64,000 bases of DNA from an uncultured Actinomycetes bacterium. GTDB taxonomy: Bacteria > Actinomycetota > Thermoleophilia > RBG-16-64-13. Location: the NCBI GenBank assembly GCA_963841735.1, contig CAWJDT010000005.1, positions 224,001-288,000 of the forward strand, read 5' to 3'. The notes beneath the pieces are model-generated. The model ran no database searches. It was not told the origin of the DNA and saw nothing but the letters and a program-made list of their open reading frames with translations. Numbering within the stretch: the stretch's first letter is position 1; each line of letters opens with the position of its first letter. A program made the translations under genes and the position numbers. Shown here in pieces: positions 1-64,000 of the stretch.

Positions 1-653
1 CGCTCCGAAGCCCCCTTGGCGCGAGCGCTCTGGACGTAGTCGGCCCTGAAGGTCTCCAGCACGCTGGAGCGCATCTGGCGGGTCACAATGCCTATGCCCC
101 CAAGCGAGGCGGCGATGATGGGTATCACGTAGTTCTTCCAGTTGCCTATGCCGAAGCCCGGCAGCCAGTGCAACTTGACGGCAAACAGCACCACCAGCTC
201 AACGGCCAGCCAATAGCCGGGGACCGCGAACCCAAGCATGGCGATGAACAGACTCAGGCCATCACGAGTCTTGCCTTGGTGGGTGGCGGCCATGACACCC
301 AGCGGAACGCCGACGACGGTGCCTAGGAGCACGCTGATGAATCCGATCAGCATAGTCCGAGGCAGCCTTTCCAGGATCTGCCCGGTCACAGGCAGACTGC
401 GCTGATAGGAGACCCCGAGGTCGAAGTGGAGAAAGGCCCGGTTCAAGAAGTGGCCGAGCCGAACGATGTACGTTTCGTCCAACCCCAGTTGGTGACGCTT
501 GGCCTCCAAGTCCGCTGCTTTTGCGCCGGTGCCCAGGATGAGTGTTGCGGGATCACCAGGCACGAAGTACATGATGGTGAAGATTATGATGGCCGAGAAG
601 AAGACCACGAAGATCATCATCAGCAGCCGTTTCAATATGTATTTCGCCATCAT
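1..653 (-). CDS. ABC transporter permease, DppB/OppB family (runs off window start)
   Basis: Manual translation MMAKYILKRLLMMIFVVFFSAIIIFTIMYFVPGDPA...; close paralog of 8003..8947; no stop within window. Confidence 0.88.
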   Translation of the reverse strand, partial: MMAKYILKRLLMMIFVVFFSAIIIFTIMYFVPGDPATLILGTGAKAADLEAKRHQLGLDETYIVRLGHFLNRAFLHFDLGVSYQRSLPVTGQILERLPRTMLIGFISVLLGTVVGVPLGVMAATHQGKTRDGLSLFIAMLGFAVPGYWLAVELVVLFAVKLHWLPGFGIGNWKNYVIPIIAASLGGIGIVTRQMRSSVLETFRADYVQSARAKGASE

Positions 654-680
654 CTACCTCGTTACTGGCGGGCGACATGG

Positions 681-710
681 GAGTGGCGCGGTCTTGCGAC
701 CGCGCCACTC
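681..710. terminator. Intercistronic stem-loop between SBP and permease genes
   Basis: Perfect 13-bp inverted repeat GAGTGGCGCGGTC-ttgc-GACCGCGCCACTC; equivalent hairpin at 9007-9036. Confidence 0.7.
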
Positions 711-760
711 GCGTTCGCCCGAGGATCTGTTGCTAGGTCCTAGGCCTTCTTGGGTCGGTG

Positions 761-2398
761 CTACTTGGCCTCGTACGAGCAGGCGTTCGGGATGAGCCAC
801 AACTGATCGCTCAGCACGAAGTTGGTGCACCAGCTCGGATACGCGGCATTGATGTAGTTGGCGCTGACGCCGTAGGCGTAAGCGTTGGCGTTGATGTAGT
901 CCTGCGCGGCGTTGACCGTGTCTTGGCTGTGAGTGCTGACGGTCATGGCAGCTTTGACAAGGGTCTGGAGCTGGTCATCGGTGACCATGTTCATAGGCTT
1001 GCCGGTCGGTCCCCACTCGGGAGTGAGGTTCATGAACGTGCTGGCCAGGAAGTCGGTTGAGAAAGTGGGGAATTGCTGCAGGTCCCACTGAGTCGCATCC
1101 CCGGCCACCGGCATGTAGCTGGCGCCGTTGACGGCGGTCAGTTGCGCGTCGATGACGCCGGTCTCGTTGAGGAAGCCCTGGACCAACTCCATGAGGCCCT
1201 TGAAGGTAGGCTGCTCCATGACCAGCATCTTCAACTGCAGCTTGTTGGTCTCGTTGTAGCCGGCTTCAGCAAGCAGGGCTTTGGCCTTGGCAACATCGTA
1301 GTTGAAGTAGTCGGCCGTAGCCCAAGCCTTGTTGTAGTCGGAGTAGTGGTCCGCGCCCATGGCTTTGGACAACGTCGCATCGTCGCCGAACATCCGCTTC
1401 ACTATGGCCGCGCTGTCGATGGCGCAGAAGACGGCCTCGCGCACCTTCGGGTCGCTCATCTTGCTGGTGGGATCGCAGTTCGGGTAGAGCACATGGTTCA
1501 TGGCCTCGCCGAAACTCTTGACCATGGAAGTGCCGGACGCGGTCACTTCGGCCACGTTGTCCAGGGCTATGTTCTGAGCGAAATCGATCTGGCCGCTCTT
1601 AAGAGCTATTGCCATCTGATTGAGGTCCATGATGATGAAGAAGTTGATCGTCTTGACGTTAGCCTGTTCGACCGGAGTCTTGAGGGCCTCGTCGGTCTTC
1701 CAATAGGTGTCGGTCTTCTCGACGGTCAACTGCGAGCCGGAGGTGTACTTGGTGACCTTGTAGGGGGCCGTGGTCACCGGATCGACGATCATGTGGTCTG
1801 CGCTCGCGGTCCAGGCCTTCTCTGTAACGAAGTACAGACCGGTGAGTACGTCGGTCACATTGCTCAGATACATGTCATGAGCAAAGGTGATCTTGACGTT
1901 CAGGTCGTCGATCGCCTCGGCACTCGCGATGCTGCCGGCCTTCTGCTGGGCGGACTCGACGCACTTGGCGATGCCGAAGGCCACGTCCGAAGCCTTGAAG
2001 GGATTACCGGCCTGGTCGACGATGTTGTTGTAAAGGGTCACGGTGATCGTCTTGGAGTCGTCAACCTTGTACGACTCCATGAGGATGCCCTTGAAGGTGC
2101 CGTCGGGCATCAGATAGGCCAGGGGCTGCACCCAGATGGGATGCGTCGTTCCGTTCCTGTGGCCAAGGGTGGTGTAGGGGTCCAGATCGGTCGGGTCGCC
2201 GTCGATACCGACGTTGACAACATCCGGGACGTAAGCCGCGGCCACGGTAGTCGGGGTTTCTCCCCCGGTAGTCGAGGTTTCGCCACCGGTCGTCGGGGTG
2301 ACCGCGGACGAGGTCGTGGTGGTGGTGTCGTTGCCGCACCCGGCTACCATGCCAAGGATCACGGTCAGAACAAGGAGAACGAGAACGATTCTTTTCAT
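761..2398 (-). CDS. ABC substrate-binding lipoprotein, family 5 (OppA/DppA-like)
   Basis: Lipobox VAGC, Thr-rich linker, DPTDLDP, VREAVFCAID and YDVAKAKALLAEAGY motifs. Confidence 0.92.
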   Translation of the reverse strand: MKRIVLVLLVLTVILGMVAGCGNDTTTTTSSAVTPTTGGETSTTGGETPTTVAAAYVPDVVNVGIDGDPTDLDPYTTLGHRNGTTHPIWVQPLAYLMPDGTFKGILMESYKVDDSKTITVTLYNNIVDQAGNPFKASDVAFGIAKCVESAQQKAGSIASAEAIDDLNVKITFAHDMYLSNVTDVLTGLYFVTEKAWTASADHMIVDPVTTAPYKVTKYTSGSQLTVEKTDTYWKTDEALKTPVEQANVKTINFFIIMDLNQMAIALKSGQIDFAQNIALDNVAEVTASGTSMVKSFGEAMNHVLYPNCDPTSKMSDPKVREAVFCAIDSAAIVKRMFGDDATLSKAMGADHYSDYNKAWATADYFNYDVAKAKALLAEAGYNETNKLQLKMLVMEQPTFKGLMELVQGFLNETGVIDAQLTAVNGASYMPVAGDATQWDLQQFPTFSTDFLASTFMNLTPEWGPTGKPMNMVTDDQLQTLVKAAMTVSTHSQDTVNAAQDYINANAYAYGVSANYINAAYPSWCTNFVLSDQLWLIPNACSYEAK

Positions 2399-2438
2399 CT
2401 ATTCAACCCTCCTGCTTGTGGAACATGTGGCACGGTGA

Positions 2439-2502
2439 ACCGTAGCAACCGCCATCTCCCTATGGAAATTCGATTCCGGCATGGATGCTTTCCAGAATGG
2501 AA
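2439..2502 (-). promoter_or_regulatory. Extended -10 (TGnTACGGT) plus LysR-type T-N11-A box
   Basis: TTCCA-gaa-TGGAA at 2490-2502; same motif and identical spacing to the -10 at 10731-10794. Confidence 0.65.
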
Positions 2503-2786
2503 TGGGCCTGTTCAGCGGCACAGCGGCACGGCGGACTGGAGGGCGGTGTCCGATGGACGCGCCGAGTCGGCCGCCGAGCTTGAGATTGCCGGCGCGCCTC
2601 AGCGAGGCGGCTATGCTTGCTGGTCCCCCAAGCGGCCTCCTACGGCCTGCCGACGGACCTAGTGATACCGGGCGCAAGCAAGAGAGACAGTGAAGCGCAA
2701 ACCGAAGGTTGTGAGGCCCGCACCGCGCCCCGCGGCGCCCACGATAGGTGGCGCGCACCGGCGCTCTCCGCCCCGCGGCGCTCCCG

Positions 2787-5171
2787 CTAGGTGGCGCGCA
2801 CAGGCCCCAAGCGCCCGTTCCTGGCATTCCCCCAGGCCCAGATGGTCCCGTCCTTGCCGATGGCGAAATTGTGGTTAAGGCCGGTGGAGATCTCCCTGAT
2901 GTCGGTCAGGCCCAGGACGCGGACCGGCGAGTTGCTCCCATCCAGGTTGCCCGCCCCCAAGGCCCCGCTGCTCATCAGCTTGCTGCAGCCCCAGCTCCAT
3001 ACACTGCCGTCTTCCTTCAAAGCGACCGTGTGGTTCATCCCGGCTGCGATCCCAGCGACACCTTCCAGCCCGTCGATCATCCTGGGATGCACCACCGTCG
3101 TCAAGAAGTCCGAGTTCATGTGGGGATCAGACACATCTATCTCCGGCTGGTAGTCGCCCAGGCCAAGTTCCCCATGGCGGTGCAGCCCCCAACTGCACAC
3201 GGTGCCGTCGTTCTTCAGAACCGCCGTGAAACAGCGTCCTTCCGCGACGCGGCTGACGTCGGCCAGGTGTCCGGTCGAATCGGACCTGTCCAGGGCCTTG
3301 AAGGGCAGCTTTGTGCCCGGACCGTGCATGGCGAGTCCCTTGCCTAGCTGTCCGTATTCCCCGTCACCCCAGCACCGGATGGTGCCGTCGGCCTTCAATG
3401 CGACTACAGTCCGCACGCCGGCTTCGACATGGACGACATCCGAAAGAAATCCTCCAGCGTCATCGGGGTCCATTACCCGGGCGGGCGCATGGTTTCTCGC
3501 AAAGGTCCCGTTCCCGAGCTGTCCGTTGACGTTGGCGCCCCAGGCACATACGGTGCCGTTCCGCATCAGGGCGACGGCATAGCTGTCTCCGGCCTCGATC
3601 TGGGCTGCCTCGGACAGACCATCGATCCGGACCGGCGCCGTATAGCGCTTCGTTGTGTCGGCATCCCCCAGTTGGCCGCTACTGTTGCTGCCCCAACCGT
3701 AGACGCTCCCATCGGCCGCCAGGGCGAGACTGAAGTTGTTCCCCGCCGCGACCTGGACGATGTCTTGCAGGCCCTCCACCAGCACGGGAGTCTCCTGGCC
3801 GGAGAATGCGCCGCACTTGCCGTTGCCCACCTGGCCGGTGCAGTTGAAGCCCCAAGCAAACACGCGCCCGTCCTCGAGAAGGGCCACGTTGTGCCGGTTG
3901 CCGGCGGCGATCTGTTTGACCTCTGACCCGCCGAACCCTAGGTCGACCATGACAGGCACATATTCGGCAGGCACCGTATAGCCGTAGGACTCGAGTGAAG
4001 GGGTCGGATTCGCGTTGGAGAACAGCCAGTCCCGAACGGTCTCGTTGGTAACGGCAGGCCGCCATCCGAACTGATGCACCCAATCGCCCGAGACACTGCC
4101 TTCCCTGTAGAGGGTGTGCAGAATATGCCCGCCTCCTGCCAGTTGCTGCTTCGCCATTTGAACGGCGGCCGGCCCACGGAGAGATCCGTCCCACACCGCG
4201 CGATTGACGAAAGCGCCGACACTCTCCAGCGTCTCCAAATTGTCCACGTTGCCGGGCCCGGCCTTGTCGTCGTCCTCCCCGTGGAAGACCCAGAGGTTGC
4301 TGTCTTTCAGCACCTCGAGCTCCTCGTAGTTGCTCTGCCCCGCCAAGATGAGGGTGGCGGCGAACAACCCGCAGTACCGCTTACTGACTTCCCAGGCCGC
4401 CATTCCGCCCATGGAGAAACCCGTGCAATACACCCGGGTAAGATCCACGCTGCACTTGTCGAGGAGAGAGACCATCAGCCCACAAAAGGCATCGAGCACG
4501 CCGGTCGTCTCGTACGTGTCCGGATCGATCCAGTCGCCCTCGCTTGGACATTGCGGCACGAGGACAAAGCAGGGGTGTTTCTTCTGCTCTTCCTCCGTGG
4601 CCCAGATCACGGCGTTCATCGTGCTGAGCAGGCTCTTGAGGTTGTTGTCACCCTTTTCGCCGCCACCATGCCAGTAGACCACCAACGGGTACTTCTCGCC
4701 GGGTTTGCAGTCTTTGGGAACAAAGAGCGCGTAGGAGAGGGCGGAGCCGTTGCTCGGGTCACGATAGAGGCCCGGCGTGAACCGGTCGAACTCAACATCG
4801 GCGCCGTTCTGGACCTCGACGTTCTCCGTCCAGGGCGCGCAGATGTTCCCATCCGTATAGACGACGTCCTTGAGCTGGCTGACCTGGTACGGGATCTTGC
4901 GTCTCTCCTTCACCACCCACTCAAGGGGAAGGGTTCCCGCCGAGGCGTCCGCGGGATCCATCTCCACCACCACATAGCGGCCGTCGCACCCGATCCCATC
5001 GCCAGCCTGAGCCGCGTGGTCATTTGCATACACCTTCAGAATGATCCTGCTGCTGACGGAGAAGCCATCGATGTCGAGCGTCGCGTTGAGTACCGGCTTG
5101 GGGTACTCCAACACAAGAGCGACATTACGTTCGCCGTCTTCCGTCACGCTGTGTATCGCAAGGATGTTCAT
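2787..5171 (-). CDS. Alpha/beta-hydrolase esterase (N-terminal Ig-like domain) fused to RCC1/BLIP-II beta-propeller
   Basis: YPLVVYWHGGGE, GFSMGG nucleophile elbow, WVFHGEDD; repeated WGxNxxGQLG units; ATG at 5171 overlaps upstream stop (ATGA). Confidence 0.8.
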   Translation of the reverse strand: MNILAIHSVTEDGERNVALVLEYPKPVLNATLDIDGFSVSSRIILKVYANDHAAQAGDGIGCDGRYVVVEMDPADASAGTLPLEWVVKERRKIPYQVSQLKDVVYTDGNICAPWTENVEVQNGADVEFDRFTPGLYRDPSNGSALSYALFVPKDCKPGEKYPLVVYWHGGGEKGDNNLKSLLSTMNAVIWATEEEQKKHPCFVLVPQCPSEGDWIDPDTYETTGVLDAFCGLMVSLLDKCSVDLTRVYCTGFSMGGMAAWEVSKRYCGLFAATLILAGQSNYEELEVLKDSNLWVFHGEDDDKAGPGNVDNLETLESVGAFVNRAVWDGSLRGPAAVQMAKQQLAGGGHILHTLYREGSVSGDWVHQFGWRPAVTNETVRDWLFSNANPTPSLESYGYTVPAEYVPVMVDLGFGGSEVKQIAAGNRHNVALLEDGRVFAWGFNCTGQVGNGKCGAFSGQETPVLVEGLQDIVQVAAGNNFSLALAADGSVYGWGSNSSGQLGDADTTKRYTAPVRIDGLSEAAQIEAGDSYAVALMRNGTVCAWGANVNGQLGNGTFARNHAPARVMDPDDAGGFLSDVVHVEAGVRTVVALKADGTIRCWGDGEYGQLGKGLAMHGPGTKLPFKALDRSDSTGHLADVSRVAEGRCFTAVLKNDGTVCSWGLHRHGELGLGDYQPEIDVSDPHMNSDFLTTVVHPRMIDGLEGVAGIAAGMNHTVALKEDGSVWSWGCSKLMSSGALGAGNLDGSNSPVRVLGLTDIREISTGLNHNFAIGKDGTIWAWGNARNGRLGPVRAT

Positions 5172-6145
5172 GATCCGCACCCCACCGACGCAACCGCATT
5201 TATCTCCCTCGCCCTGCAGCACAACGCGAAATGCTGGGGCTCTATCTCCTCCAGCGCTTGGGGACTTTGGCACCTCTCCTCCACGTACGGGCATCTGGCC
5301 GCAAACCGGCAACCCGGCTTGGGATTGATGGGCGACGTGAGCTCGCCCGTCAGCTCCACCCGCTTCATGGGATGGTCGATGTCAATGGACGGGATCGCCG
5401 AGAGCAGAGCCTTTGTATACGGATGCAACGGCTTGTTGAACAGCTCCTTGGAGGGGCTGGTCTCAACCATCTGGCCCAAATACATAACGCAGATGTTGTC
5501 GGAGATATGGCGGACCACCGATAGGTCGTGCGTCACGAACATGTACGTCAGTCCAAACTCGTCCTGCAGATCCATAAGCAGGTTCAGGATCTGCGCCTGA
5601 ATGGAGACATCCAGGGACGACACGGGTTCGTCGCAGACCACAAACGCGGGATTGAGAGCGATAGCGCGGGCGACGCCAACCCTCTGCCGTCTCCCCCCAT
5701 CCAGCTCATGGGGGTACGAGTTGCGCAGACGTTGGTCGATGCCGACCAAGTCCATCAGCCTCGTTACCTCCTTCTCGAGCTCCGCCCTCTTGAAGCGTCC
5801 CGAAAGCTTGAGAGGCTGCTGAATGATCTCCCCGATGCTTCGCCTGGGATTCAGTGAGGAATAGGGGTCCTGGAAGATGATCTGCATGTTGGTACGAAGC
5901 CGGTGCAGCTCCTTGCCCTCCACGTGCGTGACATCTTCACCGTCGAAGAGTATCTGACCGCCCGTGGGCTGCTGCAGATGGATGATCGTGCGTCCGAGCG
6001 TGGACTTGCCGCAGCCCGATTCACCGACTACACCCATCGTCCTGCCCTTCTCAACAGAGAACGTGACGTCATCGACGGCATGCAGCAGGCCGTGCGCCAC
6101 CTTGAAGTACTTCTTTAGATTTCGGACTTCGACGCTGGCCGTCAT
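5168..6145 (-). CDS. Oligopeptide ABC ATPase (DppF/OppF-like)
   Basis: [30 protein letters not shown]. Confidence 0.95.
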
Positions 6146-7125
6146 GCTTCTGGACTCCTAACGTTGCAGCAGCGACAGAAATGCCCCGGGCCGATCTCCG
6201 TCAACGGGACGCTCTCGCTTCCGCAAGAGTCCGTCGCGAGGGGACAACGGGGATGAAACCGGCAGCCCTCCGGCAGATTGGATGGATCGGGCGGAAGTCC
6301 CAAGATCGGATGGAGCCTGTCCGAGTCGTCCCGCAGGTTGGGCAGCGACCCGAAAAGTCCAACGGTATACGGGTGCGACGCATGCTTGAAGATGTCCCTC
6401 TTGCTGCCCTTTTCGATGATCTCGCCCGCATAGACGACCGCCACGTCGTCACAGACCTCCGCGACCACGCCCAGATCGTGTGTGATCATGATCATGGCTG
6501 TGTTGAGGCGGTTTCGAAGGTCGCGGATCGTCTCCAGCACCTGAGCCTGGATGGTCACATCCAGCGCAGTGGTAGGTTCGTCCGCAATCAGGAGCTCCGG
6601 ATTGCAGGCCAGCGCCTCGGCGATGACGACGCGCTGCTTCATACCACCGGAAAACTCATGAGGAAACTGCTTGAAGCGCTCCGCGGGAATGCCGACCATC
6701 TCCAGCATCTCGACGGCGCGTTCTGTCGCATCGACCGCGCCTATCTTGTTGTGGAGTCGGACGGCTTCCGCTATCTGGGCACCGACCGTCATCAGCGGGT
6801 TGAGAGCCGTCATGGGGTCCTGAAAGATCATGGAGACCTTTTCGCCCCGGATCTTGCGCATGGCCTTCTCGCGTACCTTCAAGAGGTTCTCGCCGTCCAG
6901 CACGACTTCTCCCCCTGTCACCCGGGCCGAGAACTCGGGCAGGACCCGCATGATCGTCTTTGCGATCGTTGTCTTTCCGGCTCCCGTTTCGCCGACCAGG
7001 CCCAGAGTTCTCCCTCTCGAGAGGTCGAGGGACACCCCGTTGACCGCATGGATGGTGACCTTCCCCGACCGGTATTCCACAACCAGGTCTCTTACCGACA
7101 GGAATACGTCGTTGCCGATACTCAC
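6142..7125 (-). CDS. Oligopeptide ABC ATPase (DppD/OppD-like)
   Basis: [33 protein letters not shown]. Confidence 0.95.
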
Positions 7126-7141
7126 GAACGAGTCCCCCTTT

Positions 7142-7999
7142 TCACTTCTTCATCTTGGGGTCAAGAGCATCACGCAGACCATCCCCGAAGAGGTTGACCG
7201 CAAGCACAGTGATCACGATGGCGAGCCCCGGGAACAGGGCGATATGCGGATAGTTGCGGATAAAGTTCCGACCCGCGGTGAGCATGGCGCCCCATTCCGG
7301 CGTCGGAGGCTGCACGCCCAGGCCGATGAAGCTGAGGGCCGAAGCCACCATGATCGTGCCGCCGACGGCCAACGAGGTGTGTACTATCAAAGGAGACAAG
7401 GTGTTCGGGAGGACCTCCATGAACATGATGCGCATCTTGCTGCAGTTGATCGACTCGGCCGCCTCCAGATACTCCTTGCTGCGTTCGGACAGAATCTGCC
7501 CGCGCGTGATCCGGATGGCCACCGGAACGCCTCCCACCGTGAGGGCTATGACCGTGTTGACAAACCCGCTGCCCAGAACCGTCGCGATGAGGATGGCGAT
7601 CAGGATGCCGGGGATGGCCTGCAGCACATCGGTAGCGCGCATGATGATGCTGTCCGTCCGTTTGCCAAAGTATCCGGCGTAAACGCCGAACACCACCCCA
7701 ACGATGACGCTGAGTAGGGCACCGGCGATGCCGAGGCTGAGAGAATACCGGCCGCCGTACAGCACCCGGGTGAAGATGTCCCGACCCATATCGTCCGTGC
7801 CAAACAAATGGTGCCATGAAGGCCCTTGGTTGGAGTTCACGAGGTCCATCATTTCAAGCCCCTCGGGCGCGATCACAGGAGCCAGAAGACAGAGAACAGT
7901 GATGACAAACAGAGTGACGAAACCGACTATGGCGAGTCTGCTATGGCATAGCCTGATCAGCGTCAGTACGTAAAGGCTCTGCTTTCTATTCCTAGCCAT
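7142..7999 (-). CDS. ABC permease (DppC/OppC-like)
   Basis: HLFGTDDMGRD, EAA loop, LSFIGLGVQPPTPEWG, GDGLRDALDP. Confidence 0.95.
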   Translation of the reverse strand: MARNRKQSLYVLTLIRLCHSRLAIVGFVTLFVITVLCLLAPVIAPEGLEMMDLVNSNQGPSWHHLFGTDDMGRDIFTRVLYGGRYSLSLGIAGALLSVIVGVVFGVYAGYFGKRTDSIIMRATDVLQAIPGILIAILIATVLGSGFVNTVIALTVGGVPVAIRITRGQILSERSKEYLEAAESINCSKMRIMFMEVLPNTLSPLIVHTSLAVGGTIMVASALSFIGLGVQPPTPEWGAMLTAGRNFIRNYPHIALFPGLAIVITVLAVNLFGDGLRDALDPKMKK

Positions 8000-8002
8000 C
8001 GG

Positions 8003-8947
8003 TCAACCCCTCGCTGTTCCCTTGTACTCAGCCTTGATGCGTGGGTCGACGAACGCATAGGCCAAATCGACCAGCAACATGACGAAACTCGTCATGAACG
8101 ACAAGAAGATGACAGTGCCCATGATGATTGGATAGTCGCGGTTCATGATGCCTTGCATGAGCAAGAGCCCGATGCCGGGAATGGTGAACACCGTCTCGAT
8201 GATGATGGAACCGGCGACGACGCCTCCGAAGCCATAGCCCACGACGGTTATGACTGGAATGAGGGCGTTCGGTAGCATGTGCCGAAAGATCACGCGTCGT
8301 TCAGATGCCCCCTTGGCTCGGGAGCTCAGCACGAAATCGGCGCGCATGGTCTCCAACATGCTGGACCGCGTCATGCGGGTCGCAATGCCCATGCCCCCCA
8401 AGGATGCGGCAATGATAGGCAGCACGTAGTTCTTCCAGCCACCGATGCCGAAACCCGGGAACCAGTGCAGCTTCAGGGCGAACAGGACGACCAACATCAG
8501 CGCCAGCCAGAATCCTGGAATCGCGCCACCGATCATCGCAAGCACGAGGCTGATCTGGTCCTGGATCTTCCCCTGGTGGATGGCGGCCCAGATGCCCAGC
8601 GCCACACCAACTACCGCTCCCACGATCGTGCTGACTACGCCGATCAGCATCGTCCTCGGAAGTCTTTCCCAGATCTCACTCATGACAGGCCGGCCCCGCT
8701 GGTAGCCATCGCCCAGGTCGAAATGCAGAAACACGTCCTTCAGAAAGGTCCCCAACCGCAAAAAGTACGAGTGGTCCAGCCCCAGCTCGACGCGCTTCGC
8801 TGCCAACTGCGCAGGCGACGCGCCAGGTCCCAAGACCAGCACAGCCGGGTCGCCGGGCACGAAGTACATGATGCTGAAGATTATTATGGCGGCGAAGAAG
8901 ACCACCAGGATCATCATCAGGCATCGCTTCAGGATGTACAGAGACAC
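8003..8947 (-). CDS. ABC permease (DppB/OppB-like)
   Basis: VPGDPA, RAKGA, ETVFTIPGIG, RDYP, DPRIK. Confidence 0.95.
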   Translation of the reverse strand: MSLYILKRCLMMILVVFFAAIIIFSIMYFVPGDPAVLVLGPGASPAQLAAKRVELGLDHSYFLRLGTFLKDVFLHFDLGDGYQRGRPVMSEIWERLPRTMLIGVVSTIVGAVVGVALGIWAAIHQGKIQDQISLVLAMIGGAIPGFWLALMLVVLFALKLHWFPGFGIGGWKNYVLPIIAASLGGMGIATRMTRSSMLETMRADFVLSSRAKGASERRVIFRHMLPNALIPVITVVGYGFGGVVAGSIIIETVFTIPGIGLLLMQGIMNRDYPIIMGTVIFLSFMTSFVMLLVDLAYAFVDPRIKAEYKGTARG

Positions 8948-9006
8948 CTTCTACCTCACTGTTCGCACGTTGGTCCGCATACCGATGCGATGGGTTCTGG
9001 CTACAT

Positions 9007-9036
9007 CAGTGGCGCCGCCTTTCGGCGGCGCCACTG
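9007..9036. terminator. Intercistronic stem-loop downstream of SBP gene
   Basis: Perfect 13-bp inverted repeat CAGTGGCGCCGCC-tttc-GGCGGCGCCACTG. Confidence 0.7.
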
Positions 9037-9062
9037 CTTTCCTCGATTCGGGCTGGACTAGC

Positions 9063-10691
9063 TCAGTGCTGCGTGTACGTGCAGCCACCGGGGATGATCC
9101 ACATGTGGTCGCTCAGTACGAAGTCGCTGATCCAACTAGGATAGACGATGTTGATGTAGTTGCCGCCAATTCCGTAGGCGTAGGCCTTGGAGTTGATATA
9201 GGCCTGGCCCGCCTCAACTGTCTCGGCGCTGTGCGTCGCCATGGAGCGGCCCGCGGCGATGACTGCCTGCAACTCAGGGTCCTGGATGAAGTTGATCGGA
9301 CCGGTCGGGCTGTAGGTATCGGCGAGGTTGCTCCAGGCGCTAACAACGTAGTCGCTGGAGAACGTGGGCATATGCTGGAGGTCCCACTTGGCCGGATCCG
9401 TAGCGTCCGCGAAGTAGCTTCCACCGTTTTCCGCAAGCAGCTGGGCCTCGATGCCGATGGCGGTCAGGTAGCCCTGGACGATTTCCATGATCGCCTTGAA
9501 TGTGGGCTGCTCGATGACCAGGAGTTTCAGCGTAAGCGGGTTGTCCTCGGTATAGCCGGCCTCAGCGAGAAGCGCCTTCGCCTTTTCGGGATTGTAGTTC
9601 CAGTAGTCCGCATCCGCCCAGGCGGGGTTGTAGTCGGGAGAGCTGACGTTACCGATGCACTTAGAAAGGACGGCCTCAGGGCCAAACATCTTCAGAACGA
9701 GCGCCTTCGCGTCGATCGCATAGAAGATGGCCTCTCTGACGCGCTGATCGCTGCACGGGCTGGTGGGATCACAGTTGGGGTTAAGCACATGGATCAAGAA
9801 TTCGGGGAAGGTGTACACGGTGTACTTCGACGCGTCGGTGAAGTAGTCGGTGTCGGCCAAGCCGATATTCTGGCAGATGTCGATCTGACCGGTCTGGAGA
9901 GCCATTGTCATCTGGCTGGCTTCCAGGATGACAAGGTAGTTGATCGTCTGGACGTTCGCCTTCTCAACCGGGGTCAGCAGGCTTGCATCGGTCTTCCAGT
10001 ACCCGTCCCATTTCTCAAGGGTAAGTGAGGAACCGGCAACATACTTCGCCACCTTGTATGGCGCAGTGGTCACAGGACTGGTCTTCATGCCCTCGGGGTT
10101 GGCCTCCCAGGCGACCTGGGTAACAAGACCGAGGTTCGTGAACACGTCGGTCAGGTCGTTTGTGAAGAGGTCATGGGTGAAATGGATGGTGAAGGTAAGG
10201 TCGCCGGTCTGCTCGACACTCTTGATGCTGGCCGCATACCGATTCTTGCTTTCGACATGTTTGTTCAGGCCCCAGACGGCATCCGTCGCGGTGAAGGCGT
10301 TGCCGGCCTGGTCCTTGATGTTGTCGTACAGGGTGACGTTGACAGTCTGCAGATCAGCCTGCTCATACGACTTCATCAAGATACCGCTGAAACTGCCGTC
10401 CTTGTTCAAATAGCCCAACACCTGTACGAACTGCGGATTCACAGTGTTGTTCTTCATTCCCAGCGAGGTGTATGGATCCAGGTCCATCGGGTCGCCGTCG
10501 ATGCCGACATTAACCACATCCTGGATGTAGGCGGCCGCTACGGTCGTTGGGGTTTCGGATCCGGTGGTCGGGGTTTCGGATCCGGTGGTCGGGGTTCCTC
10601 CCACGGTGGTTGTCGTGGCACCGTCGCCGCACCCTGCAACCATGCCAAGGATCACGGCCAGAACGACAAGAACAAGAACGTTTCTCTTCAT
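9063..10691 (-). CDS. ABC substrate-binding lipoprotein, family 5
   Basis: Paralog of 761..2398; lipobox VAGC; YNPEKAKALLAEAGY. Confidence 0.92.
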   Translation of the reverse strand: MKRNVLVLVVLAVILGMVAGCGDGATTTTVGGTPTTGSETPTTGSETPTTVAAAYIQDVVNVGIDGDPMDLDPYTSLGMKNNTVNPQFVQVLGYLNKDGSFSGILMKSYEQADLQTVNVTLYDNIKDQAGNAFTATDAVWGLNKHVESKNRYAASIKSVEQTGDLTFTIHFTHDLFTNDLTDVFTNLGLVTQVAWEANPEGMKTSPVTTAPYKVAKYVAGSSLTLEKWDGYWKTDASLLTPVEKANVQTINYLVILEASQMTMALQTGQIDICQNIGLADTDYFTDASKYTVYTFPEFLIHVLNPNCDPTSPCSDQRVREAIFYAIDAKALVLKMFGPEAVLSKCIGNVSSPDYNPAWADADYWNYNPEKAKALLAEAGYTEDNPLTLKLLVIEQPTFKAIMEIVQGYLTAIGIEAQLLAENGGSYFADATDPAKWDLQHMPTFSSDYVVSAWSNLADTYSPTGPINFIQDPELQAVIAAGRSMATHSAETVEAGQAYINSKAYAYGIGGNYINIVYPSWISDFVLSDHMWIIPGGCTYTQH

Positions 10692-10730
10692 ACTATCGAC
10701 CCTCCTGTTTGGAAACTTGTAGCATCATGA

Positions 10731-10794
10731 ACCGTACCAACCGGCTTCTTCATATGCGAGTTCAAATGTGGCACCAATAGTTTCCATAGTGGAA
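10731..10794 (-). promoter_or_regulatory. Extended -10 plus LysR-type T-N11-A box
   Basis: TTCCA-tag-TGGAA at 10782-10794; TGnTACGGT -10 at 10731-10736. Confidence 0.65.
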
Positions 10795-10870
10795 CCAGTG
10801 TCATCGACGGCGCAAAAAAGGACGACAGTCAACCGGTCATCCTCCGAGGTCCGGCACAGAAGTCAGTCGA

Positions 10871-11740
10871 CTATCCGATGGACTCCGCCACGAATTTCAG
10901 GAAGAGCTTTGCTCCAGACGACAGCTGGGCATCCATCCGATAGCAGATGGATACCTCGAAGGGAGCCTTCGGAGTGATCTCGACAATCGACACACCGTCC
11001 GTATTGATTGCCGCCACGGAGTGCTCTTGGATCAGAGAGATCCCCATCTCCTGTCGGACGAGATCGACCAAGTCACTCCCATGAAGCCCGGTCATCACGG
11101 TCTTGGGAGTGAATCCCGCCTGCTGACATATGTCCAGGCACGACTTGGTGTGCACGGCGTAAGGAGGCAGCATGACGAAATCCTCCGATTTCAACTCCTC
11201 CAGCGAGATCATCTTACGGCCGGCCAGCGGATGGGAGGCATACAGCACGGCGACGAATACATCTGTGGTGTAGGGGATCGAGACGAAATCGCCGTCCGGA
11301 TCCTCCAGGTTGCAGATGAAGGCGAGCTCGCATTTCCCACTGCGGAGCAGTTCCCTAACCTCACCCCGAACGTTACCCTCGATGGTGCTCAGCAGATAGT
11401 TCTTGTTGTTGGTACGGAAGTCGGTCAGCAGACCTGTCACCCGGTATTCCGTCCCGATGACGATGAGATTATCGGCGTCGTGCAGCTTGTTGTAGACGTC
11501 CTTCACGAAGTGGTCTTCGAGCATGACTATCTGCTTGGCATACGGAAGGAGCAGCTTCCCGTATTCGTTCAGGACGATACCCTTGCCCGTTCGATCAAAC
11601 AGGGGAGCGCCAAATTCTTCTTCCATGGACTTGACGTGCTTGGAGAGTGACGACTTGGACACGAAGAGCCTGCCCGCCGCCTCGCCGACGTTACAGAGCT
11701 GAGCCAGGACCGTGAATTCCCTGAGATATCTCGTATCCAT
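10871..11740 (-). CDS. LysR family transcriptional regulator
   Basis: N-terminal HTH (AAGRLFVSKSSLSKHVKSMEEEFGAPLFDR) and substrate-binding domain. Confidence 0.95.
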   Translation of the reverse strand: MDTRYLREFTVLAQLCNVGEAAGRLFVSKSSLSKHVKSMEEEFGAPLFDRTGKGIVLNEYGKLLLPYAKQIVMLEDHFVKDVYNKLHDADNLIVIGTEYRVTGLLTDFRTNNKNYLLSTIEGNVRGEVRELLRSGKCELAFICNLEDPDGDFVSIPYTTDVFVAVLYASHPLAGRKMISLEELKSEDFVMLPPYAVHTKSCLDICQQAGFTPKTVMTGLHGSDLVDLVRQEMGISLIQEHSVAAINTDGVSIVEITPKAPFEVSICYRMDAQLSSGAKLFLKFVAESIG

Positions 11741-11941
11741 CCAGCCACCCCGGTCAACCGACACAAAGGGGGATGTGCGCGAAACAACGCCGCTTCCCCG
11801 ACTCCCTTGGGCAGCATCATATCAATTACGGGCGTGGTACTCGGTCGCATCCACAATGCGGCCGCGACCGCTCCCTGCGTACCGGCCTCGCGGTCGCCAA
11901 GCGTGTCCGCAGCGGCGAGGCTTCGGCCCGAAACAAGTCTG

Positions 11942-12811
11942 TTAAACGATCGACTCTCGCACGTGCTCCAGGAAGAGCTTCGCTCCGGACGACAGCGGGG
12001 CGTCCCTTAGATAGCAGATGGATATCTCGAAGGGAACGCTGGGGGCGATCTCGACCATCACTACGCCGTCCGTGATGATCGCGGAGGCGGAGCGTCCAAA
12101 AAGCAGGGAGATCCCTATCTTCTGCCGGACAAGATCAACAACGTCGCTCCCGCGGGAGCCGGTCATGACGATCTTCGGCGTGAATCCGGCCTTCCTGCAT
12201 ATGTCCATGCAGAAGCTGGTGTGCAGGGCATAAGGAGGCAGCATGACGAAATCCTCCGATCGCAGCTCCTCCAGCAAGATCGTCCTACGGCCGGCCAGCG
12301 GATGTGAGGCATAAAGAACGGCGACGAACTGATCGGTTGTGTAGGGCGTCGAGACGAACTCCTGGTCCGGGTCGTCCAGGTTGCAGAGGAACGCAAGCTC
12401 ACATTTTCCGCTGCTCAGCAGGGCCTCCGTCGTGCCCATGAGATTGTCTTCAATGGTGCTGAGCAGGTAGTCGTGATTCTTGGTGCGGAAGTCCGTCAGC
12501 AGACTCGTGATGCGGTATTCCGTGGCGATGACGATGGTATTGTCGGCGTCGTGCAACTTGGTGTGAACGTCCTTCTTCAAGTGGTCTTCGAGCATGACCA
12601 TCTGTTTGGCGTAGGGAAGAAGAATTCTCCCGTATTCGTTAAGAACGATGCCCTTCCCCGTCCGGTCGAACAAGGGCGCGCCCAATTCCTCTTCCACCGA
12701 CTTGATGTGCTTGGAGAGCGACGACTGGGACATGAAGAGCTTCTCCGCCACCTCGCCGAAATTGCATACCTGGGCGAGGACCGTGAATTCCCTGATGTAT
12801 CTCGTATCCAT
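11942..12811 (-). CDS. LysR family transcriptional regulator (tandem paralog)
   Basis: Highly similar to 10871..11740, including about 45 bp of upstream promoter sequence. Confidence 0.95.
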   Translation of the reverse strand: MDTRYIREFTVLAQVCNFGEVAEKLFMSQSSLSKHIKSVEEELGAPLFDRTGKGIVLNEYGRILLPYAKQMVMLEDHLKKDVHTKLHDADNTIVIATEYRITSLLTDFRTKNHDYLLSTIEDNLMGTTEALLSSGKCELAFLCNLDDPDQEFVSTPYTTDQFVAVLYASHPLAGRRTILLEELRSEDFVMLPPYALHTSFCMDICRKAGFTPKIVMTGSRGSDVVDLVRQKIGISLLFGRSASAIITDGVVMVEIAPSVPFEISICYLRDAPLSSGAKLFLEHVRESIV

Positions 12812-12955
12812 CCAGCCACCGCCTACCGTTCACGCCCCAGGGCTGCCTGATGGCAGGAATGCACTGCGAACAAGGCCGTCTGGGGGCAACGCCGTTCCCC
12901 CGACTCCCTTGTCCGCCATCATATCAATTCGGGGAATCCTCCCCTCCGCGGCACG

Positions 12956-13007
12956 CTTCTAGGGCGCCGGGACTTCGCTTTTCGGCGGCCTTCTAGGGCG
13001 CCGGGAC
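12956..13007. repeat. 18-bp direct repeat duplicating a gene 3' end
   Basis: CTTCTAGGGCGCCGGGAC at 12956-12973 and 12990-13007. Confidence 0.8.
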
Positions 13008-14357
13008 GAACAGCCGCAGGCTCTTGGCCGCCTCGATGAGCTCGGCCTCGTCCGCCGGCCCCGCATCCCCCCAGCCAGCAATGTCGATAGTAGTTCCGCC
13101 CCGCGTCGCCACGTAGAAGAGCTCTCCAGAGCCGGAGTCGTAGATGGCGTCCACGTGTCCGTCGACTTCTGCGGTGCGGATCAGCTTCCACCCTTCAAAC
13201 GGCTTCTTGCGCTCAGGCGTCAGGATTGGATCGTATAGGTAGATTGCGATATGGGATGGGGTCTGGTGACTCAGGTCTCTGTAGTAGATGCCAACCTGGG
13301 GCCTCATGCCTTCGGTCTTCTCCGCCGGCCTGACCATCTCCAACGGGAGACCGTGAAACGATTCCCCCAGGTAGTAGAGCGGATACGGCACCTCTGGAGA
13401 GATCTTGGCCAGTTCCTCCAGACAGGCCGCCAGACCGACAGCCTCCTCGAGCATCTGAGGAAGCTGCTCGTCGGTCATGGGTTTCACGCCGGCCGGGAAC
13501 GTCAGGCTGAACAAGGCGCTGAGGTCTGCATCCTCGACCACTTCAAGATCGGCCAGGCGGCAGGAGTAGAGAGCGCCATTCGAGCGATACATGCGATCGT
13601 CCAGCGGAAAGCCGGTGGCGGCATCGGCGAGGACTACTCTGCCGGTGGAAGCGTCCACGCCTAACTTGCCCTCGTAGCGCACGATCTCCCGGCCGTTCAC
13701 CTGGCCCCGGCCCGTCTCGCGCAGCATACCCCCCGCGACCGCCTGCCGAATCTCGGCCACCGACCGCCCGATCTCTCCCTGATCCATCGCGAAAGGATCC
13801 ACCTTGTCCTCAAGGACCGAGGCCTGGTAGGCCTCATACGTGAAGTCGAAGGCCTCGTTCGAAGGCGTGGAATACCACTGCAGCCTCTCTCCGGTAAACA
13901 CCTGAAGCGACTCTGACTGCCCCGAGCGCTCGTTGCCGGGACTGCTCGCGGCCTGACGGAACCGACCACTAGACGGCTGATGCCAGAAGTCCATCTTGAA
14001 CTCGGCCGAATTGAGTTCCCTGGTGACCAACTGCAGGTGCAGCACTTGGTCTCCGGCATCGAGAGTCATGGGAAAACTACCAGGCAGATCCGGGGCGACA
14101 AGCCCGAAGGGTGAGTCACTCCCGACGACGAGGGCCGGGTCGGTCGAGTCGACGACGGAAGTCGAGCCAAGGGCCGTCGTGGTTGTCTGCGACGTGGACG
14201 AGACCGCGGGCCCGGCGCCTCCGACCGTGACGGCAGATTCCGAACTGCTGCAGGCGGCGGCACCGACGACGGTGCAGATACCAAGCGCACTGACCAGCAA
14301 TACTCTGGACTTGCGGCTCATGGAACGCAACGCGTTTTGCCGAGCAGTCACATCCAT
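12993..14357 (-). CDS. Hypothetical lipoprotein
   Basis: Signal/lipobox AAAC, Ser/Thr linker; start moved from the ORF-track start to ATG at 14357. Confidence 0.65.
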   Translation of the reverse strand: MDVTARQNALRSMSRKSRVLLVSALGICTVVGAAACSSSESAVTVGGAGPAVSSTSQTTTTALGSTSVVDSTDPALVVGSDSPFGLVAPDLPGSFPMTLDAGDQVLHLQLVTRELNSAEFKMDFWHQPSSGRFRQAASSPGNERSGQSESLQVFTGERLQWYSTPSNEAFDFTYEAYQASVLEDKVDPFAMDQGEIGRSVAEIRQAVAGGMLRETGRGQVNGREIVRYEGKLGVDASTGRVVLADAATGFPLDDRMYRSNGALYSCRLADLEVVEDADLSALFSLTFPAGVKPMTDEQLPQMLEEAVGLAACLEELAKISPEVPYPLYYLGESFHGLPLEMVRPAEKTEGMRPQVGIYYRDLSHQTPSHIAIYLYDPILTPERKKPFEGWKLIRTAEVDGHVDAIYDSGSGELFYVATRGGTTIDIAGWGDAGPADEAELIEAAKSLRLFVPAP

Positions 14358-14391
14358 CCCCCTTGTGGCTCCCACCTGCCGACTGGACGCC

Positions 14392-15918
14392 CTACTCCAG
14401 AGGTATCCCCCACACCGATGACATGCCCACCCCGCCGCTCTCCGCGTTCTGCGAGAAGGTGGACGGATCGGAGTCGACGAGGGTGTAGCTCCCGGCGGGG
14501 ACCACCAAGTCATCCAGCGTGACGGTCCAGTAGGCGTTAGCCACATCGCCCTGGCCCGGGCTACCGACGGCCTGAAACGGTCCGTACATGGTGCCGTCCT
14601 CGGCCCGCAGGCCGATGGTGCCCACCCCGGGTAGTCCCCCCCAGATATAGTGGTAGGTCTGAAGCGTTGTGATCTTCGTGGTAACGTCCAGCACAAACGT
14701 GGGGAGGGTGGCGCCGGGACTCACTCCGCCGATGTTGCCGTTACTGAAAAGCTCTTGAGGCTCCTGCGCAACGTCCTGGTCTCCGGTGGTCCCGACCGGC
14801 CGATCGAACTCCTCGCCCGTGTCGATGTCGACTACGACGAAGATGTTGATGATCACCACAGTCGGCTGGACCACGACGATGGTGGCCGGATCGAAGTCGG
14901 GCCACTTGGTGCCTGTGTATTTGGGAGCTTTCGTGGCCAGTTTGGGCGGAGTCAACGGGTTCCCGCATTCACAGCGCACCCGGGGTACGCCGTATTGGTC
15001 GACCAGCACCATCTGCCCCTTCTGCAACACCGACTGGCGAGGGGTAGGCTTGCCGTCACGGAAGCCGTTGTTGGTGACCCTGGTGTCGCGGGTGAGCATC
15101 AGGGGGGTGAGCTCAGCGAAGTAGTCGCGGAGCTGAGAGGGCTGAATCTGGGTGCCGCCGCTCCACTTGAAGGTGGGATCGGCGTTGAGGGCGGCGCAGA
15201 AGGCCGCGGCCTTATCGGGGTTCTGTTCGAAGAACTCGAGCTGACCTTCTTTGTCGGCCAGAGCCTTGTCTTTGGATCCGCCATACAGGGCCGGCTTGTC
15301 TCCGGAGACGGCAGCCACCTGCACAGTTCCCGGAGCGGTGGTGACAGCTCCAATTGGCGGAGCTGTCGTAGCAACTCCAACCGGCAACGTGGTCGTCGGC
15401 GCGAGTGTGGTGGTGGGCAGGTTAAGCGACGGTGGAGGACCCGCCAGCACAAAGGACTCGCCGGTGAACGGCTCGGGTCCGGACTTGCCGGCCGCCTCCA
15501 AGAGAATCTCACCCTCTTGCTGCGCAGCGGTGGCGTCCGTGGTCGCATCCGTGGTTGCTTCGCCGGTGGCGGAGCCGGACGAGGACGACGTCACCGTGGT
15601 GTTGCCGGAGGCCGTCTTGTCCGAGTCATCACCGCGCAGACCGAAGTAAAGACCGACCCCCAATGCCGCCAGCAGTATGACCGCGGCCGCAACTATCCCA
15701 GCGATCAAGGGTCCGCGGCCCCGCCTGGCGGGCGCCGGCGACTGTGGGGGCTGCCAACCCGGGCCCCCCGGGCCGTATCCCCCCGTCATCATCGGGGGCG
15801 GCGGAGACGGCGGTGCCTGGGCGAAACCGGGAGGAGAGGGCTGCCAACCCGGAGCGCCACAGTGCACACAGAATGGCGCGCCCTCCGTCAAAGGCTGACC
15901 GCATTTCGTGCAAAGCAT
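14392..15918 (-). CDS. Zinc-ribbon, TM and DUF6777-like domain protein
   Basis: CTKCG...CVHCG, Pro-rich region, TM helix, LTRDTRVTNNGFRDG...GVPRVRCECGNPL. Confidence 0.75.
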   Translation of the reverse strand: MLCTKCGQPLTEGAPFCVHCGAPGWQPSPPGFAQAPPSPPPPMMTGGYGPGGPGWQPPQSPAPARRGRGPLIAGIVAAAVILLAALGVGLYFGLRGDDSDKTASGNTTVTSSSSGSATGEATTDATTDATAAQQEGEILLEAAGKSGPEPFTGESFVLAGPPPSLNLPTTTLAPTTTLPVGVATTAPPIGAVTTAPGTVQVAAVSGDKPALYGGSKDKALADKEGQLEFFEQNPDKAAAFCAALNADPTFKWSGGTQIQPSQLRDYFAELTPLMLTRDTRVTNNGFRDGKPTPRQSVLQKGQMVLVDQYGVPRVRCECGNPLTPPKLATKAPKYTGTKWPDFDPATIVVVQPTVVIINIFVVVDIDTGEEFDRPVGTTGDQDVAQEPQELFSNGNIGGVSPGATLPTFVLDVTTKITTLQTYHYIWGGLPGVGTIGLRAEDGTMYGPFQAVGSPGQGDVANAYWTVTLDDLVVPAGSYTLVDSDPSTFSQNAESGGVGMSSVWGIPLE

Positions 15919-15984
15919 GATTCCCTCCTTGCGCCCGCTCCTCAGCGATACGCCCACTCCGGTGACTACATTGGCAAGCGTAGG

Positions 15985-16758
15985 CTAGTTGCCCGCAATA
16001 GTCCATAGTCTGATGGTTTCTTCCATCCAGCAGGCAGCCGCTTCCATCATGTTGCCCAGCTCTTCCTTCGGATAGGCGCCATCAGCACGCAGGGGCGGGG
16101 GATACATCGGCTCACCGAACACCTGCCTCATCCGCGGGCGATGCGTGCACTCCGAGCCGTTCCGGCGGTAGCGTTTGGTGAACACGTAGACCATCGGGAG
16201 GATGGGTGCCTGGTGGAGACAGGACATGTAGAAGGCACCTGGCTTGAAACGGTAGATCTCCTGGCTCAGGTAGACAAGATCGCCCTCGGGCAGGAAGAGC
16301 ACGTGATGCCCGCGGCGCAGCGCCTCGCCCACCGGAGCCGTGATCATCTTGAAACCCAAGGCTCTGGCCGGAATGGGAAACGCCCGCACCATGCGGAGTA
16401 TGCGGCGGACAACCGGCACCTCGAAGTTCCGTTGCGCAACGGAGATGTAGAGTCTCCGCGGAAACACTGCCGCGCCTGCGAACACCGTGTCAAAGTAGTG
16501 GCAGTGGTTGGAGATGACAATACATGCCCTCTTCCGCAGAATGCGCTTGTTGGCGCGTCCGCTTACCCTTAGCCCAAAGTACACGCCGGCAAGCCCGGCA
16601 ATGGGATAGAGCAGGAGCATGACCGGGAGCGTGAGAAGTGTGAACCACCAGTCGAAGTAGATGTACTTGTACGGCTTGCGAAAATCGAGCTTCTTGGTGT
16701 CGTTGGTGACCACGAACAGCTTCTCTTGCGGAATGGTGTTCCGCTGCCTTTTCTCCAT
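15985..16758 (-). CDS. Lysophospholipid acyltransferase (PlsC family)
   Basis: NHCHYFD (HX4D), LPEG, FKPGAF. Confidence 0.85.
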   Translation of the reverse strand: MEKRQRNTIPQEKLFVVTNDTKKLDFRKPYKYIYFDWWFTLLTLPVMLLLYPIAGLAGVYFGLRVSGRANKRILRKRACIVISNHCHYFDTVFAGAAVFPRRLYISVAQRNFEVPVVRRILRMVRAFPIPARALGFKMITAPVGEALRRGHHVLFLPEGDLVYLSQEIYRFKPGAFYMSCLHQAPILPMVYVFTKRYRRNGSECTHRPRMRQVFGEPMYPPPLRADGAYPKEELGNMMEAAACWMEETIRLWTIAGN

Positions 16759-16794
16759 GTTGTCGATTGGAAAGATAGAAGTCGGGCGACCCGG

Positions 16795-17949
16795 CTAGGC
16801 CATCTGCGGTTCTAGGGTCGGCTCACCGCTCAGGATCTCGCGCTCGAACTCCGCGTAGATATCCTCCATGAGGTCAAGACATCTCTCAAAGCGATACTGC
16901 TCGGCCATTTGCAGGACCTTTGCGCGGGAGGCGCGGAGCTCGTCCTTGTGCTCAAACCAATAGTCGATCTTCTTCGCAAGGTCGTCCTCGTCGTCCTTGC
17001 GGAACATGAACCGGTCGTCCAAGGCAAACTGCGGCGCGGCGCTATAGCTGGAATCGCCTATGAGGCACGGAAGCCCACAACCGATGGCCTCAAGACACGA
17101 GAGACTCTCCAGCTCGACGATAGAACCGTGCACGTACATGTCGGCGGTGTTCAGGTACTGCAGCTTCTCTTCGTTGCTGACATAGCGGATGAGCGGCTTG
17201 TTGGGCAACTCGTCGCCGAGGCGCACAAGCTCGTCGGTCATCTCGCCCGTGCCACAGAGCATGAGAGTTATCTTGTCCGCGTACTTTGAGCGTCTGACGC
17301 CCCCGATGAGCAGCGACTGCCGCTTCTCAAGGGCATGGCGGCCGACGTTCATGAGCACCAGATTGTCGCCGTAGAAGTCCGGACGGTCGTATCTGCCGGC
17401 CGCGTACTCCCGGGGGATGCCGTTGGACACCACCCGCAGGGCGCTATTGCAGCCGTGGCCCCAGAGCATATCGGCAGCGAACTGCGAGGGACATTGTACT
17501 AGCGGCACACGATTGAAAAGCAGGAAGTTGAACAGCTTGTGCACCGTCCACTCCAGGGACTTGCTCTCCTTGCCCATGGCCGAGATGATGTTCTGCGGCT
17601 GCACGTGGAACGCGCCCATGACGTTCTTGCCCATCTGCTTGGCGACCTTGGCCGCCCCGTACCCCAGATAGAACGGGAACTGGATCTGCACCAGGTCTAC
17701 GTCGGCGAACGCCTTGCGCAGCACGTCTTTCTCGGGGACGCCGAACATGAAGTCCATCTTGTCCTGTGATTCCTTGGTGCCCGGCAGAAAGAACCCCTTG
17801 ACCTTGTAGAACCGCTCTTCTTCAAGGGACTTGGTGGCGACAATGGTGAACTTGTGCCCACGCTTCTTGAGACCTTCCACCAAGCGCATGGTGGCGATGG
17901 TGCCGCCATTGGCCCTGTTGAACGTGTCTACGACGACTGCTATCTTCAT
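16795..17949 (-). CDS. Glycosyltransferase family 4 (glycolipid synthase-like)
   Basis: MKIAVVVDTF, VSNGI, VGRHALEKRQ, ELESLSCLEAIGCG. Confidence 0.88.
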   Translation of the reverse strand: MKIAVVVDTFNRANGGTIATMRLVEGLKKRGHKFTIVATKSLEEERFYKVKGFFLPGTKESQDKMDFMFGVPEKDVLRKAFADVDLVQIQFPFYLGYGAAKVAKQMGKNVMGAFHVQPQNIISAMGKESKSLEWTVHKLFNFLLFNRVPLVQCPSQFAADMLWGHGCNSALRVVSNGIPREYAAGRYDRPDFYGDNLVLMNVGRHALEKRQSLLIGGVRRSKYADKITLMLCGTGEMTDELVRLGDELPNKPLIRYVSNEEKLQYLNTADMYVHGSIVELESLSCLEAIGCGLPCLIGDSSYSAAPQFALDDRFMFRKDDEDDLAKKIDYWFEHKDELRASRAKVLQMAEQYRFERCLDLMEDIYAEFEREILSGEPTLEPQMA

Positions 17950-18201
17950 TCGGGCGTCCTTCCACGTGCCTGTGCCACGAGCAGGGACCCACAACGACTC
18001 GCGACATTTAGCGAACACTTAATGTTCGGAGTTGCACATGCTAGCAGACGCGGCGGCGACCTGTCGAACGGCGCGGCCGTGTCTCACAAGCCCATCAAGA
18101 TCACCGGCAGGCGAGGCAGCGCCGTACTTGGTGAGTGAGGACGATTGGCGAGCGGTGCAGACGATCGGGCGCCTTGCGGAGCTCATCGCTCCAATACAAA
18201 C

Positions 18202-19263
18202 CTACCGCTTCGGCCAGACGATATTCCCGCTCCTGTCGATCATGGCCTTGTATCCGTCTTCGTGACCAATGCTCACCAAGGCAAGCCCGTCCCTGAACGG
18301 CTCGGCCCAGGCGAGGTCCGGCTCGATGGCCCAGGCCCCGGTCCGGTCGATGAAGCCAAAGACCAGAACGCCGTCGTCGAATAGGCAACAGGCTGCAAGG
18401 CCCTCCGTGAACTCCTGAGCCGAGTTGAAACGCGGTTGCACGACAACCACTCCTGTCGTATCCAGGTAACCGAACTGATCACCGATGCGGGCGGCCGCCA
18501 GGCCCTCGGAGAAGTCGAAGGCCTCATAGAACTGCGGCTGGATGACCAGGGCCCCAAAGGTATCGACATAGCCCCACTTGCCCCCAACTCGCACCGCTGC
18601 GAGGCCGTCGTCTGTGAAGCTGCGGCCCTCGTCGTATCTCGGTTCGATCTTCCAGGCCCCGGTCTTGTCGATGTAGCCCCACCTGCCGGAAGCATCCGCC
18701 GCCGGACAGAGACCCTCCGAAAACGACCTCTCCATGAAGGCCGGCGCGTCGCCCGGCCGGATGACCCAGGCCCCGGTCTTGTCTACGAAGCCCACCGGGT
18801 ACCCGTGCTCCTTCTCATCCAGCACTACACTGGCGACACCCTCGCTGAAATCCTCGGCACTGAGCAGGGTAGGCTCGATTGCCCAGTCGCTCTGTGGGTC
18901 GATGAACCCGCACGGGCCATCTCCCTTCTCCGGCGCCACACACGCGAGTCCATCGGAAAACCAGGAGGCATAGGCGAACTGTGGCTCAATGGCCCACGCT
19001 CCCGTCCTGTCGATGTAGCCCCACTTGTCCCCTCCAACCAATACCGGGTAGAGATGCACTTAGGTCGTCTGCGAGTCGGTGGACGTGGTTGTGGCCGCAC
19101 CTGTCGTCGTGGTGGCGCTGACTATGGTGGTCGTAGAATGGGAAGTGGTCGTCGTGGCCAGGATGGTGGTCGTGGGCTCTTCGCAACCGGCAGCCAACCC
19201 AGCGCCTACTCCCATACAAACTGTGATTACCGCGGCCGACAACGCGATCGCCAGTCTTCTCAT
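18202..19263 (-). pseudogene. WG-repeat lipoprotein interrupted by an in-frame TAA
   Basis: Lipobox AAGC and Thr linker (19063-19263) are in frame with WG repeats (KWGYIDRTG...FSEGLA); single TAA at 19060-19062. Confidence 0.75.
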
Positions 19264-19304
19264 CGAATCCCCCCTCGGCAACGTCTACCCCCCCAACACG
19301 CTTG

Positions 19305-19332
19305 AGTATAGGCAGATTCGGGTTCGAGTCAA
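19305..19332 (-). promoter_or_regulatory. Sigma70-type promoter of the WG-repeat gene
   Basis: TTGACT-16 bp-TATACT on the minus strand. Confidence 0.55.
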
Positions 19333-19474
19333 CCGGCGCTGGATGCTGGACAGCTGGACCCCCAGGCGGACCTAACTGGACAACTTTTGAACTTTTCCGT
19401 CAAGGTCCAACAGCTACTTCAGCGCTCCTCGACGGCGTCCTGATCGGCCTGAGGCGCCAAAGACCCGCAGGCGT

Positions 19475-21625
19475 CTAGACACGCAATAGCCCTTCTCCGA
19501 CAAGGAACTCCGCCCCATTTCCCATTCCGTAGTCCAGAAGCTCGTCGCTGAAGGAGCCCTTGAGAGCGCAGAAGTACACCTGCGCGCCGATCCTCCTGGC
19601 CATCTCGACAATCCGCGTGGCTTGGTCGAGTTTGAGTGAATCGGCCGTCCGTTTACATTCTGCGACGAGTCGTTCTGGGCCGAAGCCGAAAAAGACGTCA
19701 AAGTCCACGGTTGGTGCGCCGGGCACCGTGACATCCAAGCCTGGCCAATAGGCCATTTGAAGAGCACTCCGGTCACGGGGCGTGAAACGGCGAACTGCCG
19801 CCAAGACTGGGAGCAAGTCGTTGTCCATCATTGTTTCAGCCAAACCATCCAGCCTAAGGTAAGACTTGGCTTCTAGTCCGTCCCCTTGAAGCAGCGGCAG
19901 GGTGAATTCAGCCCGACAGGCAAGGCAACGCATGACGTCATCAAGATCAGAAATCGGATAGAACTCCTTTGCCCCGCATTCCTCGCACTGGTAGGTTCTC
20001 CCTCGCCTGACTAGACCTGTCGCCAAGAGTCTCTCTAGAAGCGGCGCGATGTCCGCTCTGGCGAAGCCAATTTGTGACGCGATGTCGTCCAGCGTCTTGG
20101 TATTGGGCCGAAGAAGGATCAACTCGTTCTTGACCGTGTCCTGGATAAACCGGTCAAAGCCTTCAGGCTCCTCGCACTTGGCGTCCTTGAGCGCTTTAGA
20201 GATGCTCGCCTCAACCTTGCGCCTGGCGAGAGAGGCGAGATTCTCGAAGATGGCGATGGCCAGGGTGTTGGTCAACACAGACAAGCCTTCAAGTCCTCCA
20301 ACTCGGTCAATGACGGCCCGCGCAAACCTTCCTGGGGGAGTAATCTCGGCGCTCAAACCTAGGTCCTGCATGTAAGCATTCAGGGCCTCATCCGGGTCTA
20401 AGACTCTCAGCTTGAGATCAAAAGAGCGACTCGGAGACTGAGTGCGAATGCAGAACCTCCCTTGGTAGGCGTAGCCGTTTTGCTGAATCTTGGCTGCAGC
20501 TGATCTCGTAACCGGGAAGGGATTCGGCCAGGTCACCTCCAACACGACGCTGTTGCTGTATTTAGCCGCAAAGCCTTTAGGTACCCCGAATCGCATGGTG
20601 TTTTCCCCACGCCGCAATGCAGCGAGATCGTCGGCAAACAGACCGCGTCTGAGCTGCCCTCCCGGGAGATATCCCGCAAACGCGAATTCGAGCGCGCGCT
20701 GCTCGCTTGCTGCCGGTCCTCTAAGCTGTTCAGTCCGAGTTTCCTCTGGCACCTCAACCATTCCAGCGGCGACTAGCTCCTGTCTGGCGGAATCCCGAAT
20801 AGAGGCCGCCGCGAATATGCGCACATCCGGCTTCTGGCGAAGCCGCGACTCCGCGGCAATCCACTTGACCATCTCCGCGACAACCGCCTGCTCCTTGAGA
20901 AAGCCGACCGGCATGATAATCAGTTGCTCACGGCTACCCCAGCTCACCACGCGGGAGCGATAGTTCCAGGCCGTGCACAGGTCATCAAAGCTGTCCGTCT
21001 GGACGACGTAGATGAATCTGTCATAAGCGGGAGAGACTTGCTCATGTAGGTCGATCAGGCGGACTGATTGCGCGAGCGGCGAGACGCCAGAGGTTTGGCC
21101 GTCAAGCAGCGCGAGCTTCGCTGCCAATTCAGTTGGGGCCGCACGCAAAGAGAAGGCTTCTTCATACGCTCCTCGATCTCCCGGATTCAGCGAGCCCCAG
21201 ATGATGGTTTCGACATCTGGCAGAGGATCTTCATTGACGGAGGGAATAGTGAGCAGGTACTTCGAGGAAGAGTCTCCCGAGAGCCAGAGATTCAGCGGAT
21301 GAAGATACCAGTCCGTTAGCTTCGGGTGAATCTGCTGGACATTGATTCGTGGAAACAGCTCTCGGATTGCTGCCGCCGAGAACGCAGAGTGATAGAAGAC
21401 TGTCTCCACATCGCGAATCGCGGTATAGGCGCCAGTAGCGGGGTCCATTTCTGGCGTCCCCTCCGAGACCGGAATCACGAGAGCGTTCGCTCCGTTCCAG
21501 ATTTCCGAGGCATTTCGGGCAACACTGGCTAGGGCCGAGATATCTCCTCGCGGAATGACAAACCCCAGTTCGGGTCCCCGGAGGCCATACGAGATTCGCT
21601 GCTGTGATAGCTCACCTTGCCCCAT
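19475..21625 (-). CDS. Large hypothetical protein with wHTH, Zn ribbon and C-terminal PD-(D/E)XK-like nuclease
   Basis: CEECG...CLAC; DFDVFF...VAECK; wHTH-like LDDIASQIG...LLATGLV. Confidence 0.65.
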   Translation of the reverse strand: MGQGELSQQRISYGLRGPELGFVIPRGDISALASVARNASEIWNGANALVIPVSEGTPEMDPATGAYTAIRDVETVFYHSAFSAAAIRELFPRINVQQIHPKLTDWYLHPLNLWLSGDSSSKYLLTIPSVNEDPLPDVETIIWGSLNPGDRGAYEEAFSLRAAPTELAAKLALLDGQTSGVSPLAQSVRLIDLHEQVSPAYDRFIYVVQTDSFDDLCTAWNYRSRVVSWGSREQLIIMPVGFLKEQAVVAEMVKWIAAESRLRQKPDVRIFAAASIRDSARQELVAAGMVEVPEETRTEQLRGPAASEQRALEFAFAGYLPGGQLRRGLFADDLAALRRGENTMRFGVPKGFAAKYSNSVVLEVTWPNPFPVTRSAAAKIQQNGYAYQGRFCIRTQSPSRSFDLKLRVLDPDEALNAYMQDLGLSAEITPPGRFARAVIDRVGGLEGLSVLTNTLAIAIFENLASLARRKVEASISKALKDAKCEEPEGFDRFIQDTVKNELILLRPNTKTLDDIASQIGFARADIAPLLERLLATGLVRRGRTYQCEECGAKEFYPISDLDDVMRCLACRAEFTLPLLQGDGLEAKSYLRLDGLAETMMDNDLLPVLAAVRRFTPRDRSALQMAYWPGLDVTVPGAPTVDFDVFFGFGPERLVAECKRTADSLKLDQATRIVEMARRIGAQVYFCALKGSFSDELLDYGMGNGAEFLVGEGLLRV

Positions 21626-21744
21626 GCCGACGTTCCTCCTGAAGAAAGTAGCCGCCTTGCCGAGCTAGCTGGGCAGTGCCAAGCATAGCGCGACCTCAGC
21701 TGGACGACAGCCAGTAATACGCTTAGCTATCCGATAAGTCGCGA

Positions 21745-22947
21745 TCACCGGGAGGCGCGGAATCCAAAGGCTGTGTTGGTGCTGCCTGGCACACTGCCCA
21801 AATCAAGGTTAAGCACGCCCGCTTGGCCGCCATCGCTCCAACGGCCGCCACGCCGAAAACCACGTAATGATGCGTCGCTAACTGAGCTATACAGCTGGCC
21901 AACACCTTGGCTAGAGTTCCAAGTGTCTGAACCAGACAAGCCGATACTTCTAGGGAGAGGATTTGCCGGCAAGGAGCCCGGCTCTGTCACGGCGGTCCAT
22001 TGCTTCCAGGCGAAGGCGCCTTCTCCAGTAATGCCCGGCTGGCCGCCGGTCGTCTGGCCAGCTGTCCATTCCGAGACATTACCTGCAAAGTCCCAGATTA
22101 CTTCTCCGTTCGTGAGAGTGAGCGTACGGCTCTGGTTGCCGCTAGCGCTTCCAGTGCCGTAGTAGCCGTTAGAGTCGTTTGAATCGGCTGCCAGGGCGTT
22201 TGTCGGATCATTGTCATTGTGTCCCGAGTAGATATAGCCGGAGCCGACGCTCCCGCCGCTCCAGTTGCTGGCGACGGCCAAGACGTTCTGGGCGACTGTC
22301 ATCCATTCGGCTTCGGTAATCAGGTGGCAGCCGTCGCAACCGACAACATTGGAGCTGTAAGCAGCGGCATTGGTCTGGTTGATGCTGACCCAGGGTGCGC
22401 CGGAGGCTTGTGAAACGGGGACGGTGCCTCCGGCGTTCTTGGCTTCATACTTCATGAGGCAGAAGTCATTGGTGCCGTACGTGCCACTGCCAGGAACCGG
22501 TATGAAACCGGAAGGACAGGCCGAGCCAACCGATGAGCCGCTGCCGGTGGTGGCTATGGCCGGGGCGGTCATGTCGGTAACGGAGTAGCTGGCAGTGCCG
22601 TTGGTACTGGTCAAGTGGAAGGTCTTGCCGGCTATCTGGCTGTAGACCAGCGTGTTGCCCAAGCTGGTCTTCAGGCAGTAGTTGGCATCTACAGTGGGCG
22701 CGGTTGGGCAGTTGCTGCCGTCCAGCGACGTGGGGTAGGAACCATAGAGCGTGTTGTAGTTCTTGAGCAGGGTTGAGGCATTGGCCAGGTCAGACTGCAG
22801 AGAGCTGACCTTGGCCCTATTGGATATACCTGAATAGGAAACGATGGTTATGGCGGCCAGGATGCCGATGACGACAATGACAACCAGAAGCTCGACGATG
22901 GTGAAAGCAGGACGTCTGGTTGGAAACAGCTTATCTATAATACGCAT
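21745..22947 (-). CDS. Prepilin-type N-methylation domain plus FGE-sulfatase (CLec-fold) protein
   Basis: AFTIVELLVVIVVIGILAAI; FCLMKYEA, LITEAEW, DFAGNVSEW, RGGRW...FGFRASR C-terminus. Confidence 0.85.
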   Translation of the reverse strand: MRIIDKLFPTRRPAFTIVELLVVIVVIGILAAITIVSYSGISNRAKVSSLQSDLANASTLLKNYNTLYGSYPTSLDGSNCPTAPTVDANYCLKTSLGNTLVYSQIAGKTFHLTSTNGTASYSVTDMTAPAIATTGSGSSVGSACPSGFIPVPGSGTYGTNDFCLMKYEAKNAGGTVPVSQASGAPWVSINQTNAAAYSSNVVGCDGCHLITEAEWMTVAQNVLAVASNWSGGSVGSGYIYSGHNDNDPTNALAADSNDSNGYYGTGSASGNQSRTLTLTNGEVIWDFAGNVSEWTAGQTTGGQPGITGEGAFAWKQWTAVTEPGSLPANPLPRSIGLSGSDTWNSSQGVGQLYSSVSDASLRGFRRGGRWSDGGQAGVLNLDLGSVPGSTNTAFGFRASR

Positions 22948-22957
22948 CTATGAATAG

Positions 22958-23013
22958 AGTTTATGCTTAAGCTGCATTGAGAGCAATACTTCGCCTGTTA
23001 TGGTTGTGGATAA
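22958..23013 (-). promoter_or_regulatory. Promoter of pilin-CLec gene 1 plus DnaA-box-like 9-mer
   Basis: TTGCTC-17-TAAACT, 10 nt before ATG, no SD; TGTGGATAA at 23005-23013. Confidence 0.6.
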
Positions 23014-23065
23014 GTCAGCCGTATAGCTAGACTGGGCGAGCCTGCACGGCGTCTATAATGAAGGC

Positions 23066-24313
23066 ATGACAGACAATCAAAACAACCCTCCCTACCAGTC
23101 GGCCCTCGATATTCCATCGATTGCGAAAATGGCCGACGAGCTGCAGACTGCCGGAAGGCTGACGCGTGTGTTCGGGCGAAAGCATCGCGCGGAGATCTTG
23201 AAGATCGAGGCCCAGCTGCATCGGCTCGTTGGGATCGTCGATCGCTTCTATGCCCTGTTGGGGCCTCGTCACTGGATCTTTCACGACCGGTTGAATGTCG
23301 AACAAATCGCGGACCTACTCGACCTGCCGGTGGACGAGGCCGAGCGCAGACTAATTGAGCTGTACATGGAGCCCGAATCTCTCCGATTCGCGATTCTCGG
23401 ACTGAACCATTTCCCAGCCATGCGATTACGCATGCATCTGTTGGAACGAGCCGAGAAGGATTACCACGAGAAGCGCTACTACTCGACCGTCCTCGTGCTG
23501 CTGGCCGTCATGGATGGATTCGTGAACGATTTCGAGAACCAGCATCGAGGTCTGCACACGCGGTCCGAGGAGGAAATGAGCGCATGGGATAGTGTCGTCG
23601 GGCATCACCTCGGCCTAACGAATGCTCACAGGACCTTCACGAAGAGCACATCAAAGACGAGCGATGAAGAGGTCTTCGATCTCTATCGGAATGGCATCGT
23701 CCACGGCACTATCGTGAACTTCGACAATGACGTCGTGGCAACCAAGGCGTGGAACCGGCTTTTTGCCGTCTGTGACTGGGCAACTAGCGAGGAACGCCGC
23801 CGAGTCGAGCCCGAAGCAGAGCCGACTTGGCGAGAGCTATTTGCACAGATGGCCGAGAACCAGAAAGCCAGAAAAGCGCTAGATGAGTGGAAGCCGTCGG
23901 TGCTGGAGGCTGGAGCGCCCGGACTGGAATCCAACGAGGTCTTTGTTAGGGCGAATGAGTACCTCTCCCTCTGGAAGCGGGGCAACTACGGCCGCATGGC
24001 TCCGTTCCTGTCCAAGCTCGTCGCGGAAGACTCGGACAAAGCCACTGCCGGGATGATTCGCACGGAGTACAGCACCTTCCCGCTGACGGCGTTCACCATC
24101 ACTGCAGTCAGGCATGACGTGCCGGCAATCTGTGAGGTCGAAGCGGAGCTGGAGTTCGGTCCTGAGCGCAAGAGTGCGCGCATGCAGTGGAACCGAGAGG
24201 GCGACGACTGGGTGCCGGTATCACCAAACCAGCCAGGTGAGTGGCGACTGGTGCGTTGGGGTCCTCTCGCCATGATGCAGCCCGAACCAGCTGGCGAGGA
24301 CGAGACGAGCTAG
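23066..24313 (+). CDS. Putative HEPN-domain protein (defence candidate)
   Basis: RNGIVH (RX4H) preceded by a helical YYSTVLVLLAVMDG segment; TATAAT 6 nt before ATG. Confidence 0.6.
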   Translation: MTDNQNNPPYQSALDIPSIAKMADELQTAGRLTRVFGRKHRAEILKIEAQLHRLVGIVDRFYALLGPRHWIFHDRLNVEQIADLLDLPVDEAERRLIELYMEPESLRFAILGLNHFPAMRLRMHLLERAEKDYHEKRYYSTVLVLLAVMDGFVNDFENQHRGLHTRSEEEMSAWDSVVGHHLGLTNAHRTFTKSTSKTSDEEVFDLYRNGIVHGTIVNFDNDVVATKAWNRLFAVCDWATSEERRRVEPEAEPTWRELFAQMAENQKARKALDEWKPSVLEAGAPGLESNEVFVRANEYLSLWKRGNYGRMAPFLSKLVAEDSDKATAGMIRTEYSTFPLTAFTITAVRHDVPAICEVEAELEFGPERKSARMQWNREGDDWVPVSPNQPGEWRLVRWGPLAMMQPEPAGEDETS

Positions 24314-26199
24314 TCCAATACTCTGACGTGCTCCAGCGTGATTGACAGACAGTCGGGTATCTTGCCACCGGCAAGCAAGCAGGCATCGTGGTATGTCCAA
24401 GCATCCTTGCCAGCGAATCCAAGCCCTTGTGATACGAGTTCGTCCCTAGCCGCAACCCACTCCGGCCAGGAATCGTGAACTAGCGCCTCCAAGGTCGGCT
24501 CATTGAAGAATAGACGATCGGCCACCTTCCCTGAGGGCCAGTCGATTTCGCTGCAGCCGAAGAACTTCAGCAGTTTGCGGTTCCAGGACTTGGTGTTTTC
24601 TATACTCGACTCCAGGTCTTTTTCGCGCTTGGAGTCAGCTGCGGCCTTTGCTTCAGCCAGCTTATCCTCAAGTTGTCGATCGTTGTCCACGACAACTACT
24701 GCGGGTACTCCCAGCCGCTCCAAGATTACGAATGGCAGGAGCACGCCCGTCTTACCTCCGCATTCTGCGACGCACACTCCGTTGCTGACCAAGCTCTGCA
24801 CTAGCTCCGAAGCACCATTGAACATGCCTCTGTCCGTCGAGCCCTCTACAAGAAGAACCCTATCAGCGAACAGCGCCTCGGCTAGAGAGCCCATGCACAC
24901 GCCATCGAGCTGGCGCTTGACGCTTGGTTCATCCACGTAGCAATCTAGGCGCGCTAGCACCTTGTCCACGGAAGATCCCGAAACTGACACCGCGCCTTGA
25001 CTGCCGCCGCCTGAACGGCTGACCCGCCTGATCTGATGAAAGGCCCGGGGTTCTATGAAATATGGGCTATGAGTTGCGTATGCGACTTGCACGCCCTGGT
25101 CAGGGTTCTTCGCTAGATCACGCAGGACCGACGCAAAGTTGCGAGCCTGCAGGGGATGCTGAAAGAGTTCGGGCTCCTCAATTGCGAGGCAGATCGTGCC
25201 TTGCTCTCCCTTGCCCTTTCCGCGCTCAGCCAGCAGCTGAAGAGCTGAGATCAACAGGGCGCGCTGGAAACCGTGTCCCTGTCTTTCCACGGTTGTCTCA
25301 GTGTCGTCGTCCATGATCTTGACTTTGAACTGCGCCTTTTGCTGCGGAATTGCTAGGTCCTGCGCGCTGACCTGAACTTCGCGCCCTGAAGTGAAGGCGG
25401 ACACGGCCGAGGTCATCCTCTCGGAAAGCTCCTTGAGCTGCTCTCCAAAATGCTTACCGTGGATGTCTGCCTGCTCAGCAGCCACCTTAGCCATCAACTC
25501 GGCAAGGTCGGCGTCCGCGCCAGACCGATCGACCGCTTGTTCGAGGACGCGGCCGATTATGGCATTTCGGTTGTCTTGTGCTTGTTCGCTCGCGCGCAGG
25601 TCGGCGGTTACAAAGACGTAGTCGAAAAGACCCGTCATTACAAATTGGCCGTTGAAACCGAACAGGTGAGTGGTCGATGAGATATCAACATCTTCTAGCT
25701 TATCGGGGTTGTCTGCTTCCCACTGATCCAGCGCGGTCAGCCGCCCGGCATCGTTCCGAACCGATGGAAGCCCGAGGTCGGGGCGAGCAACTCTTAACTC
25801 GTCATATCGCTCCCCACGTTCGGTTGCGTTAATCCCCTCACGAACACTCGCGAACTCCGGCCGGGCTCTGCCCTTTCCATAGAGCTTATCTTTGCCGTCT
25901 TGCCAATGCTTCCAGAGGGTTACAGCGTCTCTCCCTGGTACGGCATAGCGACCTAGTGCTTCCCGATCCTTGTCTGTCAACCCAGCGAACTCGACTGACA
26001 CTTCAATTTGCTTTTCTTCCGCTCCCGAGAAGACATCGTCCTCGGTAATAGTGCCGCCATTGAAGAACCAATCAAGAGCTCGCAGAATGGTAGATTTCCC
26101 GACTCCATTCGGCCCGATGAAAGTCGTTACATCGTCGAAGTCGACAGCGACGTCGTCTAGGCAGCGGAAACCGACGATGTGAACCTTCTTGATTCGCAT
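24310..26199 (-). CDS. OLD-family ATP-dependent endonuclease (ABC ATPase plus TOPRIM)
   Basis: GPNGVGKS Walker A, IEEPELFQHP Walker B, THSP, LFADRVLLVEGSTD and DND TOPRIM motifs. Confidence 0.9.
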   Translation of the reverse strand: MRIKKVHIVGFRCLDDVAVDFDDVTTFIGPNGVGKSTILRALDWFFNGGTITEDDVFSGAEEKQIEVSVEFAGLTDKDREALGRYAVPGRDAVTLWKHWQDGKDKLYGKGRARPEFASVREGINATERGERYDELRVARPDLGLPSVRNDAGRLTALDQWEADNPDKLEDVDISSTTHLFGFNGQFVMTGLFDYVFVTADLRASEQAQDNRNAIIGRVLEQAVDRSGADADLAELMAKVAAEQADIHGKHFGEQLKELSERMTSAVSAFTSGREVQVSAQDLAIPQQKAQFKVKIMDDDTETTVERQGHGFQRALLISALQLLAERGKGKGEQGTICLAIEEPELFQHPLQARNFASVLRDLAKNPDQGVQVAYATHSPYFIEPRAFHQIRRVSRSGGGSQGAVSVSGSSVDKVLARLDCYVDEPSVKRQLDGVCMGSLAEALFADRVLLVEGSTDRGMFNGASELVQSLVSNGVCVAECGGKTGVLLPFVILERLGVPAVVVVDNDRQLEDKLAEAKAAADSKREKDLESSIENTKSWNRKLLKFFGCSEIDWPSGKVADRLFFNEPTLEALVHDSWPEWVAARDELVSQGLGFAGKDAWTYHDACLLAGGKIPDCLSITLEHVRVLD

Positions 26200-26285
26200 A
26201 CATGTCTCCCTTCAGCTACCCGTGTTCTGCTCCCGTTGGCCGTTCGGCTTAGCCAAGTGCTACGTTTCGTCATCATCTGCGACCC

Positions 26286-26314
26286 ATTATATGAGCACGA
26301 ACGTTTGTTCGCAA
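26286..26314 (-). promoter_or_regulatory. Sigma-A promoter overlapped by a LexA (Cheo) box
   Basis: TTGCGA-17-TATAAT; CGAAC-gttt-GTTCG at 26298-26311. Confidence 0.78.
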
Positions 26315-26364
26315 TCGCATGGACTCGGTGCGGGCTCCAATGCGTGCCGACAGCTTCAGGTTGT

Positions 26365-27237
26365 TCACCGTTTTGGAAACAGCCCGCCAAAGAGGAGTCC
26401 GAGATACAAGAACGCCATGTCCTCATCGTCGTCCCTGTACGCGTCAAGAGCCTTCCTGGCCCTGCCCGCCGCCGTCTTGAGCTTCGACAGAGCCTCTGAA
26501 TGCTTGGCTTCACTTGAACAGGGGTGGATTCTTCCGCAGGCACCCTTGGGGTCGTTCATGGCAGCGAGTTCATGGCCTTCGAGACTCTCAAGGATCAGGC
26601 ACAGGTCAAAGACGTGGATATAGAGAGACTGCTTCGCTACGTGCTGCGCAGCGCGCATCTCCAGATAGAACGAGGAAATCGGGACGTTTAAGTAGTACTT
26701 CCACGCTTTAAGCAGTCGCGCGAGACCCTTTGCATCGCCCTTGTGCGGCTTTTCATTACATTCATTCACGTAGGCAAGGTGCTCATAAGGCGCGGAATCA
26801 ATCCAGCCGCTTCCAACGCTGGGGCCTGGGATGTCGTACACCAACTGACCGGGGCCACCTCTACCCGTGAGGAAGGCGGGGATGACTTCCCACGTCTCAG
26901 CTCCTCCAGCGAATCTCACAGCTACCGCCGGTCGGCGAATCGTGACCTCGGTCGAGGGGAATCTCTTCGAAAGCGCATCCTTCACCCACTCAAGAGCTGT
27001 GTACGACGATTCCGGCTTCGAGTCCTTCAGCCGCACCACGGCATCGACATCGCTATAGAACCGAATGCCTGTTCCGTGCGAGAAGGAGCCAGTCTCGAAG
27101 AAGTTGGCGACGCTTAGATTGTCTTCAAGAGCGGCCTTGACCGATGCACGGTGGGATGCGGCAGCGCTGCGCTCCGTTGCCGTAGGAGTCAGCCCGGATA
27201 GGAAGTCTTCAAAAGCCTGGCTCACAGTCCGCGCCAT
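26365..27237 (-). CDS. CD-NTase/SMODS nucleotidyltransferase 2
   Basis: TGSFSHGT...SDVD, WEVIPAF, LLKAWKY, ISSFYLE, LFGGLFP C-terminus. Confidence 0.88.
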   Translation of the reverse strand: MARTVSQAFEDFLSGLTPTATERSAAASHRASVKAALEDNLSVANFFETGSFSHGTGIRFYSDVDAVVRLKDSKPESSYTALEWVKDALSKRFPSTEVTIRRPAVAVRFAGGAETWEVIPAFLTGRGGPGQLVYDIPGPSVGSGWIDSAPYEHLAYVNECNEKPHKGDAKGLARLLKAWKYYLNVPISSFYLEMRAAQHVAKQSLYIHVFDLCLILESLEGHELAAMNDPKGACGRIHPCSSEAKHSEALSKLKTAAGRARKALDAYRDDDEDMAFLYLGLLFGGLFPKR

Positions 27238-27246
27238 ACGATTCAC

Positions 27247-28122
27247 CTATCCATATGCTGGAAAATCATCGCCAAGTATGATTCCCCATAGCCTTATGGC
27301 TTCTTCATGATCTCCGTCTCGCTGCGCCTCGATTGCATCTGAGGCCCGGCCGTGAGTTGAAGAAAAAGACTGCTTCAGGTCTGATTCTTGGAGGGGAGTG
27401 AGGCTCGCCCCAAGATCGCCGCCATAGCCGTCCGGGTCCTGAACGTGGATGTAGCCCCCGGCCCATTCGAAGAACTTCTGAAGTCCTATCGCATGGTTAC
27501 TACTCATGGTTGAAAACGCAGCCCCGACCATTGCCTCAAGGTGCCATGAGCCGAGCCGCTTGCTGTGTTCGTTGTTCCATCGCTTAAGAATTCGCACCCG
27601 TCGTCTGAACTGGCCAGACAAGGCCGTATCGCGGTCCTGAGCCCACTGCTCCTGCTTTGGCGGGTCCGTCTTTATCCAGGAACCGTCACCAGCCGGCAGG
27701 AAATAGCCTCCACTATTCACGCCGAAGACCGGCGCGATATCGACGTGTAATCCGTCTTTGTAGAAGAGCCTGACTGCTTGGCCTCGTGCTCCAACTTGTT
27801 GCACTTCAGTGCGGGCGTCTATCCTGCGTGTAACCCAGTAAAGGAAGCTTTGAGAGTCGTGCCGGTACTTCTCGAAGACCTGATTCTTGTTAGTAAAGAC
27901 AGCCAGAACGTCTATGTCATCGAGCGGACGAATCATCGTTCCTCGTGCCCCGGACCCCATCAACCGACTGGTCTTGAGTGGTACGTCGCAGTCAGCGGGG
28001 AATGACTCATCCAGCAGTTCCTTGACCCGAGCCGCTCGACTGACCATCGTCACTCGCTGCGCCTCGGTCAAGACGATCGCAGCTGCGAATTCCTTGAAGG
28101 CTTGCTCAACCGTCCTGGCCAT
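27247..28122 (-). CDS. CD-NTase/SMODS nucleotidyltransferase 1
   Basis: MGSGARGT...DDIDV, VDIAPVF, WIKTDP, ILKRWN, GSWHLE, WGIILGDDFP. Confidence 0.88.
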   Translation of the reverse strand: MARTVEQAFKEFAAAIVLTEAQRVTMVSRAARVKELLDESFPADCDVPLKTSRLMGSGARGTMIRPLDDIDVLAVFTNKNQVFEKYRHDSQSFLYWVTRRIDARTEVQQVGARGQAVRLFYKDGLHVDIAPVFGVNSGGYFLPAGDGSWIKTDPPKQEQWAQDRDTALSGQFRRRVRILKRWNNEHSKRLGSWHLEAMVGAAFSTMSSNHAIGLQKFFEWAGGYIHVQDPDGYGGDLGASLTPLQESDLKQSFSSTHGRASDAIEAQRDGDHEEAIRLWGIILGDDFPAYG

Positions 28123-29011
28123 CGCTTGCCCCCGGCCCGATGTTTCTCGCCGCATACTGCATGTCTTCTTCGAAAGAAGGAACAAGTGCCTTGTAGAACC
28201 ATTCTGGAACTAGCGGAGCAATCTTGCGCAGCCGGAATATTCCGTCCTGCAGCTCCCTCAACGGTTGCACCTCGCCAGGGAGGTGGGAGAGAAGGCTATC
28301 AACCTCATCCTCCAACAACTGGCGACTACCAGCAGCCTGAAAATGCTCGCGCGCTAGTTCGCAAGCGTCCAGCAACGCTGGCAGCGAGGGCAACGCGATG
28401 GTTGTAAGGTAAGCCGCCAGGGTCGCGTTGCCAGTCAAAGCAAGTGCAACACCGGCTAAGAACCAGAGCACCGCCGCGCCTGCCAGCACCCACGCGTAGG
28501 CGTAGTGCTGTCTGCGAGCCCATACTGCATTGGATCTCAGGCAGATGAGGACCGAATCGGGCCAAGCGTGCGCTGCCTGCGTTGGATACCAATCGCGTAC
28601 GGAGGCAAAGGGCGCCTCTCCCTTGCTCGCGTTCCGTATCTCCTCTGCGGGAATTGGCTTGCCAAGGACTGGGTTCCATGGCAACCCGAGGACATCGCAG
28701 TCGAACATCTCTTGCGCGAGCGCGCCTTTGATCCGACATCGGTCACGCCATGGACTAATCAGAACCCGGGAGACGAAGATCCAAACTCCGGCGAGGGCTC
28801 CGAGAAGCGGCCCGTAGGTCGGAGCGATAAAGAAGATCAACGGCGCGACTAGCGCAAGCAAGAGTGCCACTGAACGTCCCGCAAGTTGCATCCGTTTTGC
28901 TCGTCCGTAGTAGCAGCCCGCCGCAGTTTGGCGACGGAGGTTAGCTTCGCTCCTCTGTCTGCATCCGATGTCGGCCATGGTCGGACGACGTTCCACAAAA
29001 CGATGAGTCAT
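28106..29011 (-). CDS. SMODS-associated 4TM (S-4TM) putative pore-forming effector
   Basis: Two TM pairs; QEMFDCDVLGLPWN, RDWY, CLRSN, ELQDGIFRLR, LVPEWFY motifs; adjacent to the CD-NTases. Confidence 0.85.
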   Translation of the reverse strand: MTHRFVERRPTMADIGCRQRSEANLRRQTAAGCYYGRAKRMQLAGRSVALLLALVAPLIFFIAPTYGPLLGALAGVWIFVSRVLISPWRDRCRIKGALAQEMFDCDVLGLPWNPVLGKPIPAEEIRNASKGEAPFASVRDWYPTQAAHAWPDSVLICLRSNAVWARRQHYAYAWVLAGAAVLWFLAGVALALTGNATLAAYLTTIALPSLPALLDACELAREHFQAAGSRQLLEDEVDSLLSHLPGEVQPLRELQDGIFRLRKIAPLVPEWFYKALVPSFEEDMQYAARNIGPGASDGQDG

Positions 29012-31122
29012 GCAGTCTTCTTCCGCTCACCGTTTGAGTGCCAGGCGAAGCCGCTGAGGTCGCGAACGGAACCGATTGTTGTGAGCAGCTGCGCGTTAGC
29101 AATGACCCGCTCGTCGTTCAGCGACAGCTTGATTCCGGCTTCGCTCATCCGCCGTATCTTCGACGCTGCTGAGCCAAGAGCATCCGACCTGGCGGCCGGG
29201 CGCGTTCCTTCATCCTTCCGGCAGACGACTATGGCGTCAATCTGAATGGGGCTCTTCGCCTGCGACTTCGGAGTCGCCCCGGACATCTCGGACTTGACGG
29301 GATGAGCATTGACGACGACGAAGCCGGATTCGACCACGGCCCTCGCTACGGAGTCCCATCCTTCGTCTCGCGAATGATGGTAGGTGAAAACCAGGAGCCC
29401 CGAAGGCTTCAAGACACGATGGCACTCGCGAAAGACGGAGGCCAGCTTATGGCTAAACAATGTCGCTTGCGCGTCTTGGACTTCCCCGGCGGAACGAGTG
29501 CTGCCGGATTCCTTGACGAAGCCTCGCGGAGTCAGTTGTTGCCAGGCATAGAAGAAATCGGCGAGTTCGGAATAGTGCACGTTATCGAAGAAGGGCGGAT
29601 CGGTCACGACGAGGTCAATACTGCTGGCAGGAAAGCCGGTTTCGCTGGAATCGCCGCACGAAAGATAGATCGCTCGTCCGCTCCTGTCGCCGTTAAGGGG
29701 AGTGTCCATGTGGACTTGTCCAGCAAAGGCCGCCGAACACTGCACTGCCTGGCCACTGCTAGAACCAACGATCTCCAAGGGATTGCGCCGGTAACTGATC
29801 GCTTTCAGCAGACGACCAGCGAACAAGCCCGAAAAGCTTCCGGAACTCTTCGAGGTTCCCCATATGTTGGCCTCAATTGGTGTTCGTTCCGGCTTCAAGA
29901 TGTGATGAGAGAACATATGTCGGACTGCGCCGGTGCCTTCGCCCTTGTATGAGGCGAACATGTTGTTGAATTCGAGAGCGCCGGAGAACAAGAGCAACAG
30001 GGCATCTCTCGATTCGGTGTCTTTCACTTCGGAAATGGCCCGATGCAGCTTCGCGAGTCCCAGCAGTTGCCGATCGTTGTGGAAGTCTCGCCAGCGCTTG
30101 AACCCGTAACTAATGGCCTGACGGGTATTGTTGCCATCCGCGAGTTCCAACGAGGGAACGGATAGAGCACCTTGCTCCAATTCTCGCTTCAGCTCGCTGG
30201 AGCATTCCTCGTAGCGCGCCAGATCCTGCGCGTTTGCGGCCAAGTACTCCTTGCGTCCCTCCCGCGTCAGGACGAGCTTGGCATACAAGCGAAACGACGA
30301 CGGAGCCTCCCCAGATAGCGTGTCAAGCACTCGAAAGTCGTTGCGGCAAGAAGGGCAAGTGGCCGAGCGACCGTTCACAACGCCAACGTCCTGGTTGAAG
30401 TCGTGTCCGCAGCGATCGCAAGTCGCGTCCGGCTGATCGTATCTGCCCTCAAAGATTTGGTCGCATTTCGGGCAAAGCACTTGGACTTCTGGCTTTCGAC
30501 GCGGATAGGCGTTCCGCGCAAATACCCAAGAGGAAAAGAGATCAACAGTGCTTCGACAGGTTGGACAGCCGGCCTGCATCACCCAGAAGTAGTAGAGAAC
30601 CTCGCACTGTTCGCCCCTGCTGTCTTCCGAGGCGTACATAGCGCGAAGCTCTTCACCAACAGAGGCTGAGAGCGAATCAAAGGCTCTTCGCAGCTTGATT
30701 TCGTCCAGCCCACCCAATGCCACTCGCACTGCCTCAGCCGCCACCGGGTTGATGTCGCGACCTACTGCGGTGAGCCCGAGCTTGTGAGCTTCTCCGATTG
30801 TAGTTCCAGACCCCATGAAAGGGTCAAAGGCAGTAACGCCTGCGTAGTCTTGCCTGCGATAGAACTCGCTCCGCAAGTCGCTATCGGCCGGAAGGAGGCA
30901 GCCGAGAAGGATTCCCCGGAACACGGAACCGAGCCTTTTCGCCCACCACTTGTGCGTGTGGTAAATCGGTCGGTGGATCTCCTTTCGCCAGCTCTCTCGT
31001 TCGGCGATGCCCCCTAGAAACTCAAAGTCAAAAGCATCGGTCTCTATGAGCGCTGGCTGCCCACCGACTACCTGTGCTTCCCGGCTCGCCAGAAGAGGCA
31101 GCGTCTCAACACTCGTCTTCAT
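29008..31122 (-). CDS. Zn-ribbon adenine DNA methyltransferase (DUF1156-like)
   Basis: HKWWAKRLGSVFR, DPFMGSGTT (motif I), four CxxC motifs, TDPPFFDNVHYSELADFF (motif IV). Confidence 0.88.
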   Translation of the reverse strand: MKTSVETLPLLASREAQVVGGQPALIETDAFDFEFLGGIAERESWRKEIHRPIYHTHKWWAKRLGSVFRGILLGCLLPADSDLRSEFYRRQDYAGVTAFDPFMGSGTTIGEAHKLGLTAVGRDINPVAAEAVRVALGGLDEIKLRRAFDSLSASVGEELRAMYASEDSRGEQCEVLYYFWVMQAGCPTCRSTVDLFSSWVFARNAYPRRKPEVQVLCPKCDQIFEGRYDQPDATCDRCGHDFNQDVGVVNGRSATCPSCRNDFRVLDTLSGEAPSSFRLYAKLVLTREGRKEYLAANAQDLARYEECSSELKRELEQGALSVPSLELADGNNTRQAISYGFKRWRDFHNDRQLLGLAKLHRAISEVKDTESRDALLLLFSGALEFNNMFASYKGEGTGAVRHMFSHHILKPERTPIEANIWGTSKSSGSFSGLFAGRLLKAISYRRNPLEIVGSSSGQAVQCSAAFAGQVHMDTPLNGDRSGRAIYLSCGDSSETGFPASSIDLVVTDPPFFDNVHYSELADFFYAWQQLTPRGFVKESGSTRSAGEVQDAQATLFSHKLASVFRECHRVLKPSGLLVFTYHHSRDEGWDSVARAVVESGFVVVNAHPVKSEMSGATPKSQAKSPIQIDAIVVCRKDEGTRPAARSDALGSAASKIRRMSEAGIKLSLNDERVIANAQLLTTIGSVRDLSGFAWHSNGERKKTA

Positions 31123-31909
31123 CAATATCGCTTTCGCTCAAGACCTCTGCGAAGTCACGGATTCTCACAACATCTGTGGCTGCACCTTTGGCCCGCCATG
31201 CTGTGAACCGATGCGCTGTCCCGGCCGCTGGGTTTGGCACACGGCTAGGCTCGATTTCATTGGTCTCAAGATCGAAGGAGTAACCAACAATTAGCTCCGC
31301 GGTCTCGACGCGAATGAGATCGCCGACGGGCACAAGATCATCATTGACTTCAGCCTCACTTGGCAGAATCAGTGTTACCCGATGTGCCAACCCGCCGGCA
31401 ATTCGGAACGGTGTCGGAGCAACGTACATCTTGCGGTCTCGTATCATGATGTCGCCGTAGCTGCCGAAGCCCTTAACGCTCTTGTTCTTGTGAACATAGT
31501 CATGCTGAGCGTTCAGGAAATCGCCGTGGCAAAGGACAAAGTCGAGTACAGGGTACTGATCACCGTCGGGGTCCTTTGGGTAGCGACCAAACACGTAGTA
31601 GATATCCCGCCCGTTATGAAAGCCAGCCGGAACCTGACTATTACAGTCGAAACTCGCATCCCTACCCGGGTAAGCTAGGCCCTTGATTTCGTAGCCGACA
31701 GGAACCGTGACAAGCCGGAAGTCGGGATAGCTATTCCTGCCCCCCGCCTCGTAATTGAAGCCGGTGCTTGCCACCCGATCCTTGAACCAATTCTGGAAGT
31801 GGAACTCCTTGTCGCTGCTGCTGACGCGGCGGATGAGGACTCCCCGGCCAATGGCACTCGCGCACTCCTTGAAGATGGCTACAGCAGTTTCGTGGGGCTC
31901 GTGTTCCAT
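31106..31909 (-). CDS. Putative type II restriction endonuclease (PD-(D/E)XK)
   Basis: YPDF...YEIK, NSQVP; overlaps the MTase start; GGAG RBS before ATG 31909. Confidence 0.7.
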   Translation of the reverse strand: MEHEPHETAVAIFKECASAIGRGVLIRRVSSSDKEFHFQNWFKDRVASTGFNYEAGGRNSYPDFRLVTVPVGYEIKGLAYPGRDASFDCNSQVPAGFHNGRDIYYVFGRYPKDPDGDQYPVLDFVLCHGDFLNAQHDYVHKNKSVKGFGSYGDIMIRDRKMYVAPTPFRIAGGLAHRVTLILPSEAEVNDDLVPVGDLIRVETAELIVGYSFDLETNEIEPSRVPNPAAGTAHRFTAWRAKGAATDVVRIRDFAEVLSESDIDEDEC

Positions 31910-32263
31910 GTGTTGTCTATCTCCAGTTATCTTCATTGACGTCGAGAAGCGGCCTCGGCTGCCGCCCCTGCCTACACTGTACAACTAGCATCGGACAGGT
32001 ACGAGGGTTTGGCTTTGCTTGTCTTGGAGCTCTTGCTGGTGGTTGAAGAGGGCGCCAATACTATACATATTTATAGCATGATGCCGCGACTTGACACAAG
32101 CCAGCGCACCGTACGCTTTTCGCCATTAACGAAATGAACAGCTGGCATCAGAGCGCCACTCACAAATCATCCTCCCTCTCGAAACTCCGGTCTTTTCTGG
32201 GGGGGTGCTAGTCTTCTTGAGACAGTGGACGACTAATTTGCGGAACCTCTCGGGGGGAAACGC

Positions 32264-33352
32264 TTGGCAGACATCACTCAGGATCTGGAGAGCTTGCTCG
32301 GTACGGCCTATGAGCTTTTCCGGAACTCTGACTGCGCTCGCGAGTGCGAAATCCTTGCGGACGCTCGCGCGGAGATTGAGCAGACCGGGTATGACAATTG
32401 GAACGGTGGAACGGATATCTACCGGGTCGTCCTCGAGATTCCTCTTGATGTCTATGCCAAGTGGGAATCGGAGTTAAAGAGTATCGAGGTCTCCCTCAAG
32501 CAAAGGGTCGAGGCGCTTTTTCGCAAGTATCCCGACGTGTGGCTGGGTGAAGTTGTCATCCTTCCGCAGCTCGCAACTCCTCTCAGGAGGCGAGACCTGC
32601 CTTCGTACACTATGTCCAATAAGGATCTCGTTGCTGATCTAGAAGCTCAGAAGAACTTGATGATCGCCGTGTCAACTGATGGTCCCAGAATTCAGAAAGT
32701 GGACCATGAATATTCGGCGCGGCAGAAACGCATAGGGGTCGGACTCACTGAGCGTGGCCTGGAGGACCCGAACCCATACGCCGATCTCTGGGCCTGGTAC
32801 GGGAAATGGAGCAGTGGCGACCTACCTTCCTACCAGTCGCGTCGTGTCTACATCGGCGGGCTTCTGAATCCCCTGATACTTCAGCTCAGGAATGAGGCAA
32901 GTTCTAGCGACCTCCTCGCGTCGGTAAGGCCGACCGGATGGCCGCGTGTGGACAGGAACATAGGAGAAGTGCGGTCTACGCTGGGTCGGGCTCGAACCGA
33001 GGAACAGTATCAGGCCGTGGGCCTCCTTTGTCGTGAGACGATGATTTCGCTTGCGCAGGCCGTATACGATGCGCAGAACCATCCGAGCCCTGACGGCGTA
33101 GAGGTCAGTGATACCGACGCCAAGCGCATGTTGGACGCGTTCCTCGCGGCTGAGCTAGGTGGTCAGGAAAACGAAGATGTCCGCCGATATGCAAAGGCCG
33201 CTCTTAGCCTCGCTAACGCGCTTACACACAAGCGAACGGCCGGATTCAGGGACGCGGCTCTATGCGCAGAGGCCACAACTGCCGTCGTCAACATTGTCGC
33301 CATTGTGTCTGGCCAGAGAGACCCGGAACAACTAGGTCCTCGAATAGTGTGA
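32264..33352 (+). CDS. AbiJ-like abortive-infection protein
   Basis: GYDNWNGGT N-terminal domain, PNPYADLWAWYGKW, Abi_C-like C-terminus (QAVGLLCRE...ALTHKR). Confidence 0.6.
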   Translation: MADITQDLESLLGTAYELFRNSDCARECEILADARAEIEQTGYDNWNGGTDIYRVVLEIPLDVYAKWESELKSIEVSLKQRVEALFRKYPDVWLGEVVILPQLATPLRRRDLPSYTMSNKDLVADLEAQKNLMIAVSTDGPRIQKVDHEYSARQKRIGVGLTERGLEDPNPYADLWAWYGKWSSGDLPSYQSRRVYIGGLLNPLILQLRNEASSSDLLASVRPTGWPRVDRNIGEVRSTLGRARTEEQYQAVGLLCRETMISLAQAVYDAQNHPSPDGVEVSDTDAKRMLDAFLAAELGGQENEDVRRYAKAALSLANALTHKRTAGFRDAALCAEATTAVVNIVAIVSGQRDPEQLGPRIV

Positions 33353-33395
33353 GCTAATGCCATATGGGCACGCGACCGCTGTCGACATCAGGCGA

Positions 33396-34598
33396 TCAGC
33401 GGGAAACACGGAAACCGACGCTCGCGGACGTGTTGCCAGGCGCGAAGTTCAAAGCCAGGTACAGAACCCCAACGCCGCTGCCATCGTACCAATAGCCACC
33501 ACGAAGGAAGCCACGCGCCGCGGTTTCGCCAGCATAACTATATAGTCCGCCGACGCCGTTGCCGGTGTTCCAACTACTTGCGCCCGTAATGCCCGTAGAA
33601 GCAGGGGTGGCAGGGACAGTCAGGCTGCCAGGTGCGGTTACAGCTGTCCATTCTTTCCAAGCATACGTACCTTCGCCGGTTATGCCAGGTTGGCCGGTGG
33701 TTACTGTGCCACTTGTCCATTCCCAGACGTTGCCCGCCATGTCCCAGATGACTTCACCGTTGGTGAGGGTTAGGGTGCGTTTTTGGTCCGAATTGGACAC
33801 GTTGCCAGTGTCGCTGTAGCCATCACCAGTATTTGAAACAGCTAGGGCGTTGGCAGGTACGTTGTCGTTATGCCCTCGGTAGATGAAACCAGAACCAACC
33901 GTGCCGGTGCTCCAGTTGAATGCGACCGACAGAACGTTCTGAGCAATGGTCATCCATTCGGCTTCGGTGATCAGGTGGCAGCCGGTGCAGCCTGCTACGT
34001 TGGCGCTATTAGTGATGGCCGTAGTCTGGGAGATGCTGACCCAAGGTGAACCAGTCGGCTGACTGACCGGGACATTGCTGCCAGCGTCTTTGGCTTCATA
34101 CTTCATAACACAAAAGTCATTGGTGCCATAAGTACCGCTGCCGGGGACCGGTATGAAACCGCTCGGGCAGGCACTGCCGGTTGATGAACCATTGGCGGTC
34201 GTGGCGATGGCCGGAGAAGAGCCGTTAGTGACGGCGTAGGCGGTCGCGTTCTTGGTGGCCGTCAAATGGAAGGTTGAAGGAGCGACGCTGCTATAGGCCA
34301 GCGTAGTGCCGGTGCTTGCTTTCAGGCAGTACTTGCTATCCACCGTCGGAGCAGTCGGACAGTTGCTGCCATCAAGGGCGGTTGGATAAGAGCCGTATTC
34401 CACGCCGTACATCTTGAGCAGCCTGGAAGCATTGTCCAGATCGGATTGGACCGAGGCGACGGTGGCTCGGCTAGTGATGCCGGAGTAGCTAACAACCGTA
34501 ATCGCGGCTAGGATGCCAATGACGACGATTACAACCAAGAGCTCGACTATGGTAAAAGCCGGACGTCGATCCTTGGTCGGGCGCTTGTTGCTACGCAT
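33396..34598 (-). CDS. Prepilin-type N-methylation domain plus FGE-sulfatase (CLec-fold) protein, paralog 2
   Basis: AFTIVELLVVIVVIGILAAI; DMAGNVWEW; RGGYW...VGFRVSR; same length (400 aa) as 21745..22947. Confidence 0.85.
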   Translation of the reverse strand: MRSNKRPTKDRRPAFTIVELLVVIVVIGILAAITVVSYSGITSRATVASVQSDLDNASRLLKMYGVEYGSYPTALDGSNCPTAPTVDSKYCLKASTGTTLAYSSVAPSTFHLTATKNATAYAVTNGSSPAIATTANGSSTGSACPSGFIPVPGSGTYGTNDFCVMKYEAKDAGSNVPVSQPTGSPWVSISQTTAITNSANVAGCTGCHLITEAEWMTIAQNVLSVAFNWSTGTVGSGFIYRGHNDNVPANALAVSNTGDGYSDTGNVSNSDQKRTLTLTNGEVIWDMAGNVWEWTSGTVTTGQPGITGEGTYAWKEWTAVTAPGSLTVPATPASTGITGASSWNTGNGVGGLYSYAGETAARGFLRGGYWYDGSGVGVLYLALNFAPGNTSASVGFRVSR

Positions 34599-34608
34599 GT
34601 ATGCATAT

Positions 34609-34651
34609 AGTTTATGCTTGACTTGAGATTAGCGCAACATGTTTATCCACA
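34609..34651 (-). promoter_or_regulatory. Promoter of pilin-CLec gene 2 plus DnaA-box-like 9-mer
   Basis: TTGCGC-17-TAAACT, 10 nt before ATG; TTATCCACA at 34643-34651. Confidence 0.6.
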
Positions 34652-34741
34652 ATCATGCGCAACGTCACTTGCCGGTCTGTCCGATTCCCGAGCAAGACGC
34701 ACGGCTCGTTCACGGAACTCGGTCGGATAGCGAACGCCCAT
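34643..34741 (-). pseudogene. IS3-family transposase OrfA N-terminal remnant
   Basis: MGVRYPTEFRERAVRLARESDRPASDVAHDCG* resembles the HTH_Tnp_1 start. Confidence 0.6.
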
Positions 34742-35462
34742 CCCGGAGCGACAGCTGGCATTCAAGGTGTCCCAGCCGAACTGTTGCCTGCAGCCTAATC
34801 CTTTCGCCTCCCTCCAGAACTGCCGTGTATGATCCGGGCTTCTCGCCGCGCCACTGCAAGTCGAGTTCGACCGGAAGGTCCTCAAGTGCAGCGGCATCTG
34901 CGAGTTGTGATCGGTAGCGGCCCCCACGCGCGGAGCGTTCAATCATCGGTAGATCCATTTGGATGTCTTGCCCGTTGAGAAGAAGGCGAGGTGCTCCCAT
35001 TGCGATGTTCGGTGGCACACGCAGCTCAAGTTGAAGTTGTACAACCGACCCAACCGACGACAGTATCAAGATTGCACGAGGCTGCAGCCAGGGAGCCGCG
35101 CCCACCAGCAGGATGGCCAGCTTCTCAATCCCTGTATCACTCCACCTCCGCACCGTGCGCTGATCGACATTGTGGAGGCTGCCGAACTCACTAAGGCGCT
35201 CAAGCACGTTTTCGCCGCTACTATCCCAGCCGATGCTCACCATCGCTGCAGCGATGTCGCGGTCCTCACCGTATTCATCCGCAAGAGAAATCAACCGCTC
35301 AAGTGCAACGTCTGCGTCTCCGTCGCCAAGACCTCTCACGAGCACCTGCGCACGATGAAGACTTGAGGCTGACAACGTCTGCCGGAGCTTGCGCAGCGCC
35401 CGTAGTTCTGCGATCAGCAAGCCTGCAGCCCGACGCCTTCCTGGCATGCCGTCGTCGCCCAT
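34710..35462 (-). CDS. Hypothetical protein (possible DNA-binding regulator)
   Basis: 250-aa ORF divergent from the backbone operon; HTH-like VDQRTVRRWSD. Confidence 0.45.
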   Translation of the reverse strand: MGDDGMPGRRRAAGLLIAELRALRKLRQTLSASSLHRAQVLVRGLGDGDADVALERLISLADEYGEDRDIAAAMVSIGWDSSGENVLERLSEFGSLHNVDQRTVRRWSDTGIEKLAILLVGAAPWLQPRAILILSSVGSVVQLQLELRVPPNIAMGAPRLLLNGQDIQMDLPMIERSARGGRYRSQLADAAALEDLPVELDLQWRGEKPGSYTAVLEGGERIRLQATVRLGHLECQLSLRDGRSLSDRVP

Positions 35463-35616
35463 CTTGTCACCGCCCTATCACGATCGATTCCTGGCGCTCG
35501 CGCTACCACTCACGCCATGTCACTTCCATGTCATTACAACCCGCCTGGGCCGGGGGTCTAATGGGCCCAGGTGGCCAGAAAAGCCGCTCAGGCAAAACCA
35601 AGAGAAAGGATACAAA

Positions 35617-35925
35617 ATGATGAGTGGTAAAGGGTTAGCTTTGTCCGGTAGCGATGGTTTCTCGCACCAATCTCTCGACCGGGTCACCCGACCGGTCCAG
35701 CGTGAAACTTCGATTGAGCTGGCACGGACTGCAGGCCAGGGTCAAGTGTTGAAGGCGCGCGAAGATATCCGGGCGGCCATTACCAGCGCGGCCCTGCAGA
35801 ACGTTGGAGCGCTCAGCGCACTCGAACAACACCTGATCGAGGTTGCGCCGATGGGAGCTGAGCGCTATCGGCACATTGTCGACGCCTACACCATGGGCGC
35901 CGCCCAGACGATCGCGCGGTGGTAG
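35617..35925 (+). CDS. Hypothetical protein of the element backbone
   Basis: GAAAGGA RBS before ATG 35617; coupled to the next ORF. Confidence 0.6.
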   Translation: MMSGKGLALSGSDGFSHQSLDRVTRPVQRETSIELARTAGQGQVLKAREDIRAAITSAALQNVGALSALEQHLIEVAPMGAERYRHIVDAYTMGAAQTIARW

Positions 35926-36224
35926 TGATGCTTGCGTTTGGCATTACTCTCATCGTTCTTCTCGGCGCGGCCGTGATTGGCGTTGTCTCCCAGCAGTTGA
36001 TCAAACACTGGCAGGCGGAGCGACGCCGCCAAGAGATTGGACGAATACAGCGCGAAGTGGCCGAAGCCAAGCGACAGCTGCAAATGCTGGCCACGGCGCA
36101 CCAGACCTGGCTCAACGATCAGGCTCATGAGGTTCGTAAGGCCCTCATCATGGAGTCATTCAGGTACTCGCACGGCGCTGTCCAGCGGGCGAGCAAGAAC
36201 GAGTCATCGCACTCTGGATACTGA
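35925..36224 (+). CDS. Small membrane/coiled-coil protein
   Basis: N-terminal TM helix then coiled coil; overlaps both neighbours. Confidence 0.6.
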   Translation: MMLAFGITLIVLLGAAVIGVVSQQLIKHWQAERRRQEIGRIQREVAEAKRQLQMLATAHQTWLNDQAHEVRKALIMESFRYSHGAVQRASKNESSHSGY

Positions 36225-36394
36225 TGGACAACCCGGGCAGAAAGATCAGCGCTGCGCTAGCGATTCTGCTGGCAATAGCAGTCGCAACTCGGCTGGCTTG
36301 GGCGCTGCTCAAGCCAGCCGTGCCCTTCCTCATCATCGTGTTCGTGATCCTAGTCGCGCTATCGGTCTTCTGGCGCAGGCGCGGAGGCTGGTAG
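36224..36394 (+). CDS. 56-aa two-TM membrane protein (below the ORF-track cutoff)
   Basis: TGATG overlap; MDNPGRKISAALAILLAIAVATRLAWALLKPAVPFLIIVFVILVALSVFWRRRGGW. Confidence 0.65.
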   Translation: MDNPGRKISAALAILLAIAVATRLAWALLKPAVPFLIIVFVILVALSVFWRRRGGW

Positions 36395-36444
36395 TACCAG
36401 GGGCCGAGCCTCGCCGGTCGCTGTTGTGAAATGTACATTTTCTA

Positions 36445-36466
36445 TTGACTGATGCATTCGTGCATC
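36445..36466 (+). promoter_or_regulatory. -35-like TTGACT followed by a palindromic operator
   Basis: GATGCA-ttcg-TGCATC; related palindrome at 41413-41430. Confidence 0.5.
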
Positions 36467-36520
36467 GTTTACTAGACCTTATCTCTGCCGCACGCTCGGC
36501 AGGTCAGGGAGGAAGGAAGT

Positions 36521-36727
36521 ATGAGTCGCACCCCAGAGCATCGCATCTTCATTCGATCAATCAGGAAGGACCCGCCTGATTACGTCAAACTTGGTCAGGC
36601 GCTTCTGCGGCTGGCGACCATGAAAGCAGCGGCAGAGGCCGAAGCTCCGACCAATAATGAGGCGGCCGACATACCGCCGCCTGTCAGGGTCGAGCCCGAA
36701 AGATCTGGGCAGGAGTCCGAATCATGA
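36521..36727 (+). CDS. Small hypothetical protein
   Basis: GGAGG RBS; ATGA overlap with the ATPase gene. Confidence 0.6.
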   Translation: MSRTPEHRIFIRSIRKDPPDYVKLGQALLRLATMKAAAEAEAPTNNEAADIPPPVRVEPERSGQESES

Positions 36728-38958
36728 GCGGAATTGTGAATGATCCAACTCTTGCCCTCGTCAGCCTCCTTGGTGCAGGAGCGGCGGCCGGTGGGATCGC
36801 GCTTCTGTCTGGGGAGCCTGAGGAACCTACCGTCTGGTTTCGCCTCAGCTGGCCACGTGAGGTGGACAACAAGGCCGTCGTCGGATTCCTGCGCACCATC
36901 GCCAGTGACCGTCAGCGCCATGTCGTGGCTCTGGAGGCTATCGGCAGCGGCGGCCAACTGTCTTATCGGATCGGCTTGGCCGAAAAGCGCGCCCAATTCG
37001 TCATTGCCCAACTGAAGTCCTACATCCCCGGCGTATCAGCCGAACTCATCGAGCATGAACAGACCCGCTGCCCGCTCTCCGCCTGGCAAGTCCGCATGAG
37101 TTCCCATCAGCGAGCCCTGCGTACCAGTCAGCCCGAGTCGATCGCCCGGGCCATTATCACCGCTCTGTCCACTATGAGGAGCCAGGAGACTGCCACCGTG
37201 CAATGGCTGCTCGGACCGCGCCTGGAAGCTGCCACCACATCGGAGGGTCTGCTGCGCACCACCTCCTGGAAGCAAACCCTCAAGGGCACCTTTGTGGAAA
37301 GCACCAAGCTCGACCCCGACACCCGCAAGGCCATTAAGGAAAAGAGCGAGGAGGCCGGATTCCGGGCGGTCTGCCGCATCGGTGTCCTCGCATCCAGCGA
37401 TCAGGCCGCGGATATCATCGCGAGCAGGCTGGTGGGCGCGCTTCGCACGGCGGAGGCCCCCGGCGTGCGCATAACACTTAGAAGAGAGAACCCGGAACGC
37501 ATCGCCCTGGCCAGGCCACCGAGAAGCTGGCCGCTCGCCGTCAATGTCGAGGAGTTGGCCTCGCTCCTCGGTTGGCCTCTCGGTGAGATGAGTTATCCCG
37601 GCATCAATCGGGAGGGCGCACGCCTTCTGCCGCCTAGTCCCATGGTTGCCCGGCACGGCCGCGTTCTTGCCGCCGCCAGCTACCCCGGAAGTGCGCAGAG
37701 GTTGGCTCTTAGCACTACCGACTCGCTACAGCACCTTCACTTGTTAGGACCGACCGGTGTCGGCAAGTCCACCCTCATGCTCAACCTCATTGTCCAGGAC
37801 ATGGCGGCCGGGCGCGGCGTGGTAGTCATCGACCCCAAGGGCGATCTCATCCAAGACGTGCTGGAGCGGGTGCCTATGGATCGCCAAAAAGATGTCGTCG
37901 TGCTCGATCCGGCGGACGAACGCCGCCCGGTAGGCTTGAACGTCTTGCAGGGCGGCGGACGCTCACGGGAGCTGATCGCCGATCAGGTGCTGGCGGTCTT
38001 TCATGATCTCTACCGAGAGAACTGGGGACCACGTACCCAGGACATCCTGCACGCCTCGCTGCTGACGCTGGCAGGCAAACCGGGTATAACACTCTGCGCG
38101 CTGCCGATCCTGCTATCGAATCGGGCCTTTCGCAAGTCAGTGACTCGCGACATCACCGACGGCATCGCCCTCAAGCCGTTCTGGAACTGGTTCGAGACCT
38201 TGAGCGAAGGCGAACGTCAACAGGCAATCGCACCGGTCATGAACAAGCTGCGGGCCTTCTTGCTGCGGCCTAGCATGCGCGCGGTTATCGGCCAGGCTGA
38301 GCCGCGCTTCGATATTGAGACCGTCTTTAGTAGCGGGGCCATCCTGCTGGTATCGCTCGCTAAGGGACTGCTGGGTCCGGAAGCCGCTGCGCTCCTGGGA
38401 TCGCTCACTATCTCCCATCTATGGCAAGCGGCCCTAGGACGCGCCCGGGTCCCAGCGAATTCGCGCTCTCCGGTCTTCATCCATATCGATGAGTTCCAGG
38501 ACTACATCCACCTGCCGACCGACCTGGCCGAGGTGTTGGCTCAGGCTCGGGGACTGGGCGTCGGGCTGACCCTCGCACATCAGCACCTGGCCCAGCTGCC
38601 ACCCGCCCTCAGGTTCGCCGTGCTGGCCAACGCTCGCTCGCGGGTCTGCTTCCAACTTGGGCATGAAGACGCCAAGCTGGTTGCGGCTGGACTGTCTGAA
38701 ATCGGCCCGCTCGACCTTCAGAGTCTAGGCCGCTATGAAGCCTACCTGTCTCTGGTGGCCGAAGGCAACGTCACACCGTACGCCTCCGGGCGCACTATCG
38801 CCCCGCCTGAGCCCAGCAGCAATGCGCAGGCCATCCGCCGGATGAGCCGCGAGCGTTTCGGTCGAGACCTAGCCGACATCGAGCGCGACATCGCCGCCCA
38901 ACTCGGTGAAAACGCCGCCCCCGAAGAGTCACCGATTGGCCGCAGGAGGTCATCATGA
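36724..38958 (+). CDS. VirD4/TraD-like type IV coupling ATPase
   Basis: N-terminal TM, HLLGPTGVGKST, VIDPKGD, IDEFQ, QARGLG...AHQ. Confidence 0.88.
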   Translation: MSGIVNDPTLALVSLLGAGAAAGGIALLSGEPEEPTVWFRLSWPREVDNKAVVGFLRTIASDRQRHVVALEAIGSGGQLSYRIGLAEKRAQFVIAQLKSYIPGVSAELIEHEQTRCPLSAWQVRMSSHQRALRTSQPESIARAIITALSTMRSQETATVQWLLGPRLEAATTSEGLLRTTSWKQTLKGTFVESTKLDPDTRKAIKEKSEEAGFRAVCRIGVLASSDQAADIIASRLVGALRTAEAPGVRITLRRENPERIALARPPRSWPLAVNVEELASLLGWPLGEMSYPGINREGARLLPPSPMVARHGRVLAAASYPGSAQRLALSTTDSLQHLHLLGPTGVGKSTLMLNLIVQDMAAGRGVVVIDPKGDLIQDVLERVPMDRQKDVVVLDPADERRPVGLNVLQGGGRSRELIADQVLAVFHDLYRENWGPRTQDILHASLLTLAGKPGITLCALPILLSNRAFRKSVTRDITDGIALKPFWNWFETLSEGERQQAIAPVMNKLRAFLLRPSMRAVIGQAEPRFDIETVFSSGAILLVSLAKGLLGPEAAALLGSLTISHLWQAALGRARVPANSRSPVFIHIDEFQDYIHLPTDLAEVLAQARGLGVGLTLAHQHLAQLPPALRFAVLANARSRVCFQLGHEDAKLVAAGLSEIGPLDLQSLGRYEAYLSLVAEGNVTPYASGRTIAPPEPSSNAQAIRRMSRERFGRDLADIERDIAAQLGENAAPEESPIGRRRSS

Positions 38959-39872
38959 CCCTCCCGTTCGCCCTCCCGCTCGCGTGGCCTTGGCTTTTCG
39001 AGACCACCTGCAAATCCGAGGCAAACCGCTTGCGCTGCGCGACGACTCTTAGTCTCTCTCGTATGCATTCTTCGAGAGACAAGGCTATGAGGCGCGGCCC
39101 CTCTGCTCATGGCGTTAGGCAGACTCTCAGTGAACGCGATGAAGCCATCATCAGGAGCGTAGAGGACTACCGCTATATGTCCTCCGGTCAGCTAGAGCTG
39201 CTGCACTTCTCCGACCAGGCCAGCCAACCGACCGCCGCCAGAACTTGCCGACGAGTGCTGTCGCGCCTCACCAAATTGGGCCTGCTATGGCAGCTTGAAC
39301 GACGCATCGGAGGGGTGCGGGCAGGCTCGGCCTCCTACGTCTATGGCCTGGGAGCGCTGGGCTATCGGATTCTGCATGAGGGCTCGCCACCGAGGCAGAA
39401 CGAACCGTCGACCCAGTTTCTCGATCACACGCTCGCCATCACCGGGCTGGCCGTCGATCTGCACGTCCAGGAGAGGAGCGGCTCGCTGGAGCTTCTCGAA
39501 GTCGCGACCGAGCCAAAATGCTGGCGGCCGTTCACCGTCGGCCTGGAAAGTAGCGAGACCCTGAAGCCGGACCTCTTCGTCTCGCTGCGCTCCGGTGGCT
39601 ACGAGTACCACTGGTTCGTCGAGGTCGATCTTGCCACTCATAGCGCCGCCTCGGTGCTTCGTAAATGTGCCATCTATCAGAAGTACTGGCAGACAGGCAT
39701 TGAACAAGACAGGTCGGGGGTATTTCCGAAAGTCCTCTGGGTCACTCCGTACACCCGGCGGCAAGCGCTAATTCGACGCTCGATCTCGGCCTCTCGCCAG
39801 CTTCACCCGGATCTCTTTCAAGTGTGCAGTCGTGAGGCCGCCGTGGCCTGCCTGACGGGGGAAGAGTCATGA
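38955..39872 (+). CDS. Replication-relaxation (Replic_Relax) family protein
   Basis: wHTH (LSERDEAII), FLDHTLAI, KPD...FVEVDLAT, FPKVLWV. Confidence 0.85.
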   Translation: MTLPFALPLAWPWLFETTCKSEANRLRCATTLSLSRMHSSRDKAMRRGPSAHGVRQTLSERDEAIIRSVEDYRYMSSGQLELLHFSDQASQPTAARTCRRVLSRLTKLGLLWQLERRIGGVRAGSASYVYGLGALGYRILHEGSPPRQNEPSTQFLDHTLAITGLAVDLHVQERSGSLELLEVATEPKCWRPFTVGLESSETLKPDLFVSLRSGGYEYHWFVEVDLATHSAASVLRKCAIYQKYWQTGIEQDRSGVFPKVLWVTPYTRRQALIRRSISASRQLHPDLFQVCSREAAVACLTGEES

Positions 39873-40999
39873 GGCCGCTGCCGCTCGGACAGGTCATGGT
39901 CGGCGACGCCCGCCAAGTCCTGGACAGCCTGCCGGAGCATTCGGTCGACTGCGTCATAACCAGCCCGCCGTATTACCGGCTGCGCAACTACCAGCACGAT
40001 GATCAGATTGGGCTGGAGGCGCATGTCGAGGACTGGGTGCGCGAACTGCGCGCCGTGGCCCGCAAGATCGCCAGAGTCCTAAAAGAGGAAGGAGCCTTTT
40101 GGTTGAGCCTTGGCGACACGTTCTCGCGCTCAACAGAAGACGGAGCACTGCCGAAGTCACTCGTTCTGGCCCCGGAGCGCTTGGCTCTCGCTCTTATCAA
40201 GGACGGGTGGATTCTGCGCAACAAGGTGGTGTGGGCCAAGACCAACCCCATGCCGACCAGCGTACGCGACCGGCTCAGCTGCACCCACGAGTACCTGTAT
40301 TTCTTCGTCCGCCGCCGCCACTACTACTTTGATCTGGATGCCATCCGCATGCCGCATGTCAGCCCGCCTAACAAGGTCAGCGCAAGCGCCGGGACTTGGT
40401 CCGTGCCGCCAGGCTGGCGCGGGCCGAATAGCGGGCGCAACGAGGGCTTGGGCCGACTCAAACGGGCGGGTCTGGCTGGGCATCCGCTCGGCAAGAACCC
40501 CGGCGATGTGTGGCGCCTGGCCACGGCTGGCTATCGCGGGCAGCATCACGCTGTATTCCCGGAACGCTTGGTCGAACGGCCGCTGCTTGCCAGCTGCCCA
40601 GAGAAGGTCTGCTCGGCCTGCGGCAAGGCCTGGACCCGGCGGAGAGCGAAGTCACTAGGTCACGTGGCCGTCACTGCAACGCTGGCCCCAAATTGCCCAT
40701 GCAAAGCAGGACCTCTCCCCGGCGTTGTCCTTGATCCGTTTATCGGCTCAGGCACGGTGGCGGTGGTAGCTGAGCGCCACAAACGCGACTGGATGGGAAT
40801 CGACATCAACCCGACCTTCTCATCGCTCGTCGCCGGTCGGCTGGGGAACGCTCCCGCTAAGTATTCAACAGAACCCGCCCGGTCCGTTTCTCGATCAAAC
40901 GCAGCCCATGCGCCAGGACGCCCTGCGCCCGTGGGCTGCGCCACACCGAGAAGGCACGGCAACGAAGACAAACACGGAATCAAGGAGGTCAACGGATGA
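39869..40999 (+). CDS. Orphan beta-class N4/N6 DNA methyltransferase
   Basis: TSPPYY, HHAVFP, VLDPFIGSGT. Confidence 0.9.
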   Translation: MRPLPLGQVMVGDARQVLDSLPEHSVDCVITSPPYYRLRNYQHDDQIGLEAHVEDWVRELRAVARKIARVLKEEGAFWLSLGDTFSRSTEDGALPKSLVLAPERLALALIKDGWILRNKVVWAKTNPMPTSVRDRLSCTHEYLYFFVRRRHYYFDLDAIRMPHVSPPNKVSASAGTWSVPPGWRGPNSGRNEGLGRLKRAGLAGHPLGKNPGDVWRLATAGYRGQHHAVFPERLVERPLLASCPEKVCSACGKAWTRRRAKSLGHVAVTATLAPNCPCKAGPLPGVVLDPFIGSGTVAVVAERHKRDWMGIDINPTFSSLVAGRLGNAPAKYSTEPARSVSRSNAAHAPGRPAPVGCATPRRHGNEDKHGIKEVNG

Positions 41000-41292
41000 A
41001 GACTCTTGCCATTCGCATGGAGGAGGATCAGCACGCCCAGATGAGCGTTCTCGCTCAGCTTTCCGGTCGGACCATCACCGACGAGATACGGGAAGCCATC
41101 GAGACGCACATCGAAAGCAAGCGTTCCAATCCCGAGCTGACGGCCAAGGCCCAGGACGTTCTCGATGACATCGAGCGTCAGGCGCACGTCCGCCAATACG
41201 CGATCATCACGCTGTTCGGAGAGGGCGCCAAGCCCGAGCCGAAAAAAGCCGACGCCCACAAAGAGCCGACCCCAAACACCCCGTCCAAGTAA
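40996..41292 (+). CDS. Ribbon-helix-helix-like DNA-binding protein
   Basis: MKTLAIRM beta strand then helices; ATGA overlap. Confidence 0.65.
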   Translation: MKTLAIRMEEDQHAQMSVLAQLSGRTITDEIREAIETHIESKRSNPELTAKAQDVLDDIERQAHVRQYAIITLFGEGAKPEPKKADAHKEPTPNTPSK

Positions 41293-41324
41293 CTTTTCTC
41301 TCGCCTGCAGCCACTCGGTGTTGC

Positions 41325-41366
41325 GGGGACCTGGTTCGCGGACAGAATCCGTCGAACCAGGTCCCC
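41325..41366. other. Long hairpin (terminator or oriT/nick-site candidate)
   Basis: 14-bp perfect arms GGGGACCTGGTTCG/CGAACCAGGTCCCC plus inner CGGA/TCCG. Confidence 0.6.
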
Positions 41367-41450
41367 AGGAATCACAAAATCCCTGCAAAACCGTTGTAGA
41401 ATTGTCCCTATGCGATGCGTTTTCGCATCGTTCCTGGTAGAATAGAGGGA

Positions 41451-41834
41451 ATGAAACCGCGACGAAGGCGGGGATTTGGGATGACAAAAGAAGAGACAGA
41501 AAGACTCGGCGAACTATTGAAGGCGAAGCGGCAACAGCTTGGCCTGTCAACACACCGCCTGGCGAAGCTGGCTGACGTTGACCAGGCCACGGTCGTCCGA
41601 ATCGAGAGCGGGGGTATCAGCGCGCCCCACTCTGACAAGCTCGCACGCATCGCGGCTGCGCTGGAACTACCTGCGAGCAAGGTCTTCGCCCTGGCCGGCT
41701 ACTTCTTCCCGAACGACCTGCCAGAGCTGTCCACCTATCTCAGGCTGCAATATCCGGAACTACTCGCAGAAGACAGAGTGAAGATCGAGCAACTAATTGG
41801 ACGACTAGAAAAGAAACGCAAAGTAGCTATCTAA
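41451..41834 (+). CDS. Xre-family HTH repressor
   Basis: LGELLKAKRQQLGLSTHRLAKLADVDQATVVRIESG; the start could also be 41481. Confidence 0.88.
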   Translation: MKPRRRRGFGMTKEETERLGELLKAKRQQLGLSTHRLAKLADVDQATVVRIESGGISAPHSDKLARIAAALELPASKVFALAGYFFPNDLPELSTYLRLQYPELLAEDRVKIEQLIGRLEKKRKVAI

Positions 41835-41862
41835 GGCAATGGGCCAGAAAGGAGGGAGGGTA

Positions 41863-43593
41863 ATGGCACCAGAACACACAGATGAGGCGGGCACCATGGA
41901 CGAACGCACAGCGAGTCCGGTTCAAGCAGGAGACGTGCGTGCAGTCATATACCTGCGCGTTTCGACGAGGGAGCAAGCTGAGATGGGCGGCGAAGCGGAG
42001 GGATACTCCATCCCGGCTCAACGAGCAGCCTGCACACGCAAGGCCGGTTCCCTGAATGCTTTTGTCACTGAGGAGTTCGTCGACCGAGGCGAGAGTGCCA
42101 AGACCGCCAATCGCCCCGAATTGATGAACATGCTCCGATACCTACGCGAGCACCCCGTCCAGTACGTCATCGTGCACAAGGTTGACCGTCTGGCCCGCAA
42201 CAGAGCCGATGATGTCGCCATCACCGTGGCGGTGAAGAATGCCGGGGCGACCCTCGTCTCCTGCTCCGAGAACATCGACGAGACGCCGAGCGGCCTTCTC
42301 TTGCACGGCATCATGAGTTCAATCGCAGAGTTTTACAGTGCCAACCTGGCGACCGAAGTCCGCAAAGGAATGGACCAGAAGGCCAAGACTGGTGGAACGC
42401 CTACAAAGGCTCCGGTCGGCTACCTGCATGTCCGCCGGCTGGAAAATGGCCACGAGGTCAAGACGATCGAAGTAGATCCCGACCGCGCGCCCCTCGTCCT
42501 GCTGGCGTTTCAGCTCTACGCCACCGGGCAATGGACGATTAGCGAGCTGAACGACAAGCTCGCTGATATGGGTCTCACATCCCGACCCGGCCCCAACACC
42601 CCAGCCAAACGCATGAGTCGGGCGGCCTTCCATATGGTGCTCTGCAACCCCTACTACATCGGCAAGGTAAAACATCGCGGGATGCAGTATGACGGCAACC
42701 ACCCACCTCTGATCCCTCTCGAGCTTTTCAACCAAGTTCAGGCCATGTTGGTGGCGCATCGGCACGCAGGGGAAAAGCAACAGACCTACATCCACTACCT
42801 CAAAGGCAGCATATTCTGCGGCACGTGCGGCGCCAAGCTCAGCCTCATGAACCCGCGCAGCTGCAACGGCGATCTCTATCACTACTTCTTCTGCCTGGGG
42901 CGGCAGTACAACAAGCACAGCTGCTCGCAGAAGGTCATGGATATCACTCAAGTCGAGAAGCTGGTCGAGGAGCACTACCTGACAATCCAGCTACCAGAAG
43001 AACGGGTAGCGGAGATCACCTATTCGCTGCGGCAGGCCCTAGCCGACCACCGCGAAGAGGCGGAAGCGGCCGAGCGACTGGAGACTCTGAGAATAAGCCG
43101 CCTGAGCAAGGAACGGGAGAAGCTTTTGCAGCTTCACTATGCGGATGCCGTTCCAGCCGATCTATTCAAGCAGGAGGCGGGGCGCATCACCCGCGAACTT
43201 GAAGAGGCCCGTCGGCAGCTGGCGATCGTCTCAGTCTCCTTCGATACGATTGAGAAGAACATGGAACGAGCCCTCAAACTGGCCCGAGATTGCTACACGG
43301 CCTACAAAGACGCAGACGACACGACTAGACGGCTTTTCAACCAGGCGTTCTTCGACAAGCTCCTCATCTGCTACGACGGCACGGTGACGCACGAGTTGGC
43401 TGAGCCCTTCAAGCTGCTACTCGACCCAGACTTAGTCGGTTGGTTCAAGCCAAAGGGAAGATCAAGGAAAGCGGCAGGGGCAAGCAACACCGCGCGGAGG
43501 GCTGATAACGCCAACAGCCTGGCTTTTGGCCAGGCTGTTGGTTCAAACAACGAAACTTTGGTGGGGGATACTGGATTTGAACCGGCAAGATGA
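41863..43593 (+). CDS. Large serine recombinase (integrase)
   Basis: AVIYLRVST catalytic Ser, DRLAR, recombinase domain (NPYYIG), Zn ribbon CGTCG, coiled coil. Confidence 0.93.
   Translation: MAPEHTDEAGTMDERTASPVQAGDVRAVIYLRVSTREQAEMGGEAEGYSIPAQRAACTRKAGSLNAFVTEEFVDRGESAKTANRPELMNMLRYLREHPVQYVIVHKVDRLARNRADDVAITVAVKNAGATLVSCSENIDETPSGLLLHGIMSSIAEFYSANLATEVRKGMDQKAKTGGTPTKAPVGYLHVRRLENGHEVKTIEVDPDRAPLVLLAFQLYATGQWTISELNDKLADMGLTSRPGPNTPAKRMSRAAFHMVLCNPYYIGKVKHRGMQYDGNHPPLIPLELFNQVQAMLVAHRHAGEKQQTYIHYLKGSIFCGTCGAKLSLMNPRSCNGDLYHYFFCLGRQYNKHSCSQKVMDITQVEKLVEEHYLTIQLPEERVAEITYSLRQALADHREEAEAAERLETLRISRLSKEREKLLQLHYADAVPADLFKQEAGRITRELEEARRQLAIVSVSFDTIEKNMERALKLARDCYTAYKDADDTTRRLFNQAFFDKLLICYDGTVTHELAEPFKLLLDPDLVGWFKPKGRSRKAAGASNTARRADNANSLAFGQAVGSNNETLVGDTGFEPAR
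43559..43586 (-). other. tRNA(Val-like) 3'-end fragment, att-site candidate
   Basis: Minus strand GCCGGTTCAAATCCAGTATCCCCCACCA: T-loop, acceptor strand and CCA; no D or anticodon arm. Confidence 0.7.
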
Positions 43594-43842
43594 GAATTGC
43601 CCGGAATAGTGGCCTCACGGTCTCAGACTCGCCCCCGGCGGCTCCGTATCTCCGGTCCAGACGATGGCACAGTTCGGCCCCTCGGGGGTATCCCTGGGGA
43701 AGTGAACACGCGAAGCATGACTCCCACCAGAACCAGCTCCGCCAGCGCCACCACGACCCCGACATGCCAAGGCTTGATCCGCCTCAGTCCAGCATTGCGC
43801 CGGCGCCGATACGTGCCCACTTGCCCAAAGACCTGCCGCTTG

Positions 43843-45132
43843 TCATGCGTCGCCGCGGCCGAACCGCGCCACCAAGGCCAAGCGATCATCTTGCGACCGC
43901 CTCTCTTCATGAAAACGTTCGCTCGCGCGACATAGGGCCGCCGGCAAATCGGAGAGCGGGCAGCAGCTCGCGACGTCCCTCCAAACAGCGGTGATGCCCT
44001 CCACGCCAAACAGCGCACCGCCGCGGCGTGACTCGGCTATGCCATCTGTGTAGAGCAGGAGTGCCGCGCCCGAGGCGAAGGGAACCGTCCCGCCCGCAAA
44101 GAGCTCGCTCGCCCCCACTCCCAGCGGAAGGTTGGCCGGAAGGTCGATCTCCTCGAGCGTTCCTCCCTGTTCAAGCCGGACCGGAGGCGGGTGCCCGGCC
44201 ACAGCCGCGGCCAGCTCCCCTGCTGCGCTGTAACGACAGATCACCAGAGTCACAAATCGGTCGGCGGAGATGACGTCCGCCAGCAACCTGTTCGCCTGCG
44301 CGAGCAGCTCACTCGGATCGCCACACGTGCGGGCGAGTTCGCTGATGCCGCGACGCGCCTGAGCGGCCATGCCCGCCACCTCTATTCCCTTGCCGCAACA
44401 GTCGCCCACGTAGACGACCACCTCCCCGGAATCGAGGGCAAAGGCGTCGTAGAAATCGCCGCCCACCTGAGCCATCTCGGTCGCCGAAGTGAAGGCCACG
44501 GCCAGATCCACGCCGGGGATGCGCGGCAGATCCCGCGGCAAGAGAGCCATCTCCACCGCTTGGAGTAAAGCCCGCTGCCGCTCCTCCTCTTGATAGCGGC
44601 CAAGAAATGAGCCGCATATCCGACAAGCCTGCTCCAGAACGTCGGCGCTGGCGGAGAACTTCTCGGGGGCTGAGTCGGCCAGGTGAAGAGAGCCCAGGGA
44701 GCCGTCCTCGCCCAGAAGCGGAAAGATGGCGATAGATTCATACCCTTCGAGGATGCACCGCCCCCGCACGTGCCCCAACTCTTCGGGCGCGAACTCCTTG
44801 CCGATGGACTGCACCCTCCCCCACACGAAGGAGCCGCCGGCTGTGAAGAAGGGAAGCCCAGGGTCGCCCAGACGTGAGCACACGCGCCCGCACATGCATT
44901 CGCCGGCGCCGATGAGGGCCTCGTCTTGTAGGAAGCGGGCATTCAAACCCCGATGGACAACGGCGGGGATCCATCCTCCCCCTCGTCCCTCTGTCTCCAC
45001 CATCCTGAGCATGGCCGCGTCGCAGCCGGTTAGCTCCCGAGCCCAGTCGGTCAGACTCCCAGCGGCCTCGTCGAACGTGCGGGCCTGGGCTACCCGCGCG
45101 ACGATCTCAGTCAGTGCCCTGGTATATGGCAC
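43843..45132 (-). CDS. GAF plus SpoIIE/PP2C phosphatase
   Basis: VGGDFYD, GDCCGKG, AGHPPP, LYTDG, DDRLAL; start uncertain. Confidence 0.88.
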   Translation of the reverse strand: MPYTRALTEIVARVAQARTFDEAAGSLTDWARELTGCDAAMLRMVETEGRGGGWIPAVVHRGLNARFLQDEALIGAGECMCGRVCSRLGDPGLPFFTAGGSFVWGRVQSIGKEFAPEELGHVRGRCILEGYESIAIFPLLGEDGSLGSLHLADSAPEKFSASADVLEQACRICGSFLGRYQEEERQRALLQAVEMALLPRDLPRIPGVDLAVAFTSATEMAQVGGDFYDAFALDSGEVVVYVGDCCGKGIEVAGMAAQARRGISELARTCGDPSELLAQANRLLADVISADRFVTLVICRYSAAGELAAAVAGHPPPVRLEQGGTLEEIDLPANLPLGVGASELFAGGTVPFASGAALLLYTDGIAESRRGGALFGVEGITAVWRDVASCCPLSDLPAALCRASERFHEERRSQDDRLALVARFGRGDA

Positions 45133-45133
45133 G

Positions 45134-46141
45134 CTATTCCCCCTGCCAGTCGCTCTGCCATACCACCGACCCTGTCGTGTCCACATAGGCCAAGGTGCTC
45201 ATCAGCTGCACCGCCGCCAACCCTCCCGCAAACGGGTCGCCCGCGTCATACCGCGGCGTGATGACGAACGAGCCGCTCGTGTCCACATATCCCCAAAGAC
45301 CGCCGTCCTCTGCCTGCACCGGAGCCAGCCCCTCGCCAAAGGGCCATGCGTCGGCGAACTGGGGCTCGACCGCCCAAGCCCCGCTGGTGTCGATGTAGCC
45401 CCATTTGCCCTTCTCCCTGTCGTATGCCGCGGCCAGCCCATCGGAGAACGGTCTCACCAGGCTGAACCCCGGCCGGATGACCCAGGCGCCGGTCTGGTCG
45501 ATGAAGCCCCAACCATCGCCGACCACAACCGCCGCAAGCCCGTCGGAGAAGGCCATGGCGCCGTCGAACCGAGCCTCGATCACCCAAGCACCGGCATCGT
45601 CTATGTAGCCGAACTTGCCCCCCGCCCCTGCCATCGCCAGACCGCCCGACAAACTCTCCGCGTACTCGAACTCGGCCGCGATCACCAACGAACCAGCGCT
45701 ATCGATGTAGCCCCACAGGCCATCGGACTCCGGCTGCACGGCCGCCAGACCTTCGGAGAACGACCAGGCGTTGGCGAACTGCGCTTGTATCAAGAATGAT
45801 CCGCTACTGTCGATGTATCCCCACCTGCTCTGGTTGCCGGTGCGCACCAAGGCGAGACCCTCGGAGAACGGCCAGGCCTCGTAGTACCTCGGCTGGATGA
45901 CCAGCGCACCGCTCCCGTCCATGTAGCCCATCTGCCCGTCGGCGACGATGGGATAGAGCTGTGAGGCATCGATCATGCCGGTGGCGCCCGTGCCGCCGGT
46001 GGTGCCGGGACCGGCCGCGCCAACCCCAGTCGTGACCGAGCCCCCGACCCCTGGATGACCGGCTTCGGACGAAGAACAGCCGGCAAACGCAACCGCCCCT
46101 ACCAGCAGCAGAACCACGAGGAGCATGAACAGGCGTCTCAT
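45134..46141 (-). CDS. WG-repeat lipoprotein
   Basis: Lipobox FAGC; repeats WGYID.SG...FSEGLA. Confidence 0.85.
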   Translation of the reverse strand: MRRLFMLLVVLLLVGAVAFAGCSSSEAGHPGVGGSVTTGVGAAGPGTTGGTGATGMIDASQLYPIVADGQMGYMDGSGALVIQPRYYEAWPFSEGLALVRTGNQSRWGYIDSSGSFLIQAQFANAWSFSEGLAAVQPESDGLWGYIDSAGSLVIAAEFEYAESLSGGLAMAGAGGKFGYIDDAGAWVIEARFDGAMAFSDGLAAVVVGDGWGFIDQTGAWVIRPGFSLVRPFSDGLAAAYDREKGKWGYIDTSGAWAVEPQFADAWPFGEGLAPVQAEDGGLWGYVDTSGSFVITPRYDAGDPFAGGLAAVQLMSTLAYVDTTGSVVWQSDWQGE

Positions 46142-46145
46142 CGAA

Positions 46146-47399
46146 TCACGGCGCCGTGACCGCCGAAGTTGTGGGGTGCGGTGTACTCTGCCAGACCACC
46201 TTGCCGGTGGTGTCGATATAGGCCTTCGCAAACGCGGCTCCGGGTCGCCCTTGCACCAGGGCGAGACCACCGGAAAAGGCCCAGGCATAGTGATACTGCG
46301 GCTCGACCACCACGGCGCCCGTCGTGTCAATGTATCCGTATCTCGTCACCCCGCCCTCCCGCGTCTCGACCGCGGCAAGGCCTTCGGAGAAGTCGTACGT
46401 CATAGAGTATTGCGGCTGTATGGCCATCGTTCCGGTACGATCCATGTAGCCGTGCCCTCTCTCGCCCCCAACCGCGGCAAGGCCTTCGGCGAAGCGAGAG
46501 CTCTGTTCGAACCGGGGCTCGATGACGAATGCACCGGTAGCGTCGATGAAACCCCATTTGTCTTCGGCCATGACCGCCGCGAGCCCTTCGGAAAAAGACT
46601 CCGCGTCGTCAAACTGGGCCTCGATCACCCAGGCCCCCGTCTTGTCGATGTAGCCATACTTGGTCACGTCGCCGTCCAAAACCGCCACAGCGGCAAGCCC
46701 CTCGGAGAAAGCGGCGGCTTCCTCAAAGTGCACCTTGACCACCCGCTTGCCGGTGGTGTTCATATAGCCCCACTTGCCCTTGTCAGACACCGCCGCCAGT
46801 CCCTCCGAGAACGGCTCCACATAGTTGGAGTCAGGCTCGATAACAAACTGCCCTGTCTTGTCGATGAAACCCGTGGCATTGTCGGCGAGAGTCACGAGCG
46901 CGAGACCGTCGGAGAAGGGGTACGCGAACGCGTACTGCGGCTCGACCACCACGGTCCCGGTCAAGTCGATGAACCCCCACTTTGAGTCCACGGTCACAAC
47001 CGCGAGACCCTCGTAGAAAGGTTCGGCGTACTGAAAGCGCGGCTCGATGGCCACTTTGCCCGTCTTGTCGATATAGCCGTAGGTGCCGGTGGCATCATCC
47101 AGAACCGGGAAGAGCGGCCCCGCGGCAGGGGTGATACCGTCCGAGACGGTGGTTGTGACGGGGGCCAACGCGCCGCCGGCAGCAGTGGAGCCGTCATCCC
47201 TCAGGGCGTAGTAGACGCCGCCGCCGATGGCGGCCACCGTGATCACGATACCCAGGCCCCAGAGCAGCAGCCTTCCACGGCGTCCCAAGAAGCGAGGCTC
47301 CTTGGTGACCGACAGCTCCGCGGCGCCCTTGGATTCACCGGTCACCAGCTTCTGGCCCTCAGGCGGCGCGTCTTGTCTCAACAGAGTGGTTCTCCTCAC
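46146..47399 (-). CDS. WG-repeat membrane-anchored protein
   Basis: TM anchor followed by multiple WG repeats; start uncertain. Confidence 0.85.
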   Translation of the reverse strand: MRRTTLLRQDAPPEGQKLVTGESKGAAELSVTKEPRFLGRRGRLLLWGLGIVITVAAIGGGVYYALRDDGSTAAGGALAPVTTTVSDGITPAAGPLFPVLDDATGTYGYIDKTGKVAIEPRFQYAEPFYEGLAVVTVDSKWGFIDLTGTVVVEPQYAFAYPFSDGLALVTLADNATGFIDKTGQFVIEPDSNYVEPFSEGLAAVSDKGKWGYMNTTGKRVVKVHFEEAAAFSEGLAAVAVLDGDVTKYGYIDKTGAWVIEAQFDDAESFSEGLAAVMAEDKWGFIDATGAFVIEPRFEQSSRFAEGLAAVGGERGHGYMDRTGTMAIQPQYSMTYDFSEGLAAVETREGGVTRYGYIDTTGAVVVEPQYHYAWAFSGGLALVQGRPGAAFAKAYIDTTGKVVWQSTPHPTTSAVTAP

Positions 47400-47523
47400 G
47401 GTTATGCGCGGCCGGAGCCCGCCCTCCTCAGCGTAGGCTTAAACGCTACCTGCAGGCGACGACGCGGTCAAGGCCGGCGCGTACTGCATTCTTCGCCCGC
47501 CAGACCACTTCTGGTGGCCCACC

Positions 47524-48876
47524 TCACATGCGTGGACCAGAAGGCGGCACCCACTGCTGCGAGAACACGAACTCGCCGGTCAGGTCGATGTAGCCCTGCT
47601 GGCCATCCATCCACACCTGGGCGAGCGCGCCCTCGAACGGAGAGGCCCCCGTGTACCGCGGCGATATCACCCACGCACCCGTCGTATCGATGTAGCCGAA
47701 GAGATACGGGTTGTCATCGGCGCTGACGCGGTCTTTCTTCACCGCCATCCCCGCCACAGCGAGACCCTCCGAGAACAGGCCGGCCCTGGCGAACTGTGGG
47801 TCGATCGCCCAGGCCCCGGTCTTGTCGATGTAGCCCCACTTGCCACCGGAACAGACCGCGGCGAGTCCCTCAGAGAAGTCGCCGGCATCCTGGAACTGCG
47901 GTTCGATGACCCTGGCGCCGGTGGTGTCGATCCAGCCGGATCCTTTGCCATCGACGCGGACAAGAGCAAGCCCCTCCCGGAACGACTGCGCATCTTCGTA
48001 CTGCGGCTCGATCACTTCCGCGCCCGTCTTGTCGATGAAACCCCACAGCCAGGTGTTCTCGGAGGGGTGAGCGCACACGACCGCGAGGCCTTCCGAGAAG
48101 GGTAGGGCATAACCGTACCGCGGCTCCACCAGCACCTTGCCGATCTTGTCGATGAAGCCTATCAGATTGCCCGTCTGCACCATCCCGATGCCCTCAGAGA
48201 AGCCATCGGCATAGTCCCATTCCTCTCTGGGCTCGATGACCCACTCACCCATCTTGTCGACGAACCCGCACTTGTTTAGATCATCGTCCGAGCTGTATCC
48301 CGCCCCGGCTAGACCCTCAGCGAACGGCGACACCACCTGGAACTCCGGCGGGATGACCCAGGCTCCGGTCTTGTCGATAAAGCCGTACCGGCCACCCGGC
48401 TCTTGGGCGGGGGCAAGTCCCTCCGAAAAGGCCAGAACCCATTCGAAACGCGGTTCGATGGCCCAGGCGCCGGTAGTGTCGACGAAACCCCACAAGGGCG
48501 GACCCACCTCCAAGTCGCCCCCGGCCACCGAGACCACCGCGGCAGCCAGACCGTCGACGAAGACGGGCTGCTCCACAAACCGCGGCTCGATCACGATGGT
48601 GCCGGTGTTGTCGATGAAGCCCCACTTCTCGTCCACCTGGACAGGGTAGAGCGCGACGTCCTCCGTCTGAGCGTCCCCCTGAGTCTTCTGGGGGTCAGAA
48701 CTCGCGGTGTCAACAAGACCCGCCACGGCAGTAGTGGTGGTAGCCGCGTCCGCGACGGTGGTGATGGTGCTTCCTGTGGCCACAGCACCGCCGGAGGAAT
48801 CACAGCCGGCGACCCATAGTCCCAAGGCGGCGGCGATAAGTGCAGCGGCAGCAAGAAGATGGAATCTGGGCACCAT
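47524..48876 (-). CDS. WG-repeat lipoprotein
   Basis: Lipobox VAGC; WG repeats; TAATG overlap with the upstream gene. Confidence 0.85.
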   Translation of the reverse strand: MVPRFHLLAAAALIAAALGLWVAGCDSSGGAVATGSTITTVADAATTTTAVAGLVDTASSDPQKTQGDAQTEDVALYPVQVDEKWGFIDNTGTIVIEPRFVEQPVFVDGLAAAVVSVAGGDLEVGPPLWGFVDTTGAWAIEPRFEWVLAFSEGLAPAQEPGGRYGFIDKTGAWVIPPEFQVVSPFAEGLAGAGYSSDDDLNKCGFVDKMGEWVIEPREEWDYADGFSEGIGMVQTGNLIGFIDKIGKVLVEPRYGYALPFSEGLAVVCAHPSENTWLWGFIDKTGAEVIEPQYEDAQSFREGLALVRVDGKGSGWIDTTGARVIEPQFQDAGDFSEGLAAVCSGGKWGYIDKTGAWAIDPQFARAGLFSEGLAVAGMAVKKDRVSADDNPYLFGYIDTTGAWVISPRYTGASPFEGALAQVWMDGQQGYIDLTGEFVFSQQWVPPSGPRM

Positions 48877-50204
48877 TACTCGACCTCCCCTTTCGTGTCC
48901 TCTACTGACGCGCCCGGCCAGATCACCTTGCCGGTCGAATCGATGTAGCGGTATTTGTCCGTGGGATACGACATGCCCCAGTCCGGGATCTCGTCGTACC
49001 AAGGCATGACCATAGCCAGCCCTCCGGAGAAGGAGTCACCAATATAGTACCGCGGCTCGATGACCCACGCGCCGGTCTTGTCGATGTACCCGACGCGGCT
49101 CGGGTGGGCGGAGTCGTTGGCGATGTCCAGGGAAACCACGGCTCTGCCCTCGGAGAAGTCGCGCGCAAAGTCGAACCGCGGCTCGATGGCCCAAGCACCG
49201 GTCTTGTCGAGGTAGCCCCACTTGCGAAGGGTATAGGTCTTCTTGGTGTCCACCCACATGGAGGCCACACCTTCGGAGAAGTGCAGATCCCATCCAACGA
49301 GCTCCTCGGGCGAGTCCAGCTTGAACACCCAAGCGCCCGTCCGGTCCACACAGCCGCTCGTGTACCCGTCGGAGATACTCCAATCGCTCACAAAAGCCAG
49401 CCCCTCGGAGAACCCGTACGCTTGGACAAGCCGCGGCTGGATGACCCAGGCGCCGGTCTTGTCGATGTAGCCCCAGCGGAGGATGTCGTTCGCGTCAGGC
49501 ACCCGGACGGCGGCGAGGCCCTCGGAAAAAGAACGAGCGTAGTCGAAGCGCGGCTGGACCACCCAGGCGCCGGTCTTGTCGATGAAACCGTAGCGCCTGT
49601 TGCCCTGTGCGTCCCACCCGGATGCGAGCGCAAGGCCCTCGGAGAAGGGCTCGGCGTCGTCGAACCGCGGCTCGATGGCCCAAGCGCCGGTCTTGTCGAT
49701 GTAGCCATGGTTGGGGGTACCGTCGGCGTTGTATTCGTCAATCAGGGCCAGGCCCTCCGTGAACGCCCCCAGGCCCTCCCCAAACCGTGGCTCGATGACC
49801 CAGGCGCCGGTCTTGTCGATGTAGCCCCACTTGCACGAACTTTGACTTTCGCCCGCCCCCGCGCGGCCGAGCCCCTCCGAGAACGTTTCGGCTCTCTGGA
49901 ACAGGGGTTCGATGACCATGATGCCACTGCCATCGATGTAGCCCATCTTGTCGCCCACGCCCACCGGGTGAAGATCCTCGTCGCTCAGCATGACGGTGCT
50001 CTGAGTAGTAGTGCTGGGGTCGGTGTTGGGAGCGGCGGCTGCCGTGCTCGACTGGACGCCCGGCTGGACGCTCTGCGTGGTTGTGACGGCGGGCTCGCCC
50101 GACTCGCAGCCCCCGGCTCCCAGTAGCCCCACGGCCAGGACAAGAGCCGCGATCGGCATCCCCAAACCACTGGCGAAGGGCAGATGGCTCGTGCGATTCC
50201 ACAT
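48876..50204 (-). CDS. WG-repeat lipoprotein
   Basis: Lipobox AGGC; repeated GYIDKTGAWVIEPRF. Confidence 0.85.
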   Translation of the reverse strand: MWNRTSHLPFASGLGMPIAALVLAVGLLGAGGCESGEPAVTTTQSVQPGVQSSTAAAAPNTDPSTTTQSTVMLSDEDLHPVGVGDKMGYIDGSGIMVIEPLFQRAETFSEGLGRAGAGESQSSCKWGYIDKTGAWVIEPRFGEGLGAFTEGLALIDEYNADGTPNHGYIDKTGAWAIEPRFDDAEPFSEGLALASGWDAQGNRRYGFIDKTGAWVVQPRFDYARSFSEGLAAVRVPDANDILRWGYIDKTGAWVIQPRLVQAYGFSEGLAFVSDWSISDGYTSGCVDRTGAWVFKLDSPEELVGWDLHFSEGVASMWVDTKKTYTLRKWGYLDKTGAWAIEPRFDFARDFSEGRAVVSLDIANDSAHPSRVGYIDKTGAWVIEPRYYIGDSFSGGLAMVMPWYDEIPDWGMSYPTDKYRYIDSTGKVIWPGASVEDTKGEVE

Positions 50205-50315
50205 GTCTACCCCTCCGATCATGCTATTCCCCAACGTGATAGCCGATTGGACTGATCCTACTCGCACCAGGTTTCCCCCGGCCGCGCGCGACTCGGGCGA
50301 CGCCGCTCCGCCCGC

Positions 50316-52946
50316 CTACTCCTCCCAGGCTATCAACGGCAATTCATTGGGGATAAGCACGTCGTCGTTGCGCGGCAGCACCCGCACCGTATATCCGTGC
50401 GTACCCGAGGTCCGGCCGGCCACCATCCCCCGATAGACGTGCTCGCCGTGCTCACACTCCGCCCAGGTGAGCGGAGTGCCTCGGCCGTTGCGCAGCCCTC
50501 CGTCGGGACGGAGACGACTGGTGTAGACCTCCACGACGACTTCCGAAGGATCCAGGCAGCCCAGGGCCACTTTGGCGGTCACCTCGAACTCCTCGCCTGC
50601 CCTCACCACCGAGCCGTCCCTACCGTCCACCCAGGTGACTCTCACGTCACACCAAACGTCGCGCACCCGCGACTTCCAGGCGGAGATCTCCTTTGCCTTG
50701 GCGAAGCCATCGGCAGACACCTGCCTATAGCGCGCGGCCGCCGGCAGATAGAACTGCTCGGCATATTGCCTCACCATGCGGTCGCCCGAAAAGACGGGAG
50801 CCAGCGCCCCTATGGACTTCTTCATCATCGCGATCCAGCCTCGCGGCAGCCCGTCCTCGTCGCGCTGGTAGAAGAGGGGAACCACTTCCCGCTCCAACAG
50901 CGTGTATAGAGAATCGGCTTCGATCTCGTCCTGGTAATCCGAATGGGCGAATTCCTGGCCGTCGCCTATCGCCCAGCCCACGCCCGGCCGGTAGCCTTCG
51001 ACCCACCAACCGTCTAGGACGGACAGATTGAGGCCGCCGTTGGGCACCACTTTCATGCCGCTGGTGCCGCAGGCCTCGTATGGACGGCGGGGGGTGTTGA
51101 GCCACACGTCGGCCCCTTGCACCAGCAGACCGGCCTTGCGCAGATCGTAGTCTTCGACGAAGACAACGTGGTCGCTGAGGCCCTCCCGGTTGACCGTCTC
51201 GAGCATCTCTCGGATGAAATCCTTGCCCGCGCCATCCCGGGGATGGGCTTTGCCGGCCATGACAAACTGCACCGGCCGTTCTTCGTTTAGGACTATGGCC
51301 TTGAGCCGCTCGACGTCATGAAGCAAGAGCGTGGCCCGCTTGTAGGTAGCGAAGCGCCGCGCGAAACCGATGGTGAGAATGTCGCCTCGCAGCGGCAAGT
51401 GCGCGAGTGGCTCTCTCCCCCGCCCGGCCCGGTGGCCGCGGGCCTGGGCCTGAGCCTGCGCTTGGGCGTAGGCCACCAGCCGCTCCCGCAGGGCAACGTG
51501 CGTCCGCCACAACTCCTCGTCGGGGATGCCGGCCACCCGCTCCCAGGACCCGGGAACCGAGGCATCAAACCGCCACTCAGCGCCCAGGTGCCGGTCGTAC
51601 AGATCGGCCATCTCGTGTGCCACCCAGGTCTGGGTATGCACCCCATTGGTGACCGATTCGATCGGCATCTCCGACCGGGGAAAGTGCGCCCAACCGGGCT
51701 TCATCATGTCGGCGGTGGTGCGGCGGTGGAGGCGGCTCACGGCGTTACGGCGAGGCGAATGGCGTAGCGCCATCACCGCTACGTTGAACTCCTCTTCCGT
51801 ATTCTCCCGGTTGGTCTGCCCGATGTTCATGAAGCGTTCGACATCGAGCCCCATGTCCTTGATATACGTGGCCAGATGACTCTCGATGAGCGGCGCCGAA
51901 AAGAGGTCGAAGCCCGCCGGTACCGGCGTGTGCGTGGTGAACAGGGTTCCCGCCCCGGTCCCCTGGCGGGCCTCGAGGAACGACAAACCATACTCGACCA
52001 TGACGGCGCGGATGCGCTCCAGACTGGCAAACACCGAGTGCCCCTCGTTTAGGTGACAGACGTCGGGGCTGACGCCCAAGGCCTTGAGAGCCCTCATTCC
52101 GCCGATGCCCAGCAACAGCTCCTGAGAGAGCCGCTCTTCCGGTCCGCCCCCGTACAGCTCATCGGTCATGCGCTGCGCCGCGTGGTCGTTCTCGGGCAGG
52201 GCGCTGTCGAGCAGGTACAGACTGATGCGACCCACCTGTGCCCGCCACACCCGAGCCCAGACCAGACGGTCGGCGATCTCCACCGCCACCTTGAGAGGCT
52301 CGGCCAACTCGGCCGGAGTCGCCGGTTCGGCGCCCGGAGCGGCTGCCGGGTTCAACGATGTGCCCGTTGGCGGCCAACTCTCCCCTACCATCACAGGCAG
52401 GACGGGCAGAGTGCTGAAGTCGTGCCCGCGGTACTCCTCCTGCTGCCAGCCCTCCTGGTCGAGCTGCTGGATGAAGTAGCCTTTGTTGTAGAGAAGACCC
52501 ACGGCCACCAGGGGCAACCCCAGCCCACTCGCCGACTTGAGATGATCGCCGGCCAGCACGCCCAATCCCCCGGAGTATATGGGCAGGCAGGCAGTCAAGC
52601 CATACTCCATGCAGAAGTAGGCCACGCACGTATCTGCCCGGCCCGGATGGTTCGACTGAAACCATCCCGGCTGTGCCAAATAGCGATGAAGATCGTCCAG
52701 AGCCTCATCCAAAAGGGCCAGGTAGGCTTCGTCCCCAGCGGCCTGCTTCAACCGCTCCCGTGACACCCGCCGGAGCAGTGACACCGGGTTGTCCCCGCAC
52801 TTCTCCATAAGCACTGGGTCAAGGCGCCGGAACGCCTCCTGGGCCCGAGCCTCCCAGGTCCAACGAAGGTTGTGGGCCAACTCTTCTAGCCCGCTGAGTC
52901 GTTCGGGAATATCTGGATGCACATTGAACTGATGGATCTTGGGCAA
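50316..52946 (-). CDS. glgP: Alpha-glucan (glycogen) phosphorylase
   Basis: YSGGLGVLAGDHLK, HLNEGH, FARRFATYKRA, EACGTSGMK PLP site. Confidence 0.95.
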   Translation of the reverse strand: MPKIHQFNVHPDIPERLSGLEELAHNLRWTWEARAQEAFRRLDPVLMEKCGDNPVSLLRRVSRERLKQAAGDEAYLALLDEALDDLHRYLAQPGWFQSNHPGRADTCVAYFCMEYGLTACLPIYSGGLGVLAGDHLKSASGLGLPLVAVGLLYNKGYFIQQLDQEGWQQEEYRGHDFSTLPVLPVMVGESWPPTGTSLNPAAAPGAEPATPAELAEPLKVAVEIADRLVWARVWRAQVGRISLYLLDSALPENDHAAQRMTDELYGGGPEERLSQELLLGIGGMRALKALGVSPDVCHLNEGHSVFASLERIRAVMVEYGLSFLEARQGTGAGTLFTTHTPVPAGFDLFSAPLIESHLATYIKDMGLDVERFMNIGQTNRENTEEEFNVAVMALRHSPRRNAVSRLHRRTTADMMKPGWAHFPRSEMPIESVTNGVHTQTWVAHEMADLYDRHLGAEWRFDASVPGSWERVAGIPDEELWRTHVALRERLVAYAQAQAQAQARGHRAGRGREPLAHLPLRGDILTIGFARRFATYKRATLLLHDVERLKAIVLNEERPVQFVMAGKAHPRDGAGKDFIREMLETVNREGLSDHVVFVEDYDLRKAGLLVQGADVWLNTPRRPYEACGTSGMKVVPNGGLNLSVLDGWWVEGYRPGVGWAIGDGQEFAHSDYQDEIEADSLYTLLEREVVPLFYQRDEDGLPRGWIAMMKKSIGALAPVFSGDRMVRQYAEQFYLPAAARYRQVSADGFAKAKEISAWKSRVRDVWCDVRVTWVDGRDGSVVRAGEEFEVTAKVALGCLDPSEVVVEVYTSRLRPDGGLRNGRGTPLTWAECEHGEHVYRGMVAGRTSGTHGYTVRVLPRNDDVLIPNELPLIAWEE

Positions 52947-53029
52947 GGCCGCTCGATTCTTCTCCGCCGCCCAGGACGTCTTTCGGCTAGGACTTGCACA
53001 TTATCCCACACGAGGAATCGCCGGCCCCA

Positions 53030-53215
53030 GAAACACCAAAGCCCCGCGCTGCGACGGGGCTTTGGATTGGGGGGCCTCTATCTGCTGCCAGTGTGCACTG
53101 GGATTCCTGAACGTCGCCTGAACGCGTCTAGCCGAGCAAGGGTTCGCGGTACTGCCCTCCGCCGGCACGCCCTGGGGCTCGCTTCAGCTTTCCTACGCCT
53201 TTGCCGACCACTAAA
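53030..53215 (-). ncRNA. Candidate small RNA (possibly 6S/Ms1-like)
   Basis: Terminator lying between divergent genes, no convincing ORF; 5' end is a guess. Confidence 0.35.
53036..53065 (-). terminator. Intrinsic terminator of a minus-strand transcript
   Basis: CCAAAGCCCCG/CGGGGCTTTGG 11-bp stem followed by TGTTTCT on the minus strand. Confidence 0.7.
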
Positions 53216-53349
53216 CAGTGCGTGAACGAATCGCGCGCGCTTCCACCCAGGTCGCGCGCGTTGTTGCTCAAGTCCCGAAGTTCATATAGAGAGGAACCAA
53301 CATAGCCCGCCACAGCATCCTCAAAGCCACCCTGGCCGATGCCGAGGCG

Positions 53350-54906
53350 GTGGGCATCCCAGCAAGTATCTTTGCGCGCCGCTGGTTCATCCTCTGCACA
53401 CTCTGCGGTAGCCTGCTTTCGGTGATGATCGCCAACGGCGGGCTGAATCTGGCTCTCCCGGCTATCGCCACCGAGCTGAAGCTGGGATCGCTGGCCCTCA
53501 CCTGGGTGGTCGAGATCTATTCGCTTCTGTTCGCCGCCCTCCTCTTCACGTTCGCCGCGGTGAGTGACCGATACGGCCGCAAGGCGGTCATGCAGGCCGG
53601 GCTGCTGCTGTTTGTGTTCAGTTCGCTCTACGCAGGCCTGCTGGCCTCGAGCGGAACGGAGCTGATCCTAGCTCGCGCCGTTATGGGAGTCGGGGGAGCG
53701 ATGGTCATGCCCACCACCCTCTCTGTCATAAACGTGGTCTTTCCACCGCAAGAGAGACCGCGGGCCGTAGCCATCTGGACGGGGATCGCAGGGGTAGGGA
53801 TGATGCTCGGCTTCGTGATCGGCGGGGTACTCCTGGACCACCTCGGCTGGGAGTCCACCTTCTTCCTCAGCGCCGGGGTAGCGGTGGTCACCCTAGTCTG
53901 CAACCAATTCCTCGTCAAGGAGTCTCACGACCAGAGACGCACCCCAGTGGATTGGCTCGGCGGTTTGCTCTCCGCCACCGGCCTTCTCGGACTCGTCTAC
54001 GGCATCATGGAGGCCCCCTCTCGCGGCCTTGGCGACCACTGGGTGCTCCTGGGCCTGATCGCGGGCGTCGTGTGCCTATCCAGTTTCGTGCTCTGGCAGC
54101 GCCGGACTACACACCCTATGCTGGATGTGCGCCTGTTCAAACAGAAGGCCTTCGGCATCTCGGCCCTAGTGGTGACACTGGCGTTCTTTGCCTTGGCGGG
54201 CGTCTTCTTCGGGGTAAGCCAGTTGTTCATGCTGGTAATGGGTTTCGGGGCCTTCAAGACCTCTTTGGCCATCATCCCCATGATGATGCCCATGCTCATA
54301 CTCTCGCCGCTTGTTCCCTTCCTGGCAGCGCGCATCGGAAGCCGCTGGACCGTAGCCGCGGGCCTGGTCATGGTCGCCGGGGGCTTCATCATCATGGCCC
54401 AGTGGCCCACGGTGCCCTCGCTCGGGCAGGTCTACCAAGGCATGTTGGTGTTGGCTGCCGGGCTGGCCTTCGCTATGACCCCCGCGACGAGCCTGATGAT
54501 GTCGGCAGTCCCGCGCTCACGCTCGGGCATGGGAGCGGCGATGAACGACACCACCCGTGAACTCGGCGCGGCTCTCGGTATAGCCGTGCTCGGCGCCATC
54601 CTGAGCTCCGGATATACCGACAAGATCGGCTCCGTCCTGGGGTTCCTGCCCGAACAGGCACGCCCACTGGTGCAGAAGTCACTCGCCGGTGCTCTAGCCC
54701 TAGCGGGACAGGGCGGCGACGCAGGAGCTCAACTGGCGCTTGTGGCTAGGACCGCCTGGATGGACACCCTCAAGTTCTCCATGGTAGTCGCGGCGATCAT
54801 CTGCGCCGTCTCAGCCGCCATCGCCGCCATCTGGATGCCACACCGCGAGAGGTGGGCGGCCCCGGATTCTCTCCCGGCGACAGAGGAAACACCCGTCGCT
54901 GAGTAG
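53350..54906 (+). CDS. MFS efflux transporter, DHA2 family
   Basis: SDRYGRK, RAVMGVGGAMVMP, PMLDVRLF, about 14 TM helices. Confidence 0.92.
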   Translation: MGIPASIFARRWFILCTLCGSLLSVMIANGGLNLALPAIATELKLGSLALTWVVEIYSLLFAALLFTFAAVSDRYGRKAVMQAGLLLFVFSSLYAGLLASSGTELILARAVMGVGGAMVMPTTLSVINVVFPPQERPRAVAIWTGIAGVGMMLGFVIGGVLLDHLGWESTFFLSAGVAVVTLVCNQFLVKESHDQRRTPVDWLGGLLSATGLLGLVYGIMEAPSRGLGDHWVLLGLIAGVVCLSSFVLWQRRTTHPMLDVRLFKQKAFGISALVVTLAFFALAGVFFGVSQLFMLVMGFGAFKTSLAIIPMMMPMLILSPLVPFLAARIGSRWTVAAGLVMVAGGFIIMAQWPTVPSLGQVYQGMLVLAAGLAFAMTPATSLMMSAVPRSRSGMGAAMNDTTRELGAALGIAVLGAILSSGYTDKIGSVLGFLPEQARPLVQKSLAGALALAGQGGDAGAQLALVARTAWMDTLKFSMVVAAIICAVSAAIAAIWMPHRERWAAPDSLPATEETPVAE

Positions 54907-54984
54907 GCCGAATCCCACCCGATCCATATAGCCGCCCCAGGCAAGAAGGGCCCAGCTCTTCTTGCGAACACACTGACGCTACAA

Positions 54985-55620
54985 CTAGCGGATGCCCAGA
55001 AGCTTGTGAATCTGCAGCGAGAGACGCCACTCAGGGTGAGCCATCACCAAGGCGATGGCCCGCTTGGCGGAGTTGGTGTCGCCGGGGATCGTGCCACTCT
55101 CGGGCTGGATGAAGACCGTCGCCTCGGGGCACGACGCTGCCACCCGCTCGGCGGTGACAGCGTCGAGGCTATCGTCCGCTACCAGTTTCAGCTCGTCCAC
55201 CCGTCCGCACCAACCCGGTGCCACCCTATATAGAGGAGCCTTGGGACTTACGGTGACCCAGTCGAAGTCCACACCGGCTTCTGCCGGGGGAGCCAGCGTG
55301 CCATTCGTCTCCACGTGGACACGAATCTCGCGGCGATGCGCTTCGGCCAGCAACTCCACCACACCCTCGGCCTGCAATAGTGGTTCACCACCGGTAAGAC
55401 ACAGCCGGGCCAGCCGCGAGCGGCACACTATCTCGCCGAAACTCAGCTCTTCCCCCGCGCCGGGATCCCAGCTCTCCCGCGTGTCGCACCAGCGGGTGCA
55501 GGCCAGTTGCAGTTCGGGCGCGTTACACCCGACCAGCCGTACAAACGTCATGGGAGTGCCGGTCCAGAAGCCTTCGCCCTGAAGCGAATCGAAGATCTCA
55601 AGCACACGGAGAGTGGCCAT
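54985..55620 (-). CDS. queE: 7-carboxy-7-deazaguanine synthase (radical SAM)
   Basis: EIFDSLQGEG, FVRLVGC, LTGGEPL, ETNGT, VSPK, WRLSLQIHK. Confidence 0.9.
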   Translation of the reverse strand: MATLRVLEIFDSLQGEGFWTGTPMTFVRLVGCNAPELQLACTRWCDTRESWDPGAGEELSFGEIVCRSRLARLCLTGGEPLLQAEGVVELLAEAHRREIRVHVETNGTLAPPAEAGVDFDWVTVSPKAPLYRVAPGWCGRVDELKLVADDSLDAVTAERVAASCPEATVFIQPESGTIPGDTNSAKRAIALVMAHPEWRLSLQIHKLLGIR

Positions 55621-55752
55621 GGGGTCTCGCTGTTCGGGGGTCATATGGCCCCACGATCTTATCCGTGCGTTGGCAACGCTGCAACCATCTACCCTAGAGT
55701 GGGTTGCGTTGACATCCCCGTGTCGGCCAGCTAGAATGCCCCAGCAAAAAAA

Positions 55753-57463
55753 ATGAAGCGCTCCAACCGCTTCAAGGGGACGAAGAGAATGGGCGAATCA
55801 ATGCCCGATGCCTGTCGCTCAATAGAGCATCCGCGCTTGAGTCCGCACCCTTGCAAGAGTAGACGATCACCGAATTGCCGTCGTCTGGTTGCGGTATGGA
55901 TCGGTCTTACCGCCATACTCGTGGTGTTCTGCTCGTCTCCTGCGCCTGCCAGCGCCGCTGACACTAAGGTCCTCGTGGGCACTCACCGCTACCACACGGC
56001 CCAACTCATCTCCAAGACCATGTTCCCGCAAGCCCTTCCCGCCGGTGCAGGCGTGGTGGTGGCTCCAGGCGAGACCTTCCCCGAAGCCCTCTGCGGAGCT
56101 CCGCTGGCCGCCGCTTACGGCGGCCCGGTTCTGCTTACGCTAAGAACCGGATTGGAGAACGGCACCAAGGCCGAACTGCAGCGTCTAGCCCCTACCTGGG
56201 TGTTTTGCATAGGCCTCCCCACCGCGGTGGTAAGGGCCATCGAGGGAGCGCTGCCAAGGGCCAAGGTCATTTCTATCAACGGAACCAACGTCTATGACAT
56301 GAGCTACCGGGTGGCTAAGGCCCTGCAGCAAAAAGTGGGCGACCTCACCGGAGCCACCGCCATCATCACCATAGGCACCAACTTCCCCGACGCCCTGGGG
56401 GTCTCTCCGCTGGCCTGTGCCAAGCTATGGCCCATCCTGTTGACCGAACCCATCACCAAGCTCGTACCTGAGCCGACACTTAACCCCAAAGCCGGCCAGG
56501 CTCTATCTGAGCTAGGCATCACCCAGGTCATCAAGGTGGGCACCTATGTCGACCACGCCGGCCAACATCAAGTACTACAACCTCTCCGGGGCCGATCGCT
56601 ACTACACCAACGCCAACGTAGCCAAATGGGCCCAGGCCTATGCCGGCCTTACCTATACCCACACCGGCTTCGCCACCGGAGACAAGTTTCCCGACGCACT
56701 GGCCGCCGGACCATATTTGGCCCAAAGAAGAGGCATCCTGCTTCTTACAGGGCCCTCCACCGTTCCCCCGGCGATTTCGACTGCGATAGCGGCCCACGTC
56801 TCCGAGATACAAAGCATCAGCCTCATTGGACTGGGAAGCCCTGCCACCTGGCAACTTGCTCTGCTCGCGCCCGTCAGCAGCCCGCCCTACGCTCCCAATG
56901 TTGGTGTCGGGTCAAGAGGTGCCGCGGTCCTGTGGCTGGAGAGAAAACTGGCGAGTCTCACCTACCGGCCCGGACCGATAGACGGTGTCTACGACGAGAA
57001 GACCTACCAAGCGGTGGTCGCCTTCCAGAAATGGGAAGGCTTGGGCATCGACGGAAGCATGGCGAACATCGACTGGAGCAAGCTGTACGCCGCGAAGCCG
57101 CCCACAGCGCGCAGATCAGGCACGGTTGCCTGGATTGAGATCAACAAGTCCCGGCAGGTGCTGCTATACGTGCGCGAGGGCCAGGTCATCAGAACTCTGC
57201 CCTGTTCTACCGGAAGTGCGAGAGTCGGAGATATCACCCCATCCGGTGACTTCGCCATAACGTCGCAGTTCCCCGGGTGGCAAGGAGGAGTCTACAACGC
57301 ATGCGTCTTCACACCGGCGCCAGATGGAGGGTCGGTCGCGATCCACGGTTTGGACAGTGTACCCACCTCTGCGTCCACCCACGGATGCGTTCGGCTGAAG
57401 GTCTGGGACATGGCCGAGCTCTTCCCCTACCTGGGCATAGGAACGGGCGTATTCGTCTACTAG
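55753..57463 (+). CDS. CWB2 repeats, PG-binding domain and L,D-transpeptidase (frameshift near 56550)
   Basis: GTHRYHT/FPEAL, FPDAL repeats, GPIDGVY, IHG...THGCVRL; split over two frames; start uncertain. Confidence 0.75.
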
Positions 57464-57496
57464 CAGCTCGTCCCTGTGGCGCTCTGAGCAGGTCCG

Positions 57497-57859
57497 CTAG
57501 GCAGTGACTTCCACGTAGGTGTTGGGCCCCTCACTCAAGCGCACCCGCACCACCGGTAGCCCAGCTTCCTCAAGGTGCGCAAAGGCCCAGGCGGCTACCG
57601 CCTCCACAGTGGGCACGAAGGTGAAGATCTCATTGAGTAGCTGGTGGTCCATGGGCTCCACGATCAGCTCACTCACCCGAGCCCTCAGATCGGCGAAGTC
57701 CATGACCATGCCGGCCGCGGGGCCGGACTCCTGGGGAGTGCCCTGCACCGTCACTTCGAGGCCATAGGTGTGACCGTGCAGCCGACAGCACTTGCCCTCG
57801 TGGTCGGGCAGCCGGTGGGCGGCCGCGAAGGTCGTGGAGACGGTTATGGTCGTCTTCAT
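57497..57859 (-). CDS. queD: 6-carboxytetrahydropterin synthase
   Basis: FAAAHRL, CCRLHGHTY, GMVMDF, DHQLLNE. Confidence 0.92.
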   Translation of the reverse strand: MKTTITVSTTFAAAHRLPDHEGKCCRLHGHTYGLEVTVQGTPQESGPAAGMVMDFADLRARVSELIVEPMDHQLLNEIFTFVPTVEAVAAWAFAHLEEAGLPVVRVRLSEGPNTYVEVTA

Positions 57860-58578
57860 GGACGCTCCCCGTTCTCGTAGGGGATCGGATCGGCGGCGCC
57901 GGCGACGGCGAAGGCCGCGCGCCGCGCCTGGCAAGTGTCGCAGACCCCGCAGGCCGGCCGGCGCCCTTGATAGCAGGAATGGGTCAACTCGTATGGCACC
58001 CCGTGGTCCAGACCCCAACGGATGATGTCGGCCTTGGACCAGTGCGCGAAGGGCGCCTGCACCCGCAGCCCGTGCTGGGTACCAAGCCGAACGGCCTGGT
58101 CGGCCGCCTCGACGAACTCAGGCCGGCAATCGGGATAGCCTGTGTGATCGTCATGATGGACTCCCAGCCACAACACCGCGGGGCCGAACGCGTCCTGCAC
58201 GGACGCCATGCGCGCTAGAAACAGCAGGTTGCGGGCGGGAACGTACGACGGAGCCACGCCCTTGGCTAGGGTAAGGTCGCGCCCTTCGGGCAGACAGACC
58301 TCGGCGTCGGTAAGGGCAGATCCCGCTATCGAACCCAGATCAAGGACATGGTGCTTCATGGCCAGCGCTGCCGCCACTGCTCGAGCCGCCTCCAGCTCTA
58401 CCGAGTGCTTTTGCCCGTAGAGAAAGGTGAAGGCTTCGATGGGTCCCCCGGGATGATGCTCGGCGATCCACACCGCCAGGGTCGCCGAATCTAGGCCCCC
58501 GCTCAGGAGTAGACAATGGGTCACCGCCGCCGGGGTGACCCCGTCCAGGCGCGTGAGCCCCGGTGCCCGCTCGCTCAC
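57856..58578 (-). CDS. queC: 7-cyano-7-deazaguanine synthase
   Basis: LSGGLDS, YVPARN, GYPDCR, SCY...CGVCDTC. Confidence 0.93.
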   Translation of the reverse strand: MSERAPGLTRLDGVTPAAVTHCLLLSGGLDSATLAVWIAEHHPGGPIEAFTFLYGQKHSVELEAARAVAAALAMKHHVLDLGSIAGSALTDAEVCLPEGRDLTLAKGVAPSYVPARNLLFLARMASVQDAFGPAVLWLGVHHDDHTGYPDCRPEFVEAADQAVRLGTQHGLRVQAPFAHWSKADIIRWGLDHGVPYELTHSCYQGRRPACGVCDTCQARRAAFAVAGAADPIPYENGERP

Positions 58579-59021
58579 GCCCTCTCCTCGAGAGGCTGCT
58601 GAACAGCGCGGCTGCCGTGTTCGGCCCTCACCACGGTCCTGATATTCCCCCGCACGGCGAAGTCGGCTATCACCCTCATCCAGCGGGGGTCCAGTAGCGC
58701 CACCAGCTCGTCAAGGATCTGGTTGGCGGCCGCCTCGTGCGAGATGGGGCGGTCCCGAAAGTCGTTGATATACAGCTTCAAAGACCTCAATTCCACGATC
58801 CAATCCCGTGGCTGATAGCGGATCTTGATGAGGGCGAAGTCCGGGAAGCCCGAGCGCGGACACAGGCAGGTGAACTCGGGGATGTCAAAGGAGATCAGGT
58901 ATGGGCGCATGGTGTGAGGATTTGGCCACCGCTCCAGCTTGTTCTCGCGGATAGTCGCGAGACCGTAGAGTCCCTGTTCGGGAAGTCCCTGCTGTTCGCC
59001 GGTGTTGGAATCCGCCTCCAT
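58575..59021 (-). CDS. queF: NADPH-dependent preQ0 reductase
   Basis: PEFTCLCPRSGFPDF, ELRSLKLY, SHE, VRGNI. Confidence 0.92.
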   Translation of the reverse strand: MEADSNTGEQQGLPEQGLYGLATIRENKLERWPNPHTMRPYLISFDIPEFTCLCPRSGFPDFALIKIRYQPRDWIVELRSLKLYINDFRDRPISHEAAANQILDELVALLDPRWMRVIADFAVRGNIRTVVRAEHGSRAVQQPLEERA

Positions 59022-59093
59022 TGGGGAAGTATACCTTGCTGCTATAGTGGCGGCAGCGAGGGCGACCTCGCCGGGTGAAGGGAGAGAAAGGGA

Positions 59094-59492
59094 ATGGACG
59101 ACAAGGTCATCCGCAGAATCCTGCTCTGTTACGACGGCTCCGACGGCGCGGAGAAGGCGGCTGGACTTGCCATCAGCCTGGCCCACAAGTACGACGCCAC
59201 CGTCGTTGTGTGCCACGCCTTTGGGCACCTGCCCGTCACCTCAAAGCCGAGCGAAGTTCGCCGTTTGCTCAATCCGGTGATCGATAGGCTCACTCAGTCG
59301 GCGATAAAGACTCAGATCGCCATTTCCGACGCAGTGCCGGCCCAGGGCATTCTGGATACCGCCGACGAGCACCACGTCGACCTCATCATCATGGGAAGCC
59401 GCGGACGCGGCACCTTCGCCAATCTGCTGCTGGGCTCCACCTCCGAACGGGTGCTCCGCTACGCCAAGGTCCCTGTGTTGATCGCCCGATGA
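59094..59492 (+). CDS. Universal stress protein
   Basis: ILLCYDGS, DLIIMGSRGRG, LLGSTSERV. Confidence 0.92.
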   Translation: MDDKVIRRILLCYDGSDGAEKAAGLAISLAHKYDATVVVCHAFGHLPVTSKPSEVRRLLNPVIDRLTQSAIKTQIAISDAVPAQGILDTADEHHVDLIIMGSRGRGTFANLLLGSTSERVLRYAKVPVLIAR

Positions 59493-60238
59493 AGCGGAGC
59501 GACCGCCGTTGGCTCTGGCTGCTGGCCTCGGGGCTGGCGGCAGCCTCCCTCATCCTTTACGCTGTCCAGATAGCTATCTTCCGCACCGCCCGCGATACGT
59601 TCTTCTACATATTCCAGGACCTAGCCTTCTTGCCGCTCACGTTGCTTGTGGCGGGCCTCGTGGTCGAGCGACTCATCTCACTGCGCGAGAAGAAAACGAT
59701 CGTCCACAGGATGAACATGGTCGTCGGAGCCTTCTTCAGCGAGTTGGGCTCGCCCCTGCTGGCCGAGTTGCTTCCGGCCATGTCCTCCGCCGAGGAGATC
59801 AGGGAGCGACTCCATCTGCAGACTACGTGGACAAGAGAGGACTTCCGCGGCGCCTTCAAGTTCGCGCACACTCTGAAATGCGACATCGACCTGGGCCGCA
59901 TAGACCGCGAAGCACTGAAAGCGCACCTCATTGAACAGCGCACTTTCATGCTCCGCCTGCTTGAGAATCCCAACCTCATGGAGCACGAGCGCTTCACCGA
60001 CCTGCTGTGGGCTGTGTTGCACCTCGAGGAGGAGCTAGAAGCACGCGTTTCGTTGACCGACCTCCTCCCCACCGACGAAGTCCACCTGCAGGTGGACGTG
60101 CGCCGCGCCTACAACGCGCTGCTCGCCGAATGGGTGCTCTACGTCGAGCACCTCAAGGCCGACTACCCTTATCTCTTCTCGCTGATAGTGCGGACGCATC
60201 CCTTCCAGGACGCGCCCTCAGCCGTAGTCAAGCAGTAG
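59489..60238 (+). CDS. Hypothetical membrane protein
   Basis: Two N-terminal TM helices then a soluble helical domain; ATGA overlap with the USP gene. Confidence 0.7.
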   Translation: MKRSDRRWLWLLASGLAAASLILYAVQIAIFRTARDTFFYIFQDLAFLPLTLLVAGLVVERLISLREKKTIVHRMNMVVGAFFSELGSPLLAELLPAMSSAEEIRERLHLQTTWTREDFRGAFKFAHTLKCDIDLGRIDREALKAHLIEQRTFMLRLLENPNLMEHERFTDLLWAVLHLEEELEARVSLTDLLPTDEVHLQVDVRRAYNALLAEWVLYVEHLKADYPYLFSLIVRTHPFQDAPSAVVKQ

Positions 60239-60428
60239 ACACCCAGCGACGGGCCGCGGAGCCATCACGCCCTCACGCGGCGTGGAGCAGAACCGCCGCC
60301 CGCCCAATCGCAAGCCTGGTTGCTGCCCGTAGGCGCGGCTGATATCTTGAGATGTTGCCGGACTGCTACGGCCCCTCGCTGCCGTCATCCGGCCGAGCTG
60401 GGCGACACAGAGCGAAGGGAGGTTCGGC

Positions 60429-61112
60429 ATGAGACATGTATGGATCGTCTGGCTACGCTACGTTCTCGTTGGCCTTGTGTCGGCGACCTTGATGGTCGCC
60501 ATCTCCGGATGCAGCGGATTCGGTTGCGGGTGCGATAACGAAGACGAAGAGGCGCGCCAGGCCCTTCTCCACGGCACTCTGGTCTCTATCGATCCCGGAG
60601 ACATCCATGAGACCGACACCACAATCCCAGCGTCCTCATCAGGAACCACCGTCACCTGCCCTGATACCGGTGAGCCGATTTCGAACGGCACTTCCCCCGG
60701 CCAAGGCTTCTCCGTTCCGAACGGCACCGTGCCGCCCCTACCCTCCGTCAGTGACAACCCCGGGGTGGACATGATTACCAACTGGAAGTACTTCTTCTAC
60801 GGCCCCACTCCGGTCTCAACTAAGGTGCAGCTTCTCGAGAACGGCCAGCAGCATGTCGGGGAACTGACCGACTTTGCCGCGACGCCGTTTGCCGCGGGCC
60901 TGCACGCGGACGTGACCAAGTCCTCGTGGACTTCGGGCGAGACAACAGGCCAGGTGATCTACGACCTGTTCATGGATGGAACCACCCTCGTCACGGGCGG
61001 GACAGGCACCATGATCCTTGAGGACAAGGTGTGGAAGGTATCGGAGCAGTCCTTCCAGGAGTTGCTGACTCTGCAGCAGGAGTCGTCGGCCTTGTCCACC
61101 AAAACACCGTGA
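60429..61112 (+). CDS. Hypothetical lipoprotein
   Basis: Signal peptide with ISGC lipobox. Confidence 0.6.
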   Translation: MRHVWIVWLRYVLVGLVSATLMVAISGCSGFGCGCDNEDEEARQALLHGTLVSIDPGDIHETDTTIPASSSGTTVTCPDTGEPISNGTSPGQGFSVPNGTVPPLPSVSDNPGVDMITNWKYFFYGPTPVSTKVQLLENGQQHVGELTDFAATPFAAGLHADVTKSSWTSGETTGQVIYDLFMDGTTLVTGGTGTMILEDKVWKVSEQSFQELLTLQQESSALSTKTP

Positions 61113-61169
61113 TAGACAACGACGTAATAGAATCCATCGACATCCGACCGCGATGAGGGAGACAAACCC

Positions 61170-62798
61170 ATGCAGCTAGTACATGCCATCAGGTCACGCG
61201 CCGGCGCGAACAAGGTGCTGCTCCTGCTTACGGCTATCCTCTTCCTCACCTTCCTCGATACCACCATCATGAGCGTCGCCGCCGTCGACCTCCAGGGGAC
61301 CCTGCACACTTCGGTCTCCGACCTGCAGTGGATCATCAACGGCTACGCCCTGATGTTCGCTGCCCTCATGCTCGCCTTCGGCACTTTGGGCGACCGACTG
61401 GGCCGCAAACGGGTGATGCTGGGCGGAGTCTTGGTATTCATCGCCGGGTCGGTGTTCGGTGCCTTGGCACCCAACACCTGGTCCCTGGTGGCAGCTCGGG
61501 GCGTCATGGGCATCGGCGCCGCCGCGTGTGAACCTGGGACTCTCTCCGTGCTTCGTCAGATCTACCCGGAGCGCGGCGCCCGAGCCCGCGCCATCGGTTG
61601 GTGGGCGGCTATGGCCGGTCTCGCCCTGGCCATGGGACCCGTCATCGGCGGCATCCTGGTGGGCCTCGGTGGGTGGCGGGCCATCTTCTGGTTCAACCTA
61701 GCCGCCGGAGTGGCGATCTTCTTTGCGGCCAAGGCGATAATCCCCGAGAGCGCCGACCCCGAGACGGGCAAGACCGACTGGGTGGGGTATATCCTGGGGC
61801 CTGTGGCGCTCGGAACCATCGTGTTCGCCATCATCATCGGCGAGACGGCCGGATACTTCTCTGGCAAAGTGCTTGACCCTCTTCGCCGTGGGCGCGGTCG
61901 CTCTGGGCCTGTTCATCTTCGCTGAGTCCCGAGTCAAGACTCCCATGCTGGAGGTCAAGTACTTCCGACGAGCGCCCTTCTCGGGCTCGCTGACGGTGGC
62001 CTTCGCCACCTACTTCGGGGTCTTCTCCATCTTCTTCTTGACTGCCATCTACCTGCAGGTGGTGCTTCACTACTCGGCCTTCCGCCTGGCGGCCCTCTTC
62101 GTCCCGATGGCGCTGGGCATGATCATCGCCTCTTCGTTCGCCGGCCGATGGGTGGCTGAGCGCGGCGCACGAACTCCGGTCACCTTTGGCTGCCTAGTCG
62201 CGGGTGTAGGCGTGCTGCTGACCGACTTGGCCCTGCTACCCGCCCCCGCCGACGTCCATTTCGCCCCCCTGGTGTTGGCCCTCACCGTCGCCGGCATCGG
62301 CTTCGGGGTCGCAGTGGTGCCGATCACCACCGTCGCGCTATCCGCCCTGCCCGCCCGCCACTCAGGCATGGCTGCATCGGCCACGACCACCACGCGCGAG
62401 GTCGGCACCGTGATCGGGGTGGCAGCTCTGGGCTCGCTCTTCAGCGGAAGGTTGACCAGCTTCCTAACCCAGCGCCTGGTGGATCTGGGCTTTCCCGTGG
62501 AAATGAGGGAGCCGATAATCACGGGCGTCCTCACGGGTCAGATCACCCTCGATCTTGACCCAAAGTACCTCCCGGTGATCCAGAACCCCACTATAGAGGT
62601 AGCTGCGCAGGTGGTCAGCACCTTCCCAGCAGGTGAACAAAGGGCCGCCGCCGAGTTGTGGCCAATGGCATCGTGCAATCTACGCAGGCGGCATTTGACG
62701 CCGTACATAACGGGGTGAGCTGGTCGCTTATGGTGGCGGGATGCGTCATCCTGGCCTCGGGCATAGTGGCCTTCTTCACCTTCCCCAGAACTTCCTGA
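61170..62798 (+). CDS. MFS DHA2 transporter with two frameshifts (near 61873 and 62657)
   Basis: GDRLGRK motif; continues in 61873..62718 frame, then a third frame gives the final TM helix (VSWSLMVAGCVILASGIVAFFTFPRTS*). Confidence 0.75.
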
Positions 62799-62896
62799 CC
62801 GTCGTAAAAGAGAGAGGACCCCACTCGCCACCTGTGAGGCCCTCTCTGCATGCCCTGCGTAGGACGCGTCGGCTCCCTAGACCACCGTCGGCACCC

Positions 62897-64000
62897 TTAG
62901 ACCACCGTATACTTGGGCCCGCCCCCGCCCTCCGGCGGAACCCACTGGATGTTCTCGAACGGGTCTTTGATGTCACAGGTCTTGCAGTGGACGCAGTTTG
63001 AGAAGTTGACCTTGAGGGTCTTTTCCCCGGTGGACTCGTCCACCGTCATCTCGTAGACACTCGCCGGGCAGAACCTCACGCAGGGATTCTGGTATTCCTC
63101 GGCGCAGCGGCCATAGCAGATGGCCAGGTCCTTCACCTTGAGGTGACAGGGCTGAGCCTCTTCGTGGATGGCCCCAGAGTGGTAGACGTCGGTCTCTTTG
63201 TCAAACGTCAACTTGCCGTCGTACTTGATGTCACCGATCGCCACGTCGGACGGCGTGACAGTGCCGTGTCGGTCCCCCACCCTCTGCATGTGGGTGTGAT
63301 CGGGCATAGCCGGCAGTCTCTTGCTGATGACGCTCCCCCCCAAAGCAAACTGCGCTCCCGCCGTCAGCATCCCCCGGTACAGACCGCGCGTCATGGCCTG
63401 GTGGAAGTTGCGCACCTTGTAGAGATCCTTCATCTCGGCGCTTTCGGCCAGGGCCTTGCCGTAGCCCGCCAGCCGGGCGTCGGAGAGGTCGTCGACCACC
63501 AAGCCGGCGAATATGGTCTCGGCGGCAAGCATCCCTGAGCGCATAGCGATATCGATGCCCTTGATCTTCTGCGCGTTGAAGAGATTGGCCCCGTCGCCGA
63601 TGAGCAGGCCGCCGGGGAAGGACAGCTCCGGTATGGAGTAGTAGCCCCCCACCGGCACCGTCTTGGCGCCGTACTGCACCACCTTGCCGTCCTTGAGCAG
63701 AGCGGCCACAAGCGGATGCATCTTGGACTTCTGAAACTCCCGATGCGGGTCGATGAAGGGATCGCCATAGTCAAGGCTGGTGAGCTGGCCGACGGAGACC
63801 ATGTTGTCGGTCATGCCGTACACGAAGCCGCCGCCAAAGGCGTCGCTCTCCAGCGGATATCCCAGAGAATGGATGACCTCACCCGGCTCGAGCCTTGCCT
63901 CGGGCAGTTGCCACACTTCCTTGACCCCGACTTCGAACCCGGGCGAGTTCTTGCCCGTGTCCAGCTTGAAGCGCGCTATGACATCCTTGGTCAGATTGCC
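62897..64000 (-). CDS. Electron transfer flavoprotein-quinone oxidoreductase (5' end outside window)
   Basis: GGGFVY, KIKGI, FCPASVYE, NCVHCKTCDIKDP, WVPPEGGGGPKY. Confidence 0.9.
   Translation of the reverse strand, partial: GNLTKDVIARFKLDTGKNSPGFEVGVKEVWQLPEARLEPGEVIHSLGYPLESDAFGGGFVYGMTDNMVSVGQLTSLDYGDPFIDPHREFQKSKMHPLVAALLKDGKVVQYGAKTVPVGGYYSIPELSFPGGLLIGDGANLFNAQKIKGIDIAMRSGMLAAETIFAGLVVDDLSDARLAGYGKALAESAEMKDLYKVRNFHQAMTRGLYRGMLTAGAQFALGGSVISKRLPAMPDHTHMQRVGDRHGTVTPSDVAIGDIKYDGKLTFDKETDVYHSGAIHEEAQPCHLKVKDLAICYGRCAEEYQNPCVRFCPASVYEMTVDESTGEKTLKVNFSNCVHCKTCDIKDPFENIQWVPPEGGGGPKYTVV

What the first reader, a model, noticed from the sequence alone, without database searches (positions are those of the whole stretch)
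26365..28122. Two tandem, divergent, apparently active CD-NTases serving one S-4TM effector
Seen: both keep the GS...DxD motif and a third acidic residue (GSGARGT-DDID-VDI; GSFSHGT-SDVD-WEV). Their N-termini are nearly identical (MARTVEQAFKEF vs MARTVSQAFEDF) while the cores differ, including the presumed nucleobase-selecting lid (KTDP vs DSAP). Inference: they could form an obligate heterodimer, act sequentially to make an unusual messenger, sense two different phage cues, or pair a constitutive decoy signal with an induced one to defeat Acb1/Acb2-type inhibitors (Panoptes-like logic).
Basis: partly seen in the sequence, partly recalled or inferred. Interest (0 to 1): 0.8.

Follow-up and report, generated by a model that had tools for sequence, protein, structure and literature searches.

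The report
Two-cyclase CBASS sharing one membrane effector
This is an anti-phage alarm operon in which two different, apparently working signal-making enzymes sit beside a single membrane-damaging protein. The same trio turns up elsewhere in several gene orders, so it most likely acts as a two-sensor, one-killer version of a known defence system.

Summary
On the minus strand, an S-4TM effector gene (28106-29011) is followed by two SMODS/CD-NTase genes, CdnA (27247-28122) and CdnB (26365-27237). They are 25% identical, tightly coupled, and both keep full catalytic motifs. They are the only two SMODS genes found in this genome.

CdnB's third acidic residue is Glu. This is a family trait, also present where CdnB-type enzymes are the only cyclase. 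The similar N-termini are likewise a family trait, not gene conversion.

The pairing recurs. Of 27 metagenome loci with a CdnA-type gene next to S-4TM, 12 carry an intact CdnB-type gene in two other gene orders, and so does an Arthrobacter conjugative plasmid.

It is facultative, though. Closely related S-4TM effectors occur with A alone, B alone or both. Each cyclase family also works alone with SLATT-type 2TM effectors.

My best reading (about 0.55) is a type I CBASS with two independent sensor-synthases feeding one pore-forming effector, built by operon recombination and analogous to Thoeris loci with several ThsB genes.

Ten literature searches found no description of this architecture, but the main CBASS surveys were not readable here. 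This scan earlier noted a two-cyclase CBASS with a different effector in an Asgard archaeon (e1-5670432).

The parts
28106..29011 (-). S-4TM (SMODS-associating four-transmembrane) effector gene, 301 aa. An alternative start at Met12 is possible.
   Evidence: Pfam PF18159 E 2.4e-70. PADLOC 4TM effector PDLC00722 E 2.9e-70. Hydrophobic stretches at residues 41-88 and 170-214.
27247..28122 (-). CdnA: CD-NTase/SMODS cyclase, 291 aa, of the PADLOC PDLC00823 type. Its ATG (28120-28122) lies 17 nt upstream of the end of the S-4TM stop codon.
   Evidence: G56 S57 D69 D71 D128 are invariant in 30 homologues. One search shows the junction. The closest solved relative is PaCdnD 6P82 (E 1.2e-14).
26365..27237 (-). 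CdnB: second CD-NTase/SMODS cyclase, 290 aa, of the PADLOC PDLC00776 type. The third acidic residue is Glu.
   Evidence: G50 S51 D63 D65 E117 are invariant in 18 homologues, including loci where B is the only cyclase.
27235..27249 (-). CdnA/CdnB junction: CdnA stop TAG (27247-27249), a Shine-Dalgarno-like AGGTGA (27243-27248) that overlaps the stop, a 5-nt spacer, then the CdnB ATG (27235-27237).
   Evidence: Read directly from the sequence. There is no room for a promoter or for another gene between the two cyclases.
28106..28122 (-). 17-nt overlap between the end of the S-4TM gene (stop TGA 28106-28108) and the start of CdnA.
   Evidence: Read directly from the sequence.

Best explanation
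This is a type I CBASS anti-phage operon in which two non-orthologous CD-NTases share a single S-4TM pore-forming effector. CdnA is of the PDLC00823 type and CdnB of the PDLC00776 type. Both are near clade C/D and both are catalytically competent by motif.

Proposed mechanism. Each cyclase is an independent infection sensor and synthase. Either one, when triggered, makes a cyclic oligonucleotide that opens the same S-4TM effector, and the infected cell dies or arrests. The product is probably trinucleotide-like, judging from the nearest solved relatives. This would be an OR gate that widens the range of phage cues, and it would make the system harder to silence by escape from, or inhibition of, one sensor. 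The trio arose by recombination between single-cyclase operons.

Shown here:
- the gene identities and the conserved catalytic residues;
- the tight operon structure;
- recurrence of the trio in three gene orders;
- the existence of each cyclase family as sole cyclase with S-4TM or with SLATT/2TM effectors.

Inferred, not shown:
- that both enzymes are active;
- that S-4TM responds to both products;
- that the two sense different cues.
For: 1. Identity. Searches place both genes in SMODS and in PADLOC cyclase families, and the upstream gene in S_4TM. Searches give PaCdnD (6P82), cyclic AMP-AMP-GMP synthases (7LJL and others) and EcCdnC (6P80) as the nearest solved relatives.

2. Both cyclases are constrained. 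In one search, all A-type ORFs that cover the site (79 of 80) read GS/DxD/D, except L050 with GA for GS. All B-type ORFs that cover the site read GS/DxD/E. These include the solo B genes in L001, L003, L004, L005, L007 and L008 and all 12 intact dual loci.

3. Recurrence. Of 80 A-centred metagenome loci, 27 have S-4TM next to A.
- 12 of the 27 also have an intact B-type cyclase. Ten are B>S4TM>A and two are S4TM>B>A. L053, L055 and L062 are near-identical, so there are about 10 distinct elements.
- 1 has a decayed B (L019).
- 1 has a different cyclase lying convergent (L045).
- 4 are A-only with at least 900 nt on both flanks (L015 and L016, which are identical, plus L034 and L087).
- 1 is A-only with a short right flank (L085).
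- 8 cannot be judged because the left flank is too short.
The Arthrobacter conjugative plasmid NC_019339.1 is B>S4TM>A.

4. Genes in the dual loci overlap or lie at most about 30 nt apart.

5. Either cyclase suffices with this effector lineage.
- B>S4TM without A occurs on two plasmids, with no A remnant.
- S4TM>A without B occurs with no B remnant.
- In the S-4TM tree, A-only, B-only and dual loci interleave within one clade.

6. Both cyclase families also occur as sole cyclase with the same SLATT-type 2TM effector family, PDLC00710.

7. Close relatives probably share the pairing. Three of the four closest CdnA homologues (P0002, P0004, P0005) have the same source, contig count and contig length (3782; 10276; 2 contigs with 4384) as close CdnB homologues (P0129, P0162, P0125). 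That suggests they lie on the same contigs.

8. Precedents.
- The CBASS EcCdnD12-4TM operon needs its CD-NTase catalytic aspartates for toxicity (passages read).
- Thoeris loci with two ThsB genes recognise different phages through one ThsA (passages read).
Against: - No enzymology, no product identification and no binding test.
- The exact order S4TM>A>B was seen only in this window among the loci I could read.
- The window's CdnA is closest to A-only loci (L015/L016, 63% identity). Its CdnB is closest to a 2TM>B locus (L001), a type III locus (L002) and L017. The trio may therefore be a recent mosaic whose benefit is unproven.
- L019 shows that B can decay while S-4TM and A stay intact.
- Co-divergence of A, B and S-4TM across 13 dual loci is only partial: Pearson r of pairwise identities is 0.58-0.70, and the A genes of L022 and L091 have clearly been swapped.
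- How S-4TM senses any nucleotide is not known to me, and it has no recognised ligand-binding domain in Pfam.
- The family-specific conserved difference in the W-x-x-[TS]-x-P segment could mean that the two enzymes make different products.
- The contig-length matches are indirect. Two other matches between the two lists, with different sources, look like chance.
Confidence: 0.55

Rival explanations
1. Recombination by-product. The second cyclase is a passenger left over when two single-cyclase CBASS operons recombined and one effector was lost. It adds nothing, or only redundancy, and is on its way to being lost.
For: - Architectures turn over quickly. A-only, B-only and dual loci interleave on the S-4TM tree.
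- The nearly identical B genes of L001 and L002 sit behind different effectors.
- L019 carries a B gene broken into three frame pieces beside an intact S-4TM and A.
- The window's A and B have different nearest relatives.
- Adjacent CBASS systems do occur in defence islands, for example G173 and G107.
Against: - 12 of 13 S-4TM loci holding both an A-type and a B-type gene keep both open with every catalytic residue.
- The same A-type plus B-type combination arose in at least three gene orders and in at least three A clades.
- The genes are translationally coupled with no spare effector remnant.
- Dual loci outnumber A-only loci among those that can be judged: 12 intact dual against 4 or 5 A-only.
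Confidence: 0.2
2. Obligate partnership. The two cyclases form a heterodimer or act in sequence, one making a linear or partial intermediate that the other finishes, to build a messenger that neither makes alone.
For: - Tandem, translationally coupled genes.
- Family-specific conserved differences in the segment after the third acidic residue.
- The pairing recurs.
Against: - Each family occurs as the only cyclase, both with SLATT/2TM effectors and with S-4TM effectors close to those of dual loci.
- Gene order and partner identity are not fixed. L022 and L091 carry a different A clade with the same B clade.
- Both enzymes keep complete active sites rather than complementary halves.
Confidence: 0.07
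3. Guard or decoy logic (Panoptes-like). One cyclase is constitutive and its product holds S-4TM shut or serves as bait. Phage sponges or nucleases that remove the product release the effector. The other cyclase is a classical induced sensor.
For: - The concept exists for mCpol/S-2TMbeta (Panoptes; passages read) and for minimal DACs (passages read).
- Two synthases with one membrane effector is the minimum such a design needs.
Against: - Neither enzyme is an mCpol or a DAC, and the effector is S-4TM rather than S-2TMbeta.
- Related S-4TM effectors work with A alone and with B alone. One lineage would therefore have to be activated by one nucleotide and inhibited by another.
- Both families also pair singly with SLATT/2TM effectors, like ordinary type I CBASS.
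Confidence: 0.08
4. Two systems, not one. S-4TM plus CdnA is a complete CBASS. CdnB signals to a different neighbour, the OLD-family ATPase-TOPRIM nuclease at 24310-26199.
For: An OLD-family gene lies next to CdnB here, with a 165-nt gap. A 42%-identical OLD gene (over 624 aa) lies directly upstream of B, with a 4-nt overlap, in L056.
Against: - No SAVED, CARF or other nucleotide-sensor domain was found in the OLD protein.
- tblastn with the window's OLD protein over all fetched loci matched only L056, so the other dual loci showed no OLD homologue.
- A promoter-like site lies between CdnB and OLD, although the scan found no more sites than shuffled sequence gives.
- OLD nucleases are common stand-alone defence genes (my own knowledge).
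Confidence: 0.05

Closest known systems
Type I CBASS with a clade D CD-NTase and a 4TM effector, e.g. E. coli EcCdnD12-4TM (bioRxiv 10.1101/2023.05.21.541620; passages read)
   Same: A minimal operon of a cyclase plus a multi-pass membrane effector, with no Cap2/Cap3 or HORMA/TRIP13 genes. In the E. coli system, toxicity depends on the CD-NTase catalytic aspartates. The nearest solved relatives of both window cyclases are CdnD and CdnC enzymes.
   Different: Here there are two non-orthologous cyclases (25% identical) for one effector. I could not obtain the EcCdnD12 or E. coli 4TM sequences, so family identity with that system is not tested.
Thoeris loci with several ThsB (TIR) genes and one ThsA, e.g. 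Bacillus dafuensis TIR1/TIR2 (bioRxiv 10.1101/2021.01.06.425286; passages read)
   Same: The logic is the same: several divergent sensor-synthases in one operon feed one effector. In that work each TIR protects against a different phage set and both make the ThsA-activating molecule.
   Different: The enzyme fold is unrelated (TIR rather than Pol-beta NTase), as are the signal (a cADPR isomer) and the effector (a SIR2-SLOG NADase). For the CBASS trio this logic is inferred, not shown.
Panoptes (OptS mCpol plus OptE S-2TMbeta; Nature 2025, PMC12657218; passages read) and PanDA (minimal DAC; PMC13640721; passages read)
   Same: A cyclic-nucleotide synthase next to a membrane effector. The PanDA preprint explicitly leaves open whether an effector shared by a DAC-family cyclase and a CD-NTase responds to both products.
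   Different: Those synthases are mCpol or DAC enzymes that are constitutively active, and the effector is held off by the nucleotide. Here both enzymes are SMODS CD-NTases and the effector is S-4TM.
Pseudomonas aeruginosa CdnD of a type III (HORMA/TRIP13) CBASS, PDB 6P82/6P8U/6P8J
   Same: It is the best solved sequence relative of both cyclases (E 1.2e-14 and 3.3e-06). It aligns from the N-terminal helix through the GS and DxD motifs, and for CdnA to the C-terminus.
   Different: No HORMA or TRIP13 genes were found among the eight window genes scanned. One related locus, L002, does join TRIP13-HORMA-cyclase to S-4TM and a CdnB-type gene.

Membership tests
CD-NTase / SMODS (CBASS cyclase) | SMODS domain match above the curated threshold | tested here: met
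   PF18144 at 58.9 and 57.4 bits against a cut-off of 26.5. Full-length PADLOC cyclase matches at 1.5e-87 and 4.5e-117.
CD-NTase / SMODS (CBASS cyclase) | Pol-beta NTase catalytic set: GS, then [DE]xD, then a third acidic residue | tested here: met
   CdnA has G56 S57 D69 D71 D128. CdnB has G50 S51 D63 D65 E117. Each set is invariant in its family, and the Glu is also present where B is the sole cyclase.
CD-NTase / SMODS (CBASS cyclase) | cGAS/DncV-like bilobed fold | not testable with these tools
Only sequence similarity to solved CdnD and CdnC chains is available.
CD-NTase / SMODS (CBASS cyclase) | Synthesis of a cyclic di- or oligonucleotide | not testable with these tools
   This needs enzymology. 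The nearest solved relatives are labelled cyclic AMP-AMP-GMP synthases.
NCBIfam CBASS oligonucleotide cyclase equivalogs (NF041117, NF041116) | Score above the equivalog cut-off (200 bits) | tested here: not met
   123.2 and 97.6 bits for NF041117. Both genes would be named generically by the pipeline.
S-4TM effector (PF18159) | Full-length family match and four transmembrane segments | tested here: met
   E 2.4e-70 over profile positions 2-290 of 291. Hydrophobic stretches at residues 41-88 and 170-214.
Type I CBASS | Cyclase plus effector only, with no Cap2/Cap3 (E1/E2, JAB) or HORMA/TRIP13 genes | tested here: met
   The PADLOC scan of eight genes from 23066 to 33352 found only cyclase, 4TM, methyltransferase and OLD/GajA-like matches.
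Type I CBASS | One cyclase per effector (the canonical two-gene form) | tested here: not met
   Two cyclases and one effector. There is no second effector or remnant in the window.
Panoptes | mCpol synthase with an S-2TMbeta effector | tested here: not met
   Both synthases are SMODS and the effector is S_4TM. The Panoptes definition is taken from passages of PMC12657218.

The most novel reading that the evidence does not exclude
The two cyclases make different messengers and the S-4TM effector accepts either. Stacking an A-type and a B-type CD-NTase on one effector would then be a built-in counter to phage sponges and nucleases (Acb1, Acb2 or Tad-like) that are specific for one signal, as well as a way to sense two cues. 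The recurrent, independently assembled A+B+S-4TM trios would be the CBASS counterpart of multi-ThsB Thoeris. They would give a direct system for asking whether one effector can integrate two second messengers.
Probability: 0.2. Interest if true: 0.75.

Novelty: new variant of a known kind. Interest (0 to 1): 0.55.

Why it matters
CBASS is usually described and tested as one cyclase per effector. How type I cyclases sense phage is still largely open.

This architecture is natural and recurrent, and it has been assembled independently several times. Two different, individually sufficient cyclase families converge on one effector lineage. That gives a compact three-gene system for three questions:
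- Do sensor cyclases have distinct phage triggers?
- Can one membrane effector read the products of two synthases? A 2026 preprint (PMC13640721) states this as open for a different enzyme pair.
- Does sensor stacking protect against phage escape and anti-CBASS proteins?

It also shows how freely cyclases and effectors are swapped. The nearly identical B genes of L001 and L002 sit behind different effectors. B>S4TM plus S4TM>A looks like the route to B>S4TM>A.

Tried and rejected
Tools that gave nothing:
- Complex prediction for CdnA + CdnB (alignments A1 and A2) was never run. The queue was full and the tool was then withdrawn. There is no result of any kind.
No models were made, so there were no fold searches and no pocket comparison.
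- The look-up of sequencing runs on 26300-29100 listed no run and no RNA holder. This says nothing about expression.
The contigs of the closest homologues (P0002, P0129 and others) could not be read, and the listing of cluster members gave no accessions.

Literature:
- All ten searches found no paper describing CBASS operons with two CD-NTases.
- Burroughs et al. 2015 and Millman et al. 2020 are not held. Their texts and supplements may already list such operons, and I cannot exclude this.

Surveys of 400 other genomes of the window's phylum:
- PF18159 (S_4TM) gave a single match, in G198, an unpublished genome, with an internal stop. No other claim rests on G198.
- PDLC00776 gave 3 of 400.
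- PF18144 gave 27 of 400, a count that includes G198. Only G173 and G107 have clustered SMODS genes. Both contain a complete cyclase-effector pair with its own effector beside further cyclases (G173 Cyc770, G107 Cyc769) that have no recognised effector of their own.

Ideas rejected:
- Gene conversion between the two 5' ends: only 3 of 12 third codon positions are identical.
- CdnB as a pseudoenzyme: the Glu is a family trait and sole-cyclase B operons exist.
- A foreign-composition island: GC is 0.55-0.60 across 18-36 kb with no step at the operon.
- Promoter and terminator scans gave no more sites than shuffled sequence.
Full report
**1. What is there**

The minus strand of the window carries a tightly packed run of genes:
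- an unknown 292-aa ORF (31106-31984);
- a 705-aa DNA methyltransferase with zinc ribbons (29008-31125; PF01555);
- an S-4TM effector (28106-29011; PF18159, E 2.4e-70);
- CdnA (27247-28122);
- CdnB (26365-27237);
- after a 165-nt gap, an OLD-family ATPase-TOPRIM nuclease (24310-26199; PF13175 and PF20469; PADLOC Old 1.1e-56).

Both cyclases match SMODS above threshold. They match two different PADLOC cyclase models end to end: PDLC00823 at 1.5e-87 for CdnA and PDLC00776 at 4.5e-117 for CdnB. They are 25% identical to each other.

The nearest solved structures for both are P. aeruginosa CdnD (6P82; E 1.2e-14 and 3.3e-06) and E. coli CdnC. For CdnA the cyclic AMP-AMP-GMP synthases also match. 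Both are therefore near clades C/D. A formal clade placement was not possible because I had no reference sequences. Both fall below the NCBIfam CBASS-cyclase equivalog cut-offs.

The junctions show coupling. The CdnA ATG lies 17 nt inside the end of the S-4TM gene. The CdnA stop TAG overlaps a Shine-Dalgarno-like AGGTGA five bases before the CdnB ATG.

The whole window holds no other cyclase, S-4TM or 2TM remnant, and the genome holds only these two SMODS genes. With the CdnA query nothing was found in 15 genomes of the same genus, and only two weak matches in 36 of the same family. The operon is accessory DNA.

**2. Are both enzymes likely active?**

In 30 CdnA-type proteins, G56, S57, D69, D71 and D128 are invariant. 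In 18 CdnB-type proteins, G50, S51, D63, D65 and E117 are invariant.

I classified 117 cyclase ORFs from all loci fetched by then with locally built HMMs.
- Every A-type ORF that covers the site (79 of 80) reads GS/DxD/D, except L050, which has GA for GS.
- Every B-type ORF that covers the site reads GS/DxD/E.

The Glu is also present in L001, L003, L004, L005, L007 and L008, where the B-type gene is the only cyclase next to a SLATT-type 2TM effector. It is therefore a family trait compatible with function, not a sign of decay.

At the DNA level only 3 of 12 third codon positions agree.

**3. Is the pairing more than an accident?**

I searched from three directions.

*(a) Centred on B.*
- A genome-collection scan gave 8 loci. 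Seven are 2TM>B. One (L002) is TRIP13-HORMA-cyclase>S-4TM>B.
- Among 400 other genomes of the phylum, 3 carry the family: two are 2TM>B and one is a frameshifted B followed by a 2TM gene.
- One viral contig is 2TM>B.

*(b) Centred on A.* A metagenome scan with the CdnA alignment gave 80 loci, classified.
- 43 are 2TM>A. Six of these have a further cyclase of a third type downstream.
- 27 have S-4TM next to A.
- 10 are other or truncated.

Of the 27 S-4TM loci:
- 12 carry an intact B-type gene. Ten are B>S4TM>A and two are S4TM>B>A. L053, L055 and L062 are near-identical, so there are about 10 distinct elements.
- 1 has a B gene broken into three frame pieces (L019).
- 1 has a different cyclase lying convergent (L045).
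- 4 are A-only with at least 900 nt on both sides and no B remnant (L015 = L016, L034, L087).
- 1 is A-only with a short right flank (L085).
- 8 cannot be judged.

*(c) Plasmids.* Of 9 plasmid records matching CdnB I examined five, plus one further record matched only by S-4TM.
- Arthrobacter sp. J3.49 conjugative plasmid NC_019339.1 is B>S4TM>A.
- Arthrobacter MN05-02 and Rhodococcus qingshengii plasmids are B>S4TM with no A remnant.
- Streptomyces rimosus has SLATT>B.

In addition, three of the four closest CdnA homologues share source, contig count and contig length with close CdnB homologues. This suggests further A+B contigs that I could not read.

**4. What the trees say**

*Cyclase tree (115 rows, quick search).*
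- The window's CdnA is sister to the A-only S4TM>A loci L015/L016 (63% identity).
- Its CdnB groups with L001 (2TM>B), L002 and L017 (S4TM>B>A).
- The B proteins of L001 and L002 are nearly identical yet sit behind different effectors.
- Dual loci appear in at least three A clades.

*S-4TM tree (30 rows).* A-only, B-only and dual loci interleave within one clade. For example, L087 (A-only) lies next to L022 (dual), and L108 (B-only) next to L060 (dual).

*Pairwise identities across 13 dual loci.* These correlate only partly (r 0.58-0.70). In L022 and L091 the B genes are about 70% identical to the main B clade, while their A genes are under 50% identical to the partners of that clade.

The simplest reading is frequent recombination among single-cyclase operons. 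B>S4TM and S4TM>A can merge through the shared effector gene to give B>S4TM>A. Either cyclase family can drive this effector lineage.

**5. Mechanism**

I therefore favour a type I CBASS with two independent sensor-synthases feeding one S-4TM effector, at a confidence of about 0.55.

*Shown:* the gene identities, conserved active sites, operon coupling, recurrence of the trio, and the existence of single-cyclase forms with related effectors.

*Inferred:*
- that both enzymes are active;
- that S-4TM is opened by both products, whether these are the same or merely both recognised;
- that the two enzymes sense different cues.

*Support from the literature.*
- The toxicity of an E. coli CdnD-4TM operon depends on the catalytic aspartates (passages).
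- The logic has a tested precedent in Thoeris with two ThsB genes (passages).
- A 2026 preprint raises the same open question for a DAC-family cyclase and a CD-NTase that share a 2TM-beta effector (passages).

*Rivals.*
- A neutral recombination by-product (0.2).
- Panoptes-like decoy logic (0.08).
- An obligate heterodimer or sequential synthesis (0.07).
- CdnB serving the neighbouring OLD nuclease (0.05). The last rests on a 42%-identical OLD gene directly upstream of B in L056.

**6. Novelty and limits**

The parts are well-known families, and the trio is already present, unremarked, in annotated records such as NC_019339.1. Ten full-text searches found no description or test of CBASS with two CD-NTases sharing one effector.

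However, the two main comparative surveys (Burroughs 2015 and Millman 2020) and all supplements were not readable here. They may list such operons.

This scan earlier reported a two-cyclase CBASS with an HNH-SAVED effector in an Asgard archaeon (e1-5670432; not re-tested).

I rate this a new variant of a known kind, of moderate interest. It is a compact natural system for testing sensor stacking in CBASS.

Noticed in passing
window 21745-22947 (-) and 33396-34598 (-): Two 400-aa paralogues, 67% identical, with a prepilin-type N-terminal methylation motif and an FGE-sulfatase-like domain. They bracket the roughly 10.4-kb block that holds orf415, OLD, CdnB, CdnA, S-4TM, the methyltransferase, orf292 and orf362. 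The defence block looks inserted between duplicated genes.
   Followed up: partly
window 29008-31984 (-); L068 and L069 at 416-3270: The unknown 292-aa ORF plus the 705-aa zinc-ribbon methyltransferase recur together directly upstream of a 2TM>CdnA operon in L068/L069, at 57% and 44% identity. In the window the methyltransferase stop overlaps the S-4TM start by 4 nt. This may be a restriction-modification-like pair that travels with CBASS.
   Followed up: partly
window 24310-26199 (-); L056 at 280-2247: An OLD-family ATPase-TOPRIM gene lies next to the CdnB-type gene both here and in L056 (42% identity over 624 aa, with a 4-nt overlap with B). Other dual loci instead have hsdR or type III restriction genes directly upstream: L091, L067, L085 and L034.
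   Followed up: partly
L001 5483-6867 and L002 2182-6867: Nearly identical CdnB-type genes sit behind a SLATT-type 2TM effector in L001. In L002 the equivalent gene sits behind an S-4TM effector inside a TRIP13-HORMA-cyclase (type III) operon. This is a very recent effector swap, and it gives a type III CBASS with a second, non-HORMA cyclase.
   Followed up: partly
L027, L032, L039, L046, L047, L075 (and probably L059): A second kind of dual-cyclase operon: SLATT-type 2TM effector, then CdnA-type, then a third cyclase type. The third type best matches PDLC00823 (1e-76 to 1e-80) and forms its own clade with an intact GS/DxD/D. No HORMA or TRIP13 match was found among the downstream ORFs scanned in five of the six loci.
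   Followed up: partly
L074 1-4864: E1/E2 and JAB genes, then a cyclase (PDLC00823), then a 4TM effector (PDLC00724), then a CdnA-type cyclase. This is a type II CBASS that also carries a second cyclase after its effector.
   Followed up: no
window 36724-43593 (+): Mobile-element genes about 5 kb from the defence block: a TrwB-like coupling protein, a Replic_Relax protein, an N6/N4 DNA methylase and a large serine recombinase. ARAGORN found no tRNA gene in the window.
   Followed up: no
L112 (G173:C126) 2627-8423: Three cyclases within 6 kb: cyclase-E2-HNH/SAVED effector, then a 513-aa cyclase with no effector of its own, then a cyclase with a 2TM effector.
   Followed up: no
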